Below are positions 1 to 64,000 of a stretch of DNA of 64,000 nt, one piece after another. A program made the position numbers and the translations under genes. Below the pieces are notes generated by a model. That model did not search any database. It was given only the letters and a program-made list of their open reading frames with translations, and was not told the origin of the DNA. The DNA comes from Amphiscolops sp. MND2022 (taxonomy: Eukaryota). The stretch lies in contig OZ076421.1 in assembly GCA_964187785.1 (NCBI GenBank), positions 43,710,001 to 43,774,000 of the forward strand. The letters are read 5' to 3'. Every line of letters starts with the position of its first letter. The first letter of the stretch is position 1.

Positions 1-2299
1 CACAGGGACATCTTCATGCTTTTTCGAGAGAGTTTGTTTTCGAATGAACAATTGAATTTTGGCATCAAGTAGCACGCTTTGTCATGAATGTGAATTTTAA
101 ACGCAGAATTACAGTGGTTTTGGGGTAATTTGTCACCGCCAAATACGTAATGAAAAATTTATCAGACAGTGATCGATGATGTTAAAGAATTCAACTAAAT
201 TAATGAAAAGGACGCAGGAAATGAATCGCATAGAAAAATAATTCTCAGTGGTTACCTACCGCGTGATTGACACAAATCTGTTGCAAAATAATGCCAAGTG
301 AAAACTTCAAACAAAATATACAGCGAAGTTCTTTTGAACCAAAATTCATTCTAATTTTCGAATTGTTTGTTCTTTGATGGGTTTTTGGTCAATTTCAAAA
401 GTATTCAAAGATCTTTTTTAAAAGTTGGACACCTTTTAGAGAACAATGTTCAAATATTACAGTGACTGCTTTTAGTCCGCGCTTTTTGCAAGAAAAAGTT
501 CGGACTCTTAAAGTTGGACGTTTTTTGTCAGCCTCGCCTGCATTGTCCACTTTTTCGCTAATTTTGCTCAACTTCATCAGTGATTTCATATCGTCGTGAA
601 CCAAATCTAAAAGGATATTTTTTAGAGCATCTAACGATTCTAGAAAGTAGCAAAGAGTCTCTTTGAAGTTTTTCGGCACTGTGTGACTTTTTCTCGAATT
701 TTTTCATTTCATTTTCCCACTTTGGTTTCCAGCTGCTTCCGTGAAGGTATTTCCAGCTGCAAGGGCGATTTTCGGCACAGAGCGATTTTTCGAAAATTTC
801 CAAAAAATCGGAATAGAAAAACTTGGCAATTTTGTGTAAAGTCTTGCCCCGACTTGAGACTTTCTCATCTTCTTTTCTTTGGTTTCTTCAGACCACAGAG
901 AGCACACTGAATTGTCTATTTTTCGGAAAACTTTTTTTCGCATCGCGTGCTGCTTGGTTTTAAGCGGCCGCCCACTTTAAACGTCGGGAGGAAATATTTT
1001 TCAGTTTCGATTTTTGTTTTTTGTCATGAAGAAGCTTCAGAACACATTCAAAGGGACCCCTGTCATTACTGTCATAAACCGGATTGAAAAAAATCTTGTT
1101 TTAATAACGCTTTTTCTTCAAAACGGGTTGTACAAAATGATCAAAACTAAGTCAACACCAGTTAAGATACTAATCAATTATACAAGGGTTTAGTCAACTT
1201 CTTTCACCTGTTACGCGTTCTGAACAACTCTCTGGTTCGACGTTGAGTAATAAAATCTGGGAACCAGACGGATTGGAGAAATTTTTTGTGACGATCATTG
1301 CGAGTGACGACGGAATTCCGTGAAAATGCTATCCCTGAAAATGCTAAAAGTTCTGCCTCTTCACGGAAATACGAGCGGCAAAATGTACCCTTTTGTGTTT
1401 TTTGTTTTGCGTTTTTGCGAGTTTTTTCATAATTTTTTTCTGCTCCTCAAAAAAGTTCTTCTTTTGAAGAGACATTTTTACCAGGTCAAGTGAAAAGAGT
1501 GTAAAGGGTACTCTTTGATTTCTTCGGCACTGTGAACTTTCTCTGAGCCTCTAGTGGAACTCCGGTGTATCGATTTTTGCATTCGTACGCTAATTCGCGA
1601 ATCAGAGTGTAAGACATAAAAGAAGCTGGGTCTATAATTGGAAAAACTTGCTTGTGTTCCGACCTGATTTTTTACACTCCTGAACTTGTGAGGTGACTTT
1701 AACGTTTCATTGTATCGATAGATCACCAATTCTTCTTGTTCCTTAATTGAAACTGCGTGAACGTTTCGAAAGATTTTTAGTAACGTAAAAAACCCTGGCA
1801 AAAAAGGCCATCAAATACAAAATCACTGTCTTAATTGGCATTTATCCAGCTGCCTGAGAATTTCATCTAATTTTGGCGGCAATTCGGAACCAAGACGCCT
1901 TGTAAGGAAAAACGTTCTATTTTTGGATGCAGGTGAGAATTTAAATATTTTACAATCAATTATTGCGAATCAATTTCAGTCGCTTAATAGCTTTAACAAT
2001 AGCGTCATACTCAGCGCGCAATTTGACTGAAGATAATTACAATATTTATGTACTTAAGAACCTAAAGTGTGAAAACAAAGAAATCGAGAGTGTGATGTTG
2101 CAATCTTTTCAGTTTGAACGGAAATAGGGGACATTCTAGCTTCTCAGTAGTATTTGGGGTATATTTGCTTGGATCATTTGGTTACATCTCTTGCATCTAT
2201 TCAAGTTGTTGCAAGGACATTTCAAAGTATTTCAGAAAAACAATCTGAAGTTTTAAATGATGTGTTTTGTTCACGGAAGACTTAATAAAAGGGTCAAAA

Positions 2300-2860
2300 C
2301 ATTCCACGCGTTAAAAACTCACAAAAAGATATGATATGAAGGTGTCTTTTGTGTTCAGAAATTCACCGTTTAGTATCTTTCTTTACCACATATCGCTTCA
2401 AAATCCAGATGCATTAAAAAGCATGTCTGTATTCTTGTCAAAATTCAGAGAGCCTCGAGACAGAAGAAAGTATTAAATTGTGATAATTACACAATGCGCA
2501 ACCGAGTAACTTCCTCAGTATTATATTTTCACTGAGCACTGGAAAGCGTTCGACACTCTTGATCATTCAATAGTGTTGAAAAGTTATATGCTTATGAGTA
2601 CAGAGGACTAATTGCCGAAATTTTGAGTGAAAGTTAAAAAAAATAGGAAAAAACCAAATAAATTTATTTATATTTTTTTAATATTTAGATTCATAACGAA
2701 GAGACTGGAAAGCTACAAATTAACACTGGCGTGCCTCGAGGAATGATCTTAGGTCTGTTCCTGTTCCTAGTCTATATCGATGATTTGCTTCAATGTTTTG
2801 CAAAAAATATTAGACAAAAAAGTTTTCGCGGATGATTTCTCAACTATGAAGGCTGGTACA
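2300..2860 (+). pseudogene. Degenerate non-LTR (CR1/L2-like) reverse transcriptase fragment
   Basis: Broken frames give KAFDTLDHSIVLK (~2543), INTGVPRGMILGLFLFLVYIDDL (~2719) and KVFADD. These match the RT motifs KAFD.V.H, GVPQGS.LGP.LF..YINDL and FADD. Boundaries approximate. Confidence 0.7.
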
Positions 2861-3030
2861 CAATTCCGGTTTAATTTACAAACAGACGTGGAGCGAAAAG
2901 CAACTGGCTTTCCCACAACAAACTGTCATCGGCAACTGGTTTTATCAAAACAAACTGTCGTTACACCTTCGTAAGTGTGAAGCTATGTGCTTTAAGATTG
3001 ATCCACTGACAGATGTGACTATAAACAACG

Positions 3031-3496
3031 AACAAGACGGGAACGTCTCAAGTCGGCGCTATATCTAAGGCTCAAAAAGCGCAAAACATTTTTTTTGGAA
3101 AAAACTTGAAACTTTTCTTTCGGAAAATGTCGCACAGTGCCGAAAAATGTAAAAGGGGGACCCTTTTTGATTTATAAACACGCATTCTGTAGCAAAATAA
3201 CAAAAAACTCAAAGGGGGGACCCTTTGGGGACATTAAAAAAATTTCGAAAAAAGTCTCACAGTGCCGAAAAAAAATTGAAAGGGGGGACCCTTTAGTCCC
3301 GTCCGGGCTTGTAGGTAACGTTTAAAAAGTAAATGAATGCGCTCCCAGTTTGCTTTTACCGGTCCAGTAGTTTAGTACTGTATTTAGTAGTTGAACGTTA
3401 ATTTTAACGTTCGTCGCTTCGAGTCTGTCTTAAATAAAAAAAAACGAGTGACTGTAATAGTCGGGCTCTTTTCTTAAGAAAAGCGCCGACTAAAAA
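3031..3496 (+). mobile_element. Non-autonomous repeat family A (Helentron/HINE-like), copy 1
   Basis: Starts AACAAGACGGGAACGTCTCAAGTCGGCGCT and ends with the hairpin TAGTCGGGCTCTTTTCTTAAGAAAAGCGCCGACTAAAAA. Internal AAAGGGGGACCCTTT motifs. Homologous to four other copies in the window. Confidence 0.7.
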
Positions 3497-4708
3497 CTGC
3501 CTAAGCGAATCGCATGTAATTATCGTGGAGTGTTCGGGGACCAGACGCTCTACTCCTTTATGATCACTTTGAGTATGTAGTCAAAACGTTGAATAATTAC
3601 AGTGGATCAATTTATACAGTCCGTTTAACTTACTCCAGAAAGTGTTTACCGATGCTTTGCAACTCCTTTGCAAACTCTATCTTTTCCTACGGAAAACGGA
3701 CGTTAAAAATACAAAATGCAGCGAAAACCCAATCACGACAAAATTGAGAAAACTAAAAAAATGGAACACAATTTGTTTTCAGTCAAATGTTTGATGACTT
3801 TGGATATATGCTTGAACAGAACAAAAGTTTTAGTGTATTCAAAATATATGTAAATGAGCTTTTTGAAGAATTTTTCAAACAATTGAGAATGGAATCGCCT
3901 CTCCATTTATTTACTGCAGATGATAATTGCTCATATCATATGTGAAGAAGACAGAGACTCCTAGACATTACATACGGTCGCACTGTAGCCACATCAAAGT
4001 CGGTTGAAAATAGACGGAAAGTCTACAATTGGACCTACAAACCTCAAAGCATACAACTTCAACTTCACGGAAAGGCTACAGTCGGGATGTGACTCCAAAA
4101 GGTATAAAGCGTTTGAGCAACTCGCAAATGACCGTACAACTCGAAAAAATGAATCTCCATATCATAGGTAGCAATGTTAGCACATCGACTTTTAAAATAT
4201 TTTTATGATTCTGTCAAACATCTGTCTATTTACTTGAAAGATAAGCACTGAAAAAATTCGTAGTGAATCTCCTACAGTCTTCCATATTTCGTTAGTGTGG
4301 GGCAGAAACTAGAAGAGCTGCTGGAGCTCGTTTTCTATCCTGATTGCATGATTAACCACAAGTTAAATAAACGCTTGTTACTAGTTTCAAGTTTATCCTC
4401 TCAAATAAACTTTTCTTTCCTTACCTTTGCACATAAATGTTTCGAAATATTTTTGGTTTTTGCCTCCTTTTCGGTATTTGAGGTAAAAAACAAGAATACT
4501 CGTAATTTTTAAATCAAACTTTTTGTGAATAAAGATACATATGATTGAACTCGAACATTACTTAGCCCATTTTAATGAATTCTTTGAACATTAAGATGTT
4601 TTGCAACCATGAAGTTACAGACATGCTGACAATGTTTTGAAAGTAGAATAAGCATAAGAGGACATTAGCGTTAGGTTAGTGTAATGAGTGGTAGGTAATG
4701 GGTCTGAC

Positions 4709-4957
4709 CTGATCTTCGGCCGAACTGTTCGGGAGATGACATCCAGTTGTTGGAGACAAGGCAGCAGTTGAGGAGCACTGAGGTAGCCACGCAGCACGAG
4801 ATCCACACCACACTCAGAGTGGACACGTAGAGGTACTTCTGAGTCACCCGCCTACCTTCTGTCTGATGACTGTGTTGACTGGTGCCCCCAAATATGGAAC
4901 TACATTCACACCACCTCCTCTTACAAGGCCAACAAGACTTCAAATATGGTAACTTAA
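4709..4957 (-). CDS. Candidate internal exon of a host membrane protein (single hydrophobic helix followed by SNNW, claudin/PMP22-like pattern)
   Basis: Open frame ...RRVTQKYLYVSTLSVVWISCCVATSVLLNCCLVSNNWMSSPEQF with strong GC3 bias in an AT-rich context. Possible AG acceptor at 4959-4958 and GT donor at 4708-4707 give a 249-nt phase 1-1 exon. No partner exons found. Confidence 0.35.
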
Positions 4958-5272
4958 CTGTATTTTACTTTAATTCAGAGCTATTCCCATGTTTTGATTC
5001 CAAAAACAGTCAACAACTCAGGAAAAAAAGCATCTGAAAAAATTCGAAATTCTAAACTATTTTTGTTTTAAACTTGGTAATAGAGAAATTTGATCAAGTG
5101 GTTTCAAGTACATCGACTACGAGAATCCGGAGAATTGAACACTTACTAGCAAATAGTTCAAAAATGATGTCAAAACGGAGGTAACTTCTGATGAATTCTA
5201 TTTGGTCTTATAATCCTCTAATCAACTTAGTATTCTGGGAAGAAAAAACATTTCACGTTTTGGCGCTCTATG

Positions 5273-6197
5273 TGTCGGAACGTGCCTCATGACTATTTGA
5301 GACAGTGTTTAGTTCGTTCCCTTCTCCATTGCTAGAGGATATCGTTTCGGTCAAAGCAAGTACTAAATTTGTCAACTCGTTTATTTGTCTATTCATGTCG
5401 GAGAAACGCTGGTTAACAGAATCTCGTCCAGAATGGTTTTGGTAATTGATTCAGTAATTTGTTCCCTAGTAAGGACTTCGGGAATACTACATTCGCTCTC
5501 AGAATCACTATGTCTATCCATTTCGTTCGGATCAATTTGATTACTCCTAATTGTCTGCGATCTCGTTTTAACCAAAAAGAAAAAGTATAGGAGTTTTGAA
5601 GTATGAATTGAAATGTTGAAATGTTGGATTATATTGGAGGTAAGTGGTAATAGCGACTGCACTGTATCGTATAACTAAATCTATGATGGCGCCCAAGATT
5701 GAGTATGTCGGCGTAGTTCGCTTCAGTACAGCGACCAATCACATATCAGTATTTCGATTGTGTTAATTAGCACCTTGGTTGGTAGTAACGTGGTTTGAGT
5801 CTACATTTGGTAGTTACGTTACCATAGTAACATGACTCACTAATTAGGTGCGAATGATATAACTTGGTACAAATGGTATTGCTATGTAGTGATGCAGCCA
5901 ACATTATATGTATCAATGGTTAAAATGGACATTTAATCATAATGCACTAAGACTAAAAATGGAAACTGATGATGATCTATCATCTACATTACAAACGTGG
6001 TTAATAATGATATCGCGAATCAGTTCAATAATCACATGAAGGAAAATGGATGATTTATGTTTATGAAACGTTGGTAGTTTGAGAATAAATCTAAACGATT
6101 CACTATAAATGTTTTTGTGTTTTAGTTTTATGATGCAGCTTGTTCAACAGCATTCTTCACTTTCGTATGTAATTATTTTCATGCTTTAGGCATGACA
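5273..6197 (-). mobile_element. Solo LTR (925 bp) containing a frameshifted ORF at its 3' end
   Basis: Termini TGTC...GACA with 5-bp TSD CTATG at 5268-5272 and 6198-6202. Minus-strand ORF MDRHSDSESE...(shift)...NQRFSDMNRQINELTNLVLALTETISSSNGEGNELNTVSNSHEARSD ends at the terminus. Confidence 0.75.
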
Positions 6198-7204
6198 CTA
6201 TGCTAACTTGTGCTCAATCAATCTGGAATGGAGCACCAACGTTTCTGAATAATAGGAAAAGTTGCGATCACAGAGTTATTAATCGGAAAGAGTGAATGTT
6301 AGAGGATCTTTTACATGTATACACTTGGTGTCTAAATCTCTGCTTCTTGCCAACGAAAGTTTACCTCCAAGATAAATTTTATCGATACTCGAAAAGAAAA
6401 TGTGCTGGATAACCGGTTAATTTCCAGTTTAAGGAGCCTATGTCTCGTTTTTTTTTAAACGTCATTGTGCGATGAGACACAGAAAAAATAAAAGTCGAGA
6501 ACCTGTGAATTTACTGTAAATTGCTACAATTTTTTTTCGATAAAAAACCTTTCATGAATCTCGGGCAGTTGATGAAAATGTTGATGAAACAAATTTTGTT
6601 TTCACACAGCAGTGATTATCGACATAACTACTTTTCATTGCGCATGAAATTTGATATTGCCTCAAGCATACAAATGACGATATATGTTTTCGGAAACAAA
6701 AAGTGTTGATTTATTATACTGAAAACGCGTTTAGGATCACTTCAACAGATATCAAACGACCATTTTCGAAAGAGGTTGAAAATTAGATATCCTGTGTTGC
6801 AGTGAAAAAAATCGCATTTCCAATACCTTTGATTTATTATGTCCATCAAGACAAGTTGTACTCAAAGATGAAATCAAAGTCTACATAGGCCATCAAATAT
6901 TCAGTAGAATTTAATAGGTTCAAATCAAACGCTGCTTTTGAGGGCTGCTGAAGAAGAAAGTAAAAATTAGATTCGATTGTTTCCTAATGCTTACTAAACA
7001 CTACTTTCGAGGATATTTCAGACGTATATGGGTATACACATCACGCTAAACAACAATCCGCGACTTCAATGGAGCGTTTGTTATCAATAGAAGAGATCGT
7101 CTGAGGTCGCATCTTGTGTGACGTCACTTTTAACTTCATAATCTTCTACCAAAAACCGCAAAACAAATTAGCTCGCGCTTCAGTTTTGCTGGTTCAAGGA
7201 CATA

Positions 7205-7825
7205 TATACAAAGCTAGACATCATCGACAAAGTATCTGGTTATGCATATAGATCAAAATTTGGGTTTTCAACATTAAGTGAAGTATATATGAGCAAAATG
7301 GCTCGTGGAAACAAAACCGTCTACCATCTACGCAATTTATTCCTCAAAAAAGTGAGATTGAATTTGTTGAACGCGCTATTTATCAGTCATCTGGAGTCTC
7401 CTTCACTTATTATCAGTGGAACTGCAGATATTTTAATCACAACTCTAACGAAACAGCTGAGTTGAGGAATAAACATGTGTTTCGCACGTCGTAAAAATTG
7501 ATAGCTATACGAACCTGAAAATGCATATCAAATATTACCTGTACCGTTATTGCTTGATGATAAAGTGCTTTGTCATTTTTATACATGGTCCAAAAATGAA
7601 ATCCCTGCCTTCAAAGATCTGAACATTCTGATTGCCAATGTAAGGTCTCATTTAAGAACCGAAGTTATTTACAGTACACACTTTTGCGATACAGCCCAGT
7701 TAGAGAAGAGTTTCTTCTCCACGGCTGCTAAACTTTGGAACGATGTACCAGTAGACATTAAAACGCAGCGGTTTTCTTACAACCCGGCAAAGAAGAACGC
7801 TTTACTTCCAACTGTATCTGGATGA
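7205..7825 (+). pseudogene. Degenerate CR1/L2-like LINE 3' ORF2 fragment
   Basis: Fragments TKYLVMHIDQNL, SKMARGNKTVYHLRNL...LLNALFISHL and KSFFSTAAKLWNDVPVDIK resemble the KYLG.. and SFF....LWN.LP C-terminal motifs of CR1/L2 RT. Confidence 0.65.
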
Positions 7826-8374
7826 CAAAGTTAGACATACCGGACGGCAAAAATGGAAAAGTTTCCGATTCAAATAAAATAGGGTACCCCAAAACTAATA
7901 AGTAATCCCAAAAGATGTTATCTGAATTTTAATTGATGTTATATTTTCTATTCTCAATAATCAACATTTTTTTTGTTTGCTGTTTTCTACGCAAAATAAC
8001 ATTCACCTACTTTTATATAGTTTCTGTAGCATTCTCGGTCTCTACGGTAAAAACAGATGGATAATCTAGAAAGTAAATTTTATCTTCTTTGTATCGACTA
8101 TTCTGTAGTATTCAAAACAATGTAATGATATCTACGTAGCACAACATAAATTGACCGTAAGTAGAGTTTGTTTGTAAATAGGTCTCAATGTCTATGGCCG
8201 TATGTTACGGTGTAAGTGAAGGTGACGGTTGTGACGGTGTTGGTATGATGTCACAGTTTCAACACTAATTTTTATGCCTTATTCTGAAAGCGCCGACAAA
8301 AAAGACCGGAGTGAACGTGATATAATAAAATTTATCAAAGATGGAAATGTGAGCATTTCTTATAATCTTTTCAC

Positions 8375-8530
8375 TTAGGCTGACTATCATGGCACATTCT
8401 TGACTTTTCATCCATGATCATCCATGAATCATGGATGTCTTTCGTGATCGGCGTGGCATGGAATGTTTCTCGGCGAGCGTCCCATGAATCAAAGCGTCCA
8501 TGGATGGAAAGCCACGACCTATAAATCTGC
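8375..8530 (+). repeat. Truncated left end of the CATG-rich CACTA-like MITE family
   Basis: TTAGGCTGACTATCATGGCACATTCTTGAC resembles the left end at 25910, followed by CCATGAATCATGG-type repeats. Confidence 0.45.
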
Positions 8531-8759
8531 ACATATCTGTGTTTCGTATGCCTATGACTGGGATCGTTTTTGTCACCATAAAATTCGCTCACACTGACTG
8601 CACGTTTTGAAAAGGTTTTCGTATTCGAATTCAAGAAAGCAGTTTCAATCCTCGTAGTAGAAAAATCATCATTCGTAGACCATACGAAACTTCAAAATCA
8701 ACCCCGTATCGATATGATCCCCTATCGATTGAGTAAAAATTACTCCCAAGGAAACTTTC

Positions 8760-10074
8760 AAAGTGTGTTGTTCGTTCCATTTTGGGGGCATGGGGTCACC
8801 TGGTGGAGTGGGTGATAGTGGTACCCCCCATGTGGGAGTACCAGTCTGTCATGTCTTCGTGTGGGTGCGCATGGCTGTGTGGGTGGGTGCCTGCCCCTGT
8901 CCCGTTGACTCCCATCACAGGGTGCATGGACTGCAGTGTGGAGGAACAGTCTACCGTGGTCTTCATGGTGGAGTTCCGTCCGAACGAGGAGTACATGGAG
9001 GAATGGCCGGTGGGAGAGGAAGGAATGCCCCCTAGAGGTCTGCTACCCAACCGGGCACCACACAGGAGTCAAAGGTGCGCTTCCAGCCTTTTTTTCTTGT
9101 TATTATTTGTGTAGTACGGTACTCCGCCTAGTTTTCCGGTTTGTTTTGCAAAAGGTAGTCTATTTGATCTTCTGACCGATTCTGTCGGTTTTATTTTTTG
9201 GTGTTTCTTTTTATATCTACCTTGTTCCGGGGTTAGGTTGTTCTCTTTTGGGAGTAGTTGTAGTTCGTCGTCTGGGGTTGTGGTTATTGGCTTTCCTTCC
9301 GACTTGTTGTAGCAATCGAGTTCATCGTCCGATATGATGCTCAAGTTCAAATCGGTGCCCCCATTTTTGTTGGGGGATGTAAATTGTCTCTTGTTGTTTC
9401 TGGGTTTATCCCTTCTTTTCGTCCAATAGTCGCTTCTTTCGTACTTTGTTGGTTTGGGCGTTTTTTTGCGGCTGTAGATGCAGGGAGCTCCGTTGCCATT
9501 TGTTGCGTCTAGTATTTTGGAGCAAGTTGGTTGGTCTGCCGTGTTGTTGCGGGTGTTTATTAGTTTTGTCGGTACTCTGGCTGTTTGCTGAAAAGGTAAT
9601 GGGTTTGAAAATAATTTTCGGTGTGTTATTTTGTTCTTGTCGGTAGTGACGGTGTGTTTGGTTCCTGATACAGTTGTTTGGATTTTGTACTTGATTTTAC
9701 TCTCCAGTGATCCTTTTCTGTAATTTTTTGTCGTAAAATTTTAAAGGGAATTCGAATTTGTTCGTACTTACCGAACTGATCGGTTTCTTTCTCTGTGAGA
9801 ATGTCATGCCTCGTCTGAACTTTGGTTCCGCCAACTTTTTCTTGGACATGACCAGGTGGCCAGTTATTTCCCAGGCTGAGTTCCGGGTGATGTAGACCGA
9901 GAGGTCTTTAGAGTCCACTAAAAAAGAGTTTTTTAAATTTGATAGCTTGGTTCTCGGTTCGCGTCTAAAATGGGACTCAAAGGGAGTTTTTTAGTTTCTG
10001 AGTGTACCGTGAATCTTAGGAAGTATAATGCTCTGTTAACGCTTTCGCGTAGATTATGGTCGTCTTCCAGGTTA
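8760..10074 (-). mobile_element. Ty3/Gypsy remnant: integrase C-terminus and 3' internal region, cut by the scaffold gap
   Basis: Broken frames NLEDDHNLRESVNRALYFLRFTVHSETK, DSKDLSVYITRNS..EIT.HLVMSKKK and RRSNRLPFAKQTGKLGGVPY parallel the pol C-terminus of the intact element at 53148-54300. No LTR found. Confidence 0.75.
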
Positions 10075-10274
10075 NNNNNNNNNNNNNNNNNNNNNNNNNN
10101 NNNNNNNNNNNNNNNNNNNNNNNNNNNNNNNNNNNNNNNNNNNNNNNNNNNNNNNNNNNNNNNNNNNNNNNNNNNNNNNNNNNNNNNNNNNNNNNNNNNN
10201 NNNNNNNNNNNNNNNNNNNNNNNNNNNNNNNNNNNNNNNNNNNNNNNNNNNNNNNNNNNNNNNNNNNNNNNNNN
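10075..10274. other. Assembly gap (200 N)
   Basis: Run of 200 Ns. The sequence on the right does not continue the Gypsy remnant, consistent with a scaffold join. Confidence 0.98.
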
Positions 10275-10899
10275 AGTCGCATAGCTACACGTAGCTCCTA
10301 ATCACTAATGAACAAATCTGCACTCGGCTTGATTAGTTTTTAGTGCTAAGGTTTTTGAACGGTTTTCATAAGGCATTACATTACAGGAAATGAGTTGTTT
10401 TTCATGCTGTTAAAACTTTTTGTTTAACTTGCTTAAAGGGCTCACATTCATAAAGATGATGATAAAATTTTTAAATAATTCGTGAAAAATAGTTTTTCAT
10501 GAAAAAATTTTTTAATTCTATCAATTTTTTGTTGTTTATCAACAATGTCTATAGAGCTCATTGATTAACTCAAAAAATAATTAAAATTTCCAATCTAATC
10601 AACACGGATTCATTCCCGGGAAATATAAGTGTTGCGAAAACAGTTTTTTTAACAACGGCCAAAGTTCTGTTTTTTCATACTCTGTTCACTGGTGGCGAAC
10701 TAATTCGAATATTTCAACGTTATTCTGAAAAGTAAAGCGGTGGAGCGTGACATTAAAAGCGCACCCTTGAGTCATCATGGTGTCCATGGGGTAACCCTGG
10801 TCGTCTCTCTCCGTGGTTACAGGCAGGTACTGCAGGTACGACTGCGTTGTATGATTGCGACATTTCAATCATTCAATTTTACAAATTTATTTTCAGCGA

Positions 10900-11476
10900 T
10901 TTTTAGTCGGCGCTTCATGAAGTGGAACGCGACTATACTAGTGGCTTTTTTTTCAATCCACACGAACTGACCAAATAGTTCCTAAGAGTTCTACGAAATT
11001 TTATGGCCCCAAATTCAAACTTTTGGCCTAGCGAACTCAACCAAAAAAGTTTTTCCTTCTTTTCCGCGTAACATACAATACCGGGTGAGACTGAAGGGTC
11101 CCCCCTTCCAGTCTTTTGCGGCATTATGGGATATTTTTGGATTTTTTTTTCACTTAAGGGTCCCCCCTTCAATTTTCTTGATGTTTTGCGACAGAAATCT
11201 CAAAAAATCCGAAAGGGTCCACCCTTCCAGTTTTTTCGGCATTGTGAGACTTTTTCGAAAATAATTTAATGACTTCAAAAGGGTCCCCCTTTAATTTTGT
11301 TGATGTTTTGCGACAGAAATGTTGAAAAATCCTAAAGGGTCCCCCCTTTTAGCGCGCCAATTCGGTCCAACTTTTGGGTTTTCCGGGTACTGTAAAAGAG
11401 AACTTGACACTTCGAAGTCCTTTTGCTATTTTTGAGACTTAGATTTGGCGTCGACTTATGCCGTTCCCAGTTTGTT
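10900..11476 (-). mobile_element. Repeat family A (Helentron/HINE-like), copy 2
   Basis: TTTTTAGTCGGCGCT at the left and CGTCGACTTATGCCGTTCCCAGTTTGTT at the right. Internal AAAGGGTCCCCCTT motifs, with an internal tandem sub-repeat. Confidence 0.65.
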
Positions 11477-14400
11477 TTGCATAACTCTAAAAAACTAGCA
11501 TGAATCATTTTTTGAAATGAACCTTTATATGAACCTTACTTTTTCTATATCCCAAAATTAAATATTCAGTCTTGAGAGAACTTTTTTTGGTTTTCGAATA
11601 TTTCTAATCGTCGTAGCATTAACGGGGGACATTGTTTATATATTTCTTAGATTTTAAAAATAGTAAATTTAAATTGAAATGGTGCAACATCGCGGGTTTG
11701 AGGTTTTTCCAGACTAGCCAGAGACATCTGTGGATCTTCTGGATGATGAATCGTTTTTCCAGACTAAAAATGCCAGAGTAATTTCATGTGAAAGGGGAAC
11801 GTTTATTGAAGTGAGAAAAGTCGTAAGGGATTAAGATAAACCTATATAAGCTCGCGAAAGGCTTTTTGTTGATGGGGTGAAATGTAGCCGAAACAATTAC
11901 ATAACAGGTACGCGATACTTCATGAAAACAATCAACAACAATGGATTTAAAGAAGAAACATTCAGCAAAGTGTTGTTTCAGTCAACAATTTTGAAAAGCA
12001 TAATATAGAAACGTTCTCCAGTGTATTATTTTGGTATTGGAAGCTATGGCTGCGAAGGAATCTGTGAGGAAAAACAAAGAAAAAAGAATTTGGTTTTGGC
12101 TGATTCCTGGTTTCAGGCCGGATGGAAGTAGGTAGCTTCATAAGTAGCAGTAGGGATTGGGAGAGAGTAAGTAATGGAAGTAAGGAATAAAAGAGAGTGA
12201 GGGGGGGGGGGGTTAAGTGAAAGGAGGTGAGAGACGGGTGATGGATATAATTTATGAGATGGTAACTCTGGTGGAAGGTAAGTAGGAGCAGAAATGAATA
12301 AAATATGGGAGATGAAAGGCGTGATTGAAATGATGTACAATTGAATTTTGCCAGCAGTCACCGCGGTTATCCCTCGTTGCACTTTTAATTAACACATCAA
12401 AGAAAGCAGCCCGGCGTTGAGGAAAACAGGTAAGTTAAATACCCCGGTAACTGGCAGGGTGGCATTGTATCACCCTGCGCTAATCACTGCATACACCCTT
12501 GGGTCACCCTACAACACAATAGGTAAGGGCACCTTCAAACACATCAGTTAGGCAAGCTGTTTAATCTCCCTTTTATACAATGGCGTGACAAAATCTTTAT
12601 AAGGTAGCGGCGCAGCCGATATTTTTCAAACGCAAACTAAACTCAATCCCAATACTATTAAAATTTTTTCAAAAAATGTATACGGAGATTTCATATTCGG
12701 TATATATTTATGCACCGTTTTTGTCAAGAATCGAACGCTGGTCACAAGAAAATTGTAGTAAAGCTGTGAAACTGGTCAAAAAAACTCGGACATTTTTGGT
12801 TCAGTCTGTAATTAAATAACAGAATTGTATATTTTTGGGTGACCTTTTTGTCAGTTGAACTCCACTGTCCTTTGCACTTAAAACCTTTGCCCTAGCTGAC
12901 AGTTGAACGGTAATGGGTGACAGAATCATCTAAGCAAATAAAGGAATCCAATTTTGAGCCGGAAGAAAAACAAGACGCTGCTGCATAATTTTCACAACAA
13001 CGAAACAACCTTTCAGAGTACCCGAAAAGTGAAAGTGAAAATAGCCCTGAATGAAAATGAAAACAATCGCCGCTAGCACTGGAGCAACGTAGTGAATATG
13101 ACAGAATTCACCATTTTTCCCAGAAGAAGCAGAAAGTAAAATTGAAATAATACAGCTTCAATAGTACCTGCGTGGAGTATGCATACAAGTGACAGGTCCA
13201 TCAACCGAAATGCGCGGGAACCGCCCTCCAAAAATGGGAGAATGGGAGAAAAATGGACGTGAGAGTAATTGCGAAAGTGGTAATTAGATTCCACATATGG
13301 ATTTTTTTGGGGGGTGGTCTTTTCCAAAATTCCAGTTCTGTGGGGTATCTGGGATCACACCCAGTCATAAGGAAGTGTCCCAGACACGTTACTTCCTTTC
13401 CTCTCCCAAGTGTTAACAGGGTATGAACAAAATCAAAAGCAACGTTGCGAAAATGAAAATTGAAAAAAAGCAGAAGAAAAAGAAAAAAGTTATTGTTTGA
13501 GGCGCTTTTTGAAATGCAAGTGAAGCAACAAAAAGCATCATCTTCAAAAAGCTTTGTTCTACTATCCTCTACTTGCTTCTTAGAAAACAACCCTTACTTC
13601 TAACCCACAAGAAACAAAACATCCCCCTCCCCCCTGTATGTCCTTCCTTTGAAATACCCCCTCCCCCAAAGTTCATCATACTTCCCCATGACTACAAGGA
13701 AAATATAACACTAGTGCCGGCAGCCTGAAAATTAATGAAGACGGCACCGGATGAAAAGAGGGAGAGTGGAGCGTGAGAATATCATTAACTTTCAAACGCC
13801 GCTGGCTGAGATATTGAAAAGATGAAAGGGCAGAAATTGCACGGCGCTGGTATTTGGGTTTATTGCTCTTGCCATAAATTATAGTGGTGCTGCCTTGAAG
13901 AGACATTACGCAACGTTCGTTTTTCAACAAAAGTTTGATTTTCGAGCAAATAGGTGTTTTTTAATCCTATTTGAAGGTGCTCGAAGCTTTTACATAGGTT
14001 GCAAGAAAAACTTATTAGGTTTTTGGGAGCTGCTTAGAGAAGTTTTCAAGCTCAAAATTTTCATGCTGCGTCACTAACTTTTCAGGTATTTATCCAGATT
14101 TCTCTACAATCTAGCGGGTTTTCATAGCAACATCGAGAAAACTGAAGAAATCCCCGCCAAATTTCGCGGATTTTCGCGTGGAAGACCTCAAAGTTGGGGT
14201 AAAGACGCTATAATGTGACGTAAACAATCAACAAACGCCAGTGTGGCAAGCAAATTTGTAAAACAGGAAATTGTTTCGGTGGATTTTTTTTTCATTGCAA
14301 ACTGTTGAAGAACGCAAAATTTTACTTGTCGGGTTTTGAAAAATGAAAACATATTCATATTGAAGTTCTATACGGTTTTTCATGTAACTACTTTGAGAAC

Positions 14401-14759
14401 GGAATAATAAAATCATGTTTTTTTGATTGGTTGAAATTTCAAATATATTCAACCTTTTTTGTCACTAAATTCGTAACAAAATTTGAAATTCTGGAAAGTA
14501 TTATAAATTGCTTTTATGAGCATTTCAATTTGGTTTCCTTTTTTAGTCAACACATTTTCCTTTAAAGGAAAAATACCTGACTCTTACAGTGACCTTTTTT
14601 TTCTTCAGACCACAGACCTCACACTGAAAGGTCCGCTTTTTACAGAAGCTACTAAAACAACTAAAGTCAAGTCCAGTCAGTGGAAATTTAGTGCAAAGGA
14701 TCCCCCTATCGTTTTTTACTTTTTCAACGTAACCTACAAAACCGGACGAGACTAAAGCG

Positions 14760-15139
14760 TCTTCCCTTTCGATTTTATTTCGGCACTGCGCGACTTTTTT
14801 TTGGAAAATTAATCAAAGTCTCCAAATCTCCCCTTCGAGTTTTCTTATACTTTGCAACTGAATGTATGTTAATAATTCCCAAAGGGCCCCTCCTTTTACA
14901 TTTTTCGGCACTATGCGACATTTTCCGAAAGAAAAAAGTTTGAGTGAAGAGTTTTCCAAAAAATTTCCAGTTGGGAAAAAGTGGTTTCCGATTCTTGTCG
15001 AGCATGAAAGGCACCCTTTGGGTGTCTGGAAACTGTTTTTTGAGCTTTTCACAAATAGGTCCTGAGCATATTTTGAAAAACTTTGCGCTTTTTTGAGCCT
15101 TGGGTTTTTTGAGCCGACTTCAGACGTTCCCGTCTTGTT
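14760..15139 (-). mobile_element. Repeat family A, truncated copy 3
   Basis: Ends GAGCCGACTTCAGACGTTCCCGTCTTGTT. Contains TTTTTCGGCACTATGCGACATTTTCCG shared with the other copies. Confidence 0.6.
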
Positions 15140-16874
15140 TGTTCTACTTTGTTTCGAACAATCGAATGTTTGAGAAAATGTTCTGTTTCACACTCTCCAA
15201 CCGTGTTGGTTTTTTGTTCTAGTTGTCCTCGCGGTTGGGGTAATTCAGACGTGGCCGCAGTTCTAACTGACGTTTCAGACGTTTCAGAAGTGGATACTGG
15301 TCTTGTATATTTCCGAAGCTACGAACCAGTTTTGGCCTTAAAAAGTTTGCATGAAAAGACCACAACTTTGAATGCTTCTGATTTGTCTTTTTTCTGTTTC
15401 TTTGTCTCCTTTGATTCAATTGATTTTTCCGTTGTATTGATTTTTTGATAAATTACTGTAGGTTTCAAGCAGAAAAGAAAGCCGTCGAATAAGTTTTCTG
15501 AGTTTTTTGCAGGTTGAAGATTGGTTGGAGCCTTCGTTTTCTTGCCTCTTGATTTTTCAAAAAGTTCTGTAAGCTGCTTGAAAATTTTTTCAAAGTGCAT
15601 TGATGTGTTTCAAACATTTTACAAACTGCTCAGAGTTTTTACTAATCTTTTCAATGCATGCTCCTTTAATTTCCAATGTTCGTGAGAAAAACCCTGAACA
15701 AGATCTAGGAAAATTGTTTTGTTGCAATTTTAATTTCTGCAGTGAAATTCAAAGGAATATGATTCTGTGAAGTATCTCATTTTAACATTACAGTAATATC
15801 TGTATATATCTGTATTATTACCAGTATATGTTTAACTTTATGTTTCAAAAAATATCTTTGAAATATTATCGCTACAGCATATATGAATAGATAATTCTGC
15901 AAACATGACAATTATGTTTTTAATGTAGTGTCTTAGGAATGAATCTGCTGATGTGAACAAATTAGAATCTTGCAAATTCTTCTAAAAAGTTGCAGCTTTG
16001 AAGTCATGATAACTCGAAACCCAGAGGAAGTCCCGAGCCTCGAAACAGTTGACGTTTTTTCCTCTGAAACGATTCAACCTGCTACGTCATTTCAATTTAT
16101 AAATCTGACGGGCTCATTAAAAATTTCACGTCTCTTTTAAGTTCTCAGGGATAAAAGCTGATAAATTGATCTGCAAAAAAACAGTTACTTGAGATTTGCC
16201 GTAGAAATATCTATAAACTGTTGTTTTCAACTTCAGATTGTTAATTTTTTATATTTCAAAAATTTTCATCAGAAAATATTCTTTTTTTTTCATTGAAATG
16301 TCCGGAAAACGAAAGTTCTTTCATCCCCCAAGGTTGAGGTTGAATGCAACGTTGCAGTTGCATTCAAATGGAAAGAATTCATCAGACGCTGCATCCGTCG
16401 GCATATTCTTGGTCCCAGTTTCAGCAAAATGAAACCAGCTAATGTATTAACCCATGCCCTCGGATTCCGAAAAACGCCAAATTTCGTGGCCAAAATCACA
16501 CGCAGTAAAACTTGTCTGTGGAATCGGAGGGCATACACGCACAGAACTGTGTCTGTAGCGATTAAGATTGCAGTTGCACATTATTGCATATACTCTCAGA
16601 ACGTGAAATGTACCAAAATTGATTTCAAATAATGTTAGCAGACTGCAGTATTAGCAGGGAAATTTTAACCAGTTTCCAACAAAGTGTCGTTTTTTTTTCA
16701 GTTTTTGAAACAGACTTCTTCGCTCTATTTCTTCTCATCATTGGAAGCGTAAACCTTGTTTCTCAAAAACTTGTGCATACATGTACTACAGGTTGGTTAC
16801 ATACGGTCTTGGTGAAACATTCTAGTTTAAAGAATTTACGCCGTCTGACATAGTCTGCTGCGGAGTTTGATTTG

Positions 16875-17553
16875 TGAAAAGGCCTGAAATGCAGTACAGA
16901 AAAAAGACCTCAAATTGGGTGACTTTGCAGTGTCATAACTCCGACCCCAATAAAAGAATCAACCCCAAAATAGCGGTGAACCCAATTATTTGAGCCAAAC
17001 TACCGATTTAGCACAAAAAACTGGAAATCAAAGCAACTTTTTTTCAAAAAATGTTTTTATGGGGGTTTTTGGACTTTTCGATCAATACATCACTTTTCTC
17101 GCAAATATTGCCCTCCATTTCCTGTTTAAATCACTTTAGCCCTCATATTTGTTTGTGATCGTGTTGTGAGAACATATTTGAGTATTTGTAGCCAATATTA
17201 GCCTACTTAGATAGGCAGAAAGTGCCCAAGATAGTGTATTTATTGATCACGGAAGTGTAGTTACTTATTGTAAATCAGCGGATATACTCTCATAACTTTC
17301 TATTTATGCATAAATATTTACTTCTATGTTGTTTACTTTTTTAGTAGATGTACCTGAGAAGTTGTATAATCATATTAGAACGGAAAATTGACTTCTTGAA
17401 AGCAAGTTGTGAGTGTTTTTAGAAAATGAAATATTCAGTTTTCATCACGGATTTGTAGAGTTTTCGGGATCTTTACAATTTTTTGCAAGTTAAAATTATC
17501 CCAGGGACAGGCCGACGGTTCGAACGCCTTAGCTACTAGAATCAGCCTTTACA
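16875..17553 (+). repeat. BEL/Pao 5' LTR (679 bp)
   Basis: Direct repeat of 24319-24998 with about 40 differences by hand count (~94% identity). Confidence 0.95.
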
Positions 17554-17556
17554 TTT

Positions 17557-17574
17557 TGGTGCCGCGACCCGGGA
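17557..17574 (+). promoter_or_regulatory. Primer-binding site, tRNA-His-like
   Basis: TGGTGCCGCGACCCGGGA lies 3 nt after the LTR and resembles the complement of a tRNA-His 3' end (TGGTGCCGTGACTCGG). Confidence 0.65.
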
Positions 17575-17791
17575 AGGTTGCGTTATAATTCACTATCTTT
17601 GACTTCTGTTCTTCTTTTCTCAGCTTTGTTAGATTTGCAGATACCCAACTGGTTTGCTCAAATCTTGAAGAAAAGCAAAATTCTTATTTAACTGGACATT
17701 GTATTCATGTCACAGAGACCCTAATTCATTGTCCATCGGTTTTACCAAATTACTACATAGCAGACAATTTAGCAGAAGTTACTGTACAAGG

Positions 17792-20700
17792 ATGGCGACA
17801 TTTGACCGAACCGACCCGAAGGTAATGACAGTAAAGAAAGGCGGAACAACACAGGTGTTGTTATTTTCGGATGCCTTGAAGAACTCATCCACTGCTGCAG
17901 AATGGAGGGAACACGAACTGCGATTTGCTAAATTAGTTGAAGCAATAGCACAGATATCTTCGAAATTCGATTAACTGAAATCTAAAGGAAAAGATTACGA
18001 ACCCAGTATTTACGAATTGGGTAGTCTTTATCAAGAATATAGCAAATCCATTGAAGGAATAAGTAACGAATGCAACAGTTACATCAACTGCTCCAAGACA
18101 AGTATCAGTCAAAACGTTGCAAAGACTTGTCTTGTCTAACGGGTGGGCTTGAGCAACTTTACAAAGAATGCTCAACAATATGTAGCAACTTGAAAAGATG
18201 TGAAACAGTTCATCCTAATTTGAAGGATAAAGGTCAGTTTCTACGTTACTGTAACCTATCAGATCAATTTAACGACGCCCGTGTCAAGATTCAAGATGAA
18301 ATAGTCAAGACTGATTCATTGATTGCACAGGGCGCTAGATCAACTAAGGTCAAATCAGCTTTACCAAAGGTTCGAGAGATGAAAGACGAAATGGACAAAG
18401 CTCTGAAGGAGCAACGAACTCTGATGAATCTGCATTTTGGCAATCGCGAGTTTTTTGCACCGAAGGAAGCCATTCTAGCTGAAGTCGAGAGAGAACTCCA
18501 GAAAGCAACAATTGAATGGATCAGCTATGTAGATCCAGATAGCAAGGATACCAACACCGCACCAAAAAACCTTGCAGCAGAAGATGCCACGATAGCCGAA
18601 GAACGTTCGGAAACCCACAATCTCTCGACTAATCCCGAAACAGATCAGGGTAAACGCAAGAAAAGTGCTGTTGAGAAAAAGGATCAGAGCTTGAAATTAC
18701 TGAAGAGTTTTAATGACACAATTTCTCGAGACGAGTCAAGTAAATACGAGGAAGGCTCTACGAAATACGAAGCTCCGGGAGACAAAAGTCAGGAGCTGAA
18801 GCCATTAACCAGTAATTTTCGATCGACGATGAAAAGTGCTGCCAGTGAGACTTCGAAGTATCAACATTCCAACACCGGTTCTCGATCTTCACGACTCAGT
18901 GAACGTCGGCGACTTGAAGTCGAGCAAAACTGCTGGAGCAAGAGTCGCGAATGGCGATTTAGAAAAAAAGAAAGAGAATTAGAGCTGAGACGCAAGCAGC
19001 GACAACTGGAAATGGAGATGGAAACGAAACCCGAAGAAAAGCAAGCTGCAACAGAGTTGGCTGATTTACGGGATCAGACCTCCCTAAAGATGCAGGAAAT
19101 GAAACTTCAAATTGAAGAAGCAGAAGGCTCTTGCAATGGGTCAACTGTTAGCCCCAGTCTGATGTCGAGAGCAAATGATGCCGATAAGAACAGCGACATC
19201 AAAAGCTGGTTAGATCAAAACAGCGACGTTATGAATATTCAGAATCAAACTTCGCAGAATGTCGTGAAAACAGGAAAGAGAGACACTGCTATCTCTAGTG
19301 ATGCCGTTGCTTAACGAAGTAGAGGAAAACTTTTGAAAGTGGTCGAAAGAAAGGATCCTTCTGCAGAACGCAAAGACAGACGGGTAAGTGATCGAGGTGA
19401 TAGAAGCCAAAATCGTTCAAAATCAAGAACCTTCTCACCGAAACGACACCTCAATGCGAATTGCGAAGTGCACAACAGGGTCTCACGTTTCGATTCAATG
19501 CCTTGCCAACAACCTGTCCTGCCCCTGTGGACAGTCCAAACATCCAGTCTACCGAAACTGAAGATGACCGAATTTGCATGTGATCCTCTGGAGTGGCCCG
19601 AATGGTCCAGTCTGTTTAATGCAGTTATTCACAATGCGCCAATCGATGACAATGCGAAAATGAGCCACTTAAAGACGTTGGTTAAAGGGAAAGCCAAATC
19701 CGCTATTGCCGTTCTTGGTTACTCTGGAGCTTTATATCACACTGCTGGGACACGTTAGTTCGCAACTTTGGTTGACCCCAGACAGTGGTTAATGCTCAAA
19801 TGAAACTCATCCACACGTCTACATTCATCAAATCTCACGACTCAGAGATATATTATCAAATATGCCCAACTCATAACGACGTGTGGGAGTGTTTTAAATC
19901 AGTACGGCTTTACTGGTTATCTTATCTCAGAGTCTGTTTTGAACAGCGCCGTAAGAAAACTACCTCCAGAGCTGAAAACGAAATGGTTGTTCTTTGCAAA
20001 AGGACAAAAATACTAAACTGCAAATTTCAGTAAACTTAGTGAGTGGTTGAACGACAGTGCATTCGTTCATGATGAACTGCTGGTGGAATTCAGGCAAATC
20101 AACGACAAGAACCAGTCCACGTCGGCTGACCGAACAAAAACAACAGGATCATCCATGTCCGCAACTGCCAACGAAACTGGGTTGTCTTCCTTTAATTCTA
20201 ATCCAAAAGGTCCAATAAAATGTGTTGTCTGCGGCAATACCCATGGATTATGGGCTTGTGATGCTGTCAAGAAACTGGCTCCTTTCGACAGATACAAAAA
20301 AAGGTGAAGGAGAACAAATTGTGCTTCCTCTGTTTCCGTGGGGGCACGCTGTGAAGGACTGCAAGATGGAAGAATGTGCAATCGACGGCTGCAAAAGTCG
20401 TCACAACAGATTACTACACGGACCAGGAGAGACCCAAATCGCTAACACAACGTCGAGGGAGACTGTGGAAACTCATGCAAGCGTAAGTTTGAACACTTTT
20501 GGCATTCTACCTGTGTACAAAGTGGAGCTCTCAAACATTGGGAACAGGGTGAAACTCCTTGCGTTAGTTGATAGTGGATCTAGTCTGTCATGGATTGATA
20601 AAACGTCAGCAGGTCAACTTAATCTGCAAGGAGTCAAGCGTAGTCTAACTGTCAGCGGAATAAATGGTACTGAATGTCACGAAAGTGAGATTGTTAATGT

Positions 20701-23700
20701 CACCACTCATTCGAAGGACTGCGGAAACGAGGATATCCAGATGGCTATTCATCAAAAGCTTGTCATTGGCGAGAGTTTTTACGATATTCGAAAAATGCAG
20801 AGTCAGTACCCTCAACTGATTAAAGTTCCATCAAACAACTTCAATCTGAAAGACGTCAAAGTTACCCTTGGAACAGATTGCTTCTCATTGACTCGACCCT
20901 TAGAATATCAACGTGGACAGCTAGGTGAGCCCTGGGCCGTTCGATGTTCTTTGGGTTGGACAGTCAGTGGACCACTGCCAAAAAAGATTGTGTCCTCGCT
21001 GACATCATGTCATAGTTCGGTTCATCATCCTGCAGATTTCGACTTGAACGAACAAATCAAGATATGGTGGGTCAACGAAAGTTATGGTTCACGAGTGAAA
21101 GTGGACGGGCGATCCAGATCAGATGTTGAAGCACTCGAAAATTTGGAAAAGACAACGCACTGTGAAAATGACAGGTATACCGTGGGAATGTTGTGGAATC
21201 TCCCCGTTCCAGACTTCCGAACAATTATCGTAGTGCAGTTAAACAGTTCTTGTCACTCGAAAATCGACTGTCCAAGAACCCAGAAATCAACGATGCGTAT
21301 TCAGATACAATCAAGACGGATAAAGATTCGGGTTATGTTCGGATACTTGAATCAACCGAGCTTCAAGAGACTAAAAATGAACCTCAGTGGTATCTGCCCC
21401 ATTACCTTGTAGTCAACCCGAACAAACCTGGAAAAGTAAGGCGCGTCTGTAATGCGGCTAGCGAATTTGAAGGACATTCCTTGAACAAAGGTCTCTTCAT
21501 TGGTCCTGATATACTACAAAATTTTGTGGGGATCATCTTCCGATTCCGGGAGAAGCCGTTTGGCATCAGCGCAGACATTGAAGCAATGTTCTTGCAGATA
21601 CAAGTCCCACCTGAAGATGCTAAATGCCTTCATTTCATTTGGCGAGAAAATCAATCAGACGACATATCCACGTATGAATACACTCGGCATATATTTGGAG
21701 CCAAAGACTCGCCAACATGTGCAAATTATGCTTTGCAACGTACCGCCACAGACAATGAAGAATAATTCCCAGTCGCTCTAGAATTGTGAAGCGGAATTTC
21801 TATATGGACAATTTCTTGTATTCTGCGGAAAATATCCGAGAAGCTGAATCTGTGAAACAGAACCTGATATCTCTCTTGCAGAAAAGCGGTTTCAAGTTTT
21901 CCAAATGACAATCAAATGTGAAAGAATTGTGCGAGAAAGACAGTGACGTGGAGAATGTTACTGCTTTGTGTTTGGAATGGAATCTCATCTCGGATGAACT
22001 CAAACTATGCAGTGGTTTTGCAGGCAAAGAGCATACCATAATCACTCACAGAGTGGCTCTGTCCGTGGTATCCTCCATCTTTGATCCGTTGGGACTGGCT
22101 TTACCCTTCACAATCAGAATTCGTCTTATTTTACGACTTATTTGACAGAAGGCTTTGAAATCTTGGGATGAAGAAATTCCGCAAGATGTTGCAAAACAAT
22201 ATCTCGAACGGTTACAAGAAATTCCAGCCCTCAAGGATCTCTCAATAAACCGGCATTATGGCTGGCAGCGTGGCAGTAATGTACATTTACATGTGTTTGC
22301 CGATGCATCAGAAATGGGACTTTGTGTCGTCGCCTACTTGAGGTTCGAGATTGATGGTAAGGTAAAAGTTTCTTTCGTAATGGGGAAAACAAGAGTGGCT
22401 CCTATCAAAACTACTACAATTCCAAAACTGAAGCTTCGAGCAGCCCTTCATGCTTCACGGATGAAAGTATCCATCATAGAAGAACACGATTTCACCATAA
22501 ATCAAGTTTTCATGTGGAGTGATTCATCAACAGTGATACAATGGTTGAATGCATTTGAAAAGCAACAAATTTTTGTTGCGAATCGTTTTGGAGAAATTTT
22601 GGAAAACACCAAGCTGGGTGAAGGGAATCATATCCCTGGCGCACAAAACCCAGCAGATCTTGGCACGAGAGGGATGAGAGCCAATGAAAATGCGTCGAAT
22701 GTGTGGCTGAACGGGCCGGCGTAGCTGATTGAGAACGAAGCTCACTGGCCAAAAGCTACTGCTGCGTGCACCAATGTTGAAGACACTTCAGAAACGTCTC
22801 AAGTGGTTACTCTATTGCCAAACAAGCCACTTGAGATACAATGGGAACGATTTAGTTCTTGGACTAAATTAATTCACACAATTTGCTACATATTGCGCTG
22901 GAGACGACGCAATCAAAATAGAGGAGTGATTTCATTGGACGAATATCACAATGCAGAGCGAATCACTTTGAAATTGATTCAAAAGGAATCTTTTACGACT
23001 GAATATGATACCCTAGTCAATGGAAAAGAGTTATCTTGCAAATCAAACATTGCACAACTTTGCCCGTTTATCGACAATCAGGGTACTATGAGAGCACGTG
23101 GGCGTTTATCAAAAGCTGATATCGAATTCGATACTAAACACCCAATTCTTCTGCCATCCAAACATCCTGAAACACGACTGATGATGCCTAAACGTCATTT
23201 GGACAAATATCATCAAGGTGTTGAGATTATGCGACATGGATTGCAACAGAAATACTGGATATTGGGCCTCAAAAACGCCTTGCGGAACATCAAAAGTCGC
23301 TTTGTTCCTTGTAGGATATACAGTGCCGTTGTCCAAGTCCCAATAATGGCTGACCTACCTAGAGAAAAAGTGGAGAAAGTTGATTTCCCTTTTACTTATG
23401 TTGGAGTTGATTATTTTGGGCCCATAGAAGTGAAATACATGAGAAAAATCTTGAAGAGATGGGTGTGTGTCTTTACCTGCCTGTCGACAAGAGCCATACA
23501 CCTTGAAATGGTGTATTCGCTAGATACTGACTCTTGCGTGAGTGCTGTTTTACGATTCATTGCCAGAAGAGGTCACCCATTGACAATTTGGAGCGATAAT
23601 GGTACAAACTTCGTTGGTGCGAACAACGAGCTGAAGCAGTTTGCATCAATGTGGCAAAATAACTATTTCCAAGAAAAACTTCGTCAAAAGAAGATAGTTT

Positions 23701-24331
23701 GGAAATTCAACCCTGCTGCAGCGCCACATTTCGGAGGTTCTTGGGAGAGAATGGTGAAGACATGCATACAGGCCATATACCACGTTCTGAATGGTCAGAG
23801 GCTCACTGACGAGCTTTTAGTTACGATTCTTTGTCTCACTGAGCAACTGCTAAATTCTCGCCCACTCACGCCTAACTCTAATGATCCTTCCGATATGGAG
23901 GTTTTGACACCTCATCATTTTCTATTGGGCCGGCCGAGTGTTGCCATTCCATATTTGCCAGATGCGCAAAAGTACCAAAATCACAGGAAAATGTTCCGGG
24001 TGGCTCAGGCTCACATGGACAAGATTTGGGCAAGATGGTTGAAAGAGTACCTTCCGGTGCACAATATTCGCCAGAAATGGTACAAGGAACGTCCTCAATT
24101 GAAAGAAAACGACCTGGTGTGGATTATCGACCATCGTAAAAACGAGGTTTTTACCGCCTTGGTAGAGTCAAAAGGTGCCATTTTGGGAATGATGGCAATA
24201 TTCGATCTTGTGACATCCTAACCCAATCTGGAGTTGTTTCTCGACCTACAGTTAAGTTGTCCCGTATGTTGGACGACATTGGGTGTGTTCCTCCGCAAGA
24301 GAAACACAGGGCCGGCGATGAAAAGGCCTGA
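17792..24331 (+). pseudogene. gag-pol: BEL/Pao gag-pol, multiple stops and frameshifts
   Basis: LPKLKMTEF..DPLEWPEW (BEL gag), CVVCGNTHGLWAC knuckle, ALVDSGS protease, WYLPH.VVNPNKPGKVRRVCNAAS RT, LHVFADAS RNase H, VGVDYFGP and WSDNGTNFVG integrase. The terminal frame ends at TGA 24329-24331 inside the 3' LTR. Confidence 0.92.
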
Positions 24332-24998
24332 AATGCAGTACAGAAAAAAAAACCTCAAATTGGGTGACTTTTCAGTGTCATAACTCCGACCCTAATGAAA
24401 GAATCAACCCCAAAATAGCGGTGAACCCAATTATTTGAGCCAAACTACCGATTCAGCACAAGAAACTGGAAATTGAAGGAACTTTTTTTCAAAAAAATTT
24501 TAATGGGGGGTTTTTGGACTTTTCGATTAATATATCATTTTTCTCGCAAATATTGCCCTCCATTTCCTGTTTAAACCACTTTAGATCTCTTATTTGTTTG
24601 TGATCGTGTTGTGCGAACATATTTGGGTATTTGTAGCCAATATTAGCCGACCGAGATAGGCAGAAAGTGCCCAAGATAGTGTATTTACTGATCACGGAAG
24701 TGTAGTTACTTGTTGTAAATCAGCGGATATAATCTCATAACTTTATATTTATGCATAAATATTTACTTCTATATTGTTTACTTTATTAGTAGATGTACCT
24801 GAGAAGTTGTATAACCATATTAGAACGGAAAGTTGACTTCTTGAAAGCAAGTTGTGAGTGTTTTTAGGAGTTGAAATATTCAGTTCTCGTCACGGATTTG
24901 TTGAGTTTTCGGGATCTTTACAATTTTTTGCAAGTTAAAATTATCCCAAGGACAGGCCGACGGTCCGAACGCCTTAGCTACTAGAACCAGCCTTTACA
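24319..24998 (+). repeat. BEL/Pao 3' LTR (680 bp)
   Basis: Direct repeat of the 5' LTR, followed by TSD ATTTG. Confidence 0.95.
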
Positions 24999-25909
24999 AT
25001 TTGAAAAGACGACTGTCGAGAAAATTTTAACTGAATTTCACAAGACCATATGTTGACAAGGTCTCGATGCTATTCTAAGCTTGATGTGAGTTGTTTACCA
25101 ATATGTTAATAACAATTAGCTGGTGCTAATTTAAAGTCGGTAAGGGTTTTCGCTCTTTACTTTTTCTCTTTACCAACCGATGTCAGCATACTTGTTCAAG
25201 GTTGCTAAGGTGTTACTGATCACTGTTTGCTCTTCTTTATATGGGTTTTCTCTTTCTAATACTTCAGTTCTAGCTACCAAATTTCAGAAAAATTGAGTTG
25301 AGAGAATCCAAATTTGGTGCCACTGTTTCACTTCCTTTTTATAATTTTGTTTATTTAAAGTGGCCGTAGTTTTTTCGTGGACCCATTCCATGGTTGCTGA
25401 TTTACCGTTCGAAACAGTTTTTGTTTTACTGACTTGCTTACGTTCGGTGTATGACTTTGTTATTAGCCGTAGTTACTTTGAGTTTTGTACCTCTTATGGC
25501 TATTTGTGGTGTATCATAAAAAGGGCTTTCGAACTTTTTTATTCTTTATTTCCAACGAATTTGAAAACATATATACTCAGACACTTTTCTTCAGTTTCAA
25601 CGATAGGATTTCCAGATTTACCACTTTTTCTTTGGAAGAAACCAATTGTAACTGGTCCCTCTGAAATACATTTCGATGGCAATGAAGGTAATGCATCCGA
25701 ATCAAGTGAACTTGATGTCTCAGTGTTAACTGGTTGACCGCTATGAAATTAAAAATGTTTTTTTCCCGAGTATTCTATGCGTTCATGTATCTTTTCCCAA
25801 TGACGTTTTGTGATAATTCAAAAGCTTTTGGAAATGTTTCGCCTGTAGATTTAAAGGCGCGTACGCCCTTTTCCACTGATCCTGTTGGGGTGTAATAGTA
25901 CGGTGTACC

Positions 25910-26648
25910 CCCAGGTTTACTGTCATGGCTCATTCTCGGCTTTTCATCCATTATCTCGGCATTTACATGGTATTACTTGCAATTTCATGGCAAATCATGG
26001 ATGATTTATATCAGATACCAAATCATGGCTAGTCATCCATGTTGATCATCCATGATTCATCCATGTCAACCCATGAAAAATTCGTTCAAGGGTGAAATTT
26101 CTACATTTCGTGTCATCAACACAAGAAACGGTTCTGTTGCGTTTAGCTTTTAATTTTACATAAAAAAAGGGTTCCCTAATGGCCCGTGAGAAATCTTGCT
26201 ACAAAACGCCTCTTTCCAATTGAGATGTTAGTTTTTTGGGACTCGTCGGAGGCCACGTTCTCGTCGTGAGTCCTGTCACGTGTGGTATATCTATAATATA
26301 CCGCACTAGCAGAGAGCCTCCAACCCAGAATAAGGACATTTTTCAATTACTGAATGCTTTGCTTTCAGTTGAACTGAATGTCCGACATTATGCTTCTAAC
26401 TTCATTTTGTTTCAGCTCAAGTAATGGATAGTGGTCAAAAATAGGACCATATCCATCTTTTTTGAAGTCAGTTTTGGCTATCGGAACGGCCCGTTCCAAA
26501 TTTTTCAGCCATGGCTCATGGATTTCCATCCATGATTCATCCATGAGATCATGGCTACCATGCCAAGATCATGGAATGATTCTCGGCATGGTGGATCCAT
26601 GAATCATGGATGAATCATGGATGGAAATCCATGAATGGTCAACCTGGG
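25910..26648. mobile_element. CACTA/EnSpm-like MITE with CATG-rich subterminal repeats
   Basis: TIRs CCCAGGTTTAC / GTCAACCTGGG (10/11), flanked by CC on both sides (possible 2-bp TSD). Many CCATG/CATGG repeats near both ends. Confidence 0.55.
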
Positions 26649-27292
26649 CCGTATTTCAAGGAGATGAAGAAATGGCTTCCACAAAAATCTCGAACTAAGT
26701 GACCCGTAAAATCAGTGGAGTTTTTTAATATCAAGGTTAAGTTAGTGTATTAAATCAAATGTTTAACGTGTTGTTCCGTCAGTTACGTTGGAGATAATGG
26801 CTGCTGGCGCACTCATGTCAATGCGTAGTAAAAGACAAAATCTACGTTTCTGCTCTGTGATTGGTCCAATGAAGTACAAATGGATTAGAAATCCAATTTT
26901 GCAGCTTGACCACCGCCGGGAACTCACTGAATTCATGTAGAATTCTGTAAAAATATTGCATGCAGGCCTACTGCGTGTAAAATTTTCCAGCAGTCGCGAT
27001 TATGGCAGTTCATCTGATGTCAATTCCAGACTTATTTTGCAAAAGTTTTTCAATTCTTTCAACCTAAGTGCAGTGGAGACTGCCTCACCAGTTTCCGACA
27101 TTTTTACTGTATCCTGAACAGATGCAAGAAAAACATGACGATGAAGCTTCACGTGGGAACTGGCAGTTTCGTTCTCTCAATTTCGATTAATCTCCATCTG
27201 GCTCTTTGAGAAGAGATGAGAGATCAAAAAAATACAAAAGATTGCGTCCTTTTTGCTGAAGATTTTTTGTCCAGGCTTAGTGGATTTTTTCC

Positions 27293-27401
27293 CAAGTTTC
27301 TACAAAATGCAGGGAAGTTTTTCAAGTTTTTTCAAGATGCAGGGAAGTTTTTCAAGATTTTCCAAGGTGCAGGAAAGTTTTACAAAATTTTCCTTGCAGG
27401 G
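27293..27401. repeat. 30-bp minisatellite, ~3.6 units
   Basis: Units start at 27293, 27323, 27353 and 27383, consensus CAAG.TTT..CAAG.TGCAGGGAAGTTTTT. Followed by TCCCTG, a possible DNA-transposon end. Confidence 0.85.
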
Positions 27402-29479
27402 TCCCTGATTTTTCTATGTTTTATCAAAAATTAGCCGGCATTTTATTCATGTGCATACAAGGGTTGGCTCTTTTCAGCTGATATAGTTACAATTACTAAA
27501 GAGTGTGTTGATTTGTGGTGGTTTACAGATGGAGTTAAATAATTATCTCGTAGAACTGACTGTACAATTAATGAAGATCGTATGGAACTTCGAAAAAAGT
27601 GAAGAGTGGTCTCGGGCACAAAATGCACTCAAGTTCAAGTTGCACCTGAGTTAATTAAGCGTTTTCCAAGCGTTTTATCAGTAGCAAATAACTCTTTTTT
27701 TTTCCAAACATGTCACTTCTTATAGTTTTTCTTATAGAATATCACATTATAACTATAGAACTGCTTGGCATAGAAGAACCAATAAAAACTGCTGTCACCG
27801 GTATGTGAAGCCAGCAGGATTTTTGCGTATTGTTTTTTCCTTCCAATTTGACTTTCAAAAAATTGGTATCATTTTTAAAAATTGCTTTGAAAAATGGAAG
27901 CATGACACCAGAGCTTCTTTGATGTCATTTCATTGGAACTTCCTTCTAGTTCTCTTCGATGAATGCTTTCATGAATAAAACGCAAATTGTCGATGATACT
28001 TTTGGAGAAAATCAATATGCTGAATTCATTTCTCAAGACACTTGAGCATGTCTGTAATATCCACGCAATTAGTAGTGCCGCGACTTTCTATTTTAAAAAT
28101 AATTGTTCAATCTGTAACTATGGTTCATTCCGACGCCATTTTTCCTTCAACTTTCCTGAAAAATGTCTCAAAATCATACAATTTTGCCCTTTTTGGCGCT
28201 CAATTCACAAGGAGTATTCTCTAGTGGCTTGTCGCTTGTCGCAATTTATATCACCAATGGTTGCGTTTTTATTGCCCTTTCATCTGGTAAAAATCAAAGA
28301 CCGCGTTGACCTTGAGATTAATAAAATGAATTTGGGAGATGTCTGGGATACTAGCGAGACATGTCTTTCCCGTAGGGGTATCATCTGCTACTGCATTAAC
28401 ATGGAAAATTTATATTTCTGTTCGCTTATATTGAGTTCCTATTATGCAACTTAAGAACAGCAACTTGTATTTTTTTGCAAGTTTTGCTCTGATTTTATAT
28501 GGCCTTGTATTTTCTGACAGCAACATGAAAGATTTGAATGAATCCATCGAAAATGTCAGAAAACAAAGGAACTGAAAACATTACAGCAATCATGTCAATT
28601 ATTGCATGCAACATTACATAAAAACATCAATGTTCACATTCAACGCATAAATGTTTGAAAGGTTCTCATAAAATGAAACAAACTCTTAATTTCCACTTTG
28701 AGAAATGTTCAAAATTTGAAATCTATCTGAAACGTTTTATTGATGTTTGTTTGTATTCCATAAACATTGAGAACTAAGCTCCAAATGCAAAAGAAAATAA
28801 GATTTTACTGGGTAGCACAAAAACGCCAAATGATGATGAATCAATCAAACCATCATCAAGGTTGTCGAAAACAAACAAAAAAACTAACAAAAGAATCCAT
28901 TGATATCTGTTCTTACTCAATTAATATTTTCAAAAAATGTTTTATTGAAAAAAATCAGAGTTAAAACGAGCTTTTCTATGATGACTGAAATCATTACTTT
29001 CGGATTTCAACAAGCTATTAGTGGGTTCATTCTTGGCACTGTGCGACTTTTTTCCTTGAAAATATGTTTGATTTCTTTGATATTTTCAGTTTAAAAACCT
29101 TTTTGGTTGGTCCATGCGATGGTTTTCACGTAGATCATTTTGATTATCATGGGAGTTTTATGTTTTCCATAAACAAGGATTGTCAAAGCGCGCTGAACTG
29201 TCACGAAACATATCAATTGGTTACATTTTCTGCGGCATAATCTAAGAGTGGAACGGGAGATCCCGCCATCTTAACATCCAGTATCAGCAACGAAAATTTG
29301 AATATCTCTGGATACGCAAATTGGACAGATGTCACAAAACTGTTCAATCAGGTATTACCTGAGCCTCAACTCTTTTTACAGCGATGACCATTTTTCAGGT
29401 GGGCTCTTGTCTCACCCGAAATCAATCACAAATGCCAAGAATTCTTGATTGTCCCTATTTTCCAACGTTTTCGATCAAA

Positions 29480-29900
29480 TTAGTTCATAATTGACGATTA
29501 GCTAATAAATTCATCAACATCGGCATTCAATGACTACGTTATGCTATCCCTAGTTGAAACTGCAGTAACTTTTTACATGCTGAAGGCATGCAAGCAGGGT
29601 AATTGTTTTTATAAATCCTAGAAAATTCAGTGAGCTTCGGGTGGTTAGTCATGTACAATTACACTGCATTTTTCACTACAGTAATTGAATTTGAAAATAA
29701 ATTCCACTAGATTACGCACACGATCACTTTGTATTCGTACTTTGTTTTCCGATCTGATATGATCACCGCTTCTCAAATAGCATGCTCGACATGACGCTAA
29801 CATGCATTTTATTACGCGACTGAAGTTAGTTTGCATTACATAAGCGGTAAAAACGTTATTAACTTATTTACTTTCAAAATTATAACTGCTGCTCAATGAA
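29480..29900 (-). pseudogene. SWIM-zinc-finger (MULE-like) transposase relic
   Basis: LPCLHA motif. Nucleotide homology to 37130-37480 in inverted orientation (AAATGCA.TGTAATTGTACA...CTCACTGAATTTTCTA...AATTACCCTGC.TGCA). Confidence 0.4.
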
Positions 29901-31507
29901 ACCTGCAAACATCAAGGCTTGAAATTGCCACCAAAACGGTGATGAATCTTTCAAACAGCTTGATAAATACAACAGGGAAATATTTTTGCATGAAAGTTTC
30001 CGTAAGAGTTAGAAAATCATATTAAAAGTTTCTTGCATCATTAAAGTACATGCAAATAGTTCAAGCATTTTCAACAAGGAATATTATTATATTTCGTTAA
30101 TGGAGCACATTCGTTCCTTATTTACCTCATTAGTTTGGAAAATATGGTTATCTTGAAATGACATTAGTATAATCATTGTATGATTCACATATACCTTTTG
30201 CTTTCATTTTTAGTTTTATAATTGTTGGAACGGTAAAAAGACAAAACGGTAATATATTTTGATTGGGGTTCACTAGATCTGAAAATTTCAAATTTGAAAT
30301 TAGACATGGACAAAGCAGTAGTTCAAAAGTCAATGAATTTGCCCAATTTGCGTACACACTTTACGGAAATCAAAAACTGAACTTTTTCCAGCAAAATATG
30401 AAAAATGGCGCTTCAAATTAGCCATTAGGTGAAGTTAGATGGCGTAACAATTTGAATAGGGTAGGTATCTATATAAAAATGCTCTCAGTAACGCTATTGA
30501 TGAAAGAATTATCCCTCAAATACCAGCTTTTCATGCAAATTGACAGACGAAATTCGAACACTAAAAGAAAAATGACGGATTTATCTAACAAAGCGGAGTA
30601 ATTATTCAACAATAATTTGCGCTCGAAGCCAAATTCATGCTCTTATTCAAACATTCGCTCGAATCAACGTCAGAGAGAAAAGAATTTTAAACGAGATGAC
30701 AATCACTGCATCAGCCGAGCTATTTACGATTCCTTTGGGATAATTTTTTCCACTTTTGACACTATAAACGATTACACATGAATTCATACTAATAACTCAA
30801 GTTTGATTTTTTCAGAACCTCAGGTGTCATCCTGAATGATTATTTTTGAGTTTCTATGGTTATTAGAATTTGAGTTCTTCTCAGGTTTCCTAAACATCAC
30901 GGTGGAAACATAGGTTTTACGTTATTTAAAAAATGAAGCTTTTAAATTTTTCGATGTGGTGAACATTTATTGAACTAAATTAATGAAGCCAGATTTTCGA
31001 ACCATTATAAAACTACATCGAAAAGCTTGAAAAAAGTTTCATTTTCGGTCTTTGCATTTCAGCAATTGCATAAATTTGAAACATTGTTCTTTCACAATCA
31101 ATAAAAAAATTACGAAACGCAAAAAGCATATAGGAAAACGAAAGTTTGTCTTTCTTATCAACAATCCATTGGACTATTTGGGGCGAATTGTTAATTGTGT
31201 CAATATAGTTTGTTCTTCGAGCCACCGGCAAAAAAGTAACTGGAAAAAAGTGAAAATTTGCAAAAAAAACTTTTTCAGAAAATTAGCTTTTCCTCTATAA
31301 CACAGCAACTGTTTGCTAAGTTACTGTCACACTCTAGTGACACAGTTTGCCACCATTGAAAACGCATATAGAAGTTTTTTTCAATGAAGCTTCAGCTAAG
31401 AGTTCGACCGGCATTTGAAAATGGCACTAACTACCAACTTAACTGGTGTGCATTTCAATTGAAATGCTTAATTTTTTAAAACATTTTTCAACATTTTTTA
31501 ATTCTTT

Positions 31508-31681
31508 AACATTTTTTAATGTTTAATTTCTCTACGAATAAAAGCCACAGCCCAAATCGGTTTTCTGCTCCTGAAAGCCCTTTACTTAAGCTTTAAAGCT
31601 TAACTAAAGGGCTTTCAGGAGCAGAAAACCGATTTGAGCTGTGGCTTTTATTCGTAGAGAAATTAAGCATTAAAAAATGTT
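31508..31681. repeat. 174-bp near-perfect palindrome with no spacer
   Basis: Two 87-bp arms with 3 mismatches, centred on CT-TTAA-AG (31594/31595). Confidence 0.95.
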
Positions 31682-32878
31682 GCCAGTTTTTTGTCAATTT
31701 TTCGGCTTCTCGGTGTGCTGACGAAGTTAAAGGGTTGCTTGAAAAACATGAAATTCGCGTCGCCAAATTCACTTCACAAAAAGCGGCGATATAAAAAAAA
31801 TGCGTCTGTGTTTAAAAATTCTACGTCTGATTTGTTCACTTTTTTCAATTTTTTTGTTCACTAATTCAATGCCGCTTTAAGAATGATCAAAGCCGTGTTC
31901 ATACTTCATTCACGATCGATTTTTCCTTTGTTTGGTGTCTCAAAAAGCCGGTTTATTTTGTCTGTAAACAGCTAAACTGATCAATAGGAAGATTAGGTTC
32001 CAAAAAGACATTCAAAATAGTCGTTTGAAAAAATTGACGAAAACAACCTGCTCATTGTATTCCAAGACAAAAGCTATAGAAATGTAAAGTACTATCTGAA
32101 ATGCTTAGAACATTTTGTGAGATTATGCGGAGCAAAGCATTCAATTCAAAGCCTCAATTCTAACAAGCTTGTTTTTGAAAAACATGTAACTCAGAATTTG
32201 TATTCAAAAGTGTTGTCTTTTTCGTCTGAATAAATTGAACATTCGTTGATTAGAAAACAACGAACATTATGAAAAAAACTTTGTGCCTTGTTTATCATCC
32301 CTCCCTGAGTGGCCACGGGGATAAGAATTGAGGTTCAAACACCATATGTCGATATAGTTTCCGTTAGAAATTCGATCCGATAAAAAAGTGATGTATCGTT
32401 TAGTTGAAGTGGATCAACTTATTTTACTTTATGGCGGAGAAAATTTGCATTGAAATCAGTGCCGTGGTATACGATTTTGGCTTGTTCCAGGCGTGAATTT
32501 TCGCTATTTTGGACAATAATAAAAAAATTAGGGTAACTTTTTGCTGCAGGTGTTCAAACATCTGTAGAAACAATTCATTAAGTATTTGTTACCATAAAAA
32601 TTTCTTTTATTCGTGCAAGAACGTACTTTAGTGCTAGAGGGGGATACGTATTTGGGGAAACAAGAAAGTTTGGATATTTCAGCCTTGGATATGGCGCCGA
32701 CTTGGGCCGGTCCCGGCTTGTTTGGTAGAATAAGGCCCAAACGCAGTTTTCTGATAGAATAAGATCTAAAATCACTGTATTTTGATGAAATTAGTCCTAA
32801 AATTGGACTGGGCAGATGCCAACCTAAGCTTGATATTGATTCAATTCCGGTGTCAAGCAGTGTATTCATCAATGTCCT

Positions 32879-33050
32879 CCGGTGACCACCGGTGACCACC
32901 GGTGAAACTGTCGGCGACCACCGCTAGAATTATCCGTGGACCACCGATGGCCATCGCAAAAGCCGCGAATGCCACCTCAGTTGTCCACGGGTGAGACATC
33001 GGTGGATCATCAATGACCACCGGTGGATTGTGATAGGTTGCCAACCCGGG
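32879..33050. mobile_element. Right end of a second CACTA-like element with CCACCGGTG repeats
   Basis: Repeated (GA)CCACCGGTG units ending in GCCAACCCGGG, similar to the GTCAACCTGGG terminus at 26638-26648. No clear left end. Confidence 0.35.
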
Positions 33051-33495
33051 TGGTTCTTTTCAAACAGTTTCATAGGATTTCCTGCGCAAGAAAAGTACGC
33101 TAAAAGGCTAAATGTTCTGCCTTTGAACTCTCTGGATCTTCATACCGACAAAATGTCAGAAACTGTACCAAATCGGTATCAAAATTCGAAATACCAATAA
33201 AAAAAATTCAACTTCATATTCTCTAAATATCACATTTTTACCATAAAAATCAAACATTTCAATATTGCTGTTTTTCAAAGAGTTCAAACGTTTTCTACAA
33301 ATACTGATGCAGCAAACACAATTTCATATCCCTTATGAAGTCGTTGAAAAAATTGAATGTTCTCAACGAATGTATCTTTTACTAGAAGATGGAAATGATC
33401 AACTCGCAAACTTCCAGACTATTTTCCAGAACAACAGAACTGGTGAAGTTAGATGTTTGATTTCAATAAAATAACGGAACTATAGTTGATATATG

Positions 33496-35106
33496 TGTCG
33501 CAGGCGGCTGCCTGCGGTGGCAACTGGTACTCAATTGCGTAAAATCATTACAACTCTCTCCCTGGAACGATCCCCCTTGATTGAGGAAAGTGGACACGTT
33601 GTCCCAAAGGACAAAATAAAACCAACAAACTCAATTTTCACACAACCATTATTTTACTCTGTTGCTATTAGTTTAAAATTATTATTCGGAGCTATAACAA
33701 AAAACCTAGGTCTAGTTTAATCTTTTGATACTGTTGGAACAAGATATTTTTAAATGATATTTTCACATGTAAATTATAGTCAATTGCTAATAATTGGACA
33801 CCAAGGCGAACAGGCAAAGGAAACGTGTTCAAATGTTTCTTTGCCTATCGCCTTGGACAGCTAGTCTGATTGAATTTAGACAAATCAGAGACGTGCAATA
33901 ATTAACTTGCTGTGCAGTGAAAGCTTTGATTTAGAGGCCGTACAGGGCCGTTCACCTAATTGGAATAGCCTACTATAGCTGAGGGACATCGAAGTCCTAC
34001 CTTAATTTGAACGTGCAATATGGTTGAAATATAATCTCAAACACAGCCCTTATGGCTCGGTGGAAATGGCAATCTGTCTTATTAGATACATGAAATCGTC
34101 GCCTGAAGTTATATGTATCATACGAAAGTGGACGTATTGTCCTTTTTCCCCCTTTTCTTTATTAGATGTTCATACAAGTTACATGTATTAAGCATGCAAC
34201 CCCGTATAGTGCTTGATGAGATATTGGTATGGCCTACAAGGCCACTTTAATATTTTCCTGTTTTATATGTCATGAAGGCTATATTTAGATATTACTTCAT
34301 GATGCTATATATAGTAACGTATTTTGGTTACTGTTACTATTTTTAGACTTTATGTCCGAAAAATAGCTACATGACTTACTGATTTATGCAAGTCATGGAA
34401 ATTTGACTATATATACCCGGGACTCTAAGTCCCGGGGACAATAATATATTTATGTGCACTACATTACAGTTGATGAAATTACAGTTTGCAAGCTAAGGAT
34501 AATTAACTTCTTTCCTCTTGCAATAACTTCTTATGCCTTCCACTAGAAGACAGAAGGCGAAAGCTAGAAAGTCAAAGGAGATGGACATGATGTCCGATTT
34601 TGAAAATTTGGACGTTATGCTTGGAAATGACAACGTTAATCCAATTGAGCGTGAGCTTTCAAATGTAATTGGGAATTCAGAAAGCCATTACGACGATGAG
34701 CTCAATTCACACCCTATGGAGAATGATTTCGGTGAAAACGGCTTTGGACACCATGTCCGTGAAAACACAATTCGTAGGCAAGACAGATTTCAAGAGACAA
34801 TGGAAACCTTTACAAGTGAATTCAACATGAGGCTCTCTCAAGAAATGGACTGAATGATGTCCATGATGCACAATCAAATAAACCGGGCAATTAGTACTGC
34901 GATAGCTGAAAGAGTTCCAGAGATTCCAGAGATTCAGAACATAGTTAGTTAAATGTCATCTTCAGGGAATCGGGACACCGAGGCAAGTTCGTCCCCTAAT
35001 AGTCAGGAAAATACTGAAAGGTACAATGGGTTCAAAACTAAAATTACAAAGAAGGACTCGCGATCTGCTTGTTACCTAAGAGCCACTAGGGACAGTAGTC
35101 CTTACA
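33496..35106 (+). mobile_element. Solo LTR (1611 bp) containing a 191-codon ORF relic at its 3' end
   Basis: Termini TGTC...TACA with 5-bp TSD ATATG at 33491-33495 and 35107-35111. Confidence 0.75.
34533..35106 (+). pseudogene. LTR-embedded ORF (MPSTRRQKAKARKSKEMDMMSDFENLDVMLG...), two in-frame stops
   Basis: Single frame from ATG 34533 to the LTR end, interrupted only by TGA 34851-34853 and TAA 34950-34952. Each stop is one substitution from TCA (Ser). Confidence 0.7.
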
Positions 35107-35625
35107 ATATGTATACATTTTCACAAAGAGAACTTCTAAAGAAAAACGCCTTGGAAGACGTCAAAGAGTTCTGGGAATAACATTTGAAGAAAAACATTCA
35201 AAATTCAATGTATAAAGATAAGGATTAGGCATGACTTGGTTTTAGACGTTATTCCGGTTTTGCATTCAGACATTATTCCGCGGACGTTATTACCGAGTTT
35301 GAATTTACATAACGTTTTAAGCTTGAAAAGCAGTTGAAACGGACAATTGAACATTTTCGAATGTGTTTTTATCGAAATTTAGCGGTACAATTGTAGTGAA
35401 CTCTTTTACCATTAATGTTTTACCCTCTAGCGCGAAGTACTGGTAATTGTTTCAGACTTTATTCCTCAGAAGTAAGTCACGCCTCTACCAATCTTTTAAT
35501 GACTACTTTTCGAAATACAATTTAAATTTTTGTTTTTTGATCTGTTTTCACCAAATCTACACAAACTCTCCATACCTTAATGTTCTTTTATGCAAACAAA
35601 AGGGCTTTTGATTTTCCAACGTGTC

Positions 35626-36007
35626 TTTTTTAGTCGGCGCTTTCCTAGTGAAAAGAGCCCGACTATTACAGTGGCTTTTTTTTCTTTTTTTTTTCGTTAG
35701 ACCACAGACCTCATCGTGTATGTACCACTTTTTAGTACAGATTTTACTCGGTTTAGGGGTCACGGGTTTCAGTCCTTGCTTTAGCCAGATACTTTCTCGA
35801 AGGGTCCCCTCTTTCAATTTTTTTCGGCACTGTGCGACTTTTTTCAAATTTTCTTGTCTCCAAAGGGTCCCCCCCTTCATTTTTTTGATATTTTGCAACA
35901 AACTGGATTTTCAAAAATGCCGGAAGGGTTCCCCTTTTACAGTTTTAAAAACGTTGCGGTTTTTGAGCCTTAGATATAGCGCCGACTTTAGACATTCCCG
36001 TCTTGTT
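35626..36007 (-). mobile_element. Repeat family A, copy 4 (both ends present)
   Basis: TTTTTAGTCGGCGCTTTCCTAGTGAAAAGAGCCCGACTA at the left and AGCGCCGACTTTAGACATTCCCGTCTTGTT at the right. Confidence 0.7.
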
Positions 36008-37129
36008 TTGCTTATATGGCACACGTAGATTTGTTCGTTCGTTTGGAAAGTAGCGTCCATATCAACAGCATGTTTTCGATCTCTACATCTTTGATACTGC
36101 TCATAAAACCCGCCAAGTTTTGCATAAACATTGATTAAAGACCTAATTATTCATCAGCTGAACAGGGAATATTTTGAGCATGAAAACATCTAAAAGAATC
36201 TTCCAAACTCTTAGTAAAAGTGTCAGACAACCTATAAAAACATGTAAATCGCTCATGCACTGTGAAGAAGAGTACTTTCAAATTACAAAGAATAGTGAAC
36301 ATAATTCACCATTAGTGCATTCGGAACGTTATCTAACAGCTGGGTCGATTTGCAGCTTTTTCGATCAACTTATTGATGCATGAAATACACCCTTGGGGGC
36401 TCGAGGTGTACATCGATCTCATTTTCACCGGGGCTTCAAACGTTTTTGAAAGCACCAGATCAAAAAGCAGACATCACGCTGAATAGTCTAGATGGAAGTG
36501 TAGACGTTTGATGTTTTCTTCCTTGCAACTTACACTTTGATATGTTCAGCATGGAATTGTTATGATTGATTAGAAACAGATTTTGGGTTAAAGAAAAACA
36601 CTTTACGTTAGAAACATTTCAAAAAGTCTTCGCACGTACTTAAAAACCTCTTGAAGTTCAACTCTAATCTCGATTCAGTTTTGTTCAATATGAACTTGAA
36701 ATTAATGGACAGTCGGACCTCGATTCACAGCACCTCTTGGGCAGTGTACGATTGACTATGTTAACAGGAGTTTGCGTTGTTTCGGTTTAACAAGAGTTTT
36801 GTGCACTCGTTGGCTTAGAAATGAAAACAGATCCTGTATAATGAGGATTACGCCGTAGCGATGATTCATTATATTGAGGTCCGAATGTGACATGGCTGTA
36901 AGAAATTTACAAATCTGGCTCTGCCTAGAGTATCTGACCAAATTCAGGGGTGCCCTAGTTGAAATTCCTTGCACTTTTTTGCATGTTCTTAAATATGCCT
37001 TTAAAGTTTTGAAAACAAATTTTTATAATTTTCAACGAAACTCTTACGAAACTTTATAAAGCTGTTGGAAAGATTCATTAAAAATTTTGCGACAATTTTA
37101 GGCCGTGAAGTTTCGTAGGTTTCGTTATG

Positions 37130-37480
37130 CATTTGTTCTAGTTTGAAATGCAGCTGAGACCTAATCAGTTATGCCACGATATCAATGCAAAATAACTTTA
37201 CCGTTCTAAACTGCAAACTAGTGTAATCTTCAGCGTGCTCTTTGAGAAGCAACAATCAAATCAGATGAGTTATTGAGTAATCAAAGCTTGAATTAAACGT
37301 TATCATTTAGGTAACAAAGAGGGAAAATTTTCACTTTCAAATTGAATAGGGCAAAATGCAATGTAATTGTACAAGCTTAACCACTGGAAGTTCACTGAAT
37401 TTTCTAATTTGTATGAATAATTACCCTGCATGCAGGCACGCAGCATGTAAACCTTACAGCAGTCTCGACTATTGTGAACT
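37130..37480 (+). pseudogene. SWIM/MULE-like transposase relic, second copy
   Basis: EFSNLYE*LPCMQA frame, homologous to 29480-29900. Confidence 0.4.
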
Positions 37481-37629
37481 CATTTTTTCTCGTGATGACA
37501 ACATTTTTAGCCAAGCAGAAATAAGCATGAAAAGGACATGGAAGTGTGTGTTTCAGATCTTCCAGGGATATAAAACAGTTAAGAACGATTTCCTCAAAAA
37601 TACTGGGTGACAGTGAACAAAATTTTTTT

Positions 37630-38033
37630 ATTATTTTCCGACCCCACATTTTATAAATAGGGGAGGAAAATCATGATATGTGATGCGTTTTTTTCCAAAT
37701 TCTGCCAAAACTCCACGTAATCCACTTGACTATTTTGCATTTAGTTACTTGACTATTTCAGTTACTAGTCAAGTTACTTGACTATTTCAGTTACTAGTCA
37801 AGTAACTAAAATAGCTGACAGCGGGAATAATATCTGAAGTCAAAAAGGAGAATAAGATCTAGAGGGAATACGACCTAAAATTTCAGGACGGGAATATGAT
37901 CTAAAAGGAATAAGATCTAAAATCGCTAAATTTTAGATCTGATTCTTTAGATTCTATTCTCAAAATAGCTATGGCTCTGTTGGTAAAAGGGAACAGGGCG
38001 GAAAATATCCCATCGCTTAGCGGGCGTCTTGTT
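37630..38033 (-). mobile_element. Repeat family C (AACAAG-starting, TAAGATCTAAA and TAGTCAAGTAACT internal repeats), copy 1
   Basis: Reverse-complement homolog of 59824-60184. Ends GCTTAGCGGGCGTCTTGTT. Confidence 0.7.
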
Positions 38034-38107
38034 CCAGTTTTAGCGTAAAGAGTTCCTTTTCACACTGTGACATGAAAGTTGTTCACTATCATCAAGCATT
38101 ACTGAAG

Positions 38108-38524
38108 AACAAGACGGGAACGTCTAATGTCGGCGCTGTATCAATGGCTCAAAAAGTGCAAAAATTTTAAAATTGTAAAAGGGGGACCCTTTGGGCTTTT
38201 TCAACATCTGTCCAATTGCAAAATATCAAAACAAATTGAAGGGGAGACATTTAAAAATTTCGACAAAAAAGTCTAACAAAGCCAAACAAGGGGAAAGTTT
38301 CATTATGCCAAAAAAATGGAAGGGGTGACCCTTCTGAGTTTTGTATTTCAAGTTAGAGGCTTTTGGATGCGTTCAAAAAATACTGAGTACATGGTAAAAG
38401 TACTTGGTAAAAGTGCATAATGCACAAAAAGTGGCACATACAGGGTGAGCTATTTGGTCTGACGAAAACAAACTAGCCACTGTAATAGTCGGGCTTTTCC
38501 CATTAGAAAAGTGCCGACTAAAAA
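38108..38524 (+). mobile_element. Repeat family A, copy 5 (both ends present)
   Basis: AACAAGACGGGAACGTCTAATGTCGGCGCT ... TAGTCGGGCTTTTCCCATTAGAAAAGTGCCGACTAAAAA. Confidence 0.7.
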
Positions 38525-38928
38525 CGGAAATGATCTTTTCTACTTTGGATATTTTTTGAAAAGTAACACGTTGTATCCAGACCAGTGTCTTTACTGTGAC
38601 TTTTCAATACACGATTGAGAAATTCATGAAACGTTTTTAGGAACATTCATGGAACATTGAAAAATGCGGACCATGTCATTAATTCCCCCCAGGTACACCT
38701 TGTTAGGAAACCACCCCCCTCCCCCGAATACGAAAGCACATTTTGCTCTTGAATAGAAATATTTCACTGATAAGAAAATATTATATGAAGGTATATACTT
38801 AGAGGATTGTCTCTACAGCTGTTTGGACACTTCAGGTGAAAAATTACCATAATTTTTTGCTATTTTTGTCCAAAATAGCAGAAATTCACGTTTGGAACAA
38901 GCTAAAATCGTGTAAAAAGCCCCCTATT

Positions 38929-39617
38929 TCAGTGCAAATTTTGTTCGCTATAAAATCTAATGAGCAACTTTTAACTGACAGTCAATTTAATGGATAGGAT
39001 TATGTCGACATCAATTACTTTATTGGACCAAAATTTCAGCGTAAACGATGTCGACATAATGGTATTTGAACCTTCTGTCTTATTTCCCCCGCCGCAGTTT
39101 GGGGGGGGGGGGTAGATGAAATGGTCCAAAAATCCGAAGTAAAAAAGGTTCTTTCTGACTTTGCTTGTATATAAATAGGAGAAAATAATACATATGACAT
39201 ATACGAAATGTTTTAAAACGGCCTCAGGTATCCAGTTGAAGATTTTCGATTTGAAATCTTTTGGAGGAAAAATCAGTGCAAATTTTGTTCGCTATAAAAT
39301 CTAATGAGCAACTTTTAACTGACAGTCAATTTAAGGGATAGGATTATGTCGACATCAATTACTTTATTGGACCAAAATTTCAGCGTAAACGATGTCGACA
39401 TAATGGTATTTGAACCTTCTGTCTTATTTCCCCCGCCGCAGTTTGGGGGGGGGGTAGATGACATGGTCCAAAAATCCGAAGTAAAAAAGGTTTTTTCTGA
39501 CTTTGCTTGTATCTAAATAGGAGAAAATAATACATATGACATATACGAAATGTTTTAAAACGGCCTCAGGTATCCAATTGAAGATTTTCGAATTGAAATC
39601 TTTTCGAGGAAAAATCA
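38929..39617. repeat. Tandem duplication, 2 x ~344 bp
   Basis: TCAGTGCAAATTTTGTTCG starts at 38929 and 39273. The copies are nearly identical, with a few substitutions and a G-run length difference. Confidence 0.95.
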
Positions 39618-42600
39618 TCTCGAAAGAAGTCTTTTTCGTTCATAATTACTAATTAATACAAGCCACGAAAAGAAATTTTCATTTTGCAATGGCACAATGT
39701 GATGAAATTATATTTGCGTTATGCTTGTTTCTCCCTTTTGCCATTCAATGCAAATTCAGCATTGAATAGGCATTCAAGAAACTGTTCATTCGAGTGTTTG
39801 AATTAGAAATGTCACGATGTTTGATCGACAGAATCAGTAATCTCCTTCCAAAATTTCGAGTGATGTTCCAAAAGGAAACAGTTAAAAATAGAGTTGTTGG
39901 AATACACTCTACGATTTCTTTTGTTTTTGATACATCTTCAAATTTTACAAATTTTCATTTTCCGCCCATTTTCTACATCTGGTGATGAAAAATTCTCTGC
40001 CGGAATTTTTCACCAAATTTTGTCGACGTCTAGACTTATAGGCAGACATCTGATTATTCAATCTAACGTATTGATACTTCTGCAAAATTGAACGACTTTG
40101 TTCAAGACACAGTCATTGTAGGATGGTTCAATTTTGACATACCAAAACGATGAAAACTTGCAGAATGTGTTCACATGATAATTCAACTTCAATTCTGAAT
40201 TTCCAAAAAATATCAATAGAAAATCAGTCCTGATTAGTAGGCTCTAAACGGCAGGTTCTTGGCCAAGCTAATTGAAGTCTAGACCATATGAGGCTCCATT
40301 CATTTCCTACAAAAGGCAATAAAAACGTCTGAGGCTCGACCAGAGCGCGATGCCTTGTTGTTGAGCTTCGGTTTTTGGCACTCATTCTTTTTTTGTGGGC
40401 AAAAACAGGAATGAAAACAGTTGCTTGAATTGTTTCCAATATGTAGCTCATATTTCTCAGAACTGAAAATAGATAAGAAAACCGTTCTCCCTTAGAAAGT
40501 ACGGCAAGGATGTAGGCTGTTTTTTACCATCAAAGTTTCCGTCATTAAGTATGACGCCTTTGTTTTTCTGCCAAAAATACATGAAAATTTTTCTTGCTTT
40601 TTCTATCGAAAAAAATTCTTGACTAGATGAGTTCAAAATGTTATCATATCGTAGCACTTTCTGCACACCATTGAACGTTTGTGCTCGAAGCCGTGCGCAA
40701 CAGTTCGTCGCTCCCAAATTTTATCTTTGAGGCGTTCCTGATATGTGGCCTAAAATTCCGAAACAAGGCCTCTTTTACCGAACCTATTTCAGATAGCGGT
40801 TTGAATGTTCTGCAAGGCACAATTTTTTAAATTTTTTAAAGACTCTAAGCTGCATTCCAATTGAAAACTTTTCCGCAAATGTTTAGGTTACATTATTCTT
40901 TTTTACCGAAACATAGTTTGAGATTTAGTTGCTTTTTGCGGCGTTACTGTTAAATTTCGCTCATGATACATCTTTGGTAGCCTTTTCTCATTTACTCAAT
41001 ATAGATTTCTCCAAAACGAAATTTGATTTGGTTTTTGCGTAGGAAATTCAGTAAGACTCTGGGCTACATTTTAGTCAAAAGTGTTTCGCAAAAGTCACGG
41101 TTACATCGGTTTTTCTCGAAACATTTTCGAAAATTGTTGAACGTTCGGTATTTTTCTGTGGTGTTTCTTTTAGTTTTGACTATATCTCCGATTTTTAAAA
41201 GCAGTTTGTTTTTTTCCGTACAAAAGATGTCACACACATTTTAGTTGATTTTTTTTCAGAAGAAATTCCAGATGCATCGTTTTTTGCCGAAAAAAAAACA
41301 TTTTTGGCAGTCTACAGGTACTTAGAATTTTTGTACGAAAAATTTCAAAAACTGATTTTTGGGTGGATTTAGTTGTTTTAGGAACTTCTTGTTCACATAG
41401 CCCTGTTCTGGTATTGTAGGCTGCAGCTACTAACGGGTCTGGGATAACGTTTGTGTCAGAAATTTTTGTCGAAAATTTCGGCTACATAGTTCTTGGCCTA
41501 CACAATTTTGAAAATCGTTCAAATTTCGGACTTTTTTGTCGGAAATTTCTTAGGTCTTACCTCTTGATCCTCTTGAATGGCTCGTTTCCTGGTTCTCTTC
41601 ACGAGCAGCGACTCGCAAATCGATTTTTAACTTTTCTCGCTACAATTTTTATATCACTGCTTTTTCTTTAATAGCCGATTTACACCTGTTTAAAAGCCAA
41701 GAACTTTCATATCCCAGCAAAGTGTCTAATACATGCACCAATCGGCCGAATGTTGTTTGGATGATTTTGAAACTTTTATTGTTATTAGCAAGGTTGAGAT
41801 AATTTAGCATTTGGGTCTCAGCTTTAGGCATTAAATCATCTCACTGGTCTCACTGAAGGTGTGTACGTCTAGTTGCAGCTTTGCGTCGACGCGCAATGTA
41901 ACTTGCGCCTATGTTTTTCTTCGATTTAGAGTCATGAATGACGCAGATTATCGTCGGTGTGTAATCATGAATCTTTCATGGCTCACATCATGATCAGTTT
42001 GGAATCTGGGATCAGTTTGGAATATCCCCGGGTTGTCTTGAAGTGCAATCTATACAATCATTCCCGAGGAAAAAAATGTGAAGTGCTTGTTAAGTTGGTA
42101 TGAAAATTGATGAATCTATATCCTTCCTCCAAGTTTCAAAACTCTCTAATTAAGAGTATTCAAAACTAGTGATTTTTCTCTTCCAGTTTTTCTCTTTTGA
42201 ATTTATGAAAAGCGGTAATTATAAGTCTCAATTATAGTCTACTTCGTGAACTCTTACTTCACTTCTCTTCTGATTTCTTACTTGAAATAAATAAGAAGTC
42301 TCGTACTTAAAATTTTCGTTATTATGCCTTCCAGTTTTTACACAAAAGAAATTTCAGGTTTGAGTTCGAACGGAAGGACTTAATTTTACGACCCGGGAAA
42401 AAAGAGTGTTTGGGTTCAGAAATATGTGAATTGAACTTTTCTCTATTTATACTAAAATTGTAATAGATATCAGTTATACAAAAGCAAAACAAACAAATTA
42501 GGCTAAATAAACAAAATACAACTAAATCTGGTTTAATATCAATCTTTAAATAATATAAGTTAGGCTACTAGGAAAGGGTTATTGAATTAAGGTATTAGGA

Positions 42601-43087
42601 AATAAGCCGTAAAGTTTTTATTATGTTTGGTTTTATCAAGTCAGAAGTTAGGCCTCTTTTCTAAACTGCAGCTAATAGCTAGCACGGCGTTTATAGTCCA
42701 CCGATTGTCACGGACTGGGAAAGATAGCGAATTGCTATTCTTTGGTTTTAGAACAACGCTTCGTTGTACTATTTTTATAGAGCGCTATACAGCTACTCTT
42801 TGTCTCAAGTTGAGAACCGTCCGACTTGAAGAGTCAAACAATAGCTACGTTATTTCAGTCCCTTATAACCCAGCTGAGGCTGTGGTTCTTAGTTTAAAGT
42901 CAGTGATTATCACCAGACTTTGGTTTAGAGTCTACTATAAAGCAGGGACTATTCAATCTTTGTTGAACAAATACGATATAATAGCTTCTGTTCGAAGTCA
43001 AAAGTCAACTGAAACTCCAACGTAAGACAATGATTGCTCTAGCTTGAGAGCAGATTTGAAATTGTTTTGGCTCGAGAATAGTGACTG

Positions 43088-43335
43088 AAAATAGTCTAAG
43101 ATAGAATTGCTTTACTTGAAGCAGTGTTGAAAACAGTCTAAGATAAAATTGCTTCAGCTAGGAAGCAGGCTTGACAAAAGTGTAAGATAGAATTGCTTTA
43201 TTTGAAGCCGCGTTGAGAATTGTCTAACTTAAAATTGCTTCAGCTAGGAAGCAGACTTGACAAAAGTCTAAGATAGAATTGCTTTACTTAGAGCAGCGTT
43301 GAGAATTGTCTAAGATAAAATTGAGCCAAGACTTG
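43088..43335. repeat. Alternating 42/44-bp tandem repeat (86-bp higher-order unit), ~6 monomers
   Basis: Monomers share AGTCTAAGATAGAATTGCTT and alternate the tails TACTTGAAGCAGTGTTG and CAGCTAGGAAGCAGGCTTG. Confidence 0.85.
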
Positions 43336-43560
43336 TAAAACTTTAAGTAATACTGATTTAGGTTTAGGTTAAGAAAAAAAGACTTATAAAAATTGAAAGT
43401 GAAAGTGAAAGCTCCGAAAAAAAATTGAAAAGATCTTAACTAACAAATACTGCGCCGCGCTGATGATGGGAGTTGAACTCGTGCAAGAACATTGAGAGGT
43501 TGGAGTGGTCGGGTTTGTCGATTTAGTATTATTCCAAAAGAAGAGCTCTGAGAGTTGAAA

Positions 43561-43660
43561 AATTGGTCTGCTTTTATACTAAATTTGACCACTTCGTCAG
43601 CCAGTAAAATTGAATCACTATCGTGATTGGCTGACGAGCATGACGTCATATGACGTCAAG
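43561..43660 (-). promoter_or_regulatory. Compact Pol II promoter-like cluster (probably the U3 of an LTR-like element ~42200-43660)
   Basis: Two TGACGTCA (43641-43648, 43651-43658), AGCCAATC (43625-43632) and TATAAAAG (43571-43578) in correct order on the minus strand. AATAAA lies downstream at 42617-42622. Element ends and TSD not found. Confidence 0.45.
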
Positions 43661-45329
43661 TCAAATGACTAAACAAACGAAAGTATTTTGTATGTGTTAT
43701 TCGCAGGTAGCGTCCACGACAAAATGAGTTCATTTGACAACATGACCAAATAAGGAATATGTGCAGCATCGCTGAACAAGGGAGTGAACACCTTCGAGCT
43801 TGTTCAAATTTCAGAGCTGAGCAAGAAAAAAAATAAAGATAAAACTGCGCAATTTACAAAAGATAAAACTACATATTACAAGTTTTGAGTTTATTTTTTT
43901 GAGTTTTCACAGTAAGTTTCTTTCTTTTTATTTGTCATAAGTTCCACACGACAAAAAGAACCATCAACTTATTAAGGTGACTGTAGAGCCGGCAAATAAG
44001 TATTCCGGCAAACAAGTACAACCCGGCCTTTCTTATTCAAAACTACATAGTGCCTCTAGAAGAAGCAAAATGAAACAAAATCTCAAAATCGGATAGTCCA
44101 GAAACAGCTGGGAATTTGAAGAAATGATAGCAGTAAAAGTTTCTTGAAGATTTATCTTGTTTACAAATATGTTTACAACTTACGCGATGGAAATTGTAGC
44201 AGTTACGAACGGCCATTTTTAGATAAAACTACTTCAGAATTGAAGTTTTTCCAACTTTTCATGGCCTATTTTTGGGAAATTAGGAAACTGCACATGCTTG
44301 TTTGGGAGTATTATGTTCAACTGACTCCCTGAAAATATCGAAGACCCCTGATGTTTTAACTTCAAAAGCATTCAAAAATCTTTTCAGAAAAATATGCTGT
44401 ATACATAGGGTTTCTCGAAATTAGATGTATCAAGATACGATTTTGAAATTGAACAACCTAAAACAAGACCATAAAACAATTCACGATATTTGCAAGAGAA
44501 AATCATTTTGTCAGTTCGAAAGTGTTCGGGAGAATTTTTAAGTCGAAAGTGTTTTGAAATCAGCCACTTTTCCATGATTTCAGCCTCATTCGAGATCAGT
44601 TACAAATGAATCAACAGGCCAACTGAAAGAAAACATTGCTGTGGTAAAAATGGGGATAAAGGATGAGAAATGCTCAATGTTTTCATAATTGCTTACATCA
44701 AATGACTATGTTGCTCTAATATGTCACAATGGGACCAGACAGTCATAGACAGTCTCATACATGCATGGTCATCCTGTAACCATAAACATGTACCATAAAT
44801 CGTGCAGTCTATGGCTATCCTGTTACCATAAACATGCAGACACCTATTTTTGATTGTCATGTTCATCATCTATGTGCCAGACATTACAATGAATGGCTTG
44901 AAAACGTACTGTGATTATTCATGTACACTATCGTCAGACTGCTTCCGAAATTACGAAAATCACGGGAAATTTCAATAGGCCAAAAAGTTGTAGGTAATTG
45001 ATGGTAAATGATAATGTGACACAACAAAACATTCCACTTGTAGCAAAGATCAACGGAAATATATAAACATCACAAAAGTTCACAAAAGCAACAATCATAT
45101 GACGACATGAGGCTTTGCCGATAAGTAATCTTAGAACAAAAAGCTGAGAAGGTCTTCTAAGAAACATTGAAAGTCCGAGTCTTCAAGTCCGTGGAGTTAA
45201 CATATGAGCGTGTATAGATCATGTCTTTACAAGTTACCCGGTCGATAGTAACACTGTACCAATAACTAAAACAGACCAATACGCAGTTGAAACGACTTTA
45301 CTTTTAACTTTAAGTTGAATAGGAAGTTT

Positions 45330-45594
45330 TCGGACTCATCCAGAAATCTGGTGCTTAAACTTTAAACCGCAATATCTTCTGAACCATTCAAGTCCAACAA
45401 GCGATTTATAGCGCGCTCGAAAGAAGAGAGTCAGGGCTTTCAAATCGATTTTTGAACGGCTGGGCTGGGGCCCCGCTAGCGTCATACTAGCTCCGGACCT
45501 TGCGCCAAAACTTTGCACGCCTCGTGTATCTGACTGCATTTCAGCGTGTTTGAAAACATGCTAGGTGCACTTTGACCCAATCTTGATACCAGGG
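45330..45594. mobile_element. Possible piggyBac-like transposon end
   Basis: GC-richer segment ending AGGG followed by TTAA (45595-45598). Partner end not found. Confidence 0.25.
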
Positions 45595-47939
45595 TTAAAG
45601 AGGGCACAAACGAAAACTGGAAAAACGGACAACCTGCGCTCATTTTTTTGATTTTTTGGAATCATGTCAATATTACGTGAACCGGAATGCAATGCTCTAT
45701 AATATTGTCTGGAAAAGACATTCAAAAGTTTTCTTTACCATACGGTCAACTGGTTCGTTTAGAAGTTTGCAGAAACTAACTGGTAAGAATTCGTACCAAT
45801 GGTTCATTTAGGGTTAAAGAAAAGATGGGTTGAATATCATCAACTACGTACAGACTTGAAAAGAGACATTTAACTGAGAGCTTTGAAACATTTTGATTAT
45901 GAAAACGAGTAGAAATAGTCGTTGTTGGGTGACATGAGCCTTTAGATTGAGTTTTGGCTGCCTGTACCGAAAGTAGAGTGTTTTTATAGTCCTAAAATTT
46001 TGTCCATCGTGATAAGATGCGATCTTGGATTAATTTATTATCTTAAAATACGATATTATTAAGAATCTTGCCATGGGTTCCATGGTCGCCAAGACGTAGT
46101 AAGAATTTGGTAAGATTTGCCAAAATAGCCAAGATGCTAATAAGAGGGTAGCAAAAAATGTTCAACAAAATGAAAAACATTGATATCAAAAATTCCGTGA
46201 GCTGTGGTACTGTATCCAACATCAGCTCATGAAATCTAACGAATAATTTTTACAAGGAAATTGAACGAATCACTCATTATATTGGAAACAGCCAGACCCG
46301 ATAATCGAACCTTAACTAACAGATCATTTCTAGGACTGTATTACATCCGATATTTATCAAATTTTTATTTTGAAAGTAGCGACAAATCATATAAAATGTG
46401 AGAAAGAAAACTTGAAATCTATAAGTCAATCAGATTACTTTTCACGTGCAGTGAAGTTTTTGGGGCTCTCAGTTAGAATCGAAAGGTTAAATTCTATTAT
46501 CGAAATGTGTTTTTCGCGACATAGCAAAACGTTTTTGCAAACGCAATCAACGACAATCGATAATATTTCAAGGATCAATAAAACAAAAGATGCAAAGGAC
46601 ATCTTCGCTTTCTAGGTGCCGGTATTTTTAACGACAAGGAAAGTTGCGCGCTTTTGGGTAGGGTCCCGGCGCGCTTCAGAGATCCAAAAAAAACAACCTG
46701 ATTGAACGATGCTCGATTGCCCGATTTTCTAAACTATGCGTCAAAATTTGCTGAAATTTGGCATGAAGCTTCCTTGGAACATTCTGGGAAAAATCAAAAA
46801 GGAGATTTTCCGAAAAAAATTGACATTATTTTTACAGTTGATATTTCGCCACAGGATCACGCTAGCGCCTCGCAACCTAGCGATGTAGAACACGTTCTCC
46901 AAGTCTGGTGGTGATCGGACTTAAACTCGGGGGGTGATAGCCGTTTATTGGGTGCGTTTTTTGTCGTTTTTGGTTATGCCGATTTATCTCTGCCATTTTT
47001 TTTACCCAAACTTTTTTCCAGAGAGTCGCCTAGTGGCCTCCCCCTGGCCGATTGTTCTGCCAGCAAAACCATTTGGCCCTTTTACCGCAGTTTCAGCATT
47101 CTAGCGTTTTCCGGGTAGAAGATGAATGAATTAGAATTGTTTTGAAAAATTTTCGAATTTTTTTTTCTTCAATTTCAGGCCTCCCAAAGTTAAGAAATTT
47201 CCACACAACTAGGATTGCAAGTAGATGCATGTAGAAAGTACTCAGACAGGCGAGAAAAATGTGCTATAGAACGTGTCCCTCTCTTAACCTGACCATGACT
47301 TATGATGTTTGAGTGTGAAAATGGTTAGGGGTAAAAATGTCAAAAATCAAAATGGAAGCTTAGTCTCATTGAAAACTCACCGGAAGCCGTGCAATCGACC
47401 ACAAAAGGTGCTGAATGGTAGTTGACGATCTATCAACACCATTCAAGGTCTTTTGACTGATATTGAAATTGATAACGTTTTATTCATCAAGAAGCACGAA
47501 ACAGTTGAGTACATTCCATCTCCCTTCCGGGGGAGATGAGAATGTACTCGCCAAAGTCCAGCTACTACAGCCCATATTTGTTTTTATACGACGCTCTTTA
47601 TGCTAGTGCGCATACCTAATAATCCTTTTACTGAATTTTCTTCTGTCTGAACTTCGACTTTGACTTGACTTATACTGAAGGTTACAACCTTACAACATAC
47701 ACATGACTAACGTCGACGTCCCATGTGTGCATCAACGCCCACCGTCCGTGGGCATGCCGAGGCATGCCCTTCTACGACGTATGGCAAATGAGCGCTGTAG
47801 CTAGGTTTCATACATTGGTTAATTGATCGCAAAATGCTACTGAACAAATTATAAAAAGATGGCTTTCTTAGCGAAATCGATGATTTTACCATGATTTGGC
47901 AGATTATAACACAAATAGATTGGAGTTTGCTACAACCGA

Positions 47940-48520
47940 GAGACTAACATCCAGAATCAGAGATTGTCCTCAGAGTTCATTGGGGCCATTCTTGTTCGAT
48001 ATAATAGAACAATGATCTCTCAAATAGAATCGACAACTCTTGGCAGGTGACAACGTTTTACATAAAATCGAAAGCAAACCTACGCAAGTCATTCCCAATG
48101 TAATAGGCATTTAAAAAAGTTTGGCGTAACAATCAAACGACAATTCAATGTAGACAAAGTGAAATCCAGAAAATTGGAAGTACGAGACGCGTGTCAAAAA
48201 TATAGTTACAGGCAAATTTAATGACTTTAGATCTATTAATAAACTCGAGGTATACATAGAAAGGAACCTAAATTTTAAAAATCACTTTTCATACCCAACA
48301 AAAACTCAAGAAGCTTAGTGGTATAAGACACAAAGTTAAAACACCTATCCTCAAAGATGTATTCTAACATTTCCGTTACAATTTGTTTCCGAAATGTGGT
48401 ATTCTATTGTATATAGCCACTAGTAGAACGCATTTGGGGCTATCGATTATGCTAACAAAAATCTGAGGGAATTGTTTTCAAAGAAGGAACAAATCCTCTG
48501 CCAAAGTATGCTCTATAAAC
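47940..48520 (+). pseudogene. Degenerate CR1/L2-like RT fragment
   Basis: Broken frames CPQSSLGPFLF, FNVDKVK and GIHRK/ERNLNFKNH echo the GVPQGS.LGP.LF, FN..K and LGV..D..L.F..H motifs. Confidence 0.5.
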
Positions 48521-48639
48521 CACATTTTGAAAATGTTTGAAAGTTATATGAAAGAAATTCGGCACAAAATTTTTAGAACCCAACTATTTTTTGCCGTGCC
48601 CTTTTTCGAATCAAACGAAGACCCGAATATCTACGGTAC

Positions 48640-49030
48640 ATGTAGAAAAGATAATGGTTGATTATATACCTTGGTTCGAAAAAAATAGCCGCGGCAATAT
48701 TTTTGAAAAATGCGTATAGCTTGAAGGCGGCATGTTTTGGCGAAACGTAGCACTTCCCGAAGAACTATTTTTTTTTGCCGAAAATTCGGTACAATTTTTG
48801 CTGTGGCCACCCAATTCTCCAGACAATAATTCTGTGGAAAATGTGTGGGCGATGCCCAAACCTTTTGTGGAGAAGAAAAATCCGAAATCAAAATACAAAC
48901 TCATTCAATAATATGTTCAAGAATCTCAACATGTAATTTTGTCGGTGGTAAAATAATTGATGGGTTGTATCCCGACGCGTTTGGGCCAGTGTCTTGAAAA
49001 CGAAGGAAAATTTGTAAGGAAATGGCCTGG
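48640..49030 (+). pseudogene. Tc1/mariner transposase relic
   Basis: FLLWPPNSPDNNSVENVWAM matches the Tc1 WPPNSPDLNPIENVW motif. Followed by LMGCIPTRLGQCLENEG (SMP.RL..CI...G motif). Confidence 0.65.
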
Positions 49031-51299
49031 GACTGAATAGCCAAGGCAAAGACGCAACAGACTTATTTTTTGTATATTATTTTGGTCGCTCAATGCTTAG
49101 AAAATTATATTTTTCCAACTGCCAATTTTTTGAACCAAGGTATATAATCATTTTTCGTTGAAAAAATTTCTTTTAACACAGATTAAGTTTTTCTGCTTCA
49201 AGTTCCCTTTTCCATCTCCATTTTCAGGATACTCTCCACGAGAGCGAACCATGGCAACATGAATTCCAAATAACGGTGTGATTTACAATTCATAAAAACA
49301 CAGAAATCTAGAAGCTCACCGTCGCTCATTTTGCGCTTTCTCAGCCCTATGCGTCGTTTTTTGACGTGACCACAGCACTTAGCTAGCGACAAAAGCCCCG
49401 TTCATAACCGGCATTGAACCATTATTGCAGTTCAAAGAACATCGGTGGATAGTTGGGTTCGAAGATTCTTACCTACCCAATTACCTATCGGTGGAATTCA
49501 TAAACTTTGTTGCAGAATCTTGTTTCACATTCAAAAATTAATACTTCAAGACAAATAATGTCAGAACATGCAAATTTGCTCACAATATTTGCTTCCAAAA
49601 AACGCGGTGGTCTGTTGAATCTGGGCCCCAGTTCTGGGCTGGCTCTGATCTACCTCTGGGGTGGCAACCAGGGCAAATTTTGGCAACTGGTTATTCTAAC
49701 CAGTCTTGAGCAAATCACTTTGAAACCACAGCTTCAAGTCGACCATTGCTTGACCACTTGGCTGCAAGTATGGTACCACAGCTTGCTACGGGGAGATAGT
49801 ATTCGAAAGGGCGCCAACTTATAAACGCAGAACCGTTTGTTCGGAGTCCACATCGCGGAATTGGAGAAATTAACTTTCTTCTAATCATTAACTCGAGGAA
49901 CTAACATTTGAATCCAGGAATTAGCTGAAAAGTACACTGAATGTGTTTTACTCTCTTTTTTGACTAATTTATGACGAGCACCAATACCTTCCCATGTTCT
50001 TCAAGTTCACTTTATCGAACAAACTGATGATAAAAGGCCATTTATGGTTTTGAATGATACCAAGAGGTGTCCTAATTTCGAGTCATACTCGGAAATATGC
50101 GTGTTCACAAACTGAAGATTTATTTCATCCTGAAATGAAGTGACTTTGACTTGAAAGCAACTCTTTCCTGAAGAAATTATCCAAGATGAAAGAAGCGCGA
50201 CTGGGATAAACAAAATTCTAATCAAACCACGTCTCCAAAAGCAGCGTTTCAAAAATCTGGGTCTCGATTTTGAGATGAAATTGCCAAAATTGAAAAAAAA
50301 ATCTGTGTTAAAAGCTGAAGCAAGCGAGGAGCTCTAGCAAATTTCAAGAAGTTGTTATTTGATATTTGATGTGATTTTTTTCCGTGAAACTGGACTATTC
50401 CCTGGTTCAAGTCTCCCAGGAACTTGCATAACTTCCAGGAACATACATGCTCCAGATTAAGTTTTCGATGATGCATTGATTTTTTTTACCACGTGCATAA
50501 ACAAGCTTACAGAACCAAACAGAGAAAAACTTTCGTTGGAACATTTTTGGTACCAAGTTTAAAGAAAATTGAAGCATTAAAGCAATTGATTTTCTAAAGA
50601 ACTATCAGAAAGTTGCTCTTTTCCGGAAAATACAAGATTAGAAAGTGCTCTTTCATCGGAAAACTAATGGAAAAATTTGTCGAAAGTTGGACCATAATGA
50701 TCTTTATGTCAAAAACAAAAGGTATCCGAAATAGGCAATAACTGCAAGCTAATTAAAGAGTTATGCCTCGGAAACAGCAGACTTACATCGTTAAAATGTA
50801 GTCGACATTCGCACAAAAAAACATAGCTACAAAAGAAGAAATAAAAATGGTTTCGGAAGATATAAAGTACGTTGTATGTTAAGAATGTCGCAAAAAACTA
50901 GATCACAAAAGGCTTTGTGAGGACCTTAGTCCAGACAACCGGAACATTTTAATTGCATAAAAAGACCTTTTTGACAGAAAAAAAATCAAGAGTCTTGTGT
51001 GACACAAATATAGGATTATAGTGCAATTTCCACTATTGTAAATAAATTTGAAAAAAAAAATCGTTTTTCGTTGTCTTCATATTTTGACTTCTCAAATACT
51101 CCTCTGATGCAATCGCCGCTTCTCAAATCGCACGCTGAAGAACCGAAATAATATCTGAAAGACTACGAACAATACATTGGCGTCAAAATGAAACAATTAT
51201 GCCAGCTAATTTCATGCTAAGTTTGAAAAATTATAGGCTGAACAATCAGAGACATAAGAAGAAAAAAGAATACTTGGGTTTCCTTCAATTTAGAAACGC

Positions 51300-52810
51300 G
51301 TTGACTTATCCAAGCTTGTAATTCAATTCAAATTGATAAATTTTTTATCTTACTTGCGCGCAGTATTCGATCGAAATCATCAAGGAAATTTTAGCGGAAA
51401 GCAACTTTCTTGTCAAACAGATTCACTTTATGGTAATCAAAACCTTCAATTTGAAATTGATCAAACTCGAAAATTCTGCAGTATCTTCAGGAGACGATGC
51501 TATGAAAATCTACTCCGAATGGAAGAATATTTTTTCTGGTCTTTTCGTTACACATTTCGAGAAAGAATTTTTTTCCAAAAAGCAAGTTTCAAACACATTT
51601 TGGTTCTGAAACTGCCTTGAAATTAAAGGGTCAGTTGCTGTAACGTTATGCTGCTGCGTTTCAACGCTTACACTTGTATTTTTTGGAGTTTTTAACAAGA
51701 TTCTTGGTAATTCTTGGAATTTTCCGAGTTGTCTCGTACTAAAGCACCTCCTTGCTACCTCTGGTGTGTCTAAGGTTGTGCTAAAAAGTTTTTTCCAATG
51801 GAACAATAGTCGAAAAACTTTGAAAGTCCTTTACCCCAGTGGTTTCTTATTAACAAGTCAATCTTTTCATACGGTATCATCGATTCAATCGGTACGCGTA
51901 CAAATTGTCTCAACTATACTATGAGACAGGCGACAGAGAACTATGACAGCCGATATTTCAAACTATCAACAAACTGGGGATGGATGTTCAACGATAATGA
52001 AAATATTGTCTCGGAGGAAACTAAGATGGAAAGATCGACAGAAACCATTCATTTCGGTCATTCTGGAATCACCAAGTTGAGTACGATGCCAAAACATTTT
52101 GTTGGCCGCACATTACATGAGACGTTGAAGAAACGAAGCAAAACAGTGTAGGTTGAATATGGAAAACTAATTTCTACGAGCATTAGATAGATTTAGAAAA
52201 TGGCCCACCGGGAGACTTTGTAAAACTTCGGAAGTAAAGAAGTTGTCAACTTCCATTCCCAAAACTAAAATCTCTTCGGAATAAAAATCCAAAAACTGCG
52301 GCTCATTCACAGCGAAGGAATACATTGATTTTTGTAAACCGAAAACCATTGGAAAACTGCATTCGGAGAAAACATAAAAGTATAGGAGCAGCCGAGTGCG
52401 CTTTTCAAACGTTGAAGAAATTCATCTTCGAAAATTCGAAAGACACTTCTTATTAACTGAGTGTATAAAAAAGCACTAAACGTAATTAAACATACAACAC
52501 AACCGAGATTGAAATGAACGCTGTTTGAACAGCATCACAGTGGGAATCCTAATGGAAAAACTTTCGAAGCTCAAAACTTCAGTTATTATGTATCGTTTTA
52601 GATTCGAGGAAAAACCAAAGCCTACGCGATGTCGATGAATGAGATTGCAAAGTCTACCAAACGGAAAGCTCAAAAAGTCACTCACAATTGCGAGAAAAAA
52701 ACGAATAGGAGTTTGCGTCGCTCCTACGAAACAGCTTTGGTAGCCATGGCTGATTGCAGTTACGACAACTCCGTAAATATGGCAATAAGGACTTACTTTG
52801 AATTTACGTC
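51300..52810 (+). pseudogene. Old Ty3/Gypsy pol relic hosting the young Gypsy insertion
   Basis: LSTNWGWMFNDNENIV...ETIHFGHSGITKL resembles the integrase N-terminal (LST..GL.F.D.RIV.P...LH.GH.G..KM) motif. Heavily decayed; boundaries approximate. Confidence 0.5.
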
Positions 52811-52818
52811 AACTCTAC

Positions 52819-53001
52819 TGTTATAGACTCGATAAAAGGTTTGAAGTAGGATGCTCAAGTTAAGAATGAGTAAGTAATGTAACATACAAAGTGTAGCTGT
52901 ATTCAACGTAAAGTTAGCATCAAAAATGAATATAGTCTAGAGGGCAATGTAAGTTCATTGGCAGGTACCTAATTACTGTTGTCTAGACTATTCTCTCTTC
53001 A
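52819..53001 (-). repeat. Gypsy 3' LTR
   Basis: TGTTATAG...CTCTTCA, 182/183 identical to the other LTR. Confidence 0.97.
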
Positions 53002-53014
53002 TTCCCCCCTCCTC
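53002..53014 (-). promoter_or_regulatory. Polypurine tract
   Basis: GAGGAGGGGGGAA on the minus strand, abutting the 3' LTR. Confidence 0.9.
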
Positions 53015-53147
53015 GGGATTGGTGAGAGCGATCTCAATTCTCGCCGGGTTTCTTGTTAGTTCCCGTCTTTGTTGTGTTCTTTGGGCTGCAGCGGGAGACG
53101 TTGGCTTTTCCGATGTTCTTTGACTTTGGATCTAAATTCAGATTTTG

Positions 53148-56100
53148 TTAGAAATATTCTATTCCTCCCATTTTTACTACTCTTTTTGCAGATTTTATTC
53201 TATCTGATCTGCGGATCCCTTTTTCTACCACCTTGTTTTCTATATTTTCCCCCCCGTCTAAATTAAGTTCTACTACACCTCTATTTGGGGACGTGTGTAT
53301 TTTTTGTGGCGATCCAGTAGGGGTGTTGTCGAAGTCCTTAGCAGTACGCTTTGTTTTCTCCGTGCTGCAGTCCACTGGTGGAGATATGGCGGGAGTTTCG
53401 TTATCTCGAGTCTCTTCTGTTGGTTTCACGGCATCGTCGTATTTGATTTCGGCTGTAATGGTTAGTTCCGGATCAATGTTTGCCGTGCTCGGTAATTCAT
53501 CCGCGTGTGATGACTGGCTGTCGGATATTACCGTGATATCCGGTCGTGCTTCGGACCTTTCAATTGGCATTGTGGGGATGGTTTTATCTGCGCTCGTTGA
53601 TTGTCCCTGTTGTTCGGAACGGATTCTTTTGTGGGTGTCACATAGATCATCGTGACTGAATCGGCCGCATCTGGTGCATCTGTTGGTGGGTTTCCTCGGC
53701 TCTTCTGTTTTCTTTGCTGGCTGAAATTTAAAGGGGTTAGATGCTAGTTTTTTGTGGATAACCTTTCCATCGGTTGTGGTTATCGTATGTTTAGTCTCAT
53801 TAGCTGCGGTTAAAATTTTATTGGTTTTGAACCTGCATTTCATTGCATTGGGCTTGGTTTCCTTTTCAAAAAATTGGTAACTTTCAAAATTGTCTCTTAC
53901 CGATCTACCCCTCTTCCTTGATTCATTGAGGACCAAATAATCTGCGAGTTCCCCGTCGGAATCGTGGACTGTAAAAACTTGTAGCTCCGCCGGTTGTGCT
54001 AAAAAATAATTAGTTAATGTTTTCTTCCAGTCCGCTAATAGGCAGGTGGGTTGTCCAATCAGATTGGTGATCGGTGTGCGCGGTTTTCGTCCGTGGTGTA
54101 ATTGAAAGGGAGTCATTTTCAGTATGTTATGTGGTGTTTGTCTAATTGTTTTAATTGCCCTTGCGACGCTTTCTTCAAAAGTTAGGCCGTCTTCTAAATT
54201 GGCTCTTGTTAATGACTTAATTGTGCGTATTGTTCTCTCGACCAATCCGTTTCCCGTATGTAAATTCGGGGTACATCTAATTCGTTTAATGTTTTCACCG
54301 TTGCAGTAATCTTTAAACTCGTTGCTTTTAAAACAGCTACCGTTGTCGGTGCGTATCGTTTACGGTGTTCCGTTGTCGGTGCAGTATTTTGTTAAAAACT
54401 TTATTACGGTCCGAGAGTCCGTATTTTTGCAAATTTGTGCGGTTGGCCATTTGCTAAAACGGTCGATGGCTACTAAAATGTGAATGTCTCCCCGCGATTT
54501 TGATTTGATTGGACCGGCGAAGTCCAATTGAATTTCTTGGCCGGGTTCGGTTAAAAGTTCGAGCCTATTTATTTCCGTTTGCGGTAATTGTGTTTTTAGA
54601 TTCTTACCTGCTACTCGGCAACTGGGGCAGTTTTCTGCCTTTTCTCTAATGTCCCGGTGTAGTCCCGGCCACCAAAATGCTTCTGCTGATTTGTCCATTT
54701 TGTTAATCGAGACATGGCCGCTGTGTAGCATGGCAATTATGGTTGACCGCATTGCTTCTGGGATGACGATTCTATCATTGTAGAATAGTAGTCCAAATCT
54801 GGTCTCCAGATGTTCACGGTGTGGTCGGTATGGGTAGAAGATACCGTCTCCTTTTCCAGCTTCTAGCGCGATGATTGCGTCAAGTATTTTAGTGTCCTGC
54901 GCAGTTTCCTCAACTAGTAGAGGTAAATCCATGGAAAAGTCTCTTTCGGCTCTTCTGATCGTTTCGGCTGTTTTCTCGTTTCGTTCTTCTGGCAGGACAT
55001 TTCGCTTCGCTGTTTGTTTCAATCTGATAAGATTGATGCTCTCATGTTTTTTGAACTTTTTGAGGATATTTGTTGGGCACTTTTCGGTTTTTACGTGGCT
55101 AATCTGGCTTTCATTGTCTGACGAGGTGTTTATCCAAGACTCGTGTAGGTTTTCGTTAAATTCCTGAGTGGGGTGGTCCCGAGTTTCTCGCAATGGTAAA
55201 AGAATCTATTGTAAATCAAGATGTTTAATTTCTCAATTTCTTTTCGATCTTGTTGCGAAGGACGATATTCCAATATCCGCTCGTTGTCCTTGCCTTTTCC
55301 CACAATTCTGGTTCGATTTGGTTGAAGAAGTTTAAATCGTTCGGTCCGTAGACGACTAGCTTCTGGGGAGTGTCCCCGTTTTTTGAATATAAACTGTAAA
55401 TCGATTCCGTTTACTTTATCCATCTTTGACATTTTCGGTGCTTGCGAATCAAAGTTTGAATTGTTTGGTGAGTCAATATCTTTTTGCGGTGAGAAAGTTT
55501 GGATTGAATGTTCGCGGTCGTTTTGTTTGCGTACTTGCGTTCTGCGTTCTGATTGGTCGGAATTCTTTACCGGTGGTGGTCGTCGCATGTGTTGCGTAAT
55601 ACTGCCGTTCGTACGATTGAACTCGAATAGGCCGTATATCTGATTGATTACGAATTCCTCTTCGGCTTCGCTTTCATCGCCTTCGTGTGGCGTTTCCGTT
55701 TCGTGTTCGTGTATGATCGGATGACGGCTTAAGTAATCTGTTAACGGAATGTTTTTACCAGCGGTGTATTGCACGTTGACATCGAAATGGCTCAATCGGC
55801 CTAGCCACCGTGTTAATCTTGCGCTGTATTGTTTGTGTGCCCTGTTTCGTTTTAGCAGTGGTTGTAGTGCCTGGTGGTCGGTCAAGAGGTTTACTTTTTT
55901 TCCGTTAACGTAATATCTGAAATATTCGAGGCCCCACAGGACGCCTAGCAATTCTAGTTCATTTATGGCATATTTTCGTTCACATTCGGTGAGAAATCGG
56001 CTGGCAAACGCCACCGGTCTGAATGTTTCGTTTTCTTTGTGCCATAGGGTTGCCCCTAATCCAGTATTACAGGCGTCGGTGGTTATGAAATTATCTTTCT

Positions 56101-58441
56101 TTGGGTCGAAGTGTGCTAGACATGGTGTTTCGGTTATTTCCTTTTTTAGTTGTTCAAAATCATCGTTTATTTCTTTCGTCCATTCCCATTTTACGTCTTT
56201 CTTGAGTAGTTTTCTCATTCTGTCGGTCTTTTTAGACAAGTTGTTCAAAAATTTTGATAAATGTTGTATTGAGCCCAGAAATGATTTTAGCTCTTTTGTG
56301 TTTGTGGGGGCTTTTAATTTTGTTATAGCCTCGGTTTTATCTTTAATTGGCTTTACCCCTTCTTGGTTTATCAAGTATCCTAACCAGGTCAGCTCTTTTT
56401 TGAACAGTTCTGTTTTTCTTTCACTCGCTCGGTAACCGGCTTCTTGCTATTTTATTAGAACTTCGCGTAGTTTCCGATCGTGTTCTTCTATCGTTCCGTT
56501 TGTGACGCAAATGATGTCATCTAACCATACCGGCGTTTTAAATTCTAGGACCTTATCTATATGTTCTTGAAATACCGTTGGTATGTCAGATAGGCCGTAG
56601 AATCCCTTCTTGAACCGGTAGTGTCCCGTGAAATCGCCGCCAATGATGGAGAACACGCAATGTCTTGATGCTTCTGCGGATAGTTTGGCCTGTCCGTATG
56701 CATAATCTAAATCAATCTTGGACATCCAAATTTCGCCGTTATTTTGTGTAATTTTTGCGGAAATTTGACTGATTAGTTCCTCCATATTTGGCATTGCTGC
56801 TTTTCTTTTTATGCAAGATTCGTTTAGTTTCCGGGAGTCTAGTGCAATTTTTACTGATTTGTCTTTTTTGATTGTTATAACGGCTGGTGAGACAAAGCAG
56901 TTTTCAGTTGTTTTATCAGCTTTTTCCAAATGTCCTTTTTCGATTAATTTTTCTAATTCTTTTTTCACGATTTTTTGAAAGTGTATTGGTACTGGTCTCC
57001 CCTTTTGTTGTATCGGTTTTGCGTCTTTTTTCAATTGAATGTCTATGGTTAAGTTTTTTATGGTGTGATTGTTTTTAAAAAGGTCCTCGAATTCTTTAAA
57101 AATTTTCTCATCTTTTTCGTTTGTGGTTATGCTCCTGATGTTGTTTGTTTCGTGGCTTCCTTGCAAACCGATTTCCAATTTATCTAGCCAATCCAATCCC
57201 AGCAGGGGTTGTGTATTCTTTTTCTCGGTTATTAGGATTGGCAACATCACTTTTGTTTTCTCTGTTTTGACCTCAACTATTGCTTCGCCTTTGAATTCTA
57301 TCGGGTTTTTGTTTACGTCCACGAAACACTTTGAAGTCGCTTTCATTTGTTTTGGAGTGATAATTGGTGGGATAATCGTTACTGGAGAGCCGGTGTCAAT
57401 TATGAATTCAATTGGTTGTACGTCCACCAATAGGATGGCTTTGTAGAAGTCTACTCGATTTATGCCGTTGACGGACTGAATGTGGTCAATTTCTGGCCAT
57501 GATTCCGTGTTGCTACCGGTATCTTCCTCTTGTATCCGGTTTACGGTTCTTGATCGGCAGACCTTTGCAAAATGACCGGACTTCTTACAGTTGTTACATT
57601 TTGTCTTCCGTGCTGGGCAAGTGTGGTCGGGTGTCCAGTTGGATTTTCCGCAGAAGTGGCAATTCCGCTCCGTGTTTCTCTTTTTAGCCGTGAACGTGGC
57701 CTTCTTCTTCGTTGCGGGTTTTGTGTATCCGACCTGTTCCTCGTCTGATGTGCTTTCGGATGGATTTTTCCGCTGTCTCTTGGAGGTTGTTTGTTTGTCT
57801 CCATATTTACGGTTATAGTTGTCCAGCTCAATGGTCTCCAATATCAGTGATAATTTCAGTGGGCCTTTGATGAATTTATCTCGGGCTTTTTTATCGTTTA
57901 TGGTTGCTGCAAATTTGTATGAAATGATGTCTTCGGGTGTGATGGTGTTAAATTCGCACTTTCTTTCAATGTCTACCAGCCTCTTCCAGTACTCGTCTAG
58001 GGTTTCGCCATCTTCTTGCTTGATATTAAAGAATTGGGCCCGGCTGTGGAATACATTCCTGGTTGGTAGGAAGGTCTTTTTGAATAGTTTCAACAACTCT
58101 TGGAGACTAATATCTTTAAGTTCCTTTCCCCATTGACCTCTCATGATTTCGTGCTTTGCTTTTGGGCCCAGTGCCCATATAACATCACCTTTGATGTGAT
58201 AGGTTGTATGAGGGTCCATGGAGTCCGTCCCTTGTTCCATCAGCTCGTCCAGTTTCTTTTGGTATGTCAAATCTATGTATTCGGATATTTGTTCCCACCA
58301 CATTTTGGGATTGGCTTTTGATAGGTCAGTTTCTCTATCCGATAAGATCGGGATCTTGCACTTGTTTCTTTCAGTCCTTTCGACTGTTGTTTGGTTGACC
58401 GCCGTTGGGTCGGTTTCGTTGTTGTTGTTCGTATTTTCCAT
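53148..58441 (-). pseudogene. gag-pol: Gypsy gag-pol single ORF with two nonsense codons and one frameshift
   Basis: CHFCG..CNNCKKSGHFAKVC knuckles, IDTGSP protease, WLDDII RT, TDACNTGLG / TDHQAL RNase H, H..H..WWPG..C..C and LDFAGP / TDNG integrase. TAG at 56447-56449, 1-nt deletion near 55164, TAA at 54360-54362. Confidence 0.95.
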
Positions 58442-58470
58442 CGGTTTTCTTCTCTTGTTCGTACTTCTAT

Positions 58471-58480
58471 GACTGCGCCA
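58471..58480 (-). promoter_or_regulatory. Primer-binding site, tRNA-Ser-like
   Basis: TGGCGCAGTC directly abuts the LTR and is complementary to the ...GACTGCGCCA 3' end of invertebrate tRNA-Ser. Confidence 0.75.
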
Positions 58481-58663
58481 TGTTATAGACTCGATAAAAG
58501 GTTTGAAGCAGGATGCTCAAGTTAAGAATGAGTAAGTAATGTAACATACAAAGTGTAGCTGTATTCAACGTAAAGTTAGCATCAAAAATGAATATAGTCT
58601 AGAGGGCAATGTAAGTTCATTGGCAGGTACCTAATTACTGTTGTCTAGACTATTCTCTCTTCA
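58481..58663 (-). repeat. Gypsy 5' LTR
   Basis: Direct repeat of 52819-53001, with the TSD TCTAC on its outer (58664) side. Confidence 0.97.
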
Positions 58664-59823
58664 TCTACGTCAAAATTTGTGTAGATCTACAAAGGAACAT
58701 ACCGCTACGTTGATATTGCGTTAAATTATGTCAGGAATTAAGTGGAAATTGGCAGTGAATAGGTTTCTGTCAAGAATTAACTAAAGTTTAGCAGTTTCCC
58801 AGGTTTTGTTTTTAGCACGGGATTGCTCAGGCTCCTTATAAGATTTTTCATTGCATCTGAATCGTGTTGAAAACAAATGCTTCTATTCCGTGTACAAGTT
58901 GTATAATCCCGCAATACCATATTCATTGATTTAATGTCGAGTTTAATTGGCAACAAGGTTATACAAATTTTTGTCTAATATGTTTGTGTTGGTTTTTCAG
59001 TTGTTGAGACAGTGATTTGGTTTCCTAGTTGCTAACACTTCACCGTTACTTTTTCGTTGCTAATAATTTGTTGATAATATTTTGATTCCTTTAAAGGTTT
59101 CATAGTGTTAACATTAGACACTAATGGTAATGCATGATACTTTCAGTGGCGGTGTTTGTAAAAACTGTGGCTATTCTACGTTCAAATTATGCGATTGTCT
59201 GAACTGAAATATCGAAAATACCATTTGCCAAATTTCTGGAAATAGAATCAAAATATTTTTTACTGCTCTTTGCAAACTTGATAGTATCCGTTCGAAATGA
59301 TCCATAATTCGTGTTCACAAAGGAAACTTTGAATATTTGTTTATCTCATTAGAGCAAGCGCTAAGACTAATTTTTCCTCATAATTTTCTGATGATGCAGG
59401 CTGACTAATATCGACTTGCATTATGGGTCTGAGCTAACATTGACAAAGCGACGACGCAAAATGAAGAATTGATCGAAAATTATTGCGAATATACCAGATG
59501 TGACTAATAAAACAGGGATTATATGGTAGGCAGGTATGAACGAATGACGCTAGCGAGGTTAAAATTGTTGTATTAGTTTCATTCATGGGGGCACTAAGAA
59601 ATAGCTGCAGAAGATAAAAACGTTTGGCGTCAGAGCAACGTCAAAACATTGTCAACGGAATAGTGTCGGGAGACAAAATTATTGCGACCTAAGTAAACTC
59701 CCTTACAGCTATGAAACCACGGCTCAGCAAGCCAGTCAAACTTACATGTCCGTGGCGATCCGTAACAGCCCCCTCACGCAAAAACCCGGGAGACGATTTA
59801 AATCTTCACACAGAAGGAGAGAT

Positions 59824-60184
59824 AACAAGACGCCCGCTAAGCACCGGGATATTTTCCTCCCTTTTCGCCTTCATCACTTGAGCCATAGCTATTTTGGGAG
59901 GGGAATAGGATCTAAATAATAAGATCTAAAATTTAGTGATTTTAGATCTTATACCCTTTAGATCTTATTCCCGTCCTGAAATTTTGGATCTTATTCCCTT
60001 TGGATCTTATTCCCATTTTCGACTTTAGATCTTATTCCCCCCTCCTACTAAAATAGTCAAGTATCTAAATAGTCAAGTAACTAAATAGTCAAGTGATGGA
60101 GCGTGGAGATTTGTCAGAATTTGTAAAAAACGCAACACAGATGATGATTTTCCTCCCCATTGAAAATGTGGGTCGGAAAATAAT
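59824..60184 (+). mobile_element. Repeat family C, copy 2
   Basis: AACAAGACGCCCGCTAAGC ... repeated GATCTTATTCCC and AAATAGTCAAGTA.CT units ... ATTTTCCTCCCCATTGAAAATGTGGGTCGGAAAATAAT. Confidence 0.7.
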
Positions 60185-60604
60185 AATCGGTGAGAATCAA
60201 AAGCGTAAAATATTATCGAAATCACAAACTAAAGTCTGAACCGTAGTGAAAAGATGTTTATGAAAATATTCTGTCTAGTGAGCTGAAAAAAACATTTCTT
60301 CATTCAAAAAAGTTTGTGAAGCGAAAAATATGCTCAGATGTTTAGCTTGTCGTGATTTTGCGGACAGACATCCCACAGTTTTCTCACACTGAAGTCGGAA
60401 CAAAGAATTTCCATCCAGCGAATGAATGTATTTAAAAAACAGCATATACTTAATATTTTTCGTTGTGATCGAATTCGGGTATCCAAAAGTGGCTATTTTT
60501 TGTCTCTGTGTTTTTAGTTGGTTTATTTCAGGAAATGTGCCTGGCTGTTATAGTGACCAGTTTTTTCGTAAGACGACAGAAATTATGCGAATGGTCCACT
60601 TTTA

Positions 60605-60670
60605 GGCATAGCTCACGCAGTCGATAGTTTGGAAGCAAAACAGCCCTGGGTTCGATGCCTATCGAGTACT
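60605..60670 (+). other. tRNA-like Pol III promoter relic (possible SINE head)
   Basis: A-box-like TAGCTCACGCAG and B-box-like GGTTCGATGCC at plausible spacing. No cloverleaf. Confidence 0.3.
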
Positions 60671-61084
60671 AAAAATCTTTGTTTGCAAACCTGGACCTGA
60701 CAAGGTTCCTTTTCGAGTTTTTCGGCCTTGTGCAATTTTTTTGAAGTTTCTTTGGTCAATTTGGGTATTTTTTATGTATTCATTCAGAGAAAGCGTTTCT
60801 GGAGACAGCAGGTTGCTCCGTTGGATATTTTGCCTCATTAAAAATTGTGAAATTTTCTTTGAAGCCACCCTGAACTTTGACCCTAGAGACTTTGTTGATT
60901 TTAAGCCTTAAGCGGGCCCAATTTTAGACGGTTTTGTCTTGTTTTTTAAGGAAACTATCGCGGCTCCAAACTTGTAGTTTATTTACAAAGCTTTTAATTA
61001 TATGATACTATGATACGGCAGTGCCACTTCGCCTCCTTTCTAGAGTTACTTTTTTAAAACCTTTTTTAAATTTGGGGCACTGTA

Positions 61085-61285
61085 CAGCTGACAAAAAATC
61101 AAGAAAGCAGTTTGCATGGACCCCATAGCTCATGTAAAATGAATTACCTTGGTGCCAGAAGACAATCTCCGGAAACAAACATTGGCAATGTTTGTTTCCG
61201 GAGATTGTCTCCCGGCACCAAGGTAATTCATTTTACATGAGCTATGGGGTCCATGCAAACTGCTTTCTTGATTTTTTGTCAGCTG
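61085..61285. mobile_element. Fold-back MITE, Tc1/mariner-like (entire element is a palindrome)
   Basis: 100-bp arms around a single G (61185) with 2 internal mismatches. CAG...CTG termini with TA on the left and TT on the right. Confidence 0.65.
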
Positions 61286-64000
61286 TTCAGTTCGATATGG
61301 AACCCAAAAGCAGCCCGAAAACAGTAACATAGACCTTTAGGAGCAAAAATAAGAAAATTAAATAAATTGGACCGTTGCAGAAACTCGCGAATGAAATTGC
61401 AGATCTGTTGCAGTATTACGTAACTGAGTACCTATTGAGCTTGTAGAACGTTTATGAAACTTGCGTTTCCGCTAGAAAATCAACGGGAGCTTTAAAAAAG
61501 CGTTGTTGCAGGGTTCATAGATTGATTGAAAGAAACTGAAAATGGTACTTACTCGGTAAAATGCCAGTGAAATCAAAAACTACGAGGTAACTCCTGTGTT
61601 TAAAACTTGTTGACAATAGTATAGACGAGTTCAAGTGATAACTTAGGAAGATAACACTTCTTAAAGTTGAAGTAAAAATTTCCCAGGGGTGTCAATTGGA
61701 TTCCGAATTTATAAAGGTTTTACTTGCAATTTAATTTGATCATTTCTGAATGAAATTAAAGCGAAGCTTCTGACAAAAATTCAAACGAAGAATTAAAAAC
61801 TGAAGAATGCTCCATGTTGCTTTTGATGTATCCATTTGGCTAAGACGAGTTTTTACCTGTGTGATGTACTGATTAGATGAAAAAAATCAGTTGGTTGGTG
61901 GTTGGAAGATTTGAATTCTGATTGGCTGATAAGATACAGATAAAAACACACTGAGATCTGGACGCAGATTAAGCGGTAAGCAAGGGATAGCTCTAGAATT
62001 TATGAGGATGATGCGATTTGCAAGGCGGGCTGGTGACTTTGTTGTTTGGGATGAGTTTATTGGGTTGTTGGGGGGATTAGTCGCAATATATTGGGCTTAG
62101 AAACCACGTGACATTTGTGGGCCATGTAAATTTGCGTGTGAAAACAATGCGCGTGTGACGTGAACAAAAAGAATTGAAGCAACAAAAAAGAGGAACAGAA
62201 TAAAATAATGAAAAGATAGGGAAAAGTAAAAGGTTGGTAAAATGAATGGTAAGGAAGTGGCAACCCGGATAAGGAAAAGGCAAAATGGAAGAGTAACAAA
62301 GGGGTAAATGGAAAAATAAGGAATACAAATAGAAATTCAAATGAAACAATAGAATTAAATGGGAAAATGGAAACCAGCAAAGCCTTAATATCTCCTTTTC
62401 ATGCTTTAATCCGCACTCCGCCACTTCCTGAATTTGGTATTGTTTCAAGTGCCGCCTTTTTGGGAAAACGCACGACGGGAACCAGGAAAAAAACAGCGAA
62501 GAAGGAGAAAATTAATTTAATATCTGTTGGAGAAAAAACCATGAGTTCGATAAGGAAGTAGGGAAAATAAACTGAAAACTAAGGCGAAAAGGGGGATGTG
62601 GAAAAAAGGTGTGGGAATGAAGTAATAATCAATGACAGACGGCATACATGATTATAATCAGTTGTTTTTTGCCCGATGCCACATTAGGGAAAAGATGAAA
62701 GAAAATTAAGGAATGGGTTTGCGAGGGAGGCGAAGGTACCAGCGGCTCAAATCTATTACATCTCTTGAAGGAGTTAGGCGAAATTGCCGTGGTCACGTGA
62801 TTGTGACGTAACGACACATCATTTGCTTATGCCTTGCTACTTTTCTCTGTTTTTGTTCAACATGTTGAAATGTTCAGTTGTTGTTCACGCGGCAGCGACT
62901 GCTTGTTCATTTTTTGTTCACTTGCAAAAATAGTACTAATTCTAGCAGTGCTTGATCAGACATCTAGCAGACATCTACCAGTTGCGTACCCGCCACTTAG
63001 ACCGGTTGGTTATCCACTTCACAGAACGTTTACTCTTTACACTGACAGCCAGTTGAGGAGTGTTGTCATGTTAGGTAATCTCAAATGTGAAGTTGATTGC
63101 ATAATACCAATATACCAATTGCGCAATTTTTAAGACAGGGCAAGTAACACTTTCGCTCTCTGATTGAATTTTACAAGGTGAATGGGAATTTCGACCTCTT
63201 GTCAGACATTTTGGGGCACCGTTTCCACATCATGCCGACCTGCTGTCTTACCAGGTAACCAAATATGAATCGCCTACCATCTCAGACAAGTATACCTTAC
63301 CTGAAAGCCTCTAATTGGCTGAATTGACCGACATTCGACTTTCATTCCGCCAAAATTATACTATACTACATGTACTAATACCATGCTAATTACCAATTCA
63401 AGTCTAAGTAACGGTTAAACATTATCCCCTGAAAATTATGTCATTTTTCATCTGCCACTTTTGAGGTGAAATTTAATTCATTTTCCCTAGTTTTCCAATT
63501 CCAGCTAACCCCGCGCATTTTCCTCTTTAAACGCCCCAATAGAGTGCGTCATTAGCCCAGGTAGGTGAAAGGTTAGAAAGGTGCAATCAGCGAGCAATCA
63601 GAAGCAGATTGGATCCCCTGAGATTAGAGCTTGGTGATTATAACTGAGGGTACCATTCACAATACCAGCCGGGGTGACGCTTCGGGTAGGAGAAGCAACG
63701 AAGCTTGCAGATGGCGTACGGGCCCTTTATAGCCGCAACAGTCCTCGCACCAAATGGATTACTTGAACAATAATCACTTTACTATAATATAATACAAGTA
63801 TTCTACACAACTATCATTTGCACCTTTCGCCAGTTTGAACCAATTGTTGAAGGCTTTCTTAATTTCATCCCCTAATTGCTTGTTTGACTGCACCCAATTC
63901 CGGATCTACCATGATGCATGGAAGTTTTCCGGGCATTTTCCCGTTTCTCGTGGATGCAATTTCCACCAATTTTTTTGGGCTAATCATAATTTATTCAACT

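What the first reader, a model, noticed from the sequence alone, without database searches (positions are those of the whole stretch)
5273..6197. Second, unrelated-looking solo LTR with an ORF ending in the same phase at the LTR terminus
Seen: a 925-bp TGTC...GACA element with TSD CTATG. Its minus-strand ORF (MDRHSDSESE..., one frameshift, then 41 codons MNRQINELTNLVLALTETISS...HEARSD) ends ...TCC GAC A, again leaving the terminal A as codon position 1. Two LTR families of different length and sequence share the same layout (basic stretch, acidic Ser patch, heptad segment) and the same terminal phase. This argues for a conserved design rather than chance, although 1 in 3 would match phase randomly.
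Basis: partly seen in the sequence, partly recalled or inferred. Interest (0 to 1): 0.7.

Follow-up and report, generated by a model that had tools for sequence, protein, structure and literature searches.

The report
Retrotransposon capsid gene starts inside LTR
This leftover terminal repeat of a jumping gene holds the broken first hundred or so codons of the element's capsid (Gag) gene, which in full-length relatives reads straight on through the primer site, and whose first residues are predicted to grip the host's nucleosomes.

Summary
The 925-bp solo LTR, its TSD and the minus-strand frame are real. The frame is the 5' end of gag. All 10 primer-site-bearing copies of this family continue it in frame through a tRNA-Leu primer site into capsid sequence, followed by a Ty3/gypsy pol. 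Over 70 junctions, 58 are open for 60 codons or more in this phase, against 0 and 2 in the others. The two window families are not unrelated: RT is 58-68% identical and post-primer Gag aligns at z 27, so the shared phase is one inherited trait, not independent design. The window copy has lost its start codon and frame, and stops one codon into the flank. The layout is known from yeast Ty1, here much longer (103-216 codons); the scan found it before on other DNA of this genome (e1-9174308). New lead: the conserved first residues (V-x-T-R-S) dock on the host H2A-H2B acidic patch in a model (0.75, best control 0.00), in the register of cytomegalovirus IE1, possibly from memory.

The parts
5268..5272 (.). 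target-site duplication CTATG (left)
5273..6197 (-). solo LTR (925 bp) of a 14-16 kb Ty3/gypsy element; other copies are about 950 bp
   Evidence: paired LTRs 14.7 kb apart around gag-pol in L031/L032
6198..6202 (.). target-site duplication CTATG (right)
5274..5575 (-). LTR-coded 5' part of gag (107 codons in intact copies); here the start codon is lost and a short deletion near 5450 breaks the frame; reads one codon into the flank, then stops
5555..5575 (-). conserved Gag tip (x-V-K-T-R-S-Q), predicted arginine anchor for the nucleosome acidic patch in intact relatives
   Evidence: conservation; model (made with a natural relative, L140)
5492..5521 (-). acidic Ser-rich patch (MDRHSDSESE); the Met is internal
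5340..5411 (-). heptad segment, likely coiled coil (a/d positions hydrophobic in all 10 aligned copies)

Best explanation
The element is a solo LTR of a large Ty3/gypsy retrotransposon clade in which the gag reading frame begins 103-216 codons before the LTR's 3' end and runs in frame through the tRNA-Leu primer site into the capsid domain, so the shared phase is likely one trait inherited from the clade's ancestor. Shown: repeat anatomy, in-frame continuity, primer complementarity, homology of the two families, purifying selection on the LTR-coded part, decay of this copy. Inferred: transcription starts in the LTR upstream of the ATG, so that U5 and the primer site are translated; LTR-LTR recombination left this solo copy; the phase cannot drift because the primer fixes the LTR end and any shift would cut gag off from its start. 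Predicted only: the LTR-coded arm (basic tip, acidic linker, coiled coil) works as a chromatin tether, its Arg5 binding the H2A-H2B acidic patch (about 0.4).
For: 10 of 10 distinct primer-site-bearing copies among 30 loci continue the frame for 42-401 codons; 6 of 29 sister-family loci carry the same junction. 7 of 7 young elements (LTR pairs 98.9-100% identical, 15.2-15.7 kb) have one 515-541 aa frame from inside the LTR to the end of gag; it matches DUF1759 (6e-6), Retrotrans_gag (0.0017) and zf-CCHC, followed by protease, RT, RNase H, integrase. Primer site = 13-nt complement of tRNA-Leu 3' end plus CCA. 7,449 such junctions, control 1. Stops in the last 60 LTR codons: 29 of 4,200 in this phase, 465 and 265 in the others. 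pN below pS in 36 of 36 pairs; dN/dS 0.05-0.37 in the 16 unsaturated pairs (pairs not independent). Tether model: score 0.75, best of 3 controls 0.00, runs agree in at least 88% of contacts, partner pLDDT at least 52; mark reached by 51 of 78 solved and 2 of 108 mismatched microbial pairs.
Against: No RNA, ribosome or peptide data: start site and translation are not shown. No TATA box or poly(A) signal is shared at one position across five LTRs, so U3/R/U5 are not mapped. The junction pattern used fixes LTR end and primer site as adjacent, so families with another spacing would be missed. The LTR-coded peptides of the two window families are not detectably homologous (z 1.7). The tether model may be recalled from the solved IE1 complex, peptides are outside its calibration, my alignment was not used, controls were not basic peptides, and two of the three acidic-triad residues were not among the confident contacts; the [TL]R[SN] motif is in only 7 of 14 family representatives.
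Confidence: 0.92

Rival explanations
1. The open-ended phase is a convergent design of unrelated LTR families, for example to let solo LTRs fuse a ready-made N-terminal module to host sequence.
For: Same layout in LTR-coded peptides with no detectable sequence likeness; 2 of 6 solo copies keep an intact 107-codon frame.
Against: The families are one clade (RT 58-68%, post-primer Gag z 26.6). 4 of 6 solo copies are broken, and the frame runs only 1-27 codons into the flank. The window copy lacks its start and stops after one codon. An unrelated gypsy in the window (52819-58664) has another primer site, another phase and its first ATG after the LTR.
Confidence: 0.03
2. Gag is made from the ATG formed at the junction (terminal A plus TG of the primer site); the LTR frame is an open but untranslated leader, or the junction ATG gives a second, shorter Gag by leaky scanning.
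For: The junction codon is ATG, in frame with gag, in all 70 junctions (by construction of the pattern).
Against: Purifying selection, an invariant first Met and conserved tip in the LTR part do not fit an untranslated leader. The ATG follows from CA plus TGG in this phase. As an additional start it is not excluded.
Confidence: 0.04
3. The LTR frame is a separate short ORF, closed before gag.
For: In the window it does stop one codon past the LTR.
Against: That stop is host flank. No primer-site-bearing copy of this family closes the frame at the junction (10 of 10).
Confidence: 0.01

Closest known systems
Ty1 of Saccharomyces cerevisiae (Ty1/copia)
   Same: GAG starts inside the 5' LTR and reads through the primer site (PMC9283973, passages: the first GAG AUG lies upstream of an in-frame AUG at nt 321; the LTR length of about 334 bp and the read-through are recalled).
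   Different: Ty1 has about a dozen codons in the LTR (recalled), here 103-216; Ty1 is copia-type and uses initiator tRNA-Met (recalled), here gypsy order and tRNA-Leu.
Ty3/gypsy elements with antisense extra ORFs between pol and 3' LTR (Grande, RIRE2, Retand, Boty)
   Same: Long pol-to-3'LTR region with conserved antisense coding (PMC7264820, first third read; PMC11963269, passages).
   Different: Here the antisense gene has conserved GT/AG intron positions and a zinc finger, no TRP28 match; those papers, as far as read, do not describe gag starting in the LTR.
Acidic-patch tethers: cytomegalovirus IE1 CTD, KSHV LANA, prototype foamy virus Gag CBS
   Same: Hydrophobic residue three before the Arg, Thr before, Ser after (IE1 M483-V484-T485-R486-S487; PMC9040877, passages and section 7). 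The model places V2, T3, T4, R5, S6 on the matching H2A/H2B residues.
   Different: At the very N-terminus of a retrotransposon Gag and coded inside the LTR; binding is predicted only.

Membership tests
solo LTR | TG...CA ends, one TSD, no internal domain, same sequence flanks full elements | tested here: met
Ty3/gypsy LTR retrotransposon | pol order protease, RT, RNase H, integrase | tested here: met
   (relative L134); integrase after RT region in the finding's own family
Ty3/gypsy LTR retrotransposon | gag with capsid and CCHC knuckle | tested here: met
   DUF1759 6e-6 (over cut-off), Retrotrans_gag 0.0017 and zf-CCHC 0.0012-0.023 (under cut-off)
Ty3/gypsy LTR retrotransposon | tRNA primer site after 5' LTR, purine tract before 3' LTR, 5-bp TSD | tested here: met
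   TSD in 6 of 7 young elements
named gypsy clade | RT groups with named reference elements | not testable with these tools
   RT hits carried no informative names; the tree holds only this genome's sequences
Ty1/copia | integrase before RT | tested here: not met
BEL/Pao | Peptidase_A17 region and BEL-type RT | tested here: inconclusive
   DUF1759 matches, but no Peptidase_A17 row at E up to 1 and gypsy-type RT_RNaseH and Integrase_p58_C rows; no tblastn match to the BEL-like element in the window
nucleosome acidic-patch binders | Arg anchor in the H2A E61/D90/E92 pocket with hydrophobic residue in the H2A/H2B groove | tested here: inconclusive
   model puts R5 on the E61 equivalent and V2 on Y57/A60 equivalents; D90/E92 equivalents not among confident contacts
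nucleosome acidic-patch binders | measured binding lost on Arg substitution | not testable with these tools
   needs bench work
hAT transposase (for the antisense gene of relatives) | zinc finger, RNase H-like core, helical insertion, dimerisation domain | tested here: inconclusive
   zf-BED 0.079; Hermes at rank 43, Z 3.7, rmsd 9.3, 197 aligned; hhalign probability 0.1-1% against host hAT frames

The most novel reading that the evidence does not exclude
A Ty3/gypsy clade writes a chromatin-tethering arm of Gag inside its LTR: the first residues mimic herpesvirus and foamy-virus arginine anchors and bind the H2A-H2B acidic patch, guiding nuclear retention or integration, and every solo LTR keeps a copy of this nucleosome-binding module behind the element's promoter.
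Probability: 0.4. Interest if true: 0.7.

Novelty: new variant of a known kind. Interest (0 to 1): 0.42.

Why it matters
It explains the finding: the phase match is descent, not design. The layout makes U5 and the primer site double as protein-coding sequence over 300-650 bases, far beyond the Ty1 case, in a clade with at least 7,449 junctions in this genome, so LTR evolution here is tied to protein selection and LTR-masking annotation cuts off the first fifth to third of Gag. If the predicted tether holds, a retrotransposon Gag uses the same nucleosome docking site as foamy virus Gag, LANA and IE1, which gives a short, testable handle on how these elements reach chromatin.

Tried and rejected
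30223-30611 (TGTTG...CAACA, TSD ATAAT): single match; not shown to be an LTR. RNA: no RNA holder listed. Promoter and poly(A) motif scan: no shared position. Antisense gene: no Pfam match over cut-off, no PDB sequence match, first fold pLDDT 40, second 54.5, Foldseek nothing at E 0.001, VIA best Z 4.9, Atlas scores under 0.9, DUF4371 no match and no control rang; relatives found were unnamed. Literature: searches listed no paper on a gypsy gag with a long LTR-coded part; one search listed none on a retrotransposon Gag acidic-patch anchor (6 papers held the terms, 5 listed, 1 read in part). Phrase search is weak, and Repbase, GyDB and subscription journals were not searchable, so prior description is not excluded. 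PMC4489242 was a wrong id; the Ty1 review by DOI is not held. PMC7175516, PMC6431247, 10.1101/176248 and PMC13709905 (passages) did not state where Ty1 GAG starts. No supplements were read.

Full report
Observation. Window 5273-6197 is 925 bp, begins TGTC, ends GACA and is flanked by CTATG on both sides. A search of the window's genome (1.07 Gb) gave 47 matches from 40 scored of 419 candidates. Of 30 fetched loci, 6 are solo LTRs with perfect 5-bp TSDs, and 11 rows (10 distinct copies; L021 and L026 are one) are followed by a primer site.

What the frame is. In all 10 of those copies the frame crosses the LTR end and continues for 42 to 401 codons. The 13 bases after the LTR are the complement of the 3' end of host tRNA-Leu genes plus CCA (ARAGORN called 3 of 10 loci, two CAG and one AAG), and read M-V-T-G in this phase. 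The continuation is Gag: DUF1759 at 6e-6, Retrotrans_gag at 0.0017, CCHC knuckles, then protease, RT, RNase H and integrase. Seven young relatives picked from a gag search have LTR pairs 98.9-100% identical, span 15.2-15.7 kb, and carry a single 515-541 residue frame whose first conserved Met lies 106-107 codons inside the LTR. The window copy has lost this start (5573-5575), has a short frame-breaking deletion near 5450 relative to 6 of 6 copies compared, and stops one codon into the flank. It is a dead fragment.

Is it coding? For the LTR part, pN is below pS in 36 of 36 pairs of natural copies; dN/dS is 0.05-0.37 in the 16 pairs where dS is not saturated, against 0.02-0.05 for Gag after the primer site (pairs share ancestry). 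Conservation is highest in residues 1-7 (0.90), lowest in 8-18 (0.52), and the heptad a/d positions of residues 60-85 are hydrophobic in all 10 rows.

The phase. The probable first family (33496-35106) has the same junction in 6 of 29 loci that reach the LTR end (one of 30 did not). The pattern ACA plus primer site occurs 7,449 times, the reversed control once. Intact starts lie 103-216 codons before the end. But these are one clade: RT of the finding's family and close relatives is 58-68% identical to that of the 33496 family, and their post-primer Gag aligns at 27% over 285 residues (z 26.6), whereas the LTR-coded peptides do not align (z 1.7). One phase is barred by a TGA in the primer site, one other is open. 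So the match is one ancestral choice, kept because the primer fixes the LTR end and gag must cross it (inference). An unrelated gypsy in the window (52819-58664, RT 21% identical) has another primer site and phase and its first ATG after the LTR. Limits: the pattern cannot see families with a spacer, and the tree has no named references.

Solo LTRs as fusion donors. 2 of 6 solo copies keep the 107-codon frame; all six run only 1-27 codons into the flank. Nothing here points to use by the host.

What the arm may do. All 14 family representatives have a basic tip; a [TL]R[SN] motif is in the first 12 residues of 7 of 14, against 2.4% of other windows in the same peptides (motif chosen after seeing the sequences). 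I modelled residues 1-32 of a natural relative (L140) with host H2A and H2B. Score 0.75, best of three controls 0.00; runs agree in at least 88% of contacts; partner pLDDT at least 52; the mark was reached by 51 of 78 solved and 2 of 108 mismatched microbial pairs, and by 39 of 65 and 2 of 126 eukaryotic ones, peptides untested. Only residues 1-8 touch. R5 sits on host H2A E65 (canonical E61), V2 on Y61/A64 and H2B V41, T3 on H2B H106/E110, T4 and S6 on E68 (canonical E64). This is the register described for cytomegalovirus IE1 M483-S487 (PMC9040877, section 7 and passages). The pass may therefore come from memory of that structure; it shows the likeness, not binding, and the D90/E92 equivalents were not confident contacts. 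Together with selective conservation of the tip I put the tether at 0.4.

The rest of the element. Between integrase and the 3' LTR all 10 divergent families examined carry antisense frames with a C-x2-C...H-x5-H finger and splice signals at aligned positions: GT in 12 of 12, AG in 12 of 12, GT in 11 of 12, AG in 9 of 9 (anchors set by eye). An intron-bearing gene survives reverse transcription only in antisense (established logic of retrotransposition reporters, recalled). A dead hAT transposase was my guess; my tests are inconclusive. The scan reported this gene several times before. It is not in the window.

Comparison. Gag starting in the LTR is known from Ty1 (PMC9283973, passages, plus recall of the LTR length). 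The scan found this layout before in this genome (e1-9174308) and in others; my reading was stated before seeing them. My paper searches listed no description of so long an LTR-coded Gag arm or of an acidic-patch anchor in a retrotransposon Gag, but repeat databases were out of reach.

Verdict. Observation confirmed; interpretation partly supported. A new, extreme variant of a known layout; the window copy itself is an ordinary decayed solo LTR. Interest 0.42, carried mainly by the predicted nucleosome tether.

Noticed in passing
L135:1408-4991, L141:1492-5119, L143:1115-4704 and L228-L247 (not in the window): Antisense, intron-containing gene with a zinc finger between integrase and the 3' LTR in all families examined; 951 protein clusters at E 0.001; hAT origin unproven here; reported earlier by the scan.
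   Followed up: partly
L229, L231, L233, L237, L239, L245, L247, just before the 3' LTR: In the long-LTR families a further sense frame of 200-350 codons lies before or runs into the 3' LTR; not scanned.
   Followed up: no
window 52819-58664 (minus): Unrelated gypsy element with short (about 184 bp) LTRs 99% alike, gag-pol broken by stops, primer site TGGCGCAGTC; served as control.
   Followed up: partly
window 16875-24644 (plus): Decayed BEL/Pao-like element (by eye from the translation) with LTR copies 92% alike.
   Followed up: no
window 30223-30611: 389-bp TGTTG...CAACA stretch with ATAAT on both sides whose end resembles this clade's LTR end; single copy in the search.
   Followed up: partly
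window 9069-9740 (minus): Frame resembling the integrase tail of the 52819-58664 element family; a fragment.
   Followed up: no
G000:C8:35.59-35.65 Mb: Tandem array of tRNA-Leu-type 3' ends at about 296-bp spacing; 792 matches genome-wide; likely the primer source.
   Followed up: no
L020 and L037:7165-7443: A 5' LTR whose end and primer site occur twice as an inverted pair.
   Followed up: no
window 3030-3497, 35627-36007, 38107-38525, 37823-38033, 59824-60039, 61079-61291, 31508-31681: Dispersed inverted-repeat elements and long hairpins, probably non-autonomous DNA transposons.
   Followed up: no
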